In this document: positions 1 to 64,000 of the stretch, piece after piece
Numbering within the stretch: the first letter of the stretch is position 1
How the letters are laid out: each line of letters begins with the position of its first letter
Assembly (NCBI GenBank): GCA_051362555.1
Contig: CM120646.1
Span: forward strand, 7,564,001-7,628,000
From: Lingula anatina
Lineage: Eukaryota; Animalia; Brachiopoda
Reading direction: 5' to 3'
DNA: 64,000 nucleotides
Made by a program: the position numbers and the translations under genes
Notes under the pieces: generated by a model
The model's input: only the letters and a program-made list of their open reading frames with translations
Told to the model about the DNA's origin: nothing
Databases searched by the model: none

Positions 1-879
1 TTTAGGATATAATCGAAATGTCGACCATGGGGTTTGAATTGAACAAGGGGATAATCGTGACGTAATACCTCCATTATAGGGCCTACAATTAAAATTATGT
101 TGTGTAGTTTAATTCCATATGTGTTCATCTGATAACCATTAGGCTTCGTTTGATGTGATACACAGGATATACAACTGAATTAATTGTGTAGAATAAAAAT
201 ATCACATTTACGTAATAAGTGTTTCAAAATGGTTACATCAGCCACGAACATGGGCGTAAATAGATTTCGCCATTACGAAATCCTCAAATTGAGGATCTAC
301 ACACAAAAGATTTTTAAAACACCCATCTTTATATTCTGTTGCCAATATACAGGCATCTGGTCAGCAAGGAAAGAGAGAGAGAGAGAGGACATTTCTTTCC
401 CTAGTTCATGCTTGGTTTTCTTGTTGTCTAAGCATTCTACAAAGAATAATCGAATGCGAATACCATTTGAGAAGAATTGCAATGTTTTTATGTATTATTT
501 GGAAAGAAATGAGGATGCAGGACATGACGTGAACCAGTCCTTTGATGTGTATTTTGTAAGAATTTTTCCTGTTCTTGTCTGTCTTTAACATTATAAGTTA
601 CCTAACAAATATTTATCATGAACAGAAACCTAAACAAATGAATTCTATTATTGTTCCACCGATAAGTAGGAAGTGACGTATGTTAATTCCGTTAATAAAC
701 ATGATTACAGTCAGTTAATATAACCAAATTGGCGTCATTTCAAAAGAAAAATCTATATTACTTGACAACCTTGTACGACAATATAAAATCTCACTACCAT
801 GGTCCAGTCAGTTATACAATAATGATTTTGTTATAGAAGGTACAACTGTTAAGTAACAAAACTTCTCACCATATGCTTA

Positions 880-915
<36 letters not shown>
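880..915. repeat. (AAT)n microsatellite
   Basis: Read directly from the sequence. A similar tract lies at 24058-24090. Confidence 0.9.
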
Positions 916-917
<2 letters not shown>

Positions 918-3900
918 CATAGTTATGGGAATAGAAATAGTTATAATGAAGGTAAAAATAATAATCAAAACAATAATCTTCTTCCTTCTGTCTATCTTAC
1001 TACTACATTACTACTATTTCTAATAATTATAAAAATCCAGATAATAAGAGGAAAAAGAAGAAAAAGAAAAGAAAAAGAAGACGAAACAATTGTTGCTCAT
1101 TTTTCTTTGAGGCTTACAATGGATCAAACAAGTTTATGTCCCCAACATTATCTTATAAGTCAATCTATACTCCGATCAACGATTTATCAAGTTTGTATTA
1201 TTATCAATTTATTTTTTTCAGCGTAAAAGTGATCAGAAATGGAATTTATTCCCTGCCGCATCAGGTGCTCGTATATCATCGTTAGCATCAATTATTTGTT
1301 GCCTTTGAAAAGGCGCCGTGTTATGAGATAAAGACTTATCGATATTAATCAATTTCCCATAATAATGACTCGCTATCTGACTGTATTTACACGCCTTGAT
1401 AGGGCCTGTCTGTTTGTGTGCTCAATAGTGAACTATGAATTATTGCATCAAAAGAGGTCTGAGATATAGTTTAGTGATTAAGTAATTTCTGTATCATTTC
1501 ACAATGCGTATCAAAAAAACCTTTTGATTTTCCAGTGTTGACAATTACAGACAGAAAACACATTCATGCATTTAACTGTTGCTTTGTACATAAAAGAGTT
1601 GATCTATTTTGCAGAGTGATGAAAAGAGTTACACGGCAACATTAGTGCGCGCTGACACGCAGCACAGATAAAGTGAGATAAATAAATAAATAAATTCAAA
1701 TATCTCAATAAAGAGGCCCATTACTGAGTTTACTGAGTTTTAAGATACTGAGATCCCAATAACGGTTCTAATGATTGTTTTATGCATAAAAATCGCTCAT
1801 GTATTTATCTATTGTTTCACTGATGTACTCAGTTAAAGAATTTATGCCAAGATGACACTACGGAGATTATCAAAAGTTATAAAAAAACGATCGAAATATT
1901 TGTTTCCTTTTATTACTCAAAAAAAGGAAGAAAAAAATTTAATCCATTTTAAATGTCAACTCTGCATAGATTTATATCCTAAATCATGAAATCATATTTC
2001 GAAGATTTCGTATGTTGTAAACAAGTGACAGTTAGAAAAGCATCACGTAAAATCTCAAAATGAAAACCTAAATAGACTAAAATAAGAAATTCTGATTTGT
2101 TTGAGGTAAAATTAACCCATATCACGTTATTTTTAATTGTAGGAATAGTACCATACATTTGTAAGGAATAACACCATACATCTGCTATACACTGAACATG
2201 TAAATGTCACATGCACACACATGATGTATAATTATCACTAATGGTGAATTATAAAACATGATATTTTTGGATTAATCACGCAGTATTGGAATCATCTGTA
2301 AGATTCAACCACGCAAGTAAGCAGTTGTTTCACGCATTATATATATGCATGTTTGCACGACATGCCTTGAAAGCCTCTGTAGTATTGATCAGTGACTAAC
2401 GCTATTGAATAAAGAGGATGCATGGGGGGGGGGGGAGGGGGTAATTCTGTGAATAAATGGGTTTGAACATATTCTAAGTGTTTAAACATTTGTCGGACAT
2501 CTTAAGAGTTGAGAATATATTTTCTTGTTAAAAATGATGCTTTTGCTACATGTACGAGATGTGGTTTTGATATGAAGAACGGGCAACTTGAGGAATAAGC
2601 ATACTCATATTTTAGGTGCTTTTTGTAACCATTTGCCAGTTGTTTAAGTTAATCTGAAATTCATTTTGTGTTTTGACATTGATGCCTGTCGAACGGTAGA
2701 TAATTCACGCCAGGTTTTAAGAGTTAATCCGCACAATATCCCACCTACAATTACGTGTTTTGTCTGAGATATTTTGGCAGCGTGGTTCATGGACGATTTG
2801 TCACACACGTTGTTTCTTAAGGGACTCATGAAATCTAATTATATTTTAATTCTAAGATTTGGTCAGTCATACTTTTAGATAGGTGGTCCATTTGGTGTTT
2901 AATTGTCTAAGTATCTTCATATAGTCTGATTCTCAAAGCTTGACTTTTTAGTCTTGTGACCATGTTTTGAAAATGACGACAATCTTTATTACTGACTTAA
3001 ATTTTATGTTAAAACGTATTAAAACACATTTACCACCATTTCATATAAGTTTTCTTTCGGCAATTGAGATTAAAAACATTTGTTATTGAAATAATGCATT
3101 CAAATATTTGCTGTAAGAAAACCCCTTTCGCGTGTCTAATTAATTCTGTTTTCTCCTTCTTTAAATAGAATATAAACACCTTATAAGTTGATGCATGGAT
3201 TAAATAATATTCCTTTCCGAAGACAGACGTGTTCTTCTGTGGAAAAGAACTTTTGTTATTTGCTGCCAAGCATAACACAAGGCACGTACACGTGCTGAAG
3301 GCGGGGTCTTATGTGGGAAGGAAACAGAAAAGGTTTTATTGCGACCTAAAGAGACTAATTAGTTATCTTGTTTAATAATAATAAAAAAACTTTATTGGGG
3401 TTTCCGGAAAATATAAGTGGTTCTCGTTAAGTGAAAATGGCTTACCATAAAACTAACGTAATCATAGGTGCTTTGGTCCAAGTCTCTGTCCTGTTCTAAT
3501 TAAGTTAATCTCACGTGTCACAGTTTCGCAACCTAGCTGTCACATTGTTTGCAGTTGCAGTACACGTGAGAGGTTTCGTGTATGCCTTTTAAAAACTTTG
3601 GAATATACGCCGATGGCCATTTTACACACACAAAAAAAAAAACAAACTCATAAGTGATTTGTCTGTTCCACTGTAAGCAGGCATGCGTGCCTGAGTTTCA
3701 GTCACGGCTCTGAAACTTTCCAAGCGTGTTCCGAGCCATTCAGATGATTAATGCCATATACATAAAATCCTTAAAAAACATTAAGATCTGACGTAACCAT
3801 CACGCCTTTAACAATGACAGCTAGCAACACAGAGGTTAGTATCTTAACATTGGTACCCGAAACTTTCTTTCCTTGTTCAAAAGTGTTTCTTCTGCTTGTT

Positions 3901-4794
3901 TTGGCCACCCAAAGACTTTACAGCAATCGCTGTCATCACCATCACCATTCCAATCATTATCACTGAATTTGTTTATTATTATTATTATTTTATTAAATCA
4001 AGTGTAAACAGAATCCATTTTCTTATACTATCGCAGCAGCCAGTCACGAATGATGGAAAAGGATGAAGGCATTAATGCATGCAAAGATTTTTCCGCTTGT
4101 AAGGTTCAACATGTTGAGTGTATATTGGTACAAATGGATTTGTTGCGTAAAATGGCGCTCAGTTTTGCCCAAACACTGGTGTGTAATTCTGAGCCACGGC
4201 AAGTGACTCTGATCAGAGTGAAATACTGAAAAATGACACATGCACGCACTGATCACGCAATGAGTACGTGATATGCCCAAGGTCATTAACAGAGATTTTA
4301 GAGGCTTTTTATCTTAAGAAGTATGGATTTTTAAAAATACAAAATACTCTCGAAATATGAACTTTCATATCTCTGTAGCACAGAAGATTTAAAAAAGATT
4401 TTTGTCATGGTAAAACAAACACTTGCAATGTGCAACCAAACTACTAAAAACAGCTCAGACATCAGCCAAGGACACTACTTGTAAAATAGTTTAAACAATT
4501 GATATCACTAAGGTCTAGAAACGCTTTCGAGAAAAATATTATATATACATAAAACGGCATAAAAGTATAGTACAGTATAGTATGCTAGTAAATTTGTTTT
4601 TTAAATGATAACTTCGTGTGTATTTACTTTTCCATTTTCCATCCAATGCGGCAAGTTATGCAATGCGTGCATGACGTCAAGACGCAGCATCGACGCAGAG
4701 AGCGTTCGCGTTCCCTAACCAATTAAAGGTCGAGACGTAATTATCATAATTTGTATAGCTTAGGCGCCGGGTGCGTTGCAATGGTTATCCATAT

Positions 4795-4950
4795 AACCGC
4801 CAAAATTTAAACATTTGTTCCTTGGCCCATTTGTGACCTATCCTGAAATTGTCATCAATATCCGCCCATAACGTTTTGCATAATGTTGCGAACAGACAAA
4901 CAGACAAGCTGAAGGGGTCGAAAGCAAAATACCCTTGTCTGGGGTTATAA
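4795..4950. mobile_element. Terminal fragment of a HINE/DINE-like interspersed repeat
   Basis: CTGAAATTGTCATCAATATCCG..ATAAC..TAATGTTGCGAACAGACAAACAGAC..ATACCC TTGTCT GGGGTTAT resembles the core + (ACAG)n + terminal hairpin layout of such elements. Recognised by pattern only. Confidence 0.45.
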
Positions 4951-5826
4951 CTAATAAATCCTTATAAGACTTAAGTCCAAACACGAGGATTACAAAACAA
5001 TTTCCAGGCAAACTTTGTTTACGTTTTCATCGATAAATACGGGGTCAACTGCTGTTTTTGTGGTTACGTGCTACCGTCCTCTGTGTCTCCGCTGTCCTTT
5101 TCCACCAGAAACTGCTGCCTGTTGTCGATTGCACTTTGCAGTGTTGATGCTGTTTCAACCACACACCTTTATGCCATAGTTTGAGATTCAGATTGCAACT
5201 TCTACAGACTTTTAATGATTTCACTTCTTACTTCGTATCAATCAAATGGCTCATTACAAAAAGAGGACAGTAATATCATATTAATTTTAACGTGAAGCAT
5301 TCTTTTCATTGTTATAGTACCACATAGAACGTTTAATAGCTATAGAACATTTGGAAGGATGAAGTGAACCGTGAAATACAATTTTAATATAAGTATACAA
5401 AGGAAAAACTGTTGATCAAATTGTTAATTATTCATCCTCCCACAAAGAGACAACTTTTATGCTTCCATTTTAAAATATTTGCATTTTGTAATTTGAATTT
5501 TGACATGGAAAATAGGAATAATAGACGTGTTCCTATTCGTTATCCAACACAGAGCCGTATATTTAACGCAAATGTATCTTGACAGCATTCAGTGTTTCAT
5601 TTCCTACAATTGGCTTCTCGAACTCTAAAGACTAACCCCACTGACAGTCTATGAGGAAAATGGTGTGAATGAATGATTTAGTTAATTGTGGTGATTTACG
5701 ATCATGGCTCATTTATATTTGACTCTAGGGGTCACGTCAACATGTTCTCATACGCTCATACGCTCAACCACACGGTCTATATACGTGTTTGCGAATACGC
5801 GTACAGCTAGATACGTATTCTTATCA

Positions 5827-6093
5827 CAGGGGCGGATCCAGGATTATTTGAAGTGGGGGTCCGCGGATGCAAAGCCGATCCTTCCCCCCTTGACGTGGGG
5901 TTTGGGGCCCGATGAAGGACCCCTAAAAAGTTTGGTATTTTAGAGGGCGAACGGTGCCATTTGTTACGATTTAGAACTATGATTAACCTAGTCAAAATTC
6001 TAATTTCAAGAGTGGACCATTGGTGTGATTTTTTTCAGAAATCGAAGGGGGGGGGGGTTAGGAATCCCCTGACACCCCCTTAATCCGCATGTG
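5827..6093 (+). mobile_element. hAT-like MITE (CAGGGGCGGATCCAGG terminus)
   Basis: Clearly homologous, in opposite orientation, to 26573-26793. Degenerate right TIR TAATCCGCATGTG. TSD not discernible. Confidence 0.7.
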
Positions 6094-8469
6094 ATGTGCA
6101 CGCCAGGCGTCGGTGCACGTATCAATCATTTGGACCTTTCCAAATGTCTGAAGTTCCCGGGTAGATTCCACTTCGTATAAATACGAACTGTACCTAATGC
6201 AATCCCTGTGCAAATGTTAACTTCTCAAAGATAAATAAATCACTTATTTTTGAGATTCAGCTCCAACAACGAATCTTTCGTAACCATTTCAAACCATCAT
6301 TTATTCTGTTTGTTCATTAGGTAAAGGGGAATTTCTCATTCGCCAGGGACATGGGTAATCTGGAATGCAGCCTGATATATTGGTCGATCATCTGCACAAT
6401 GTGGTCACTTTTGGACACTTGATTTTCAATAAGAGCAACTTTCCATGTCAACAAATTATATAGTACTAGACATAAATAAAACCCTCAGTCAAATATTCAA
6501 AACAATAATGCATACCCAGCGAGCATTTAATATTTTGGTTCCTATTTGGTTATCTTATGACATTGGCCTTACCCAGTGGTTGGGTACTACACATATAATA
6601 TATTAAAATATATGATATATTTTAATGTTTGTGGGAATGTGCAAAACTGTTCACCAAACTAAATAACTCTCACCTTGAGATAACCTTCGTGAAATCTCAG
6701 TTTTGAACATAATATAAGTTTTAAATAACTGTTGCACTTTTGCAGCATATGTATTCCTGGAAAGAGGACACAATTGACCCACATCAAACCGACGTGTAGG
6801 TTCCAAAGCAGAAACACGCTGTATATTTTTAAAGGAGAAAAACGAAGCACTCCTTATTATCTGACCATCCACGAGCAATGTTTTTTCGAAGTTGGAACCT
6901 TTCAACGGGCATTTGAAACCGTAAAACAAATAGCTTTAATTTCCGTGCAGAAGCCACTAAAGTATACCGCAGTACGTAAGATTGTGTCTTGTGCTTTATT
7001 TGTGGAGAACAATTCTGGGATTTAGGATACGAAGAAAGTGCAGGAATGTTTTTTTTTTATAATAGGAAAAAAAACAATGTCTGTTAACAGAATTTTCTTT
7101 TGATAGAAAGTAGTTAGTTCGAAACACATATTATGTTCACAGCACCACAGCAGAACAGAAGCCACGTGTTTGAATAAATGTGTTCGTGTGTTTGCCGTTT
7201 GGTAAAAAAAACACAAAAAAAAAAAAAAAACAAACAAACCATCAAAACATACGATGATCAAATTGGTTCCCCGGTCTAATCTTTCAAACATCCTAACATT
7301 TTTCAAGTCCAATGCACATCTTTTAGTCTAACTCAAAATGTACAAAATATCTTGAATACACGCCAACATACCTTTTAGCGGTTTCAGCTGCTGCACATTT
7401 TATTAATACCAAAATCCTTCATGCAATCCAATGCATTTTCAATGTAGTACATGCAAGTATTTCATTTTTTAAATGGCTTATCTCGTGTCCTATTAGAATA
7501 AACAAATAACAGCGTGCAGAAATGGCATGGCAAATAAAACATTTTCACTTCTTGAATTGGCGGGATAATCGTCTAATGTCCACCCGTCAATTACCATCAA
7601 AACCAATTCTGTTCGTTTAGAACTAGTCGCCTCTTACGAAGCATGCGCAGCCGCTTGATACCTCTCATGAAAGGTCTGTACTTGTTAAACCAATCCTCAA
7701 GAAGTGGTTTCTGCTTCTCAAGTGTTGCAAACGTGACTTTCAAACTGATCAGGGCGCCAATTATCAAATTCAAGTAACAAAGGGGAACTGCAATCAACTA
7801 ATTTAAAGAGACACTATAACTTGGTTTGGTTAATCTGAGACAGTTTAAGCTTTAATCCAAGTAACAGCAAATCTCCATTACCACACTTCTTCGTAAAGAA
7901 ACTTGCGTAATGACTGGCAATATCTGTCTTATATTGATTTTTTGTACTACCGATTCGCGCATGAAAGAGATCAAAGAGAAAGACAAAAACTGAATAACTT
8001 CTGTTTGCTTCATTGGTTTATCAGTCGCATTTTATTGATAATCATGATCTCGTTCATATACCAGGTACTAGTATATGCTGCATCTTCTGGCAATCCAGAT
8101 TCTGTGGTCTGTCGCGTTTTGCAAATGTTGGGTATAATAAAAAATCACCCTTGTTCTATTAAGTCCACTTTAAACTGAACGGCGTTCTTTCTGCGTCCCG
8201 TAATACGGCCCCGTTTGAGACTAATAAAAAATAATACTTGATGTGCCAACAACTGGCAATGATGTCAATGATACTTGTATCTTTTTTCTACGGCTACAGC
8301 GATGCCAGTTTCATGGTCCACAAAGGACGCAGAAAGGATGCCGTCCAGTGTTATATGGGTATTAGGGATGTTCAATTGACGGTTAAGTTAAGTAGGCTGT
8401 AATATTTGTACAATTTTGTTTTTGTACAAGAGAAAATCGTTCAGGGTGGGTGAGCTCACTTCACTCTGA

Positions 8470-8553
8470 ATGCCTGTCTGTCTGCTAGTTGTTCAGCATG
8501 TGTGTCTGCCTGTCTGTCTTTTCGTCCGTTTGTCTGCCTGTCTTACTTTGTGA

Positions 8554-8588
<35 letters not shown>

Positions 8589-9320
8589 TGTCTGTCATCC
8601 TGTCTGCTTGCTTATGTGTCCGCCTGTCTCTGTATCTGCATGCTTGCCTGTTGATCTGCAAGCGTTTCTGGCTGTGTATCTGTCTGCTATACGGTCTGCC
8701 TGCCTGTCTGCCTAACTATGTGTCTGCCTGTCTGTCTGCCTAACTATGTGTCTGCCTGCCTGTCTGCCTATCTATGTGTCTGCCTGCCTGTCTGCCTAAC
8801 TATGTGTCTGCCTGCCTGTCTGCCTATCTATGTGTCTGCCTGCCTGTCTGCCTATCTATGTGTCTGCCTGCCTGTCTGCCTATCTATGTGTATGCCTGCC
8901 TGTCTGTCTATCTATGTGTCTGCCTGCCTGTCTGTCTGTCTAACTATGTGTCTGCCTGCCTGTCTGCCTATCTATGTGTCTGCCTGCCTGTCTGCCTATC
9001 TATGTGTCTGCCTGCCTGTCTGTCTATCTATGTGTCTGCCTGCCTGTCTGTCTGTCTAACTATGTGTCTGCCTGCCTGTCTGCCTATCTATGTGTCTGCC
9101 TGCCTGTCTGCCTATCTATGTGTCTGCCTGCCTGTCTGCGTGTTTTCCTGTGAGCGTCTGTGTGTATGCATGCCTGTTTGCTTGCGGTCCGTCTGCCTGT
9201 GGGTCTGCCCACAGGTATGTCTGCCTGTGGGTCTGCCTACGGGTATGTCTACCTGTGGGTCTGCCTACGGGTCTGTCTGCCTGTGGGTCTGCCTACGGGT
9301 CTGTCTGCTTCTCTGCCTGT
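8470..9320. repeat. Compound (TGTC/TGCC)n microsatellite with a 28-bp minisatellite period and a (TG)n tract
   Basis: TATGTGTCTGCCTGCCTGTCTGCCTA(TC/AC) is repeated through ~8715-9140, followed by GTCTGCCTGTGGGTCTGCCTACGG units. Confidence 0.95.
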
Positions 9321-9506
9321 TCATGTATTTCATCTTTGCTTATTTGTTTTACTACCTGTTCACCTTGCTTCTATTTTTCAAACCGATTTTCCTTTCTACT
9401 CCCACGTTAGACGTTTTAATTTCAACTTCCGGGGTATTTTTATGCTCGCGTCATATCCCGTATAGGCCTTCATATTAATTGATTATAGAAGCTTAAACCT
9501 AAGAAC

Positions 9507-9673
9507 ACGCCCCAGCAAATTAACAACGCAGGGATCATCCCGAGGCTACCTCAGCTGTATTTAAATGGCGATCAGCGTTCGATTCTTTCACTTAAACTTA
9601 AGCCAGCATAGCCGACTCTAGACGCTGGAGAAGTAGTGCCGCCCAGCCCAGCTAACTCAGAGTACAAGTAAGT
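9507..9673 (+). promoter_or_regulatory. Candidate NPF core promoter and non-coding first exon (~9590-9667)
   Basis: TATTTAAA at 9558-9565, Inr-like TCACTT with its A at 9590 (32 nt downstream of the TATA start), locally GC-richer sequence and a consensus donor AA|GTAAGT at 9668. The NPF ATG exon begins with a splice acceptor (20615-16), so an upstream exon is expected. Linking the two is inference. Confidence 0.5.
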
Positions 9674-12179
9674 ATGCTGGAGTGAAAGTGTTGGACTGGC
9701 GTGTCTGTATGTCTTTCTCTCTCTCTCTCTCTCTCGAATGTGAGATAAAGAAAAGGAGAATGTGAATAAGTGGGCTTCATGAAACTTCTAACGTAGTTAA
9801 CTGTGGTAAAAAGTATTTTTTTCCTTCGAGTGACTTTTTGTCTAAAGGAACGTTCGGTAGACTATTTTTGTAACTAAATGTATGTGCATAACTATGCTGA
9901 AAAAGAAATTATTGTTAGTATTAATCATCAATAAGATACAAATATATATCTTTAGTATTCTGAAAATGTTGATTACTTTATATACAAGCTGTTGAGGTTG
10001 CTAAGAGTGGAAGAAAGCCGATAAAAAAGTGCCAAGACGAAAGTGTAATTAACAAAACTAAATCAAATCATAGTTGAAAGAGCTTATTTTATTGCGTGTG
10101 TGATGCCCATAATTAGTATTGAACACAGTAGGACTTGCAAACGTGTCATGTTGTAAGGATCTTTCATGAACCGTAGCGAAGGTTAAGTCGTATATCAGTT
10201 CTTTGGCAGGAGTGTGCAATGTTATTCGTTTCATTTTTTATCAAATCCTCAAGGAACATTTGGAATTGTTCTTAAAAGCCTCAATGTTCAGCATTCTACG
10301 TGCCAAAAAATTAATTCGATATCGACAGTGAATTGTGAGGTAATAGGTCTGTCAAGGGGGTTCATTCCTTTACGTACTTTTACATAATGGTTTTCTGGTG
10401 AACCCCGGGAACGAATTCACTTTAGCTTAATTGCCTTTGCTAATTTTCGATTGTTTAATGATATTGACTCAACTTTTGAGTCACAAGTTATACAAGGACA
10501 TTCTACATTCTAAATATTCCAGAGTTCTGCTCCATTTTCCGTCAATCCTACACGCTGTATTTTTATCGCGTAGCGGCATGCTCTCTCCATTGCTTTATGT
10601 GATGACATAAAAATAGGATCCCTCTTATGTTAGCTCATCATAAATGAGATATTTTAAGAAAGGAATAGGACCTAAAATGAATTAATTCTGTGTAGAAACA
10701 ATCCCATTTGTCGGCGATTTGACAAGGTACATTGAGCGTCTGGCAAAGAACTTAATCTAATTTCATCAGCAAATGTTTACTTTACCTCGATGCTGTTTGT
10801 CGATCAGTACACGTGGAAAAAAGAATTACAAAGAGGTATAGATATAGTTTTTTATTGAGTGTTCGGGCGATTTTGTTTGTCTATCAGATGAATATTCAGA
10901 CGACGTGTTCATTTCTGCTGACATCGAATATACAGGGCTACGTGTAGTCTCGGTTTTTGTGTTATAGACTGCATGTCATATAAACTAAAACATGTACAGA
11001 ATCACGTTAATGCTTACAGTTCATTTACTGTTTGAAAAGATAACCAAAGAGAAGTTCTGGTAATGTTACGATACAAATAATGCACCAAATTCTGACAAAA
11101 TATCCATTGTCTAGGCCAAGAAAATGAGGTATATTATGATATTAATAATTACCTAAAAATAAGCCTGCTCAAACACTAAAAACCAAGACCAAAAGAGTGC
11201 ATTTCTTTATTTAATAATAATATCAGTCAGCAAGATTGCCCAACACCAGGAAGTTCGTGAGTAGGGTGCCTTTTTTTTAGCTTTTGTCACAAAAGATTGC
11301 AAGAGTATTATTAAACAACTTCTTGAATTGCCAGTACCATTCACAAGTCGAATCACATAGGGTGCTTGATATTTGTATTTTAAAAATCAAACCTTACGGG
11401 CAAAATAAACCAAAATTGGGAGCATTGTCAGTATCTGAGACGAGATGGCTCTATTCTGAAAGCCTTCCAACGGTTCACTGACGTATATAATGGCATTACT
11501 GCCGTCCTTGCTGTCTGCTACTTAGTTATATACCGACATTTTGCTCAATTCGTACCAATCAGTGTAACTTAATGGGCTTAAGCGAATTGCAATATCTATT
11601 TGAATGGTAGGTCGACGACAGCACTAACCCAATCGTAGATGTTGGCAGTTTGAGCTGAGTGTTTGTCTGATGATGACTTTGGTGAACCAAGGTGACGACC
11701 CTTTTGACAACCTCATGTCACCTCCATAATACAAACAGAACATGGAAAGTCGGGAACAAATGTCATATTGAAAGGGTAGTGTATGAGAATAGCTTTGTCA
11801 GCCACTTTTTCTTGTAATGGCGTTTGATGAAACGGTGTGTGTGTGTGGGGGGGGGGGGGGGGGAGGGGGGTATATGGATGTATAGATTTATTCTTCCATT
11901 TCTGCAAATTATTTTGTCTTTTCATTTCCTGTATTTCGATCTATCTTACCCAGCAAGCAACCCTAAGAAAGGAAAAAAGAAAGATTTCAGATCTCCAAGT
12001 TTATAAGTAGAGGTAATTAAATAATGCAGATAATCTAAAATGTGCCCCAAAATGGTCATTTTAAAAATAAAAATTAATAAAATGGCTTTCCAATGTATTG
12101 TTTCCATTGGCAATTGCTGTTTGTCCCTTATTATTTCTGTTCTATATAATTAGTTGGCCAATTAAGTCAATTACCTTCG

Positions 12180-12284
12180 GATTAAAAGATTAAGACGCCT
12201 CCTCTTTTTAGCATCGTACGTATATATAATCACTAGTTTTTCCATATTTAACTCAACGACAAGAGGCGTATTAATCTCTTAATC
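12180..12284. repeat. Short inverted-repeat element (MITE remnant)
   Basis: GATTAAAAGATTAAGACGCCTC pairs with GAGGCGTATTAATCTCTTAATC. Confidence 0.55.
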
Positions 12285-14759
12285 TGATTACATTCAGCGA
12301 GAGTTCCCGAGGATTTGGATCGTTCTAGTTTTATTTGGTAAGAGTCTTTAACTTCCAACCGGAATTCCATCACATTAAAGACAGTTGTTAGTTGGTGTTC
12401 TCTTCATATAGGGTCCTTGTTTCAAGTCCAAGTGCTCAATTAATCTACACTAGGGTAAAGAAGGGGCCTCTTCCGGTCATTTAATATGATACTGAGGCAA
12501 TTGCAAAGATATAACAGCTGTTTTGCGTGGGGAAAGTGGTTCTGCATTTTTCTTGACGCAGGCACGGGCATTAAAACTTTTATGTCTCCTCCATCCCAGT
12601 GTACCACAAACTTTCATAGTCCCATTCAAAACAAGAAAGAAGGAAACAATTTAAGACTGCCAATTGTTCGTGATTTGGCCAAACAAGGCCGCTTTTCAAA
12701 TTGTTGCCTGCATTAAATGTTATTGCCTAAACTTTTCTTTGTTGGGGTATTATTCAACCGTAAACAAAAGGCATGATAAGCTTTTATTGCATACCATTTT
12801 GAGCGGGTTACATTTTACTAATCAAGGAATATGGAGGCGTTCTGATAATCCCCAGGCATTACTGAGCTCACAACTCGTGTTTAAAACAACTTTAAAACCG
12901 CTCATTGGCAAAAATGTTCATTAGTTTGGTAGTTGGATTATGGATAATAATTATGAGCAACCCACGTTAGTCTGTTGAAGGACTAAAATCAGGCTGGCCG
13001 CAAGCTCACGACAGGAGAGATATTTTCAGCTTGCTAAATAATTATCATCTATGAACGTCAAAGCCGTATATACGAAATAGTTATGTAATATCCGGCACCT
13101 ATTATATGCTCTGTAACCCGAAAATACTTCATAGGCAGAAGTGTTAATAGCATTACAACCATATCCAACAAAAAAGTCCGTCGTGGTTTTTTTTTCTCGA
13201 AATTTACTTCGCAAAAATAAAATCAGAAAATAATGTTTATTAACATGCATCTCTAATGTGATAAATATTCGTCTATGAGCATGGAATTTGTTCTTGCATT
13301 ACAAGAGTGCGGACGCATTTACCAGTAATGATTTCGTCTTTTTAGATTAGAAATCTTTTTGTTATGCTAATCTGGTGAGGCACTGAGCGAGGGTTTGAAC
13401 AGTTCCCAGGCAGGAGGAAAGATGTTCGTTTTGGAGTCCTGTCCCTGCCACTCCAACGTTCGTCAGACATCGCTTAGTCTGTCTGTCTAACAGGTTTGAT
13501 ATTTTGGCAGCTTGCTGCCTTTGAAAAGTTTAGTCGTCGTTATAAATATTTTAGTCATGTTTATCTGCTATCATGTCCCGTTTCCTCGTGACTACGACAG
13601 CCGCAAAATATTGGCTAAGCTCACAAATCTTTATCGTTCTGTGTTTTTCACACTAAACCAACGTATTCCTATTTATACAGTCAGGTTGGAGAATACTTTG
13701 GGCGCTTTGGTCGCAGGGAATCGCCTGGGGACGCAAGATGGTGCCCAAATGACCTCAATGGTCGTCCTTGCGACTTCTTCTGATCTATTTCGCTCTGCAC
13801 TTATTGCCTAGAAATTTCTTGGTGTATGGAACTGTATGTTTTGCCTCCTTAAATTTCATTTTCCTACGCCTTTGGCTGCAGCAGCCAGAAAATGTGAATT
13901 AATGAAAATTGCATTTTACCCTGAAAAGACTGAAAATTACTTTATTGAGTGACGTTTGGTTGCATTTAGTTGCGAGCAACATTTGCCAAAAAGAAATAAA
14001 TATGAAAAGGCTATGTCCTAGACAAAACTTTTGCCTTCTCAAAAGATAAATGATTTGTAAAATTCCTTAGAGACTGCGTAGGAGCTGCATTAATACACTA
14101 ATACTTAACCTTTTATGCCGTCTTCTATGATGGAAAGACACTCACTGAAAAATTGGGTTTCCGACAAGGTTCATACAGTGGCTTCCAGTGGTATTTTGTC
14201 TTCGTAAGTAAATTAGATGCCAGTCGTCAGTAGATTAAGGTTGCTGAAATTGCCTGTTAAAGATAGCGTCTTTCTCATTGCTTGACGAACTGCGTTGTTT
14301 TCTGTGAGAGGGGGTTTAAGAGGATCGAAAGGAGTGCGTTCTGACAGTGTGACGTTTTCCAGCAAAGTCACATACCGGACCTCTATATCCAGTTTGTAAT
14401 CGGAATAGCATAGGCAAAATCTTAATGAAAGTTTAAGAGTACCGTGTATGAACTTGTAGATATACATGAATGTGTCACCGGAAATGGAGCTGCTTGAAAA
14501 ATGTCATGATGGAGTGAATAAAGGGATTAAAAGTCCCATGACACTCAAAATTCCACAATTAAACTATTTTAAACAACACATAGAAATAAAATAAATTCCA
14601 TTTCACCAACGTGGACTAGAAAGATGGCTACCCTCCTTAATAATCTTTTAAAAGATCACTAGCGCGAGAAACAATCTTCCCGATTGTGATATCTACATCT
14701 TATTTCGTTAATAATGGAGTAATTTAACAAAATAACCAACCTGTTTTTGGCCGGCCTAG

Positions 14760-15130
14760 AACAATGTTTAACATAATCATCCTCTATTAGTAGATTTAAA
14801 ATGAAATGCCAAAAGTTATATTTTCTTTTGTCGACTTGGTCAAGGCCTTTGACTTCATCTGGCACATCGGTGTCTTTTAAAAATTAATCAAAACTGGCAT
14901 TGGGGACATATTCTTCAAGTCATCTAATCTGTGTAAGACTAAAATGAAACATTTGCACCCGCCAAGGACTGTATCGTTCCAATAAATATTCTGTTTTATG
15001 CAACGGGACAAACTGAGCCCTTCCCTCTTCAATATTTCTATAACTGTTAAAGGTTTCAGGTCTGATCAACCACTAATTGATGCACTGCCAATTGATTGTA
15101 TTATACATGCGTGTCACCTAGTAATACTTA
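14760..15130 (+). pseudogene. Degenerate LINE reverse-transcriptase fragment
   Basis: Reads FVDLVKAFDFIWHIGVF*KLIKTGIG (~14827-14905) and a frameshifted Q(G)DKLSPSLFNI (~15001-15040). These match the non-LTR RT motifs FxDxxKAFD and QGxxLSPxLF. Stops and frameshifts are present. Confidence 0.75.
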
Positions 15131-16379
15131 GCAATTTAACAAAAGCTTCACATTCTTGATATACTGTCTGACAATAGTGCTTGAGCTAAAATTGAAATGA
15201 AGCACCAATTCCCACAGGAGCAAAATTGAATTCTTAAGTTTCATAACTTACCACAGGGAGCTAGGAAGGCTTACTACAAACAAGAGCAATATTTCCCGAA
15301 GGGGAAAACATATTTAAAACAACGAACGAGTCTATACGTGACTTTTCGAGCACGTGATGGTGCTACTTGTGTGTAAATTAGGTAACATTTGTGTTTATCT
15401 TCCAATTAAATGGAAACTGTTCTTCACGTTAAAACATCAGATTTGAGGGGATGCATGTTATTAATTTGAATAAATGGTATTAAATCTGAATATCTTCACC
15501 GGTATTTTGTAAGGCAATAAACATAATAGATAATTACATAGTACCTATTGCGCCTTTCAACAAACTGAACTAAATGATTCTGGAACAGACAGAGTGGGTC
15601 TAAGGTATGGGGCAATTAAAAATGTACCGTTAACTCACCTGTTGAAAAACTCTACTTGCAGTTTTGTGTGTACTTCAAATTACAACTATATCTGTACTTG
15701 GCAAGCCCACCTAGGGCGTTTTTCTTTACCCGTTGAAATTAAGTTGTGTGAAAAATCATCATTATGACGTTTTAATGAAGCAGGTTGATCTTCATGAACA
15801 GGGTCGGTTCAAGGGCAATGAGACAAGTAAAACGGTCATTGTGGGTCACGATGGTTAGCTCCCATCTTGGCACAGCTGGCTTCTTACACCACAGGATAAA
15901 TTATAAACCACTAGTTTAATTTCATTCTTCAGAAAAATATCAAAATAAAGATAACCTCATAGCCGGTATTCCGCCAGATCTAGATCTTTCATACTTTCCC
16001 GCCAAACTGAGATTGCCATTTAACTTTACAAATGTGACTGCATCAAGGATTTGGATATTGAAGTGCATCTACCAGAAACACCTATTTTTATTGAGAATAC
16101 ACACTATCAGGCCTACCCAACTACCAGACTCGGCACTTAAGGATCCTGAATTAACCGGTATATCGGACCACACTACCCGTTTTCAAGGTGTGTGTCAGAT
16201 CGCATTTCGGAGTATCAGTCAGAACACCGACAGGATGAGCCCACGATCGGATGTCACCTTAATTGGATAGTAAACGATTGTCGTAAAATCGCTATATGAT
16301 TTTAAAATCGGGTGCATAAATTTGAAAACCACCTAGAACAACCTTAGACTGCCACATTAATCTAATACAATGCAACCCC

Positions 16380-16515
16380 TAGGGTATCTGGACCAACTCC
16401 GACCAGCTTTGTAGTAAGATTTGGACAATATCCAAAAACACTCAAAGTTATTGAAGGCATGCCGCGCCGTCTGGAGGAGATTATTGCAGTGCGCGGTTCA
16501 CACACGCTCTACTAG
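16380..16515 (+). pseudogene. Tc1-family transposase C-terminal relic
   Basis: 16447-16515 translates VIEGMPRRLEEIIAVRGSHTLY*, matching the Tc1 C-terminus (SMPRRxxxVIxAxGGxTxY*). Confidence 0.75.
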
Positions 16516-17649
16516 ACACGTGGCTTTTCGAGCACGTGATGGTGCTACTTGTGTGTAAATTGGGTAACATTTGTGTTTATCTTACAATTAAATGGAAACT
16601 GTTCTTCACGTTGAAACATCAGATTTGAGGGGATAGGGGCCTACATTTTATTAATTTGAATAAATGGTATTAAATCTGAATATCTTCACCGGTATTTTGT
16701 AAGGCAATAAATATAATAGATAATTACATAGTACCTATTGCGCCTTTCAACAAACTGAAATAAATGATTCTGGCACCGACAGAGTGGGTCTAAGTTAACA
16801 AAAGTCCTGTGGCATGGCTAAAACAGTCTATATACTACGCTGAGACAATAAAAATCCAGCAATATGTATCAAACTCAACTGCTTTTCAGTACGGCTTAAC
16901 CCAGATAAAATATGCCTGAATTATGGTCTTTGGCCCCGGCTAATACTGGGTTTTAGGCGTTATTACCTACCTGGGAGGTGGGGGGGAGGGGGGGAAACAG
17001 CCCAGTTCCCCCATGAAGAGCTGATAGCTAGGGCTGAAGCCAACATTCGAACAACAGCTTTCATTGCCAGTTCAAGTACTTTACCTTGCTTCAACCAGGG
17101 TAAAGCGAAAGGGCAGCAGGTGCAGTTTATAAAAGACTGGGGTTTCGCTGGTCAGGGTCAAATCTATGTCCACTTGCAGTTGCTCTGATATGATATAGAG
17201 TATCATATTTCTGTTTCCCATCAAAGAAACGAGACACAACTGCTTCTTAGAACTACAATGGTGAGTAATATTCGTCTTTTTTATACCAGGTAAAATTCAG
17301 TTTTTATAGGATCAGTGCATTAAAGGACAAATAGAAAGTCCACCAGTCTGCCAAATTTAATTAGAAATAACGAAATAGAAATGCACATATTTCGTTTATC
17401 ACTCGTGTCAAATTCATCGTTTTCAAGGGATATTTCTGACAGCAATGCCTTCTTCTGCATCTACATAGTCCAGAGACTGGATAATTAAATATAGTATTCG
17501 TATAACTAGTTTAAAAACCACGTACAGTCCCTCTTTAACGCCATTGGTTAGTTATAGTAATCAAGAGGTCAAATGGCATCACAAGTGGATCCATTTTATA
17601 TTGGTGGAATGCAGGATTACGTTGATAACCTGGTGAGAAACGGTACATC

Positions 17650-17770
17650 TTAGAATGCACAGCTTTGTAGTAAAATTTGGACAATAACCCAAAACCTTGT
17701 TACCCTTATTGAAGGCATGCCGCGCCGTCTGGAGATAATTGCAGTGCGCGGTACACACACGCTCCACTAG
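17650..17770 (+). pseudogene. Second Tc1 transposase C-terminal relic, within the local duplication
   Basis: LIEGMPRRLEIIAVRGTHTLH*, a paralog of 16447-16515. Confidence 0.7.
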
Positions 17771-20634
17771 ACACGTGGCTTTTCATGCACGTGACGGTGC
17801 TACTTGTGTGTAAATTAGGGAACATTTGTGGTTATCTTCCTCTGTATTGGACACTGTTTTTCACATAAGTGCATCAGATTTGAGGGGCTACATGTTATTA
17901 ATTTGAATGAATGGTTTAAATATGACCTTCACCGGTATTTTGTAAGGCAATAAATAAATTAACATAGTTTCATTGTACCTATTGCGCCATTCAACAAACT
18001 GAAATAAACGATTCTGGAACCGGAAGAGTGGGTCTAAGTTTACAAAAGTCCTGTGACATGGCTGAAACAGTCTTATATATACTACGCTGAAACAATAAAA
18101 AGTCCAGCAAATATGCTTTTCAGTGCGGCTTACACCAGATAAAAATATGCCTGAATTACGGTCTTTGGCCCTGGCTAACACTGGGTTGTAGGCGTTCTTA
18201 CCTACCTGGAGGGGGGGAGGGGGGGAGAGGGGGAGATACAGCCCAGCTGTCGCATGAAGAGCTGAAAGCTAGGGCTGAAAGCTAAAATTCGAACAATATC
18301 TTGCATTGCCAGACCAAGTGTTTTGCCCTGATTGCGTCAACCCCTAAACCTTAAGAGTAAAGCGAAAAGGCAGCAGGTGCAGTTTATGAAGACTGGCGTT
18401 TCGCTCGTCATTGTCGAATCTATGTCCACTTGCGGTTGCTCTGACCATAAAGCCATTCGATCGGCATACGCCACTTTCTTGCTAAATAATGCATCATTTT
18501 TTTTTGTTCCCATCAAAGAAACGAGGCACAACTGCTTCTTAGGACTACAGTGGTGAGTAAAATTCGTCTTTTTTTTACCAGTTAAATTCAGCAAGCTTAG
18601 GGAAAAATAGAATTGTTGGCCAATAAACAAAATACCTTTTGACGACATTTTTCTTATCTGTTTCCCGGCATGGACAACGACGATGGTGTTAATTTTGCCA
18701 ATAATGAAACGAGTCTGGCCATAGACATCCCAGCAATGCAGGACTCAATAATAGTATAGACAAAAATGATCTCTAAGATGGGTCCCCGGGCTCGTTAAAC
18801 AATAGCTCCCTTTTAACCGATACGAGTGAATACTTTTCAGCATATTCAGAGCTAAAAGATAACACGGGACAAGAGGTTAAATTGTACACTGTATGCGTAT
18901 GAATGATAGACAGGTTTAATTATCTACCACCTATATAACGAAATAGACAAGTGCATTTACGCTAACAGATAAAGCGCGTCATCATAGAATCAGAACTACC
19001 AGATTGTCAGTGGTTGAAATGGCTTGACCTTCAACAAAGGAAGACCTCGCGGGGCTGTGGGTGTGAATTTCAAGAAATACAAATGACTTTCTTTGGAAAT
19101 GAAAAAAAAAAAGGATGGGTCCTTTATGAGTAAGGGAGTTTAGATGAAATCTAGGTGATATCTTATTAAGAAATGTTAGGTGTCACGTTTGCATCTTGCT
19201 TTTTTTTTTTGCATTTCTTACTGATACTTTACCTATTTAAATGAAACGTTTTATTGTTAAAGAAAACGTTGCATATAATACTGACTTGCACTCGGTATCA
19301 TGCACGCTTACAACAGAGTGCACTGAATGAGTAACAGTTCACCTTGCAAATCTTAACAAAACAAAAAACAAAGAACATAGCAAATTTTATATGAGATTTG
19401 TCATGCAACGCACCTAGGGTGTGTCAAAAATGAAATGAATACGAAAATAAGTCGCGATAGACTTCACAAGTAAACACAGTCAGCTTTCAAGGAACTGAAT
19501 TGATAAAAAACAGACCTGGAGCAAATCGGTGCCTTACTCACAGATGTAAGAGGGGGATCAGAATAGAAAATGTATTCAAGTCTTGAAACGTGTCAGTGAA
19601 AATGTAGACGGGAGTGGGGTATAAAAGTGTCAAATAATGGACAAACTGTCATTAGATGTTCTATTTATGCTTAAATGAACTGTGCGCGCAGCATAAGGGA
19701 CAGCATATGTAAGTCGTTCAAGAATTCAAAAGAAAACACCACCAGAACTTTAACTGCAGCCGTGAATCCATCCAGATTAAAAAAGTCTACCTCATTCAAT
19801 CACTCTTGATCAGTAATGAATTGTTATATCTTCTATGGTATCCGTGATATTTGTTGTCTTCTACGTTTGCTCGTTTCCAAATGAAGCCTTACATCCAAAG
19901 GATGCTCCCAGATATCGACTTCGACTGAAATGCTCGAAACTTGCCCGGATATTATCTGTTGTAATTTAATAGTAAGTTTAGGAGAACTGTGTCCAAGATT
20001 GATTTTATAATTTATAGTGGTGTATGTGAAAATCTATGTCCACGGTTGTCTGACGATTAGAGCTTAAGGACTTATTCAGGTTCGAAATTAGACTACGACA
20101 TGACCCATACACGTATGAGTTTTCGTAGTAATCTCGTTATTGCACTTTGACGAACGTTTGCAATGCTTATAATAGTATTGTGCCAACTGGCCATTGCGGT
20201 ATCTATCTGTAAATAGATAAATCATTATCCCTTTTACGGAGTAGTTTACCGACGTATTCAGTTTCATAATCATTTCAGCAGCGTTATACGAGTAGGCGCA
20301 TGTGACTGAGAAACTCAAATTACCGCACAGTAATGGCTTACACAATTAATTGGCCTTCCCTTTTCGTGACTGGCAAGCGGATCATGGAAAGTCTGGGAGA
20401 TTCTTTCAGCACACTGCCTTCTTTGCTTAATTAGGAAACGTCACATCAAACGCACCCAATCATGCCGGGCGTCATTTTCCTAGGCGCTCCCTTTCGATGA
20501 CGCCATACGCTCTGAGCTAATCACAACGCAGCATCTGTGCGACGTCCTCCGCGAGATCTGTACTTAGTAAAGCGAGACTAAAGAACATTTACAGAACTTG
20601 TCGTGATTTCTTTCAGAACAGACTTTATACCAAG

Positions 20635-20846
20635 ATGCGCTCCATCAACACCAATCCCAGCAGCAGTAAGCTTACCCTAAGCTGTATCGCCATAGCTTTG
20701 ATAATCCTAACTCAGGTCCTTGCACCTTGCTTCGCGCACCAACTGACAAAACCGCCAACCAGGCCGAGCTCGTTTAAGAATAAAGCAGAACTTACAGAAT
20801 ACCTAAGGAGGTTAAACGCATACTACGACGTTGTTGGTCGACCAAG
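20635..20846 (+). CDS. NPF: NPF coding exon 1 (signal peptide and most of mature NPF)
   Basis: Matches ORF 20635..20850. Ends CGA CCA AG|gtaagt. Confidence 0.95.
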
Positions 20847-22713
20847 GTAAGTGAATACGAGTGTGCCACAATTTTATGTGTCAAATAACTGACTCAAAGG
20901 CACAAAATAACCTTAACATTTTCCAGAGATGTATTCCATGCATTATATTTATCAACTATTTATATTATATCCAAAACCGTTGAAAGAATTACAATCCATA
21001 AACGCGTGTTTGAGTTCTAAGTCTTTTTTGGTTTTGTTTTACATTAGAAATAGAGATTGAGACTGTTGCAGTTCATTTTTGACGTTGGAAATAAGAAGTT
21101 TAAAACTCGAAAGCGGGATTAACCGATTGAAATATTATTCAAGGTTTTGGATTGGATATACATAAGTGATAAGGGGGAAACTGTCGAAAAATCCAGGGAA
21201 AATTCATTTATTTACATAAAGGTCTATCGTGCATCGTATGCCTTAAAAGTAGGGTTCTCGTTAGTAATCGTCGTCAGTAATCAGTAAACACAGGTGCCAG
21301 TAGTTTGCGTTATTAATTTAGAAAACTACCCAAAAGCTAACGTTAACCATAAGGGCTATGGAAAGTTGAAGATTTCTTGATAGATGACAACACGATACAA
21401 GTTTTGTTCGGAAGCCCACAACATTTTAGTTTTGTGCTTGGCTCTTGAGATAACGACACGCAAGTTATATTATTATACACCAGTTATATTTTACAAGGGA
21501 ATAATCATACTGAAATTTTGGAGTGAACAATGTTACAGTCGGTAAGCAATACTTAACGTAACATACAGACTATTGACTATGTTTCCCCGAACTGAATAGG
21601 GCGACTTGAAGCAGATTACTACCATGGCCCATAGGAGCCTACGCGTGCGTCTTAACATACAAAGAAAACATGCACCGCGTCTATATCGTATGTTATCAAG
21701 CCCTATAGCAGCGGAACTGACACGGCCTATGCCACGTCCGTCCTTTACTACAGAGCTTCGAGACCCGAAAATGACATGACTGAGTGTGTTTCGCCACATG
21801 CTGAACTGCATAGATGCGAGAATCACACAACCCATGTCGCGTTCGTCTCTTTGAGCTTGAAATGGCTATATTATAAAGCTCGAAATTCACATGGTCATGT
21901 CATGGTCATTCACTAAGGCCCATAGATGCGAAATTGACCAGAACCACGCTGCATTTGTCTTATATTGTGCATCTTATAAAACACGTAATTGACATATAGT
22001 CATGCTTATTTCATAACTTCCTGGCTCCCTTAAATGCAAGATTGCATGACTTTTATAACATAGCCATTTGAAGCTCAAAGATTCACAGTAAGAGACGAAC
22101 GCGACATGGGTCGTGTCTATCTCGCATCTATGGAGTTCAGTAAGTGGCGAAACAGACTCGGTCATGTCATTTTTGGGGCTCAAAGCTCTGAAGTAAAAGA
22201 CGAATGCGGTATGGGCCTTGTCAATTCCGCTGTTATAGGACTTAATAACATACGAAATAGACACGGTGCATGTCGTTTTCGCATGTAAAAGGGAGTCTAA
22301 AAGACGCACGCGTAGGCTCCTATGGGCCATGGTAGATTACCCGACCAAACACGCTGCTGCTGTATACCTATAGGCGAACCGCAAGTGTTCTGGCAAACTA
22401 CAACAGATACAGGCCAAATGTGGCTTGGGTTAAATAAGCTGAAACACATTTCCCGTGTCGAATTCAACAATTACATTACTGATGTATGTAAAAACACTTG
22501 TCAAAACACGTGTAATTAAGTAGCGATACCTGTTCTTAAATTACGTTTTTCACTTTCCTTAATCGTTTTCTTTTTTTTTCTTTTTTTTCTCACTTTTTCC
22601 ACAATATGCCTCTAATCAGCAGAAATAAGACTCGAACCAAATACTGTAAAGACCTGCAGATTATTTGTAGCCAACGTGTTGTAAACTGCCTTTTGTTTAA
22701 TCCTGTCGTACGA

Positions 22714-22744
<31 letters not shown>

Positions 22745-24055
22745 CTTGCCATAGAGAGGTTCTAGATTTAACAAATAAGCCGCCGAAGTACATACATGTC
22801 TGCCTTTGATCGTCACCTTTGAAAATGCCTATGTTTGACAACAGATAGTGATAAATTTATTAATCGCCAACGAAAAACTTGAAGTCTCTTCAGTTTTTTT
22901 TTTTCATTTTCGAGTACTCTGGGGAGCATGTAATCTAACCTTAACAATGTAACCATCAGTTTAGCTTGAGATTTTGTCTAATTTTAGGCGCAGATGAAAG
23001 AAACAATGATATATAGACAGGAGACCAAAATGACCAAGTCTATGTCAATTTGCCTAGGATCTATTCCATATGGCATCAATGACGGTCATAGATTGTATTT
23101 AAAGAATCAATTGCAAGGAGTTGAATGGGTGCATCCAATTACCTCTATGACAAATGAAAAGTACATTTGTATAAATGGCCATTAATTCTAAACACTGATT
23201 CCATGTTCTGAGTAGAAGAATTATGTTGCAATACGCTCCATTTTTTATAGTCGGGGGTTTCCGGGTTAAGGCCGTCAAGCACAGGCTTATCGCCGCCTGT
23301 CCCCATTAAGATAATGCCTCATAAACTAGCTACCGCTTAATCTTATATTGTTTAATAACAATGTGATTGATGTAACTGATACCCCTGTCTGTATATGCCT
23401 TTAGCAGTGAATGGCGGATAACGAGATAGACGGCAATATGTGGACACGTCCTCGTTCTGTCTCGGAACTGCTCCAACTGATAAAGCGTGTTGTACGTGTC
23501 CCGCATTTTCGAAATTATGACTTGCTCTGGCTGAAGTAAGCATTCTTTGGCACGTATTCCGACTTCTGTAAAAGTTAAGGTTGGCTGCTTTATGTAAAAA
23601 ATGTCAAATCTGCCTCGTTTTAATGTGCGTTTATTTTTTTATAATTATCTAATTAATTTAATTAGTTATGCTTGGAAAAAGTGCGTTTTCAAAATACGCC
23701 TTTCCTATCCCGCAAGAAAATGCAGTAGTATCGAAGTAGCAAAGAAGCATTAACGCAGTAGTGGTGTGGAGCATATTTGCAGTAGCAATGCAGTATAGCC
23801 TACTGCAATTCTACTTCAAAAACTACATAGGGTTGTACATAGGAGGAGCATTAATGCAGTAGATTAGCAGCATGATAGAAGCATGTTTCAAATATGCTAA
23901 TTAGCTCCCACATCGAAGCAGATTTGAAGCATGTTTGCAGTATGATTGCAGTAGTCTACTGCGCTGGAGTATCTACTTCGTTTTCGTGCGGGATGTCTCA
24001 CCTACGTGGAACACCGTCGGCTTGCAAATCTGAAAATGTCATTGTCGACATTGTT

Positions 24056-24093
<38 letters not shown>

Positions 24094-26908
24094 GAGATAA
24101 CCAGGCTTCGAGGTTTTTTAAAAAAGGCAAAGATTTGGCAAAAATTTGCACGCTAAAGAACAAGAAACATTTGGGTAAAGGGGATCGTTGACCGTTGCAA
24201 AAATGCAAAATACGATACTGCTTTGTGAAAACACCAGGTAAGAAGAGGATGAAGAAACATCGATATAATTGTAAATGGTGTTCGTCTACGTTTATATATG
24301 ATGGATAGGTTTCTCAACGGCTTTGACTAAGCTATATCTATTTGCTAAATGGAACTTTTTTGTCGAGATTTTCATGATGTGTTTTGGGTGCTTTAAAGGT
24401 GTAACACGCATTGCATGCCGCGAAGAACATCAGTCAACGCACGCGAAAATGACTTGTGTAGAACGAAGGCCAAAGCGTTATATTAATTTATAATTGATGT
24501 GTACTTTAAGCGTTTATTAAGTCAGCAAGCACTGTGCTTGTGGGACTGGTTGGGACAAAGCCCCTGGTTGTGCTTAATCAATACTCTAAAACACGAAACG
24601 CGGTCATTACAAGTTGTTTTAAAGCGGAAAAGATGGAATGGAAGGAATCAATGCGTTTCGATTCCGGATCCCATTATCTGCCAATTATAAACATTGATTT
24701 ACTTCCTGTGTCCAACCACTGCCATGTTTCAAATTTTGGAGGTGCTGGGAGAGTCGCGAGGCGGTGCGGGAACATGTTTTCTTAAATGAATACAAGTTTC
24801 CGAATTCCAGCAAGTGCCCCCCCCCCAACCCCAGTTGCACACTGTTTAAATTCAAATTGGGTGAACAAGATGATTTAAAAAGGTAAACAATATGTAAATT
24901 TATCTGAAAAATAGTGATAACGCTTTCCTTTTATTAATACTTACAAAATATAGATTGAAAATAAAGATTAAAAGGGATTGTTTGTAGATCAAAACGTTAC
25001 AATTTTGCCCAGAGTGATGGTAACCACCGTTTACAGTGAAACGGAAGATTATGTCCACATTATGAAGACTATTAAGGCACAAAGTCAACGTAAACCTTTA
25101 TATGGCAAACTTTTAATATTCCCTGGAAATTCCAACAGTCTCACCTTATACATCAAGTTATAGCAAGAATTCATAAACCCATTTTGGAATTCAAAGTTTG
25201 TAGTCTTGAATCAATATGTTTATATATATATATCTCGTAGTAGAGATAAAGACTTGAAATTCACTCATAAGGGTAACGTTTAGGAGTTTAGAGCCCTTAA
25301 ATAGGTTTATAGATAATAATTTACTCAACGTTTCTCGATATAGCACACGCTGGAGATAAGAGAAAAATGTTGAAATTTACAGGAAAACTGATTTTTCCTA
25401 TTGCCTTTTGGACAGACCCTGTAATTCCCATACCAAGCAACTCTCCAACAAGACTCTTTATAACATTTTTAAGTGAAACAACATCACGTGAAAAAGGCAA
25501 CTTTTTACCCCCTTCAGAATTGATACAAAGAGACCTGCCGTACAGGAAAAACTGTCTAAAAACCGTCAGTGTCTGGTATATATTTCGTATCTCGAGTAAA
25601 ATTGAACTTTAGGACAGATGAACCGATGCAAATGCAAGCTAAATTAACCAATTTCTGAAACTAAACAACAAATTGCTATCCCTTTGTTAGGCAACTACAA
25701 ATTCTGTATTTGATTTACAGACCATTTCCAAGAACATGTACTTCCTTACCTCGCCGAATTCTCCAAGGGAATGTGTCTCTAAAAGAGGCGAATGCTTGCG
25801 TCCTTAGAACGAGTATCTTTTTTTAAATAAATGAACTGAATTGTTGTGAGTTGCACCATCATTTGCGACCTTAAAGCAGGTATATATTTTCCCCGTGTGC
25901 CCATAGTCTGAAGTACAGGAATATAATTAGTCGTGACCTGTCAGATTAACTCAACCATGGCGTGATTTATACAACATATAATCGGCTTCTCTTGGAACAA
26001 GAGGCGCCCAATACCTAATCAGTTTTGTGTTTTTCTCTATAATGAATCCGTGAACAAATAAAATAATTTGCACTGGTATGGGATATATGATAGTTTTATA
26101 TATGTTTTTTTTTTTTTAATGAAAGTATGGAAGTTGAACCGTGATACAAGCTGAAAAGTATACAAAGCAAATAACAAAACAGGCATAAGCATTTCTAATT
26201 TAGGTTTATTATCTAATCTTGCAACAAACAACAGTCTCCACAATTTCAATCTCATCCCGACCATTTTCAGACTACATTTTAAGTCTCATGTAGTTCTTGT
26301 TCACAAAATGGAGTTGGTGTTAGGAATCAAGGCAATGTTTTTTTTTTTCAAAATCAAAAAGGCACAGATATTGGTAACGTTAACTCTTCTCATTTCTTGC
26401 AGCTGCTCACAACCAATTACAGTAAACTTTACAGCTAACACGTACGCTTAGTTAAAGAGACAAATTGTAAATTTTCTGCAGCATATGTGATAGTTTACGC
26501 TACAAAGTGATTCCTTTAACGTTAGTGTTCCCAGATGTCCCGGCCATATGTGTTTTTGTTCGCCAAACCTTCCAAGTGGGGGGATTTAGGGTGGTGTCAG
26601 GGGGGTCCTGACCACCCCTTCGATTTCTGAAAAAAAAATCACACCAATGGTCACTTCTTGAAATGACTAGCTGAATCATAGTTCTAAACCGTACCAATTG
26701 GCACCGTTCGCCCTCTAAAACACCAAATATTTTCATTGGAGGTCGGCTTCGCATCCGCGGACCCCCCTTCAAATAATCCTTGATCCGCCCCTGCACCCGT
26801 ATTGTAGGTGATTAAATATACATGTACTCTATTAATCTATCGTCGTGCAGGTTTCGAAATAAAGCAATACACTGTCTGGAAAAAGGTTTAAAAACAAGGA
26901 CATGCTTG

Positions 26909-26942
<34 letters not shown>

Positions 26943-29728
26943 ACGGGCTCCCATAATTTAATGTGATGTGACAATTAACTCAACAACAGAAAACGTATGC
27001 CTGTTAAGTGTCGGATCTTTGATTTAGTATTAATATTGAAATGTACGATGATGACTGAAAACACATTATTGTGTAATTTTAGGTTTGGAAAACGTGCAAT
27101 GGGTCCCTCGGAATATGGAGGAGGCCTAGACGACGCTGTAAATAACGTCCGATCATCTGTCATAGACCTGTTAGATTTTAACGGTAAGTATTTCTCACCC
27201 TTGAAAATATCAGATATAGTCAGCAGTGGACTCTTTTACTAGTCTCATTCCATGCGTGTTCACATACGTGTGCGATAACAGATGTGCACGCGTGTGCACT
27301 TTTTGGTCAGGAGAACCACGATCAAACATCCACTGACCTAACTGCCTGAACATGATTGAGAGGGAGACTGTTTCTGGTGACGCGTAATTGTAACTAGGGT
27401 AAAACTTAACTTATTCACGTTAACACATCATATCTTGTTCGCTGATCGTCATTCTTCAGTTTGGTATAACTTTAGTATGTTCGTAGGTTTAATTGCTTTG
27501 TGTCGTAACACCGCATATTAAGGGTTAATTTAAAGGGGTAGATAAGAGAGACACAAATCAAACATGTATCTACCCAAATGAACCCAAATGACCTTGTCAA
27601 ATCATAATTGTAGTGAATTTATTTGTCCTATAAGGGCAGACTTTGAGAATGTATAGAACGAGCTTCAGACGACTGAAAGCCATGAAGAAACACAAAAACC
27701 TTGTCGACGCTTATAATAAGAGTTTTAACTTAACGACGGGAGGATATTCAAAGCAAACAGTTACATGCAATAATTTTAACAAAGTTTCAGCGTTTCACCA
27801 TATGCAGTAATGATAGCATTATAATGGAGGTTATATGATAAAGTCGTCCACACCATGCCTTACGTAATGAAGCAAGACTTTTAAGTCTAGACTCATATGT
27901 ATAGTGTGTTTTAGTTAAAAACACTGGCGGACGTGCGCCGGTCAAAGGGGGGTGACGTCCATGCCCAGCCGTCACTGTCAGTGTGAATCGCATTTCAATT
28001 TAGAGCTTTAAACAGCTGAACTTTTTGCAACAATGGTTAGCTCTTTACCAATTACCTTTGAAGTGGGAAGTCTGGATTGTGGCAACCTGCTATGACGACA
28101 TTTAAAGTGAGAAAAAGAAGAAGAGTAAAAAAAAAAAGCGTCGAATTGGTGTACAATTAACCGCCCTGTCCTTAGCGTTTTATATCCTGAAATTGAGATT
28201 GAAATTAGGATTTTCACCAATCAGGGGTCGTGCAGAACAGAAACGCTTTTGATGTCAAGATAGCCAATATCATTTGCATGATTTGCCACATCCAACCGCG
28301 AAAAAACCATTTGCTTGACTCGGGGGTTATACAGTAGTAAGGCAGTGTCAAGAGGTGAAATTTTATTTGTTTTGATATACTGAGATAGTCAATCAAACTC
28401 TAGCGGAAGAAAGATAATTTGAAATATATTGCCTTTTGGACGTCACCCAATCTCTCCGATATCGGCACGTTGTTAACTCCATTGCTGGCACCAACAAAAT
28501 TGTTTTCTATACCAATTAAGTCGCCTCATCTTTCCCGGAAATCGATTAAAAATCAAGACATTAATTACCTGGGTATTATTCCCATTTTCTGGCAAGTTTC
28601 CGAAGGTAATACCTCAGCACCTGTGCCATAGTTATGGGAACATTTAGTACGAAGAAAGTCGAATACAAATAATTATGAGTGTACATTTTCTTTATATGTG
28701 AAAAAAATGTCAAGTGTCACCTTCCTTTCAGAGTACTTTCATCCAAACGACTTGTAGGCCTATATGGTTGTAAAGATTGGTGTTTCGTTGACAGAGAGTT
28801 GATATTGTTGGAAGTGAAAAAAAAAAGAAAAAAAAAAAAAGAAATAGGAAAAATGAAACGCAGAGAAGTTAATTAAGCAGCCTGGCCGTTAGTCTGTGAA
28901 CCGCAGCTCGTTGACAGCGCTCAAAGTTTTCATTTAATCACAGCCATTTTCGACCTTCTCTGAAGTACGTGTATTTCTGCGAAGCTTGACATGTGCAAAT
29001 TTTCCTCAGAAGATCAGATAGATCATTCACTTCACTGAGGCACATCAGACTGGCCGTAGAGAAAGAATTCAATATCTTTTACTCTGGCGTGGACAAATCC
29101 GGGGCTATATCGACAAAAAGGTGCCTCTGTAACTCGAAAGGAAAACTCCACCGAATTCCAATCCGTTTTGCTGAATAAAATGGGTAGCCAGTGGCTAGCC
29201 ATGTAAAAAGTGTATTAAAACTCAGTAACACAACAGCTTCTGTGGCTAGTTGTATTAAAAATGACAAACCTGAGGAAGATTTTGCAAAAATCTAGTTAAC
29301 ATATTATGCATTTTATAACCGCTGATGCATGGTTCTGTTTCCTCCGTTAAATTAATTGAGAAGAATTAATGAAGGATTGAAAAATATTGATATACTGCGA
29401 CTTCTGAAATGATCCACTGAGATAATCTAAGAAAATTATGTCTCAGATTTCTAAGCACATTCTTGTAATTGTTGTCATTGCTGTAAGATATGAAATTTAC
29501 TCCTCATACCAGTATATTAAAGCGTGTATGGATTCTGTTTTTCGTGGACTTTTTTTAATGATTTTAAAAATCAATTGCCTTTTTCTTCCTAGTCATCCTT
29601 GTCGACATACTCAGTATGAATAAATTCTTGTAATTTTTTTCTTTATAGGCGATGGGAAGCTTTCGTCCGCAGAACTAGGATTGGCATACTACTTGGATGA
29701 AATTGCTCCCCAGAAAAAGAGGCGGTAA
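20635..29728 (+). CDS. NPF: Neuropeptide Y/F (NPF) prepropeptide, 130 aa, 3 coding exons
   Basis: Exons: 20635-20846 (acceptor tttcag at 20611-20616, donor AG|gtaagt), 27083-27183 (ttttag|...AACG|gtaagt), 29649-29728 (tttatag|...TAA). Joined protein: MRSINTNPSSSKLTLSCIAIALIILTQVLAPCFA-HQLTKPPTRPSSFKNKAELTEYLRRLNAYYDVVGRPRF-GKR-AMGPSEYGGGLDDAVNNVRSSVIDLLDFNGDGKLSSAELGLAYYLDEIAPQKKRR. It shows a signal peptide, the PPxRP..F...EL..YL..LN.YY...GRPRF family pattern, a GKR amidation/cleavage site, and the phase-2 intron inside the last Arg codon that is diagnostic for NPY/NPF genes. Confidence 0.95.
21620..22334. mobile_element. 715-bp foldback MITE with ~260-bp imperfect TIRs; TAC..GTA termini, 6-bp TSD
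   Basis: Ends TACCATGGCCCATAGGAGCCTACGCGTGCGTCTT and AAGACGCACGCGTAGGCTCCTATGGGCCATGGTA. TSD GATTAC at 21614-21619 and 22335-22340. Located in the NPF intron following coding exon 1. Confidence 0.88.
23709..23992. mobile_element. MITE with CCCGCA..TGCGGG termini, 2-bp TSD (AT), internal GCAGTAG subrepeats (CACTA/EnSpm-like)
   Basis: CCCGCAAGAAAATGCAGTAG pairs with CTACTTCGTTTTCGTGCGGG. AT flanks both ends. Confidence 0.7.
26573..26793 (-). mobile_element. hAT-like MITE, second copy with an internal deletion
   Basis: Reverse complement of 5827-6093; shared blocks include TTTTAGAGGGCGAACGGTGCCA and GACCATTGGTGTGATTTTTTT. Confidence 0.7.
27083..27183 (+). CDS. NPF: NPF coding exon 2 (R-F-G-K-R and first half of the C-terminal flanking peptide)
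   Basis: ag|G TTT GGA AAA CGT completes RPRF-GKR. 101 nt, phase 2 to phase 1, donor gtaagt at 27184. Confidence 0.93.
29649..29728 (+). CDS. NPF: NPF coding exon 3 (GDGKLSSAELGLAYYLDEIAPQKKRR*)
   Basis: Strong polypyrimidine acceptor (tttttttctttatag). Phase-1 compatible. Completes an EF-hand loop across the junction and ends in KKRR-TAA. AATAAA signals follow near 30128, 30570 and 30714. Confidence 0.82.
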
Positions 29729-32700
29729 TGGAGCTGTGCGATATATTTTTTGGTATAGGCGGAGCCACCTGTACAAGACGGTCCTGATCCTGAACTTGTT
29801 GACACTAGTTGTCCATGCAATTCACATCCTTAAAACAGCAGCGATTATGTGACTGAAGGATCATAGTTGAATCTCAGGCATAACACATTATCAACAAATT
29901 CTTAAACACCACCTGCTTTCTCTTAAGCACACTGCCTGTTAAAATAACAACCTTTGGTATGAAAAGATTGATTGATTGTTATTCTGCTCCAGAAAAACCG
30001 TTCCGTTCTTGTAAAAACCTTTGGATAATTCTATTGAACTCTGATCGTTCTTCGATGAAAAAGCGTTCAGAGGACGCTCAGTCTCTCTAAATCAATTAAA
30101 CCTTCTTTTTCGCTCAAAGCCCTCGGAAATAAATGTGGTCAGTGCGTTGCGAAATCGGACTTATCATACGCCGCTTTATAATAATTAGCAGTAGTTATTA
30201 ATGGCCGGAAAAAAAATCTGGCCTGCAACAGGGAAGGATTAAAAATTCGGACAGGCTGAGCGTTCATTGATCGAGGAACTAAATAATACTAGTGAGAGCT
30301 AAAATTGTATTGAGACGGTATTGGATATCTTCAATTCAGAATATATTGGTTCGTTTTTTTTGGCGGTGCGGTTTGTCCATTCTTAATTTACTGGTCAAGG
30401 AGTAAAATTCACACATCTTGGTATATTTATATCTCTATCAAAGTTTCACATCTAAGAGATCCGGAAATGACGGTATTTTGAAAATTCAAATTGATAAGAC
30501 TGTCTCTCTAACAATGTTCTTTCAATAATAATTAATTTAACTTAGCTCTTAATCCAAGGATATCTTTTTGGTATTATTTAATAAATTCAACTCACAAACT
30601 AATGCGCCTGGTGTTGAACAATGAAAGCATGCGTAATATAACAAGCGTATAAGGAATATTTAGTCATCCGTCTTGAATGAACTATTCTCTTTGAATATGA
30701 TGACCCGTGACTGAATAAATTTCAAAACAAATGTACGTAAGTTAACAAACTCATTCAAAATTTGTGTCCCTTTGAAATAAGTATTCCTTTTTATTCGCTG
30801 GATACCATTAGTACATACAAATCAGTCCTCAATCCATATTACTCGAACTATACAATATCTAGAATGAGTTTTGTGGAATATATATATTTTATATTAGATA
30901 ATGCTTGTAAACATTATTTTAATTGAATCTTGAAATAATTGTCCGGTTCCAGAGGGCCGGAGATACCGGTACATGTACACGTAAGCGAGTTCGGTTATCT
31001 GCAGGAAATGGTTTCTTTTTATAAAATCTTTCTCAATTTTCATGTCCAAAATCAAGAGGACAAATGATAATCATAAATTTTGAACTACATGTAGCTGTAT
31101 AGTTATTTAAACTGATACAGCTAATGCAATGTCAAAGTTACCTTTCATTTGGTTTCTTTTTCCTTGAAAGAAGAACATTATGAACTTGAAGGTTATTATT
31201 AATGTGACGGCATGAAAACACATAATAGCTTGGCCTTAACGAGGTTCTTCTATACCAAATCGATAAAAAAGCACGCGAAGAGAATATGATAAAGGTAGAC
31301 ACAGAGCTACACGTAGGACGTACAGGGGTACCAGAGATGCTGAAATCTTTTGAGCCATAGACTACCAAAGCCATTCCAGCATACAATTTTTCTACATTTT
31401 TTGGCTCCTTTACATTATAACATTGCTGGATGCAAGGTTTCAATGATGGTAAAAAAATATAATAGTGAAATTGATAAAATGGATATTAAAAAATCTTTAT
31501 TTTGTCTTGGCATTCCTTCCTCACGGCTTACATCTTCTAAATGTAGATATTTACATACAGTTACTGTCACACGGGCACTCTAAGTATGGCAACTTTAACA
31601 CATCGGACTATTTATTGTTGTGTCCATTGACAAACGCGTTGAGTTACATTTAATATTCACGGTAAAAAAATATATATATATCATTTTTCTTTCCCACGCA
31701 GCGCAACTGATTACTGCTAATTGATTCCGAGTACGTCAAATCCACTTGTAAACCGCCCTCTTAGTTGCAAGGATAAGCAGGGATTGTCTTAGAACTAATC
31801 CGTTCTCGTGGACAACCCGTTCTGACGGATTACTGATGCAGGGGCCGCGGGCCGTGAATAAATCGCTGTCGTTCACTGTTCATGCTGCCTACCTGATTAT
31901 TGTTCTGGTAATTTTCTCAGTTTTTAAATTTAAATCAAAGTTAACTCATATGGTGACTTTGGTCAGTGTTTCTGTCCAAACTAAAATGTCAAATAGATCG
32001 GTTTAGAAATTCTCGTTAAGCTCTTTGACCATGCAGTGAGACTACAGCGCATTTTCATCCCAGAGATGATCTCGGTTCTCAAGTAAAACATATTTTAATT
32101 AGTAAATCAACTGAATATACGACTTCAGCTTTTTATTTTGGACACAACACATTTTTAATTAGAAAAATACACGCGATTAATGGTTTCTCTGTATATTCAG
32201 TGATAAAGATAGGATGGATTAAACGTAAAGCAAATCCGGATTATTTTCGACTTCCAGAAGTGATCTATTTCCCACGATTTGAACGAGGGATTATTAAGGT
32301 AAGCAGTTCGGTATCAATATGAGACGGAATTTAAACCTTGCTGGCTCAAGGTTTACTACAAGGAGTCAATGAGCTTAATATTCGTACTTGTATGCTTTAA
32401 TGTAAATCATGGGAGATGAAATAGCCTTTTAAAAAGGTGCATTGTTCTTCCCGACACGCATGACTGTTAATAGCAACGGCGCTTGCAGAACTACTCCATT
32501 CATTTGCTATTTCTCGGGCACATGCCCCCCCCCCAAATCACTTTTGAAGGAGTACATTTAGTTGGTCCTTTTTCATGTATGATAATAAATATCACTTAAC
32601 CATTTTTCTAAAAACAAAATTCTCCAACTACTTAATTAACGCTTACTTTGATTGAACTTTTAACACAGTACACTTTATCGCTTTGAAATATTAAATACAG

Positions 32701-33185
32701 TCTGACCATAACTCAAAATTGATTACTTCATTTTTTCTCAATTGACCTGAAAAAAATTGATTCAGAAATCACATCATATGTCTGTTCAAAGACCCCGTTA
32801 GTGACTCATAAACCAGATACAATACTATAAGGTCCATCTAATTTTTCAAATAATTACCAATCAGTCTACGTAATTGCACAAAGAACCATTTAGCACTATC
32901 TGTGCGCCTTTTTCACAGTCACTTCAGTCCCGGACGATGATTTACAGCACTGATGATGATAATAAATAGGCAAGTTGCTACTATCAATTATACAGTATAA
33001 TTTCTACCGCCGCTAAAAGTCTGCCAAGATAATGAAGAAGAATGCAGTTACTTGCACTGATGGCTTTGGCATGTCTTTCAATTAAGAATGCAGACCTATT
33101 TATCCAGTTTAAAAAGGAAGACAAACCATATGGCACGAAGAGCGCCATTTCACAAAATCCACTTCCACTCGACTAACCTGATTTA

Positions 33186-33360
33186 GGCCCCATTCAGAAT
33201 AGGGGACTTACTAGTCTGAGGGTCAAATATGGCAACTCACTACAAAGCTTACCTTCTAATCCGCTAATAGACACTGAATAGATTTCCTGTCGGAAGGTAT
33301 TCTAGTGGGTCGGCCATATTTGACCCACAGACTAGTTAGTCCCCTATTCCAAATGAGGCC
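33186..33360. mobile_element. 175-bp palindromic Tourist/PIF-Harbinger-like MITE
   Basis: GGCCCCATTCAGAATAGGGGACT pairs with AGTCCCCTATTCCAAATGAGGCC. Arms are ~65 bp. TTA TSD on both sides. Confidence 0.8.
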
Positions 33361-33784
33361 TTACAGATTTTGTTTCTTTATATTCGAACTTACACAAGTG
33401 CATTCAGAGGCGTGCTTCATTTGGGTTTACCGCGCCAATAACAAAAGTTCTTTCAGTTTTAAGGATTCCTTGGTGAAATAGATCACGTGACCTACTTAAC
33501 AGACCCTCTTACACTTGTGACTTGTTCGATAACATCCCATCAAACACCACCGAAGTTCAGACGAGACAATAGGATATGTATGGAAATTTGGAGCTGGCCC
33601 GCTTCGGCTATAAACCTCGAGCATCGTCCTGCCTGCCCCAAGTTCGAAGTTCGGAGATTTGCTTGCTTTCATCAACTTTACGATAGAAAGTAGGTATCAT
33701 GTTTTCCAAGGGTCACAGTCAACAAACAAAATATTAAATTATCCAAGTAAGCATTGAAAACTAGTTTCGGTAAAACGATGCAAT

Positions 33785-33822
<38 letters not shown>

Positions 33823-34776
33823 CTAATTTATTACAGTGACCCAACAGGTGTACAGTATATCCGAAAATTTTAGTTGCAAAACTACTGGGTTGTGATCACA
33901 AACTGCGCACCATATTTCATTTTAGCGCATTGTTTGCAGCACTGGAGGAAAGAAAAAAAAAAAAAAAACAGCAGCGTTGATTTAGCCGGCTTGGCATTGG
34001 TTATAGATCAAAGTCTGTCTGGGGAAAGGTAATAAAAGGCATTCTATCAGTGCTAGATGTACGTAAGAACGCAAATAGACTAAGAATGTGTAGAGAGATG
34101 CCCCTCAAAGATGATGACTCTCAGGAGACCACATTAATTCAAGCCAGGAAAGTCCATTTTTGTTCCAAACTGAGATTTTGGTTTTATACTGTATCCTCTG
34201 TAGTTACATGTATCAGAGTTATGACAAAGAAAGCGAGTTGCTGCAGATCAGCCGCCCTGCATAGGCCTTGGGCTAAAAAGCATCCTTACAGAATGGTTGA
34301 GGAGTTCCCACCGTGCTTCAGACAATTATATCACTTAAGTGGTAAATATATTTCGTCATTTGGTGACGCCACCGACAAATTAACCCAGACGAACATAATT
34401 TTTTTTTCGGACCCCAGAACCAGGGATATAACATAACCTATGCTAATTATCCAATACCACTTGATTTATTCAGGTAGAACACAAAACAACACTAAGAGAT
34501 CCTAGCGGTAGATCTTCAGCCATACTGTACAGTCCGATAAAAGCCTCCAGTGGTAGTATTTCGAGTGCGTAAATCTCCAAGAAGAAAAAACGCACAGAAA
34601 AAATGGAATCATAAATCAATATGTTGGACGTCTCGATTGCCCACAGATACTGTGTATGCGGCAAACGTGTCATGTCGGTTGATCGTTATGGATTGAGAAA
34701 TGAGAACACAGTGCATCTACACAAGCTGGCGTCCCTGAAGCGATTCCAAGCCGCCCCCGCCCCCCCCCCCCCCCCC

Positions 34777-34807
<31 letters not shown>

Positions 34808-35877
34808 CGGGGACTAATATGTAAGGGCAACGTGGTAGCTATAATTCTGTGCTAGGACAGCTACCATTAAAATAGAATTAACATTACTTTTGTTTTACAA
34901 TATAAAATAATACTATTTACAAAAAATTAATAACACATTAATAAAAATCTGGTTTACCGGCGGAATTTTTTTTATTAATGCACGAGTACATTTTGTGAAC
35001 CGAACTCAGCGTATCTATTTCGTGCAATTCAATAAACTAATAACAAACCACCAGGTACAACAAAAATAAATTATTTTATTCTTTTCGTATCAGTGAGCTT
35101 GATACAAACTTTTGTATACATCGGTGGACAGTTTACGACTTCACTTACGCCTAGGTTACATTCGCCTTGTCCGTATGATGCACGTACACTACCCGTAAAT
35201 TACTTTTTTGTGCGGCGTTCGTGAAGAGAAAGAAGAAGGCGGTGGCCGTGTGAAAACGACCTCCGTAGCCTCCACGATTGTGTCGAGCTGATTCTGATTT
35301 TGTGTTTCCAAATTCTAACCACGTGGGTTTTTAAATCGTAGGGCGGCTGCACATACAACGTATTGCCCTTTCAGGAAGTCGTAAGGAGTGTAAACGGCAT
35401 AAGCATGGACTAAACGGGCTCCGTATGGTCACTTTTCCTGTTTTAACTGTTTAATCATATTCACACAAAAGATTGTACATGATTTCCATCCTACGGCGCC
35501 CGTGGCAAAAGTAATCCAGGCTGTTTTCGTTTTCCATCCACAACAACGGGGCACCGCTTCCTAGAAATACTTGCTTTGACAACATGTAATACTTATCACA
35601 CAACAGAAACGTATTAACGCTCGCTTTAACAATACATGGCGAGATATACCATCCACGTTTATTATAACTGGAACGCTGAAACCAGCACCAATACAAAATA
35701 TTACATAAATACCATATGAAAGAAAATGGTGTTAGCCAGCTGAAGTCAATAATGATTCCTTTCATCAAAACAGATATTGCACATTGTTCACAATTTTAAT
35801 CATAACTTATAATTCAATCTAAAATTTCAATATGCACACTCCACTGACCATCTTATCAGCAGGATAGATCGTAATTC

Positions 35878-36151
35878 CACTGGCAGATCCAAGATTTTTC
35901 TAAGGTGCGCAGGGCGGGGCGGGGCGGGGCGGGGGGGGGGGCTGAAACCTATTGGCTCAATTCGCTCACAAACATAAAACGAGAAAAACTGCAATTTTAC
36001 TGTAATATGTGAGGCACAGAAATGGGAAATCAGCTTGGGTTTGTCTGCCTTTATTTGGTCTACCGTCTTTGGGAGGGAGAAGGGAGCAGGGAACCTAAGA
36101 AGCTAAGGGAAGGGCTCTCGCTGGTGGTGCCCTCTTCTGGATCTTCCCTTG
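35878..36151. mobile_element. Degenerate hAT-like MITE
   Basis: CACTGGCAGATCCAAG ... CTGGATCTTCCCTTG termini with a G-rich subterminal tract, resembling the 5827 family ends. Confidence 0.45.
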
Positions 36152-36517
36152 AACTTACATCTGCCCTACTTCACTAGCTAATTCAATCAGTAATTTTTCA
36201 ATAAGAAAATGGACATAAAAATGAAAAACTAGATTTTGTGACACAATTAAATATTGGAAGAAAAAGCCATATGTATGAATACATTGACCAGTCAGAACCC
36301 TCTCCTGTGCTGGAAAGAAATAATTCTTGGCAGTAGAGAGAGAGAGTGCTGGCTAAATTAGTCATCTCTTAAAACAGACTCTTAAACTAGAAATACAATA
36401 AGAACACATCAAAAAGACCTGAACCATTCTTTGGAGAACTAATATTTCCACAAGAAATACTTGAAAAAATACAATATCAAGATTGTTCTTAAAAACAACC
36501 CAGCATTACTTTGACAA

Positions 36518-39500
36518 CTACCGATAGTAAAGCAAATCATTTATGGAATCATCTTTGTTCTTGGAGGTCTTCTTTGTCTGTTTCCCATACACAAATTGAT
36601 AATTGTCTTCCAGCTGACTGTGTTTCTCTGCTTCGTCTACGGCATCAGTATCCGTTCCCTTTGAGAAAGAAAAATAAATGGCTAAATATAAATAATACAC
36701 ACCTTTAACAAAACAATTTCTCTTTCTTAACTGCTTGTTTAACAGTTTTCCATTTTGTCTCCAGTGTGACGAGTCAGATTAAGTGTTTTGGTTCAACTAT
36801 TAACTTGCAAGAATATTTAAAATACATAAGAAAGAGTATGAAAAACAGAACGACATGAAACAAACTCAGAAGACTCACAGTGTCAGAAGACATTATCTTA
36901 TATTTTATATTAAAAACATGGTGTCCTGACCTAAATGATGATGGTAATCTTTAATATGGAATCAGAGCACACAATTAAAACAGCATTCATCAATTTATTA
37001 TCTGCATAAAACCATTAATCAACAGGCTCTTCACGCACTGTGCATTCAGATTGCATGTAAATGATAACTAGAGGATCAGAGAGGCGATACCGCCTCCGAA
37101 TATTGTACCACCAGCTGGAGCAAGCGCATTCGTATAGACCCCCACATACACAAAATAAGGGGTGCAGCCACCAGTCTTGTGCTTGACAAGCTGTAAAAAT
37201 GCAATCAACAAGAATTTTCAAAATATGCAAAAAATATATATAACTAAAAATGGTGCAATCAAAGTTAAGTTCATTGTAAGGTAGGTCAAAGGTCAATTTC
37301 AAGGTCACAGTAAATTGCCAGTATATGACTTCCTATCCAACTTCAATAGTAACTATGGACCTATCTCTGCCAGTTTTGGAGATAAAAGGGAAGCAAAATT
37401 TGCAAAGTTCAGTTCATGGTGAAAAGAAGGTCAAAGGTCAATTTCAAGGTCACAGTAAAATTGCCAGTATATGACTTCCTATGCAAGTTCAATAGTAACT
37501 ATGGACCTATCTCTGCCAGTTTTGGAGATAAAAGGGAAGCAAATTTTGCAAAGTTCAGTTCAAGGTGAAAAGTAGGTCAAAGGTCAATTTCAAGGTCACA
37601 GTAAAATTGCCAGTATATGACTTCCTATTCAAGTTCAATAGTAACTATGGACCTATCTCTGCCAGTTTTGGAGATAAAAGGGAAGCAAAATTTGCAAAGT
37701 TCAGTTCATGGTGATAAGTAGGTCAAAGGTCAATTTCAAGGTCACAGTAAGATTGCCAGTATATGACTTCCTATTCAACTTCAATAGTAACTATGGACCT
37801 ATCTCTGCCAGTTTTGGAGATAAAAGGGAAGCAAAATTTGCAAAGTTCAGTTCATGGTGAAAAGTAGGTCAAAGGTCAATTTCAAGGTCACATTTAGATT
37901 GCCAGTATATGACTTCCTATTCAACTTCAATAGTAACTATGGACCTATCTCTGCCAGTTTTGGAGATAAAAGGGAAGCAAAATTTGCAAAGTTCAGTTCA
38001 TGGTGAAAAGAAGGTCAAAGGTCAATTTCAAGGTCACAGTAAAATTGCCAGTATATGACTTCCTATGCAAGTTCAATAGTAACTATGGACCTATCTCTGC
38101 CAGTTTTGGAGATAAAAGGGAAGCAAATTTTGCAAAGTTCAGTTCAAGGTGAAAAGTAGGTCAAAGGTCAATTTCAAGGTCACAGTAAAATTGCCAGTAT
38201 ATGACTTCCTATTCAAGTTCAATAGTAACTATGGACCTATCTCTGCCAGTTTTGGAGATAAAAGGGAAGCAAAATTTGCAAAGTTCAGTTCATGGTGATA
38301 AGTAGGTCAAAGGTCAATTTCAAGGTCACAGTAAGATTGCCAGTATATGACTTCCTATTCAACTTCAATAGTAACTATGGACCTATCTCTGCCAGTTTTG
38401 GAGATAAAAGGGAAGCAAAATTTGCAAAGTTCAGTTCATGGTGAAAAGTAGGTCAAAGGTCAATGTCAAGGTCACAGTAAGATTGCCAGTATATGACTTC
38501 CTATTCAACTTCAATAGTAACTATGGACCTATCTCTGCCAGTTTTGGAGATATAAGGGACTAAATGTTATAATTTTGGAGTTACCATAATGTGCCATAAA
38601 TTTCCTACAGAAAAAATTAATTAAAATAAAGAAAAGGTCATTTTGGTCAAAGTTCTTGAAATGGGAGGTTCTCTGAAGTTGGAGAAGTTTAAATTTGATA
38701 AAATAATGTCATTTTTGACCACAAGTTGTCTGCTTTGCCAAGCATTATGTTTTATTTTTCCGGAGTTCAAAATTTATTATCCATTACCGTACTGCACATT
38801 TTTACGGAAGCCGACTGGTGCCATATGTTGAAAAAAAAAATTATCTCGAAATTTCGAGATAGCATTTTTTTTGTTCAAATTTCAAAATACTATCTCGAAA
38901 TTTCGAGATAAATTTTTTTGCTCAAATATCAAAATGCTATCTCGAAATTTCGAGATAATTTTTTTTTTGTTCAAATTTCAAAATGCTATCTCGAAATTTC
39001 GAGATAAAAATTTTTTTTGTTCAAATTTCAAAATAGTATCTCGAAATTTCGAGATAATTTTTTTTTCTACATATGGCACCAGTCGGCTTCCGTACATTTT
39101 CCTTTCACCACCAATATGTACTTTCTGATACAGCGTAACTCGAAAACCGTATGAAATACAAAAAAACCGAGACCACCTCCAGTGTTGGGCTTTACATGCT
39201 CTACAAAATGCAAAAAAGAATGGGTCTCTAGCATTAACGGTTCCCGAATTAGAGACAGTTTTCAGTTTCGGTATCTTATGGCCGCTACTCCTGTGAAAAT
39301 GCACCGATTGACCCCAAATTCACGGAGATGAAAGATGACCTGAAGGGTAACACTTTCCAATAATATTATTGGTTAAGTCTGTGTGGCGTCTGAATAACAG
39401 GGCAAAAAAATTTTTTTTCGTAAAAAATTTCATTTTTTTGAAAATTTTGACCCATTTGACCTTGAAGTAAAGGTCAAAGGTCAAATCCGAGGGTATATTT

Positions 39501-42500
39501 GAAATCTACACATATGACTTTTGGAAAGCCGTCTATAGAAATTTTTCCCGTAACTCCTTCTGTAGGGTAGATAATTAGCATTTAATTTTGCCATTTTTAG
39601 ACAAGGGTGCATTGCAATGAGTGCCACACCCAGACCCCAATACCGACAAAGCCCAAATTTTACGTGGAACGAGTTGAGATTATAGGTGACCTAAATCCAT
39701 GAGATGGGTACGGGGGCCCTTACCGTCTAGGAGGAGAAGCGGTAACGGTAACATGGCGGCGGAGCCGGCGGAACGGACCGGACGGGACCGAAACCATGTG
39801 TACCGCCAGCGCTAACGCTGGTGGTAAATTTTTTTGTTCAAATTTCAAAATAGTATCTCGAAATTTCGAGATAATTTTTTTTTCTACATATGGCACCAGT
39901 GGGCTTCCGTACATTTTCCTTTCACCACCAATATGTACTTTTTGATACAGCGTAACTCGAAAACCGTATGGAATACAAAAAAACCGAGACCACCTCCAGT
40001 GTTGGGCTTTACATGCTCTACAAAATGCAAAAAAGAATGGGTCTCTAGCATTAACGGTTCCCGAATTAGAGACAGTTTTCAGTTTCGGTATCTTATGGCC
40101 GCTACTCCTGTGAAAATGCACCGATTGACCCCAAATTCACGGAGATGAAAGATGACCTGAAGGGTAACACTTTCCAATAATATTATTGGTTAAGTCTGTG
40201 TGGTGTCTGAATAACAGGGCAAAAAAATTTTTTTTCGTAAAAAATTTCATTTTTTTGAAAATTTTGGCCCATTTGACCTTGAAGTAAAGGTCAAAGGTCA
40301 AATCCGAGGGTATATTTGAAATCTACACATATGACTTTTGGAAAGCCGTCTGTAGAAATTTTTCCCGTAACTCCTTCCGTAGGGTAGATAATTAGCATTT
40401 AATTTTGCCATTTTTGGACAAGGGTGCATTGCAATGAGTGCCACACCCAGACCCCAATACCGACAAAGCCCAAATTTTACGTGGAACGAGTTGAGATTAT
40501 AGGTGACCTAAATCCATGAGATGGGTATGGGGGGCCTTACCGTCTAGGAGGAGAAGCGGTAACGGTAGCCGTCCGGCGGAGCCGGCGGAGCCGGCGGAAC
40601 GATCCGGACGAGACCGAAACCATGTGTACCGCCAGCGCTAACGCTGGTGGTACAATTAAGTAGTAAAATGTGAAAAATCTTCACCTTTTAGTATGCATTT
40701 GGGTCATTGATTTATTTTGAGAAAAAAAAAAACATTAATTTAATCAAATCTTACCGGTTTCTTGTTAAAATCTTTCAGAAAAAAATTAAGCCAAAAGTGT
40801 CAATGGATAAATACGCAGAATAAGGATCTCTGTAATAATAAATTGAGTTTTTAAAAACTAGTGCTGCCATTTCCAATCAAAATTGAGAGGTACACAATTC
40901 AACAAACAAATCAAGACAGTATTCAAAATTCTTATCCCAAATCTATCTTTAGAAAAAATTAAGGTAATACCAAGGGAAAAAACAGTATTTATGTTAGCTT
41001 CTGCTGTTACTGTACTAGGTATAATGAATCATCAGCTTAATTTTGTCTTCAATTTTCTCTGAATACTGAACTTCTAAAATTATTCTTCAGCTTTGTTTTT
41101 CATCCAATTCCCACCTCTAGCCCTGTGTGTAGTTAATATTGCATGAAGACTGACCAAACCAGGTAAGTTAGGGCAAAGAACCGGTGCTCAATGAGGCATT
41201 GAAAAACCAGAAACAGGTAGTAAGTGATCTGTCCTAATAGAGTGACTGATTGTCTTCAGGTCATAGAGGAGACTTAACTTCTCTTCAACACCACAGGCTT
41301 TATGTTGTGTTGTTACAAAATATGGTGAGAGTTTAAAAAAGTCCCACGGAACAAGTTTTAAAATAAAGGCAAGCCTTGATTAAATCCTAAGGGAAAAGAA
41401 TAAAGTAATTGCCCTCTGAGAAGAGTAGTTATCAGTAAGACTCCATTCCCATTAGAGACCAATGGTCTATATGGATCCACCCAAGTTTGCAGGGATTCTC
41501 ACTTAGTGCAAGCTTAAAGATTAACAGGTTTCCCCCTGGCGTTAAGTAGGATACAGAAAAGCTAGTTATTATACAAGTTGGATAGAACCACAAAGAACTT
41601 TGGTGTCTTTAGGGGTGATAAAGCGAAGGATGTCAAATTTTCCAGAAAAAAATAGCTATATACATAAAGGTCTTATGCTGTGTACTTTAAAATCAAACAA
41701 ACTGTATAGTCAAGACAGAGTGCTATAGGACAGAATCGAATCCAGAATAGGGGTTAAGCTTGATAAAGGGGATAACAACTCTTCAAATGAGAATAAAATT
41801 TCCACAATAAATAAATTGCAAACAACACAAACAGGTATAATAAAATTCATCTTATTTTACCACCAAAATGGCAGCAATCGTCATTATTCTGAAATTTGTG
41901 CTTGCCATTGGACCACATGGACCTTCATAGATGGCTACTTTTTGTAGTAACCTCTTACAAAAACCACACTTTAAAAAAATACAATGGATTAACTTTGAAT
42001 GTTGGAATGGATTCATTAACAATTGGAAAGTATGGGAAAATTGTCATTTACCCCAGGAAAGTCAGTTTTATGGAACTTTTTCTACCAAAATAAAGAGTTG
42101 TCATACCTTTAAAGCCCTAGAAGTAAGAAAAAAAAGAAAAAAATCCCACAGCCATAACAGATCAATATCTAGGGTTTAACTCTCTATAAACCTATTGCTG
42201 GAATAAGTCATTTCCACTGTGAAGATACCCTTCATCTACTTACCAATATTGCAATGACCATCTTGTTAATAGCCTTGCTGTCATCATCAGATAACATATG
42301 GATGGAGTCGTCATCTGCATTATAATATCCAGTAGTGATGATCTTCACTTCTATTTTTCTTCCTGAGGATGTAAAATAAGTCACAATGAAATACTGTGGA
42401 CTAATTTAGAATTGCTGCTTTTGGGTGGAGATGCTTTATCCACAAAGTAACTTAAGACGGCAAGCTGATCTTAACTTTAAACCAAAATTAAAGTCAAATC

Positions 42501-44791
42501 TGACCTAAAACAAACAAGTAGTAGTCTAAGGCTCTATTCCCATAGATTTTAGATCGATCTATCCCCTCACTAGATTACTTTCAGATAATCCGACTTAAAT
42601 GTCCATCCCGCCTACTACAAGCTGTAAGGGGGTAATTAACTTTCGTGTCCGCCCGGCTGACAGCTATTTAGCGTGAACCCCCAGGGAGTTAGGTCGACCT
42701 AAAGTAGGTCAATCTAATCTATGGAAATGGGGTGTAAGTGAACTACACAATTGCCACAATCATAGATCAATACTTCCTTTATTTGTATTTTTTTGAATAC
42801 TGAAAGTATGTTGTGAATTGAAGGTAGTTCTGAATCATTTTTTTTTCTATAAGCAAAGCCCAAATTTTGTTCCAAAATTTTTATTGTGAAGCTGGCCCCT
42901 GCTGTAAATCAAACTAAAACCTGTCCGTACTCCTTGTACAGCTCTAACTGCTTCACTTAGAACTGCCTGTGTCCACAAACTGTCTGACTGTTGTCTAGTA
43001 AACTATGCAAGTCACTGCGACACACAATATATAGGTGTAATTTAATTGTTGTCTAGTAAACTATGCAAGTCACTGCCACACACAATATGTAGGTGTAATT
43101 TAAGAAATAAATGTTATTGCTGTAGCATCTCTCTACCTCTGAAATACAATGGAGTAGGCATAATCTCTAAAATGCATATATTGATTTACCTGTACAAATG
43201 ATCATATCTGAACCATGATATGTAGTCTGTGTTTACTCTTGATAAGCTGCAACCTAATTATTATCTCTGTCAATTAATGATGACTCTGAATTAGATAGAC
43301 TATCTAACATTATTGGGCTTTATGTCTTTGATATTTGATAGCCCAAATATTTAAGTGAGCACCTTTTAAAGCATAAGGCATCAAGTGTATAGAGTCCTTG
43401 TGTTCAAAGAAGCCAAACAATAATTCTGTCTTTGTGCATTGCAAAGCAAGGATATTTTAGCCTTTAGTTTTATATATTTTATATAAACAGGTACAGCACA
43501 TGAGTAAAATAATGCAAAAATGTCACTGTTATTTTGAAGTCATCAGATAAGTTTTTTTTTATGTATTTCAAGTTCAACCAACATCATTGCATTTATTTTC
43601 AGGAACTAAACATTTGTTAATTGTTTATTTATCATTTTCACTTTTCTTAATATTCTAGTTTCACGCAATGGTTCTATGGCATATGTTTTACATTTGGAAT
43701 GGTTCTCAGGTGTTGGAAAAGACTAACAATTTGGATGACTTGCTAGTGGCTTGGGACTGTTAATTTGAATTTTCCATTAAAATAAAATAGTAAGTTCATT
43801 GAATATTGCCTGGACTTTTCTGAGACAAATTTGTGTTACATAGGGGACTACTTCTCTTTCTAGTTTTTCTAAATCAATATGCATTATGAATTCTTATAAA
43901 AGTCTTAAATTTGTCACATTTAAACATAAATTGAACCTGTATTTTAAGTAATTTCTTTCATTATTATCATTATCATTAACTTTTATCTGAAATATTATAC
44001 CTGACCAAAATTAAAGACAAATCAGACCTAAAAAAGTTTTAAAAACATAAAGCAGACCTGAATGAGAAACAAATTACTACTGACCCCCAGTATCAAATCC
44101 TGCTTTCTGCAGCTGTTCCTGTATTCCAGACTGGAGCTTTTGTGTCACGGGGTCTATAGCACTGTCTTGGGGTTTTCTTTTCCCAGAAGTGACTTTGACA
44201 CGCCATCTGTCTTCTCCTTAAAATCCATGAAAAAAATGAATTATGAATTCTTTATCACATTACCGATTTTGTCCTGAATTTTTTTTTAACCAGGGATTCT
44301 TTAACATGTCCAAAAATCAGGTACAAGTTCTTTCTTTTTTTTTCTTTGTGCCAAAGAAAAGTTGATGGATGACAGTAGGATACTATGTATGAAGCTACAC
44401 AATCAAATGACAGGTAGCTAAGAAGGCCGGTCTACAAAAAAAGTAAGTGTAGTTTAACATCATTATCAACTTCTAGTTCACAACACATTGTGACATAACA
44501 TGTTTACTTTTATATTGTTATTGTACATAACACTGCTTGACAAAATTGCTGGATGTAAAGTTACGTTCTTTCAGTGGTTAAAAAACAGTATGTTGAACTG
44601 TATGTGAAAAGGAAATGACAGCCCTACCTTTGCTTTGACGGTCTTTTGATTTAACTGCTGACTCTGAGGTCTCCAACTTGTCTAAAAAGAAAAAAAAAAA
44701 AAAGAAAAAGATAATTAAACTGATGTCTTACTTTTAGTGTAATCTGGGGGTGGGGGTTATATTCCATTTGATAAGGTCTAATAAAGGCTTG

Positions 44792-44826
<35 letters not shown>

Positions 44827-47800
44827 CCAAAGTTATTGCTAATGCTGCAAAATATTTCTAATGGCACAAGTGCAACCAAATTCTACACCATATTTCATGC
44901 CATACAAAAAGCTGTGTTAAAATACAGAGACATTAATGACCTACCTGTCTCCTCAGGTGGTTGGTCATCCAGTCTTTTTAACAGCTTGGTCAGTGTAGTG
45001 GACAGACTCTGGATGGCAACATCTCTGTCCAAACCCTGGACATCCTCTCCCTCTCCGGCCAGTTCACGCTCAGCCTGGAATGCCAAGTCATTCAAACAAA
45101 ATAAAAACAATTTTTAAAGTGACTTTATTTTATGATGGCGGTGATCAGGTCAGGGCTTGACATTTCTGCTGACATCATCTGAATGGCACAGGTGATTTCT
45201 AGAATTGGGCAACTAGAATTAAAGTCATGTTGAAGACTGGAATGTCTGATGTAAAATGGATTTTAGAAACCCATAAACTACTTGATAATTTTAATCCCTC
45301 CCCTCTCCAAAATTCCTAAAAGTTTGATTTTGGAGTGGGGCAAGTAGATTTTTAGATTTTACTTGCCCAAAAAGGGCAAGTGTCTGAAAATAATTTATGT
45401 CAAGCCTTCCTGATAAGAAAAACAAATAAAACAGCATTGTAATATCAATATAAAGTGAAGCAAACTTTCCACCTGCTGGTCTGTGTATAAATCATAATGT
45501 TACTTCTAATAAAGTTAGGATCAACATAAATCTCTCCCTCCCCCACATTTCATCAGACTGTCAAAAAGAAGCCAGAAATATGATTTCATTTACTAAAAGT
45601 ATTTCATTTTTTTTTTGCACCAGTCATTTGTCCAATGAAAGTATGGGAAATAATTATAACAATAATTATAGCAAACACTGAGACATCTGCACTCATGTTA
45701 CTAGTACACAGATGACACTGTGAAAATAGTGCCTCACAGCTTGAGCCTCTTACCTCATCTACAATATCATTAAATTGGGCTGACATAGCTTTACGAATGT
45801 TTTCTTTTCTATTTGCTACCCCTGCCATATCATCAGCGCCAAGACCAAGATCCTCCAAACCTGGGATTAAAGTAAAACACAACTATGTTTATATCAGATA
45901 TTAATTACTGTTCTCTGAGAAAGAGGACTTTGACAGATATTCTGATATTTCTGCAAAAGGAAGACTGATTTATACCATACAGCATTTCAATTTTGATTAA
46001 AAAAGTGACTGGATTCCTAGTCCAACTTAAGGAGACTATGCCACTTCAGCTATGTCAAATTAAGCTTAAAACAATCGTCATACTTATTTTTACTTCTATA
46101 CAAACAATTTTCAGAGCAGAAGAAGAAATGATGACTGAATGGCATTATTCTAAGCTGTGACTAACCTTTAGTAAACTGCTCCTCTGTGGCATCTGGATCT
46201 TCTTCTTCCTCTTCCACCTCACCCTTTTCACTTTTTCCACCCTTTTTCATATTTTTGTTAGCTTTATTAATAACTTTCATCAAATTTTTGTAAAATTTCT
46301 GGGTCTCCTCGTCCATTTCACCCGAAATGTCATCCTCACTCTCGGAGTTCATATTCTGACCACCAGGTGTCTCTGAAGGCTTCCCTTGCTCTGAACTTGG
46401 TGGAGGTTCTGGAATGTCTTGATCCAAGATTTGAGCATCTGGTCCACTTTGTTTTGATTGCTGACCATCCACAACTGCCTCGTTTCCCTTGCCAATTTCC
46501 TTCTTAAGATCATGATTAATCTGATTATCACTTGTGATTTGTCTTTCTTGATTGTCACTTTCATCTTCCTTTTCCTCATCTTTCACGGGACTATCTACTT
46601 TCTGAGCTTGACCTGCAGTGTCTGCTTTATTCTGAATGCTGAAGTATTCTGATACAAATTGCTGAAAGTCAGCCATATCCTTAATCTCCCTGAGTTCTGG
46701 TACTTGAGAACCTGAAAGATTGGTCAAATAACATTATGTTAGTTATCTATATGTGAAACAAGGGATCCAACAGTATTTCCCCTGCAACGTTTTGTCTCAT
46801 TTAACGTCACTTACGGTTCTCAATCTGTCTAAGAACATAATTTTTTTTTTATTTAATAAAAACTTTCCTTAATCTGTTCTTGGACATTCTGAAGGACTTC
46901 CCCTATACAGTTCTCGACCTGTTACATCATTCATTATAGACCAACATTAGAACTGTATAAAAAATACACCAAATGTTCTAAAATTGACTGAGAATCATAA
47001 GTGAATGTCAAAAGAAACAAATTTTTGCAGGGGTTGATATCAATGCAGGGGGGGGATAGACAATTCACAATGAAGCCCCTTGGCCAACAGCTAATCCTTC
47101 CAGCATTACCGTTAAAGATGCATACTAGTACAAAGTCAATTTTTTGTTACAAAAACCAACCAAATGCCAGCATATAGTTTCAAGTAGTATAACTAAGAGA
47201 AGTACCAAAATGCATTGTTTAATTTTACCAGAAAATGATGTTTGAACGGATTTTTCTGTTGGCATTCTAAGCTGTATGTCAATGGGGCAGGAAAGTAGGT
47301 CACGAAAGTAGGTTAAATTTACAACCAAAAATTTAAAGAAAGGAGCAGTCTAAAGCTCTTTTATGGCTGATCGAGTGATCTATTCAGTTTATCCCTTGGC
47401 ATGTCGAATTTATTTGAGTCATATAAGAATCTAGTAGAAGTGGTATACATGTGTTACTGGGAATCCACACTCCACTGATGCTCGGTTCGTATGTACCTTT
47501 AAGAAAATATTTTACAATTCCATAAAAGTATCATTGAAAAGCAACTTTACCAATGCCAAATTGTTTCTCAAACTTCTTAGTCAATACATCTGTCAAAATT
47601 TTCCTAAGTTTTGGCTGCAGTGTGTTCTGGTCCTCTGTGACAGGGGGTGGGTCTGTCTTCTCTGCATCTTCAGAGGCTAGATATAATAACAAACATTATA
47701 ACTCAATCAATTCCTGCTTTAGAATATAATATTATGTTTTTGTGTTATTATTTATTATCATAAATAAACCATCACGAACACTTGTTTGATAGCCTGCTTT

Positions 47801-49658
47801 GCAGTATGAGTGAGTTTGAATTAAGCGATATGTCCAAAAATACAATTCTGAAAAATGTATGCTGAGAAAAAAAAAAAAAGAAAGAAACTATATAATTTAG
47901 AAAATGACTTACACTTGGTAACTTTAAAAGTGTCTCATGATATGTGATGCATTGCTAAATGAAATGTTCTGTTCACTTTACTGTTTCGATCAGTTCAATG
48001 TAGAACTGATCGTAAGTACTGGATAATACATGAAACTGTTTTTATGCAGCACTGTCAAATTCTTCATACATATATGCAGCACAGTCACTTGTACATATAT
48101 AATAATGAATTTTTGCTGATAATCCCTTGCACTTTCTTTTATTTTTCAATCATTTATACCCCTTATAAAAATCAATATCCTATAAATTTCATCTTGAGTA
48201 TTATATTAGAGCGATTAATTGAATTTGTTCAAATCCTTTTGAATTGTGGGGTAGAAATAAATTCATCCCTTTGATAAAATATTCTTTTCTTGTAAAACAA
48301 ACACAACCTGCTAAAGGTGTCCAATGAACACTGAAGCAACTTAAGTGAGGAAAAGTCCATATTTGTGTAAAAGAAAACATTACGATAGTTTAAAATCCTA
48401 CAGCATCCACTTGGAGGTTCAAAGTTGACTGCCAAACTTTACCGTCTTGTTGTAACTTCTCCATCCTTTCCATCTCTTCCTCAAGCTTTTGCTTTTTCTT
48501 CTCTGCCATTTGCAAAGCCAAAATGTGCTTCAGCTCTTCTGCTTTTCTTTGCTCTGTAATTTGCAACAAATGAATATCAAGACAACTAATCAACTTTATT
48601 TAAAAGATATATAATGTTTTATGTTTCTGGATCAAACTATTTAGGTTTCCGGATCAAACTTATTAATATGTCTCTATGAATTGTTGATTATTTTCAGAAA
48701 AGGATACACGACCGATAATTTATGTTTGAAAACTTCAAACTAAGTAGACATTTTTAGTTAATAAGTGATACATGAAAATAATGAATATTGTAAATTACAG
48801 GTTCAAATAATATAATTGTAATAACAGAGAAAACATGTTTACATATATTCTCTTTTCAATGCATTATTATCTATTTTTTTTTCATTTCAGTTCAATATCT
48901 ATTTCAATAATACAACTTAATCATTAAAGAGCACATACTTTCAATTTAAAAAGTTCTTCTACTCTACACTAAATAACATTCTGCAAGTTAGGTAGAACCC
49001 CGTATATGACATGAGGCAATTGCCAGTAACATGTACAAATTGTCCATTTAAACATGATGTTTCTCTATTATAATGATCATAACTTGCACCATTCAAGACT
49101 CTCTTACTCTCTTGTTCCTGTGTGTATTCAGAGTATTGCTCATCAGTCAGCAGTGGATTACATGTAATAGGTAATGGTTTCTGTGAGCTAGGAGAGCGCA
49201 GGTAGGGGTGGTGGCAGATCTTGTTGGTGTGGACCACTATGGTATACACGCAGGTCTGGGGCTCGTGGACGCTCACCACATGGTCCCCTGTGCCTTCGTC
49301 ACAGAGAAACTGGAAAATGAAAAAGTTTTGTTTGTCACTTGATTATTTTTTCAATTTGTCGCCACTAAGCCTTCATCACCTAGAAGTTGCGAATCTATAA
49401 TTTTTTAATATTAAAATATCGGACTTCCTCATTTTGAAAATTGCCTTCATCAGAAAGCATGTGGAAACTGGACTATGTTTGAACATTGTAATAATGAGCT
49501 GAAACATTTATCGAAACAGTCCCTTCATATTAAAACTGGTTAAACAGAGTATGCTCTCTTAAACATTATAATCTGCACTGTTTCCAGCTGTAATTAGATT
49601 ACCAATTATGTTATTGTGACCAGTCATATTTGGCACCTTTTTACCAGGGCATTTAGCA

Positions 49659-49733
<75 letters not shown>

Positions 49734-52718
49734 GACAATAAAGTCAATACAAATGAAAAAGTGCTCCACCCATGGTGGCGGCCCGTGGGGAGCTAGTATA
49801 AAATCAAGGATACGAATAAATTAGACTTATCTCTCCATTTTATTAAAATAATAAAATGGAGAGATAAGTCTAATTTATTTGTATCCTTGATTTTATAATA
49901 TATATATGACAGTATAATAACTTACCCTGACCTCTGACCTCCTGGGGACCCCAGTGAGGTCACAGTTGGAGCCATTCACATACTGCTGACTATGGTAACG
50001 GTTAAGTCTGTTCTTGGCATCCTGGAAAGATTTTGTCATTATAACAGTTACTTCAAACAGATGAAACAAAACTGAGTGCTTCTTGTGTATTGTCTGCTGA
50101 AAAATATGAGACTTGCAAATAATAAAGATACTACAAATGTACAGACAAATGTACAGACTTTTAGCTTTCCCAATTTTAGAAATTAGATTATCATCTCCAT
50201 TAAATAACAAGACTATTACATATATTGGCATGGCCTTATTTAAGGGTTGCACATTTAAAAAAACTAACTTTATTACTTCTGGCAAAGAAACAACAAATAG
50301 GAACAATAAGAGTACTAGATATCAGCAATGGCAACCAAAGTTGAATCAACAAAAGGCATAGAAAAACATATTCAAGGATTTATAATTTTATTAATAATAT
50401 GTTTATTTCATAAATTTTCTGGCAGGGAAATGACAACATCTATTACATCACTTCAGAATGTTGTACATGTCTGAAAGTCATGATTTAGTACATTTGGTCA
50501 GTACTTGTGCCACTTTTAATATATTTAATGTGTTCACAGATACTATAATTACCTTTTTAATAGTTTCATTGTTCCAGTCAAATTCAGACTCATAATGACC
50601 TAGAAATATCTCAATACCAACTGGTTTACCATCTGAAAGTAAAAATGGCTATTTAAGAACTGGGGTTGTTCGGCAGTATACTTCCCCACTGTGAAATTTC
50701 GGCCGGTATATCTTGGAGATCAACTTTACAAGCAACGGCATTTGTAAGGACACCAGAGAGAGAAAATATATTTAGGAGCGGTAAAGTAGTTCAGGTTGGA
50801 AAGATTAAAAACACAAGTTATCAATTTTTAAATACCAAACATAAAGAAACCTTTACCCTAGCTAGTCAGATACTTGATGCTACATACCCTATATGTTTTT
50901 AACTTTTTTTTTGCAGAAATCTAAAAAAAATGTAGAATTGTTGTGTTAACCATTGCACCTCAACAGAATAATTCAAATCCCAAGAGGTGTGATCTAAACA
51001 TGACATGTCTACTTATTATGTACTTTAAGGGCTGTGCATTCTTACCTTCCATATGGTATTGTTTTATAAACTTCCCATAGCAAAACTCATATGTCCACCA
51101 ATCCTTTCTCTGAAAATGAAAATTCCTTTACTAATATGTGTTTTGTTTGATAATGACAATTCTCTGTGTACCAAGTACATTTCACAAAGTCATTTAAATA
51201 TTTGTATATAGCCAAGTAATGATAAACAGATTCCATAAATTTTAAGAAAAGGTCCATGCTTTAGTTTTTTGACTAAAAACATTATTGTAATGGTTTAAAT
51301 CAAGAAATCATAAAAAAAGAAGAAAGAAGATGCAGGTTTGCAATGCAACCAAATAATTCCTTACATAAACCAAGCACGGACTGTTCTCCAATGGACGTAG
51401 CAACTCTGGAATCCCAGTCTCAATGGCAATTTTCTCTTCTTCCTCTTTCTGTTTCTCCTGCTGTGAATGGTCTGGAAAGCTACACTGATACTGCTGGCCA
51501 TGTTTGGAGCTCAGCACCATCACATCGCCATCTGCAGCCTGAAGGGGAGGTTTATAACTTCAATTTCTGACAGTTGAATTTGATGCCTCGCATTGCCTTT
51601 ACATATTCATTCATTTTTAATCTTTTACATATCTGCCTATGTTGGATGTAAGTGCCAGATTCCTTGCTTTATATAAACAAGGTGTAAGTGCTAGATTCCT
51701 TGTTTTAGCTATACCAGTTGTGAGTAGTTTTCATTACTTGCGTGAGTAGCGCGCCTGTTTTGAATGTTACCGAGTCATAATGCTACAGGATTTTGTACAA
51801 GAAGGGTCTCTCCTGCAGTTAACCGTATTTCCCAACGTAGTATGGTGTATTGTACATAACAGTTCAATGGAAAAATCATAATATTATGTACCATGATGAC
51901 ATGATGACATGCATGATGACATGCTGAAATGCTACTTGCTGATATGTTGACTTGTCCATTTGGAAATATAAAGCTTGAGTTACATAAACTCTCCGTTGTC
52001 TCAACGATTTCACAGTGGAGCTACAGCCGTATTTACATCAATGCACCATCACTATCCAACTCAACCTCTCCCCCCCCCCCCCAGCCCACAATATTATACT
52101 TTTCTATCATTCCCTTCCACCACTGTTACTCAGCCCAAGTACTGTAACATAATTTATGACTTGGGAGGCGTCTCGATAGTCTGAAGTTTCATTGGTCCAA
52201 AAAATAGTAACATTTCCATCAATTTTTTAATCAAGGGTTCATTGATCTGAATGTTCACCATAAAGCCTTTGGACCAATGAACCTTTTGACTATTTAGCCT
52301 TTAGACTATTGCTATGGCCCCATGACAAGACTTTATGATTTTATGACATTATGATTCAAACTGATACTTTTTCACACCATTACTTGGTACACTCACACCA
52401 GTATGAACTGATTTCACCACAACCACTTCCAGAACTACAAACACAAAGCCTACACAACTGGAAGTGAGTGCACGGATAACTTTGTTCAGCTTGAGGAACA
52501 ATGCCAAACATTACTAACATTTCATAAATATGTACAGTACCTACAGGTCAGTACAAGAGAGCCCAAACTCTCCAACTAATCCATACTAATAGCAAACTTC
52601 GACAGCAAGCTTCATGCTTTAAAGATATGTACTGAGTACTTCTGTACAGTTTTAACAGCTGTCCACAAATAGCACAACAAAGCAAGCTCCTATTTTACTG
52701 GTGTTACTGTGTGTGTGT

Positions 52719-52772
<54 letters not shown>

Positions 52773-53355
52773 GAGACCGAAAACTGAGGTAAATATAAAT
52801 CTTGTAGTGCCAGGGGCAGGTAGAACCGGCCGGGTAGCTAAGTAGGTAAGAGCACTCGCCCTGTAAGCGAGAGGTCCCGGGTTCGATTCCTGGCCTGGCT
52901 GGTGATTTTTCTGCACTCACCCCAAATTGCTACAATGGTGGCAGCGGTGTTGCGAGATAGGGCTCGCGTCTTTCGGCATTTGGGGGGGAGGAGTGTAGTG
53001 CCAGGGGCAGGTAGAACCGGCCGGGTAGCTTAATAGGTAAGAGCACTCGCCCTGTAAGCGAGAGGTCCCGGGTTCGATTCCTGGCCTGGCTGGTGATTTT
53101 TCTGCACTCACCCCAAATCGCTACAATCTCATATGACATACATTGTACATGTAGTATCTACCACGGGTAAGATATTATACAATGTACTTTTTTATAAATA
53201 TGTACAGTACCTACCTGTCCTACTTTAACCGGTATATTTAATATCTGTATTCCATAATTAATTGTCTTGAGCTCCTCTATATTCAGAAACCCCCCTGATA
53301 AGGGTAAAATAAATGACGTGAACAGCGCTGCAGCTGCTAATGTTTTGGTAGCCAT
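36518..53355 (-). CDS. OS9: Protein OS-9 (ER lectin with MRH/PRKCSH domain, ERAD), 15 exons, 740 aa
   Basis: Exons 5'->3': 53355-53215, 51538-51365, 51109-51046, 50632-50553, 50021-49926, 49309-49108, 48553-48443, 47676-47551, 46711-46166, 45860-45754, 45074-44945, 44681-44628, 44216-44085, 42362-42244, 36658-36518. All introns are GT-AG, phases are consistent, total 2223 nt. Motifs: signal peptide, LNIEEL..INYGIQIL, SKHGQQYQC, PCL..KDWWTYEFCYGK.I.QYHME, YHSQQYVNGSNCDLTG.PR.SEVRFLC, EPQTCVY......ICHHPYL, C-terminal KAGFDTGGRKIEVKII and QLEDNYQFVY. Confidence 0.93.
37283..38560. repeat. 146-bp tandem satellite, ~9 monomers
   Basis: AGGTCAAAGGTCA recurs at 37283, 37428, 37574, 37720, 37866, 38012, 38158, 38304 and 38450. 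Confidence 0.95.
38803..39094. mobile_element. MITE nested in the Helentron; TACGG..CCGTA termini, 6-bp TSD (IS3EU-like)
   Basis: ~57-bp terminal inverted repeats (TIRs) starting TACGGAAGCCGACTGGTGCCATATG. TSD CATTTT at 38797-38802 and 39095-39100. Empty site in the second Helentron copy near 56404. Interior consists of six TATCTCGAAATTTCGAGATA palindromes. Confidence 0.85.
39007..40651. repeat. ~820-bp near-identical tandem duplication of the Helentron arm
   Basis: 39007-39825 is repeated at 39826-40651. The duplicated spurious ORFs MHFHRSSGHKIPK... in the ORF track reflect this. Confidence 0.9.
42530..42734. mobile_element. Degenerate Harbinger-like MITE in OS9 intron 13
   Basis: GGCTCTATTCCCATAGATT..AGATCGATCTA pairs with TAGGTCAATCTAATCTATGGAAATGGGGTG. 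TAA on both flanks. Confidence 0.55.
42989..43103. repeat. 57-bp tandem duplication
   Basis: TGTTGTCTAGTAAACTATGCAAGTCACTGC..CACACAATAT.TAGGTGTAATTTAA occurs twice. Confidence 0.9.
45151..45408. mobile_element. Probable hAT-like MITE in OS9 intron 10
   Basis: CAGGGCTTGACAT pairs with ATGTCAAGCCTT. Internal GGGCAA(C/G)T and ACTTGCCC subrepeats. Confidence 0.5.
49663..49731. repeat. (TA)n microsatellite
   Basis: Pure TA run of about 34 units. Confidence 0.95.
49797..49897. repeat. Near-perfect 101-bp AT-rich palindrome in OS9 intron 5
   Basis: 48-bp arms with one mismatch around a 5-nt loop (AAAAT). Confidence 0.9.
52708..52771. repeat. (TG)n followed by a ~38-nt poly-G tract
   Basis: Read directly from the sequence. 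Confidence 0.9.
52828..52901 (+). ncRNA. tRNA-like cassette in the 5' LTR (A box, B box, cloverleaf; anticodon position reads TGT); probably not a functional tRNA
   Basis: Acceptor stem GGCCGGG/CCTGGCT, D arm GCT..AGC, anticodon arm CTCGC-CCTGTAA-GCGAG (C at invariant U33), T arm CCGGG-TTCGATT-CCTGG, T5 run at 52906-52910. Confidence 0.7.
53019..53092 (+). ncRNA. tRNA-like cassette in the 3' LTR
   Basis: Copy of 52828-52901 offset by 191 bp, with two D-loop substitutions. Confidence 0.7.
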
Positions 53356-54889
53356 GTTAGATGAGGTTGCTTACAATGCATTGTGGGTAGGCAGAAGCTC
53401 ACTTCCGTGGAGACGCTTTAGAGGAATCCTGGCAGTGTCAGGACAGGTAATAAAATGACAAAAATGGCATCTCAGGCCACAAAAAAAAAAAAAAAAAAAA
53501 AAAATGACATCACAAGACAGCAGTGTGTTTAACTCCAGTAATACCCATGTCCGTGCAATTTCAGCGTGAACATATAAAACATGTAAATTCCATTTTACCA
53601 CCGAAACATTGGTTATTGCAATTATTCTGAGATCTGCAGGTGCTTGCCATCGGACCACGTGCAGGTAGACCGGGGCTAAACGCCCAATCGGGGTCAAACG
53701 CCCACCCGCTTTTTTCAGGTATTACGTATAAATACGCGTCTCGTGATGTTTTGTCCACTTCCGATTTCCAGCAGACTAATCCTCCATGACGGAGATGACC
53801 ACAAACTAAAAAGTAAGCATTTTATGATAATTTGTTATTTTTTCCTTGTTTACTGTTATTTAGCCTTTTCCTTAACATCAGTGACACCACCTACCAAATG
53901 CACGAATTTAAAAAAAAACTTTGTTGGTGACAGATAGGATGATATCAGACCTCCATACAAGTCTCGATGAAGTCAGATTGTATAACACCTTTCCCGCCAA
54001 ATTTTGAAAAAATATACAAAATCTCACTTTGGGCAAAACGCCCATGCTGATATTATAGTGCCTATAGTGTCCAGTTCCTTTGATAAAATTTATAAAGGTT
54101 ATTTAAATGACTGGCCAGTCATTATAACAGCGACCATTAACCTATAAGTTCCAATGGAAATATCAACACCAGAAAAATATTTAAGGGGTTAATTAAATAA
54201 TTTTTAAAGTGTATGTAAGGTTTTATAAGAAACTGTGGATGGCAAAAACAGGCATTTTGGGGATTTTCACACCCACGGAGTCTACTTTTAATAAAAAAAG
54301 GTGAGAGGAAGTTTGTAAGTGGTTATACTAGTAACTTGCCATAGAGCAACAGTGTGTATATTCTTGCCGTCATTGTGTTTTTCTTTTTTTTTTTTTTTAT
54401 TATCGGGTAACGAACCCCTAATTAGAATACTTAATTGTAAAAATGCTTTGTCTTAATTATTAACGATAAAATCTTAGAAATAACCGCTGGCATGGTTTGA
54501 AGTATGCATTGCATGATACCGTTGAATTAACATTGAAACAGTGTTTCTATATTTATTACAATCATTGCATCATAGTTGAATAAAACCACTAGTAAATAAG
54601 AATAACGGAATATTAAAAGACATATGTAAACAAATGTAAAACAAAATAACTAAAATGCAAGGTTAAAATTTGGAATATAAGTTTATCAGTTAATTTTGTA
54701 ACTTGTATATCGCACTTGTTAAATTGATCGTTTGGTTTTAATTTTAGGTCTTTAAATTTTTTCCTGTTCACTTAATGAATAATTGACACTTTGTTTTGGT
54801 TGTTAAAGATAATGCAATCTATGATCTGGTTCATTTGATATCCTAATAAACAATATTTTGCATGCATTAATTGGGCCGTCTTTCACTCA

Positions 54890-55140
54890 GTAGTTCAAGT
54901 TTACTATATGTTCACAAGCAGCGTCATATTCAAGATCAGGATAAATTATGATCTTAAGAGCTCTTTCTTGATACTTTTCTTCTGGGGCAGACAATTCATT
55001 CGTTAACCCAAAGTCCCAGACAGGGGCAGCATATTCTAAAACTGGCATTATGACCGTCTGGTATTAAGTTACAAGGTCATCAGTTGGAAGGCCTGCACGT
55101 TTCAGGTGTTGTAGAAAATTAATCCTTTTACTTGCTATAT
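54890..55140 (-). pseudogene. CR1/L2-group LINE ORF2 C-terminal fragment
   Basis: Minus strand reads FLQHLKRAGLPTDDLVT*YQTVIMPVLEYAAPVWDFGLTNELSAPEEKYQERALKII, the typical 'RPxLEYAxPVW...QxRALxII' post-RT region, with an internal stop. Confidence 0.8.
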
Positions 55141-55390
55141 TTAGGTGCTCATGTAAAAGAGATATTTGGGAAACCGATTTTGTCATTTTTACCCTCAAAC
55201 CACAATTATTATGTCGACTGCACAATGACATTTATGTTAATGGAAATGAATTGAATGACATAAATATTCATCTAACATCCAAAGCATGTTTGTGATGGCA
55301 GTAATTTTACAGATTTTTGTCTAACCCTATCTGATATTTTAATAAAAGAAAGCCACTGTTTGAAAAAATCTAATTGCCGTTATCATTAAT

Positions 55391-57128
55391 AACTGTAGAG
55401 GATCAGAGAGGCGATACCGCCTCCGGGTATTGTACCACCAGCTGGAGTAAGCACATTCTTATGTAAAAAAAAAAAAAAAAAAAAAAAAAATGACACCACC
55501 TCTAGTTTTGTGCTTGACAAAATCTACAAAATGCAGTCTAGAATTCTAAATATTTTTATTGAAAATTACAATTCATGGGGAAGAGTAAAAGTTTAAATCC
55601 AAATTTGTGAAGTGCGATTCATGGCGAAAAGAAGGTCACCATATATATATATACCGGTATTTTCCTATTCAAGTTCGATAGTAACCAGGGCACATCTCTG
55701 TCAGTTTTGGAGATATAAGAATAGGAAGTTGCAAAGTTCAGCTCAAAAGTAGGTCAAAGGTCAATTTGAAGGTCACAGTTAGATTGGCAGTATATGACTT
55801 CCTTTTTCAAGTTCAATAGTGACTATGGGCCCATCTCTGCCAGTTTTGGAGATATAAGGGACAGAAACCTTGCAAAGCTCAGTTCATGATGAAAAGTAGG
55901 TCAAACGTCAATATCAAGGTCACAGTTAGATTACCAGTATATGACTTACTATTCAATTTCAATAGTAACTATGGGCGCATCTCTGCCAGTTTTGGAGATA
56001 TAAGGGACCAAAAAGTTGCAAAGTCGAGTCAATGGTGAAAAGAAGGTCAAAGGTCAACTTTAAAGTTACAGATTGTCAGTATATGACTTCCTATTCAAAT
56101 TCAATTGTGACTATATATGGCCATATCTATGCCAGTTTTGAAGGTATAAGCATCGAAAAAGTTGCAAAATAAAGCTCATGGTGAAAAGTAGGTCACAAGT
56201 CCATTTCAACGTCACAGTTAGATTGCCAGCATATCACTTCCTATTCAACTTCAATAGTAACTATGGGTGTATCTCTGCTAGTTTTGGAGATATGAGGGAA
56301 GGAAACCTCGCAAAGTGCAGTCCATGGTGAAAAGTAGGTCAAAGGCCAATTTTAAGGTCACAGATTGTCAGTATCAAAATTTTATGCATATTACCGTATT
56401 GCACATTTTACTTTCACCACCACAATGTACTTTTTGATACAGCATAAAACCATATGAAAAAAAAAAAACGGAGACCACTTCCAGTGTTGGGCGTGGCATG
56501 CTCTGTCAAATGCAAAAAACAAGAGGTCTCTAGCATTAACGGTTACTGAATTAGAGAGAGTTTTCTGTTTCGGCATCTAATGGTCGCTGCTCCCGTGAAA
56601 ATGCACCGATTGACCCCAAACTCATGGAGATGAAAGATGATCTGAAGGGTAACACCTGCCAATAATATTATAGGTAAGGTCTGTGTAGTTTCTTAATATC
56701 AGCGCAAACAATTTTTTTCGTAAAAAATTCGCCTTTTTTGAAAATTTTGGTCCATTTCACTATGAAATAAAGGTCAAAGGTCAAATCCAAGGGCATATTT
56801 GAATATCTCCACATATGACTTTCGGTCAGCCGTCTATAGAAATTTTCCCCATGATTCCTTTGGTACGGTAGATAATTAGCATTTAATTTTACCAATTTGC
56901 CAGTGCATTGCAATGAGCCTAGACCCCAGCACCGACGAAGCCCAAATTTTACGTGGATCGAGTTGAGATTATACGTGACCTAAATCCAAGAGATGGGTAT
57001 GCAGGCCCTTGTAGTATAGGAGGAGAAGCGGTAACGGTGACATGGCTACGGAGCCGGTGGAGCCGGTAGAACGGACCGGGCGGGACTAAAACCATGTGTT
57101 CCACCAGCGCCTACGCTGGTTTTACAAT
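55391..57128 (-). mobile_element. Second, more diverged copy of the same Helentron-like element
   Basis: Same left end (tagaggatcagagaggcgataccgcctccg...attgtaccaccagc), 5-6 degenerate satellite monomers (~55600-56370), and the same right arm ending gctggttttacaat. It lacks the nested MITE and the arm duplication. Confidence 0.8.
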
Positions 57129-57687
57129 AATCAAACACTAAATCATACACATGAACGCCCAAACACACACTGCCATGCATTAAAGTGTCAAATTAACAAA
57201 CGAAAAAAGAAGACTTAAAATCGTTTATTAATTTTTAGTCAAATTTTAGCCAAGAAACCTAATGCACCCAAATGATACAATAATGTGCACAGTAAGTAAC
57301 AGTAAAGAATTTGCAATGAAGAAAACATTTAAATAGAAATCAATTGAAAAAAGAACACTTCAAAAGAAAAAATAGAAATTAATCACTTAAATAGCACATT
57401 GGTTACATACAGGGATTACAATTAAATCGGTTATTTACTCGAATTATAAACTAAACTTTACATGTAATTAAAACGAACAAAAAAGTCAATAAAATAGATA
57501 CAAGCACAGAAATAAATGGAATGTAAAAAAAATATTAGTAATAAATAGTAGGCAGAAGATTGAAAACGTGCATCAAGTAGGCAAAACCACAATCGATTCA
57601 ACCTCCATCAGTTTCAATATTTGTCAATTATTTCATTTACGGGTTTCTCTCTGCTTTTTGAGCACATAATCCTTCCAATTTGATTCT

Positions 57688-60600
57688 TTACAGGAGTCTA
57701 ATGCAAACACCAAACGTAGTGTCGCCAGTGCTGCAAAGGTCATCGTTTAGCGCCTCGTTATTTTTGGTATTCGGACGACAGGCCAACTTAATGATCTCAT
57801 TATCGGCGTAAGCAGGCCCTTCTTGGGATCCAGAGCAACCATGCCAGCACCCAAATTTGTCGTAGGGGGGGACATCTTGAAGCAAATCAACGCAGGGAGT
57901 GTCGAGGTAGGCGGTGTCATCGCTGTCGATGTAGCACATAATCCAGCCGTCCTGCACCGCCTCGCCGGTAGTGGCATCTACAGTTTCGTTAGAATAACTG
58001 AGTATACTGCCGCAACTAGCTGAAATAGATAAATATGATTTGCATTGTTGATGTTTCACGTTACTATGTGGGACTCTTTGATATCTGATTAAATAGCATT
58101 TGAACTGGTTGAAAATCATTATATTATTTAGAGGTATTTTCAAACTCATTTTTTATGGATGATTCATATCAGAAATGATTATAATTACTTGGAATTTTCA
58201 TCCTATAATAGTCATAAAACACACAAAAGAAATTGTTAATATGAGAAATATACGCCAACTATAATTAACATTTCTCCAAAAATAAGCAACAAACGGCATA
58301 ATGACACTACAGATGCTTGAAATCATTAGTTTTCAGAACGAACTATGTTTGTGTGAAGGTTTTCTAGAATGACTTCCTTGTATTGATATAGTACCTGTCA
58401 AATTGCACACTATTTTTTTACTCGAGAGAGAACATAAGCTTTAGTTGAAGGGATTGGTTAATCTGAAATCAACTGCATGGGAATATGACAAAAGTACATG
58501 TTGAACATATTGTTCGTTTTGAGGAACAGCGCCTTCAGCATATATCATCTGTATATATGCGCTCTTTTTAGACCAGAGTCTGAAGAGGCAGGGACATGAC
58601 ATTCCCCTTTCTGAACGTTCAAAGACCTGGTACACTACGCCCCCTTCCCCCTTAAGAAAAACTAATTTTAAACTTGGGATGTACAAGTAGCAGGGCGAAA
58701 GCAATAAAACTAGAACCTTTGAGTAACAATCAAACAATGATCAGAATAACAAATTTAAACTTCAGTTCATACACAGCACTAAGATGCAGAAAACCAAAAT
58801 CCCCGTTTTAAATGTAAATGCACATAATTGCAATATACGCGAACTTATTTATAAATTGGAGAAGTTATACAGGTAGATGTAAACAATAAAAACATACCAA
58901 TGTCGCAGAGGGTACCAGAGTATCCTGGATTGCAGCTGCAGTTATAGGAATTCACACCGTCCACACAAACTCCGTTCTGGCATGGATTAGACTGACAATC
59001 ATCTATATCTATAAAAGCAACCAGAGATAATTATTAAATATAGTAAATAAAACACCCAACCAGTTTTAACCTGTATGCATAGGACATCTGAATAAAAGGA
59101 ATAAGCAAGCTTATAAATGACGTTATAAAACTTACCACAAACAGTTTTACAATATATGACTTCTTATACAAGCCCATTGCCTTCGTGATGCAATGCGTAA
59201 TTATACTTTTGAGTCCGATAGTCGATATAATACGCTTAATAGGACAAACAAAATTCTTTTAGTCAGTATTGATTTATAAGAAAGAAGTTCTTGAGAAATA
59301 CGTGATAAGATCTATCTACACATAGTCTTTCTTTGAAGAAATGTATGTATCTAAATAAATTCATCCACTAAAACAGATGCCAAAGCCTTATAAAGCAGGT
59401 AACAATTGATGGTGTACTCCTTACAGAACACAAAATGATGCAGCATTAATGTGCATTCAGAGATAATTGGTAACCAACCGTACATTTTTTCATGCACGTG
59501 AACAAGTTGATAAGATAAATATTATTTATCAAATCACCACAATGTACGCATTTCAAAAGTGTAAAGAGTAGAACATTAAATATTTATACTTGCACTATTT
59601 GAGAAACTATAATGATACACTAAAATAATGTTTTGGGAAATTTATTAAAGTAATTAATACTTACTAGTTTCACAATTAACACCAGTGTAGCCTGTATTAC
59701 AATTGCAGGTATATGAGTTTACACCGTCCACACAGTTTCCATTCTGACATGGATTAGACGAACATTCATCAATATCTGTAATGGCAGTTAAAGTTATTGT
59801 GAGAAATAGCAAAGACATCGTTCAAACTAAGTAATATAAGAATTTAATAAAAGCAAAGCAATCAGTATGTGTCTTCAATAGAAATCAAAAACATTTCCAC
59901 TGAATGAAAATTTACCAATCATTCACAAAAATAGTATAATAATAAACGCATATCATTCCACCACACGTGCAACCATCCTCTTAAATAATGTTTTGGGTCA
60001 TTAATATAAGTAGCCAATACATACTGGTTTCACAGTTAACACCAGTGTAGCCCGGATTACAATTGCAGCTATAGGAGTTTACACCGTCTACACAATTTCC
60101 ATTCTGACATGGATTAGACGCACAGTCATCAATATCTGTAATGGGAATTTAAAAATAGGACATGAGAATTAACAAATAATACATTCATTCAAATCGCAAT
60201 GGTAGGTAAATACATGACATAAAAAGTTAAGAAAAGCAGAACAATCATCATGTGTCCTTAAGGCCAATCAAAAACTTTTCCAATGAATGGAAAATAACGA
60301 ATTATTCACATAAATTGTATATTTAATGTACATTGTTGCCCTTTTCGTGCAACCACCCACTTAAATAATGTTTTGGGGCATAAATTTAATTAGCCAATGC
60401 ATACCGGTTTCACAGTTAACACCAGTGTAGCCTGGATTACAATTGCAGGTATAGGAGTTTACACCGTCTACACAATTTCCATTCTGACATGGATTAGACG
60501 AACATTCATCAATATCTGCAATGTCAATTTAAAAATATTACATGAGAAATAACAAATAATACACTCATTCAAATCACACATCATGTAACTACATGATATT

Positions 60601-63600
60601 AGAATTTAAGAAAAGCAAAACAATCACCAAGTCTTTAAGAGCAGTCAATTTTCATTGAATCGAAAATAAACCAATTATTCCCATAAATAGTATAGTAAAC
60701 GTATATCCTTCCTCTGTACGTGCAACCATCCACTTAAATAATGTTTTGGGGCATTAATATAAGTAGCCAATACATACCGGAGTCACAGTTAACACCAGTG
60801 TAGCCTGGATTACAATTGCAGCTATAGGAGTTTACACCGTCTACACAATTTCCATTCTGACATGGGTTAGATGAACATTCATCAATATCTGTAATGGCAA
60901 TTTAAATTATTGTGAGAAATAGCAAAAACATCGTTCAAACTAAGTAATATAAGAATTTAATAAAAGCAAAGCAATCAGTATGTGTCTTCAATAGAAATCA
61001 AAAACATTTCCACTGAATGAAAATTTACCAATCATTCACAAAAATAGTATAATAATAAACAGATATCCTTCCACCATACGTGCAACCATCCTCTTAAATA
61101 ATGGTTTGGGTCATTAATATAAGTAGCCAATACATACTGGTTTCACAGTTAACTCCAGTGTAGCCCGGATTGCAATTGCAGCTATAGGAGTTTACACCGT
61201 CCACACAATTTCCATTCTGACATGGATTAGACGAACATTCATCAATATCTGTAATGGCAATTTAAAAATATTACATGAGAAATAACAAAAGATACACTCA
61301 TTCAAGTCACACATCTATGTAACTACATGACAATAGAATTTAAAAAAAGCAGAACAATCATAATGTGTCCTTAAGGCCAATCAAAAACATTTCCAATGAA
61401 TGGAAAATAACAAATTATTCACATAAATTGTATATTTAATGTACCTCGTTGCCCTTTTCGTGCAACCACCCACTTAAATAATGTTTTGGGGCATAACTTT
61501 AAATAGCCAATACATACCGGTTTCACAGTTAACACCAGTGTAGCCTGGATTACAATTGCAGGTATAGGAGTTTACACCGTCTACACAATTTCCATTCTGA
61601 CATGGACTAGACGAACATTCATCAATATCTGCAATGGCAATTTAAAAATATTACATGAGAAATAACAAATAATACATTCATTCAAATCACATATGCATGT
61701 AACTACAGGATATTAGAATTTTAGAAAAGCAAAACAATCACAAAGTCTTTAAGAGCAATCAATTTTCATTGAATTCAAATTACCAATTATTCACATATAT
61801 AGTATAGTAAATGTATATCCTTCCACTATCCGTGCAACCATCCACTTATATGATATTTTAGGGCATTAATATAAGTGGCCAATACATACCGGAGTCACAG
61901 TTAACACCAGTATAGCCTGGATTACAATTGCAGGTATAGGAGTTTACACCGTCTACACAATTTCCATTCTGACATGGGTTAGATGAACATTCATCAATAT
62001 CTGTAATGGCAATTTAAATATATGACATGAGAAATAACAAATAATACACTCATTCAAATCACACATGCATGTATCTACATGATATTAAAATTTAAGAAAA
62101 GCAAAACAATCACCAAGTCCTTAAGAGCAATCAATTTTCATTGAATGAAAATTAACCAATTATTCACATAAAAGTATAGTAAATGTATATCCTTCCACTA
62201 TTCGTGCAACCATCCACTTAAATTATATTTTGGGGCATTAATATAAGTAGGCAATACCTACTGGATTCACAGTTAACACCAGTATAGCCTGGATTACAAT
62301 TGCAGGTATAGGAGTTTACACCGTCTACACAATTTCCATTCTGACATGGGTGAGATGAACATTCATCAATATCTGTAATGGCAATTTAAATATATGACAT
62401 GAGAAATAAATAATACACTCATTCAAATCACACCTGCATGTAACTACATGTCAATAGAATTTAAGAAAAGCAAAACAATTGTCATGTGTCTTTAAGGCCA
62501 ATCAAAAACTTGTCCCAATGAATGGAAAATAACGAAATTATTCACATAAATTGTATATCAAATATACATCCTTCCATATTTCGTGCAACTACCCACTTAA
62601 GTTATGTTTTTTGGCATGACTTTAAATAGCCAATACATACTGGTTTCACAGTTAACACCAGTGTAGCCTGGATTACAATTGCAGGTATAGGAGTTTACAC
62701 CGTCTACACAATTTCCATTCTGACATGGGTGAGATGAACATTCATCAATATCTGTAATGGCAATTTAAAAATATTACATGAAGAATAAAAAAAGACTCAT
62801 TCAAATCATGCTTATACGTTACTAAGTATTATTGTGAGAAATAACAAATAAAAGACTCGTTCAAATCATACTTATATATTATTAATTAATATTATATAAA
62901 AAACAAAGCAATCATCGTGTGTCTTCAATAAATATCAAAAATATTTATCCTGAATGAAAATTAACCAAATATTCACATAAATAGTAGAGTAAATGCATAT
63001 CCTTTCACTATCCGTGCAACCATTCACTTAAATAATATTTTGGGGCATTAATAGGTAGCCAATACATACTGGATTCACAGTTAACACCAGTGTAGCCTGG
63101 ATTACAGTTGCAGGTATAGGAGTTTACACCGTCTACACAATTTCCATTCTGACATGGGTGAGATGAACATTCATCAATATCTGTAATGGCAATTTAATAT
63201 ATGACATGAGAAATAACAAATAATACACTCATTCAAATCACACCTGCATCTAACTACATGACAATAGAATTTAAGAAAAGCAAAACAATTGTCATGTGTC
63301 TTTAAGGCCAATCAAAAACATGTCCCAATGAGTGGAAAATAACGAAATTATTCACATTAATTGTAAATTAAATATACATCCTTCCATATGTCGTGCAACT
63401 GCCCACTTAAGTAATGTTTTTGGCATAACTTTAAATAGCCAATACATACTGGTTTCACAGTTAACACCAGTGTAGCCTGGATTACAATTGCAGGTATAGG
63501 AGTTTACACCGTCTGCACAATGTCCATTCTGACATGGGTTAGATGAACATTCATCAATATCTGTAATGGCAATTTAAATATATGACATGAGAAATAACAA

Positions 63601-64000
63601 ATAATACACTCATTCAAATCACACCTGCATGTAACTACATGACAATAGAATTTAAGAAAAGCAAAACAATTGTCATGTGTCTTTAAGGCCAATCAAAAAC
63701 ATGTCCCAATGAGTGGAAAATAACGAAATTATTCACATTAATTGTAAATTAAATATACATCCTTCCATATGTCGTGCAACTGCCCACTTAAGTAATGTTT
63801 TTGGCATAACTTTAAATAGCCAATACATACTGGTTTCACAGTTAACACCAGTGTAGCCTGGATTACAATTGCAGGTATAGGAGTTTACACCGTCTGCACA
63901 ATGTCCATTCTGACATGGGTTAGATGAACATTCATCAATATCTGTAATGGCAATTTAAATATATGACATGAGAAATAACAAATAATACACTCATTCAAAT
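57688..64000 (-). CDS. 3' part of a multi-EGF (fibropellin/Notch-like, calcium-binding EGF repeat) protein gene; 5' part lies beyond the window
   Basis: Thirteen 111-nt phase-1 exons: 63941-63831, 63560-63450, 63180-63070, 62751-62641, 62372-62262, 62000-61890, 61628-61518, 61248-61138, 60888-60778, 60515-60405, 60135-60025, 59775-59665, 59008-58898. Each encodes approximately (N/D)[36 protein letters not shown]. Terminal exon 58019-57688 encodes ASCGSIL...FGVCIRLL*. Minus-strand AATAAA near 57224-57229. Confidence 0.9.
59600..64000. repeat. Tandem array of exon+intron units (360-429 bp, ~12 copies visible)
   Basis: Exon spacing is 360, 380, 373, 360, 380, 372, 372, 379, 429, 380, 381 bp. 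Intron sequences are also visibly homologous between units. Confidence 0.95.

Follow-up and report, generated by a model that had tools for sequence, protein, structure and literature searches.

A probably ancient EF-hand module in the C-terminal flanking peptide of the Lingula anatina NPY/NPF precursor

The window analyzed here, a 64,000-nucleotide stretch of the Lingula anatina genome (GCA_051362555.1, contig CM120646.1, positions 7,564,001 to 7,628,000), carries on its forward strand a gene whose translated coding exons are identical to the 130-aa NPY/NPF precursor XP_013401012.1 (LOC106166893). The coding exons occupy 20635–20846, 27083–27183 and 29649–29728 and are separated by GT..AG introns. 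They are preceded by a non-coding exon 1 (about 9590 to 9667, with an approximate start), which accounts for the unaligned 78-letter end of the RNA contig preceding 20617; a 16-base piece of this contig end has one match, at 9650–9665, and a GTAAGT donor follows position 9667. Exon 2 (20617–20846) has the ATG at 20635 and encodes the predicted signal peptide along with the greater part of mature NPF. Exon 3 (27083–27183) encodes the Phe, the GKR signal (27087–27095), a linker, the entering helix and residues 1–3 of an EF-hand loop, and ends on the first base of the codon for loop Gly4. The coding part of exon 4 (29649–29728) supplies the remainder of the loop, the exiting (F) helix, KKRR (29714–29725) and the stop codon. 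Read depth and RNA contigs delimit a 3′ UTR at 29729–30594, with an approximate end and AATAAA at 30128 and 30580. The exons that the original prediction had called coding exons 2 and 3 are correctly numbered as such; as gene exons they become exons 3 and 4, given the non-coding exon 1.

Both introns within the coding sequence were seen as joints in RNA. The first (20847–27082) is in phase 2 and lies within the last Arg codon of RPRF, its joint occurring in four reads and in a contig. The second, a phase-1 intron of 2465 bases (27184–29648), splits the codon for loop Gly4. Its joint, 27183/29649, was crossed by 15, 14 and 3 reads in three RNA runs of one study and was also present in a contig of another; the other three of the six raw-read runs contained no read on the exons. 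Among the RNA reads, donor 27183 showed no alternative joint, loose end or intronic depth. An alternative last exon is ruled out by the reads at this donor, all of which use the single joint. The reads differed from the window at four positions in the coding parts of exons 3 and 4, and at 35 in the 3′ UTR. The four coding differences are silent (one was checked by hand) and lie outside the EF region. The coordinates, splice and motif put forward in the original prediction are thus borne out by the reads and by the identity of the translation to XP_013401012.1. Its proposed check of the junction by RNA found the same joint in two studies and no rival last exon, and its remark that the loop is visible only in the spliced product holds because intron 27184–29648 divides the loop codons.

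The product matched Pfam Hormone_3 (PF00159) with 47.7 bits, against a cut-off of 28.7, and the PDB entry 1k8v (neuropeptide F) with an E-value of 1e-4. A hydrophobicity heuristic predicts a signal peptide at aa 1–34 (20635–20736), with a hydrophobic core at aa 15–25 and small residues at −3 and −1. The predicted mature NPF comprises the following 38 residues, aa 35–72 (20737–27086, interrupted by intron 20847–27082), and would end in RPRF-amide. RPRF-GKR, at aa 69–75, combines an end of the RXRF/Y type with Gly and a basic cleavage site. Counted back from the C-terminus of the mature peptide, Tyr at 10 and 17 is a feature of the NPY/NPF family, and both residues are present in the Lingula precursor. 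Two introns are also typical of the family, according to the available part of PMC7314547, one in phase 2 that interrupts the Arg codon of the terminal RF and another located in the C-terminal region; the Lingula gene has both. Together, the Hormone_3 score above the cut-off, the RPRF-GKR end and the typical introns confirm that the gene encodes an NPY/NPF precursor, as had been predicted. This sequence is listed as NpY/F in the supplement of Thiel et al. 2021 (PMC8557429), and the terms “EF-hand” and “calcium” are both absent from that paper's main text.

Downstream of GKR lies a flanking peptide of 51 aa (aa 76–126), acidic with a net charge of −7; aa 76–130 contain no Cys. Its aa 102–113 (27174–29674, that is, 27174–27183 joined to 29649–29674) form a 12-residue EF-hand loop that fits the PROSITE pattern PS00018: ligand residues are found at positions 1, 3, 5, 9 and 12, Gly at 6 and a hydrophobic residue at 8. 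The window has 291 acceptor-like sites; joined to donor 27183, only the real one, at 29649, completes PS00018. Scanning for EF-hands, as the original prediction had proposed, gave a divided result, in that PS00018 was matched and four Pfam EF-hand models all hit the Lingula precursor below their curated cut-offs (16.3 bits vs 25.9, E 0.007). EF-hand_1 matched 16 of 19 aligned relatives at E ≤ 0.1, the best at 1.4e-6. The helices expected on both sides of the loop appear in two AlphaFold2 models, which predict an entering (E) helix at aa 86–101 (27126–27173; starting at 85 or 86), the loop, and an exiting helix that starts at 111 in one model and 116 in the other and ends at 123, with a pLDDT of 71–90 over aa 91–120. 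Numbered from the start of the loop, positions −1, −4, −5, 8, 13 and 17 are hydrophobic in Lingula; Arg −8, Ala 16 and Asp 20 are not.

We then considered how far this arrangement extends to other precursors. A phmmer search gave 133 matches, 91 of them with an amide site, and PS00018 occurred downstream of the amide site in 15 of these 91, compared with a mean of 0.06 and a maximum of 2 matches in shuffled sequences of the same set. With all searches pooled, PS00018 was found in 61 and a relaxed pattern in 88 of 219 precursors, a set skewed to EF matches and rotifers (shuffles, 0.13 and 2.7); 27 of the 88 relaxed matches fail PS00018. A chance origin of the motif is ruled out by the shuffles (0.06 vs 15 of 91) and by the single completing acceptor among 291. 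Several EF-bearing homologues were retrieved via the NPF part alone, and a DNA scan keyed only to the NPF end yielded 19 loci, 14 of which had the loop; of the remaining five, two end before the loop region, two are mollusc-like and lack it, and one is probably unrelated. When the NPF exon alone served as query, the Lingula protein was the single match, and none of 15 stretches was confirmed among the metagenome contigs searched for related loci. The loop was always single, with two in one chain in none of the 219 precursors.

Conservation is concentrated on the ligand positions. D1 and E12 were invariant in an alignment of relatives, and in a further alignment whose rows were selected for loop presence D1 was kept in all 71 rows and E12 in 90% of them or more. 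For pN/pS, pairwise, non-independent counts were taken over 11 distinct EF loci with a resemblance to named bdelloid proteins. The ratio was 0.09 at ligand codons 1, 3, 5, 9 and 12; the other loop codons gave 0.57, the helices 0.60–0.68 and the linker 1.08, and a value of 19 at loop positions 6 and 8 is an artefact of a pS near zero. Position 6 is Lys in nine of these 11 loci. The ligand codons are under purifying selection in the relatives, in agreement with the expectation that ligand positions would be conserved in orthologues. Across the EF-bearing precursors, the hydrophobic positions by which EF-hands pack as pairs (−1, −4, −5, 8, 13 and 17) are conserved, the linker, tail and surface positions are highly variable, linker length ranges from 8 to 81, and the tail varies just as freely. 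The KR and KKRR that were predicted to bound the flanking peptide are present in Lingula and Glottidia but find no support as a general feature, with a closing basic pair downstream of the loop in eight of the 61 EF-bearing precursors.

The taxonomic distribution of the loop is broad and discontinuous. The part of the Thiel supplement compared (PMC8557429) has 21 NpY/F entries for brachiopods, phoronids and nemerteans. Three of them carry the loop (Lingula, Glottidia and Novocrania); the 18 that lack it include two further Lingula paralogues, and no loop was found in the phoronid or nemertean NpY/F entries compared. By eye, no loop was seen in any vertebrate, mollusc, arthropod, flatworm or priapulid entry compared. 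Further carriers are NPF-1 of the echiuran annelid Urechis unicinctus and precursors of Seison, Didymodactylos, Adineta, Rotaria and Brachionus. Branchiostoma floridae XP_002609542, a gene model whose N-terminus looks mispredicted, has a TRQRY-GRR end and a closely similar loop in the equivalent place.

Secretory granules are rich in Ca2+, and lone EF-hands are known to pair. Judged from the sequences, the NPY/NPF tail EF-hand probably binds Ca2+, and we consider it somewhat likely that the lone EF-hands of precursors pair. The retained pair-packing hydrophobics, combined with a single loop per chain, point to a partner outside the precursor's own chain. In the mechanism we propose, the tail EF-hand would bind Ca2+ in the late secretory pathway and would be completed by the EF-hand of a second precursor copy, and this Ca2+-driven pairing would condense or sort the prohormone into dense-core granules ahead of KR cleavage. 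Signal cleavage is predicted after aa 34 and release of the 38-aa RF-amide at GKR, and the acidic 51-aa peptide would be co-released once cleaved. That the module serves packaging or sorting ahead of cleavage, with the acidic 51-aa peptide co-released later, is plausible at just short of even odds; the variable linker and tail and the scarcity of closing basic pairs suit a function within the precursor more than one as a receptor ligand. The best structural match to aa 89–122 was PDB 1cta (34 residues aligned with Z 4.4 and rmsd 1.6, weak by the scale of the tool), with no Foldseek match at E ≤ 0.001 and no VIA-align match at Z ≥ 5; this weak match speaks to feasibility only. Counted against the binding and pairing model are the Lingula scores below the Pfam cut-offs, the imperfect helices and Lys6 in the bdelloid-like loci. 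The loop is missing in most NPY/NPF precursors and is therefore dispensable for sorting in general. Taken as a whole, the reading in which the flanking-peptide EF-hand binds Ca2+, pairs precursors and aids dense-core granule sorting stands at an even balance in our estimation.

The partner might instead be a different protein, either an EF-hand protein of the secretory pathway (nucleobindin, CREC family) or a further prohormone with a lone EF-hand, such as allatotropin, which would lead to co-sorting or to Ca2+-gated access to the cleavage site. Lingula allatotropin likewise has a lone terminal loop, the pairing face is conserved in its hydrophobic positions, and the Lingula helices are imperfect for self-pairing; however, self-pairing would presumably be simpler for a protein concentrated in granules, and we regard a different partner as unlikely. 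Rather than serving the precursor, the flanking peptide could also act after release as a signal or Ca2+ carrier, through folding in extracellular Ca2+, receptor binding or ion buffering. Such a role would suit the net charge of −7 and the basic sites that neatly delimit the peptide in Lingula and Glottidia, and it has a parallel in nucleobindin, which gives nesfatin peptides, one of them bearing an EF-hand, according to the available part of PMC9004410. Yet the linker and tail, as well as the surface positions, differ greatly between precursors, a basic pair follows the loop in only eight of 61 precursors, and the flanking peptide has no amidation signal, which leaves a co-released signal or carrier quite improbable. 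Finally, the motif could be a structural relic that binds no Ca2+ in Lingula and is kept for folding or stability only. Its score below the Pfam cut-off, the non-canonical position 6 in bdelloid-like loci and the loss of the motif in most lineages are in keeping with a relic, but selection peaks exactly at the ligand positions, D1 and E12 are retained as described (in rows picked for the loop), and all four read differences in the coding parts of exons 3 and 4 are silent; we consider a relic very unlikely.

A separate question is whether the module arose once. It occurs in three spiralian phyla and a cephalochordate, always single and always in the same place, for which an ancestral module with many losses is the simplest reading, and the sequences lead us to favor a single origin predating the protostome–deuterostome split, followed by repeated loss. 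Alternatively, several NPY/NPF lineages and other prohormones could each have acquired an EF-hand on their own, by convergence or repeated exon capture. The distribution is patchy and the motif short, and none of the 14 bdelloid-like loci has an intron within the loop. A tree of the mature peptide, built from 67 hand-picked rows of the 219 and 39 columns, with several loop-less rows representing truncated gene predictions, requires 11 gains or losses, of which well-supported branches force at least four; it is compatible with one origin or several. Against independent gains, the position is identical and the copy single throughout, and by eye the loops of brachiopods and amphioxus strongly resemble one another. 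In addition, nine rotifer-type predictions stop at D-x-N/D-G, the same point at which unspliced Lingula would stop, which suggests, indirectly and from protein predictions, a shared phase-1 intron. Independent gains appear fairly unlikely. The EF-hand tail of NPY/NPF is real, conserved and probably ancient.

NPY's C-flanking peptide tends to be seen as a by-product, and the way in which individual prohormones enter dense-core granules is a matter of continuing debate. A conserved module of the calcium-binding type, extending from rotifers to amphioxus, would, if true, rewrite the ancestral architecture of NPY/NPF, and an element of 30–50 residues open to mutation at two positions would offer a direct handle on calcium-dependent sorting. 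A wider proposal, which we advance tentatively and with some doubt, is that the lone C-terminal EF-hand is an ancestral bilaterian module for prohormone packaging. It would have been present in the NPY/NPF of the protostome–deuterostome ancestor, the allatotropin/orexin, pleurin and MIP tails would be of the same kind, Ca2+ would drive homo- or hetero-pairing and so condense or co-sort prohormones, and the vertebrate CPON would be an eroded remnant.

Among known systems, NPY/NPF prepropeptides share with the Lingula gene a signal peptide, a single PP-fold peptide, RPRF-GKR and both introns; they differ in the EF-hand of the Lingula flanking peptide, which was seen in no vertebrate, mollusc, arthropod or flatworm entry compared. 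The neurophysins of vasopressin/oxytocin and NG-peptide precursors have a cysteine-rich fold with no sequence relation to the Lingula tail. Paired EF-hand proteins of the calmodulin, S100 and CREC type have a second EF-hand in the chain, unlike NPY/NPF precursors (0 of 219). The 34-residue synthetic EF-hand peptide of PDB 1cta, a fragment of a cytosolic protein (site III of troponin C), shows that a lone EF-hand of this size can form a two-site Ca2+ homodimer. Nucleobindin/nesfatin (NUCB1/2) is a secretory precursor with dibasic sites and calcium-binding EF-hand motifs, as described in the accessible part of PMC9004410, but it is a large multidomain protein with a leucine zipper and no kinship to NPY.

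Lone terminal EF-hands also occur in other neuropeptide precursors. An EF-hand motif in a Helix neuropeptide precursor, later called pleurin, is reported in the title of Bogdanov et al. 1998 (PMID 9622259). Four snail and slug precursors of the pleurin group have a lone loop at the end, which was not found in the brachiopod and nemertean pleurins compared; unlike NPY/NPF, pleurin precursors contain multiple copies of PRX-amide peptides. One nemertean MIP precursor also has a terminal loop. Allatotropin precursors resemble NPY/NPF in having one amidated peptide followed by a lone C-terminal loop, and differ in their unrelated active peptide and receptor and in an extra conserved segment ahead of the loop. 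A lone C-terminal loop of the EF-hand type was seen by eye in 30 of 43 allatotropin entries, Lingula included, in the supplement part compared, and Anopheles allatotropin is tagged with InterPro IPR018247 (EF-hand) in a table of PMC9387463. As a separate lead only, Atlas feature matches to allatotropin stood at 0.90, with fewer than 150 shared features. Allatotropin and hemichordate orexin precursors are described, in the available parts of PMC5818035 and PMC10987541, as having in common a conserved “domain” or “cryptic peptide” with no fold named. We infer from the allatotropin entries compared that this peptide may be the lone EF-hand; it would, if so, gain an identity. Rotifer NPF precursors already bear the automatic UniRef name “EF-hand domain-containing protein”. 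We found no published description of an EF-hand in NPY/NPF precursors in a literature in which subscription journals were thinly covered. The original prediction's impression that the combination had gone undescribed agrees with the NPY/NPF papers found, but the combination is not unseen, given the UniRef names and the lone EF-hands of allatotropin and pleurin. As a description for the NPY/NPF family, the EF-hand module is new as far as we could find; as a kind, such tails are not new, given the lone EF-hand at the end of allatotropin and pleurin precursors.

In the bdelloid-like NPF genes among L001–L019 (19 loci from a DNA scan keyed on the NPF end), the RF-codon intron typical of the NPY/NPF family was missing, and an intron appears to lie a few codons upstream of the RF codon. 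Lys predominates at position 6 of their EF-hand loop. Among the NPF precursors from the homologue searches, P0003, P0004, P0006, P0009, P0027, and P0064 carried two or three tandem NPF copies, with P0009 combining an EF-hand and two NPF copies in one precursor. In the NPF precursor P0276, the EF-like loop was degenerate and one residue longer.

Elsewhere in the window, minus-strand exons at 45600–51600 belong to an MRH-domain gene, which we take to be OS-9/ERLEC1-like (weak Pfam PRKCSH_1 match, E = 7.6e-5); this gene and the NPF gene are convergent. A weak Pfam TNF match at 36518–36778 (minus strand, E = 0.03) may represent chance or an exon, and a Pfam scan of a 154-aa Cys-containing open frame at 57688–58152 (minus strand) returned no match. 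A low-complexity tandem repeat (8500–9480) lies immediately upstream of the first exon of the NPF gene, and a duplicated repeat unit occupies 38800–40150. Two intronic repeats (23700–24000 and 26600–26800) draw RNA reads that originate elsewhere in the transcriptome.

Lone EF-hand-type loops also occur in other neuropeptide precursors. In parts 6 and 366 of the supplement to Thiel et al. 2021 (PMC8557429), such a loop is terminal in one nemertean allatostatin-B/MIP precursor and in four gastropod pleurin-type precursors. By eye, 30 of the 43 allatotropin precursor entries in part 233 of that supplement end in one, spanning insects, crustaceans, molluscs, annelids, nemerteans, phoronids, and Lingula. 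This allatotropin terminal loop is probably the "cryptic peptide" that hemichordate orexin also has.

What the first reader, a model, noticed from the sequence alone, without database searches (positions are those of the whole stretch)
52799..53129. Complete 323-bp LTR retrotransposon whose LTRs are built around a tRNA-like Pol III gene
Seen: what looks like a tandem SINE pair has every LTR-element hallmark. It has an ATCT TSD, TG..CA 132-bp LTRs (3 mismatches, so fairly young), a primer-binding site matching the tRNA-Leu 3' end, a polypurine tract, and only 59 bp of internal sequence with a GCGAG/CTCGC hairpin. Each LTR folds into a full cloverleaf with A and B boxes, followed by a T5 terminator. 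Established: plant Cassandra TRIMs carry 5S-derived LTRs, and tRNA-LTR TRIMs were recently described as Helenus. Inference: this is a probably unannotated Helenus-type family transcribed by Pol III. It would need read-through of T5 to make genomic RNA and would otherwise release a tRNA-like small RNA. It sits ~90 bp inside OS9 intron 1, antisense to OS9.
Basis: partly seen in the sequence, partly recalled or inferred. Interest (0 to 1): 0.72.

Follow-up and report, generated by a model that had tools for sequence, protein, structure and literature searches.

The report
Known Helenus mini-retrotransposon copy in Lingula
This is an intact copy of an already published 323-base jumping element (Helenus-1_LAn of the brachiopod Lingula) with a tRNA-like gene in each terminal repeat; it lies in the first intron of the OS9 gene, is likely a recent insertion absent from other individuals, and is likely transcribed by RNA polymerase III, which remains untested.

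Summary
The anatomy is real: 132-bp TG..CA LTRs (3 mismatches), 59-bp internal part, ATCT duplication, tRNA-Leu primer site, polypurine tract and a tRNA-like unit in each LTR. It is not unannotated. Kojima 2024 (PMC10886601, Data S1/Table S1) lists Helenus-1_LAn from Lingula anatina with LTR 132, internal 59, total 323, TSD 4. By eye the internal part matches 59 of 59 and each LTR 126 of 132. The host gene's only hit is L. anatina OS-9. In 4 of 4 DNA runs laid, the element has tens to hundreds of times the flank depth, and other loci share its ends. The right-flank contigs start exactly where an empty allele would, so the insertion is probably polymorphic (the letters were not shown). Pol III transcription, read-through of the T5 and the Gypsy helper are inferred; no RNA data were obtained. 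The scan has noted Helenus-type elements in other genomes before, none like this sequence. Verdict: already known family, ordinary copy, low interest.

The parts
52799..52802 (+). left target-site duplication ATCT
52803..52934 (+). 5' LTR, 132 bp, TG..CA
   Evidence: 126 of 132 to Helenus-1_LAn LTR by eye; other loci begin at 52803
52828..52901 (+). tRNA-like unit in 5' LTR (box A from 52835, box B from 52880, anticodon TGT, C at the normally U33 position 52861)
52906..52910 (+). T5 run, predicted Pol III terminator that a full-length RNA would have to read through
   Evidence: function inferred
52935..52993 (+). internal part, 59 bp
   Evidence: 59 of 59 to Helenus-1_LAn-I by eye
52936..52949 (+). 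primer-binding site, 14 nt complementary to tRNA-Leu(AAG)+CCA
   Evidence: position; tRNA 3' end printed in Kojima Fig. S2; by eye
52952..52967 (+). 5-bp GCGAG/CTCGC hairpin; not more stable than chance
52982..52993 (+). polypurine tract next to the 3' LTR
52994..53125 (+). 3' LTR, 132 bp, TG..CA
   Evidence: 126 of 132 to Helenus-1_LAn LTR by eye; another locus ends at 53125 (record 31)
53019..53092 (+). tRNA-like unit in 3' LTR (box A from 53026, box B from 53071)
53097..53101 (+). T5 run in 3' LTR, predicted end of the full-length RNA
   Evidence: function inferred
53126..53129 (+). right target-site duplication ATCT
53215..53355 (-). coding part of OS9 exon 1 (host gene; ATG at 53355, donor after 53215)
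51539..53214 (-). OS9 intron 1 (1676 bp), which holds the element in antisense orientation
   Evidence: the frames on either side continue VKVGQ|AADGD as in P0001

Best explanation
This is a full-length copy of the published non-autonomous LTR retrotransposon family Helenus-1_LAn of Lingula, lying antisense in OS9 intron 1; it is likely a recent, polymorphic insertion, and it is likely copied from an RNA polymerase III transcript by the enzymes of an autonomous Gypsy element. Shown: anatomy, family identity, many other copies with the same ends. Inferred mechanism: the A and B boxes in the 5' LTR recruit Pol III, which would start near 52828. Most transcripts would stop at the first T5 and give an 83-nt tRNA-like RNA. 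A fraction would read through to the second T5 and give a 274-nt genomic RNA in which the tRNA-like unit is the repeated R region (U3 25 nt, R 83 nt, U5 24 nt). Host tRNA-Leu(AAG) would prime minus-strand synthesis at the PBS, the PPT would prime the plus strand, and a Gypsy integrase would insert the cDNA with a 4-bp duplication. Odds: family identity about 0.98; polymorphic insertion about 0.8; Gypsy helper about 0.85; Pol III with leaky T5 as the source of genomic RNA about 0.6.
For: Family match: dimensions 132/59/323/4; internal 59 of 59 and LTRs 126 of 132 each, by eye; host gene's only hit is L. anatina OS-9, E 6.9e-39. Multi-copy with fixed ends: summed contig depth 28-432 times the left flank in the four bins 52817-53004 across 4 runs (not a copy number); 5 contigs of run X1 have unrelated letters before 52803 (agreement 0.54); records of X2, X3 and X4 start at 52803 or end at 53125 and go on with other letters. 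Probable empty allele: in 4 of 4 runs (at most 4 samples, 3 studies) the right-flank contig aligns from exactly 53125 with unaligned letters to its left (22 in X2, 26 in X4; 36 or 49 in X1 and 19 or 48 in X3, by how the minus-strand record is counted). An empty allele should align from 53125, since 52798 and 53125 are both A while 52797 and 53124 differ, and 26 is the number of letters between the poly-G and 52797. LTR-LTR difference of 2.3% is no larger than the 13-16 differences in 398 bases between the window's left flank and these runs. Gypsy link: 4-bp TSD in animal Helenus, and the same tRNA-Leu-AAG PBS start in Gypsy-57_CaAu and Gypsy-130_CGi. Leaky T5: in budding yeast tracts of 6 or more T are classed as strong, shorter ones as weak, and primary termination is only partly efficient (bioRxiv 10.1101/2021.08.27.457903, passages); Cassandra arrays give multi-unit transcripts, presumably by read-through (PMC7215508, passages).
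Against: No RNA evidence was obtained, so start, end, strand and level of any transcript are unknown. The empty-allele letters were not displayed, no joint was listed (the left flank lies next to a skipped repeat), and 683 records of the piece table were not shown, so filled alleles in those runs are not excluded. The yeast paper also shows that a hairpin next to a weak T-tract strengthens termination, and here the acceptor stem ends 4 nt before the T5; animal Pol III is recalled to stop at four T. Both points argue against much read-through. Both LTRs of this copy differ from the family majority base at LTR position 38 in box A/D stem, so this copy may be a weaker promoter than its relatives. 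No autonomous partner could be sought (no genome held; no retroelement-like ORF of 200 aa or more in the window).
Confidence: 0.9

Rival explanations
1. Same element, different promoter use: the genomic RNA comes from Pol II read-through of copies inside host transcripts or tandem arrays. The T5 stops Pol III efficiently, so the tRNA unit yields only a short by-product or serves as a folding or packaging signal.
For: T5 directly follows a folded acceptor stem, a context that strengthens termination in yeast. Cassandra arrays occur in mRNA/EST pools. The whole 3' LTR folds as one long hairpin better than most shuffles (z -2.49, 4 of 200; 5' LTR only z -1.28, 22 of 200), and this fold needs U3, which lies upstream of a Pol III start.
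Against: A and B boxes are conserved across Helenus families of fungi, animals and plants, and element lengths stay in the Pol III range (PMC10886601). Read-through by even a minority of polymerases would suffice.
Confidence: 0.3
2. The two tRNA-like units are functional tRNA-Thr(UGU) genes that the element spreads through the genome.
For: ARAGORN and Rfam call them tRNA; the acceptor, anticodon and T stems pair fully; seven bivalve Helenus families pass the isotype check as tRNA-Thr.
Against: C instead of the near-invariant U33 (invariance recalled), three G-U pairs in acceptor and one in T stem, weak D arm. No LAn family is among those listed in Kojima's Fig. S1 as able to encode a tRNA.
Confidence: 0.04
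3. A tandem pair of tRNA-derived SINEs, or a local duplication of a tRNA pseudogene, that resembles an LTR element by chance.
For: Each repeat alone looks like a SINE head with A and B boxes and a T-run.
Against: TG..CA ends, a PBS one base after the first repeat, a PPT abutting the second, a 4-bp TSD around the pair, no A-rich tail; the same ends at other loci; exact match to a curated TRIM.
Confidence: 0.01
4. The LTR's tRNA-like RNA, after CCA addition, primes the element's own reverse transcription.
For: 7 bases of complementarity at 52939, of which 3 come from CCA itself.
Against: At the true PBS start (52936) only the 3 CCA bases match, against 14 for tRNA-Leu(AAG). The published consensus differs in those bases (by eye), and Kojima found no such complementarity in Helenus.
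Confidence: 0.02

Closest known systems
Helenus-1_LAn (Lingula anatina), Kojima 2024, Biology 13:119, PMC10886601. Read: main text parts 1-5 of 6, passages of legends and tables, supplement parts 1, 9, 10, 11 of 11 and search passages near part 7.
   Same: LTR 132, internal 59, total 323, TSD 4; internal part identical; LTRs 126 of 132; same host species by the OS9 protein hit.
   Different: Four LTR positions (70, 92, 97, 98) differ from the published consensus in both LTRs, perhaps a sub-variant; two more differ per LTR. The paper gives no locus, no copy number (Table S3 has no Lingula row), no PBS panel for brachiopods (Fig. S2 covers wasps, vertebrates, bivalves) and no polymorphism data.
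Helenus-2_LAn and Helenus-3_LAn (same paper, Data S1 passages)
   Same: Same host, TGTAGTG..GCTACA ends, tRNA-Leu PBS start, similar PPT and size (314 and 322 bp).
   Different: Different U3 and tRNA-like sequences; LAn-3's internal part is close but not identical; none matches the window as LAn-1 does.
Cassandra and Ajax (5S-derived TRIMp3). Kalendar 2008 not held, taken from Kojima's introduction; Kalendar 2020, PMC7215508, passages.
   Same: Non-coding TRIM with a Pol III gene fragment in each LTR, PBS and PPT.
   Different: 5S rRNA-derived, not tRNA-derived; Cassandra is the only TRIMp3 whose Pol III transcription is validated, with an 18-nt R region; the R region predicted here is 83 nt.
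tRNA-derived SINEs (SINE2)
   Same: Internal A/B-box promoter in a tRNA-like head; proposed donor of the tRNA unit in Helenus LTRs.
   Different: SINEs have no LTRs, PBS or PPT, and are moved by LINEs.

Membership tests
Helenus (TRIMp3) | two LTRs with TG..CA ends, total under 1000 bp, no coding capacity | tested here: met
   132-bp LTRs, 323 bp, 59-bp internal part
Helenus (TRIMp3) | tRNA-like sequence with box A and box B inside each LTR | tested here: met
   ARAGORN, Rfam 60-63 bits, motif match
Helenus (TRIMp3) | PBS complementary to a tRNA 3' end just after the 5' LTR | tested here: met
   14 nt to tRNA-Leu-AAG+CCA printed in Fig. S2 (by eye; Lingula's own tRNA not checked)
Helenus (TRIMp3) | polypurine tract before the 3' LTR | tested here: met
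   12 purines at 52982-52993
Helenus (animal) | 4-bp target-site duplication | tested here: met
   ATCT on both sides; TSDs of other copies were not read
Helenus (TRIMp3) | dispersed multi-copy family with fixed termini | tested here: met
   high depth and other flanks at 52803 and 53125 in contigs of 4 DNA runs
Helenus-1_LAn | sequence and dimensions of the published consensus | tested here: met
   132/59/323/4; internal 59 of 59; LTRs 126 of 132 each, compared by eye
TRIMp3 | transcription by RNA polymerase III from the LTR's small-RNA promoter | not tested
   no RNA reads were laid; also unvalidated for all Helenus in the paper
Helenus (animal) | mobilised in trans by an autonomous Gypsy element | not testable with these tools
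   no genome held; only the PBS likeness to Gypsy elements of other animals
functional tRNA-Thr(UGU) gene | U33 in the anticodon loop and an intact D arm | tested here: not met
   C at 52861/53052; D arm absent from centroid folds; U33 rule recalled
SINE2 dimer | A-rich or simple-repeat tail, no PBS/PPT, no fixed TG..CA ends | tested here: not met
   no tail; PBS, PPT and fixed ends present

The most novel reading that the evidence does not exclude
Lingula Helenus elements run on a deliberately leaky Pol III terminator and a cloverleaf kept under selection as RNA: one promoter yields both an abundant 83-nt tRNA mimic and the 274-nt genomic RNA, and this segregating copy changes OS9 splicing through the consensus splice donor that each LTR places on the gene's sense strand 103 nt past the native donor. 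The acceptor stem keeps its pairing across the window copy and the three published Lingula families, with two-sided changes in LAn-2 and LAn-3 (by eye), which the original paper does not discuss in the parts read.
Probability: 0.2. Interest if true: 0.45.

Novelty: already known. Interest (0 to 1): 0.12.

Why it matters
As a discovery it matters little: the family, host, dimensions and sequence were published in 2024. Practical value: such copies are called as real tRNA-Thr genes by ARAGORN and pass Rfam's tRNA cut-off, so they inflate tRNA counts in Lingula. A probably polymorphic copy shows the family moved recently. With its small size, that makes it a convenient case for the open question of whether Helenus is transcribed by Pol III and how a full-length RNA gets past the T-run in the first LTR.

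Tried and rejected
No whole genome is held, so copy counts, solo LTRs, tandem arrays, TSDs of other copies and the Gypsy partner could not be searched. No second copy or solo LTR in the 64-kb window. No RNA holder was listed among indexed runs; this says nothing about expression, and no RNA reads were laid, so transcription, OS9 splicing and the letters of the empty allele stay open. A 21-base LTR/PBS junction pattern found 0 matches in metagenome contigs. The scan's notes hold no look-alike sequence. The SCARNA7 hit at 52606-52805 (16 bits against a cut-off of 65) is a GT-repeat artefact. The internal hairpin was rejected as a special structure (z +1.04). Self-priming was rejected. Kalendar 2008 is not held; PMC4982682 was seen only as a search listing. 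Two literature searches and passages of the two later papers opened (PMC12859917, PMC13570524) showed only passing citations of Helenus and no transcription study; subscription papers are mostly not searched, and PMC10946416 was seen only as a listing. tRNAscan-SE, Repbase and Dfam are not available here; the comparison with the published consensus was made by eye from the supplement text.

Full report
Observation. The element spans 52803-53125 (323 bp): two 132-bp repeats that begin TG and end CA and differ at three places (52840/53031, 52842/53033, 52928/53119), a 59-bp internal part, and ATCT on both sides. ARAGORN calls tRNA-Thr(TGT) in each repeat, the only two calls in the window, and Rfam's tRNA model scores them 60.1 and 62.9 bits against a cut-off of 29. 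Box A and box B motifs are present 45 nt apart in both, followed by T5 at 52906-52910 and 53097-53101. The PBS starts one base after the 5' LTR and is complementary over 14 nt to tRNA-Leu-AAG+CCA as printed in Kojima's Fig. S2 (by eye). Twelve purines abut the 3' LTR. Two details are weaker than stated: the D arm is missing from the centroid folds and the tRNA part is no more stable than shuffles (z -0.42, -0.58), and the internal part with its 5-bp hairpin folds worse than 175 of 200 shuffles.

Host. An exon near 49,100-49,300 has one hit among 31 candidates, OS-9 of Lingula anatina. That protein maps in 15 pieces on the minus strand from about 53,322 down to 36,521. The ATG is at 53355, exon 1 ends at 53215 and the next exon starts at 51538; the frames continue VKVGQ|AADGD as in the protein. 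The element therefore lies antisense in the 1676-bp intron 1, 85 bp from the donor.

Identity. Kojima 2024 (PMC10886601; I read main-text parts 1-5 of 6, passages of legends and tables, supplement parts 1, 9, 10, 11 of 11 and search passages near part 7) reports three Helenus families from L. anatina. All six short window motifs searched in the supplement hit Helenus-1_LAn. Table S1 gives it as LTR 132, internal 59, full length 323, TSD 4, the same numbers as here. By eye, the internal part is identical at 59 of 59 positions and each LTR matches at 126 of 132; positions 70, 92, 97 and 98 differ in both LTRs, position 38 differs in both but to different bases, and 126 (5') or 40 (3') differs in one. 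The paper states that all consensus sequences are in Repbase. The claim 'probably unannotated family' is therefore wrong.

Other copies and age. No genome was available, so I laid contigs of four public DNA runs (at most 4 samples, 3 studies) on 52300-53700. Summed depth over the four bins 52817-53004 is 28 to 432 times the left flank; the tool warns that this is no copy number, but it shows a large family. Five contigs of run X1 carry unrelated letters before 52803, and single records of X2, X3 and X4 begin at 52803 or end at 53125 and continue with other letters. In 4 of 4 runs the contig over the right flank aligns from exactly 53125 and has unaligned letters to its left: 22 (X2), 26 (X4), 36 or 49 (X1), 19 or 48 (X3). 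A filled allele would run on into the LTR; an empty allele would align from 53125, because 52798 and 53125 are both A while 52797 and 53124 differ, and 26 equals the letters between the poly-G and 52797. Against over-reading this: the letters were not displayed, no joint was listed (the left flank adjoins a skipped repeat), and 683 records were not shown. I put a polymorphic insertion at about 0.8. LTR-LTR difference is 2.3%, no more than the 13-16 differences in 398 bases between the window's left flank and these runs (the right flank differs at 0-2 places).

Mechanism. Shown: structure, family, multi-copy state. From the family paper: animal Helenus make 4-bp TSDs and share PBS sequences only with Gypsy elements; Gypsy-57_CaAu and Gypsy-130_CGi carry the same tRNA-Leu-AAG PBS start. 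Inferred: Pol III starts near 52828; stopping at the first T5 gives an 83-nt tRNA-like RNA, and read-through to the second T5 gives a 274-nt RNA with R 83, U5 24 and U3 25 nt, which tRNA-Leu and a Gypsy helper's enzymes would copy and insert. In budding yeast, tracts shorter than six T are classed as weak and primary termination is only partly efficient, but a nearby hairpin such as the acceptor stem strengthens weak terminators (bioRxiv 10.1101/2021.08.27.457903, passages); animal Pol III is recalled to need only four T. Cassandra arrays yield multi-unit transcripts (PMC7215508, passages). I give the leaky Pol III model about 0.6 and a Pol II read-through source about 0.3. No RNA reads were laid, so this is untested, and Kojima says the same of all Helenus. 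The tRNA-like unit is unlikely to work in translation: C stands at position 33, the D arm is weak, and no LAn family appears in Fig. S1's list of families that could encode a tRNA. Self-priming, a lead from earlier notes on diatom elements, fails here: 3 complementary bases at the PBS start and 7 at an offset site, against 14 for tRNA-Leu.

What is small but new. The paper has no PBS panel, copy number, locus or polymorphism data for Lingula. By eye, the three acceptor-stem differences between this copy and the consensus all keep pairing, but they are C/T changes opposite G, which always do. LAn-2 and LAn-3 keep the stem with two-sided changes, which may reflect selection on the RNA fold or descent from different tRNAs. 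On OS9's sense strand each LTR carries GGG|GTGAGT, a consensus donor, at 53111 and 52920; use of the first would add 103 nt to exon 1. None of this was tested on RNA.

Verdict. Observation confirmed; class right; novelty wrong. It is an ordinary young copy of a published family. Two paper searches and passages of two later papers showed no study of Helenus transcription, within a library that lacks most subscription journals. The scan's notes hold 119 findings with the words Helenus, TRIM, tRNA and LTR in at least 21 genomes (unchecked) and none like this sequence. Interest 0.12.

Noticed in passing
window 53111 and 52920 (minus strand): Each LTR places a consensus 5' splice donor (GGG|GTGAGT) on the OS9 sense strand; the native intron-1 donor is CAG|GTAGGT at 53214. 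Use of 53111 would extend exon 1 by 103 nt and shift the frame.
   Followed up: partly
window 52840 / 53031: Both LTRs differ from the family's majority C at LTR position 38, to different bases (A and T); all contigs counted at these places read C.
   Followed up: partly
window 52803-52934 and 52994-53125: Each LTR folds as one long hairpin, with U3 pairing to U5 around the tRNA unit and covering part of the T5; significant only for the 3' LTR (z -2.49; 5' LTR -1.28).
   Followed up: partly
window 53584-53700 and beyond: A second high-copy repeat starts about 230 bp upstream of the OS9 ATG (summed depth in the thousands, many loose ends in all 4 runs); one weak match at 41854-41919. Not identified.
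   Followed up: no
window 52709-52771: A GT microsatellite followed by a 39-base G run ends 27 bp before the left TSD.
   Followed up: no
window 52520-52549 and 53190-53219: A 30-nt direct repeat (90% identical) lies on either side of the element; the right copy overlaps the OS9 exon-1 donor.
   Followed up: no
window 37260-38559, 55662-56374, 59569-64000, 8465-9326: Tandem arrays (about 146-bp units at 37-38 kb with related sequence at 55-56 kb; a larger-unit array from 59.6 kb to the window end; a low-complexity array near 8.5-9.3 kb) seen in the self-comparison.
   Followed up: no
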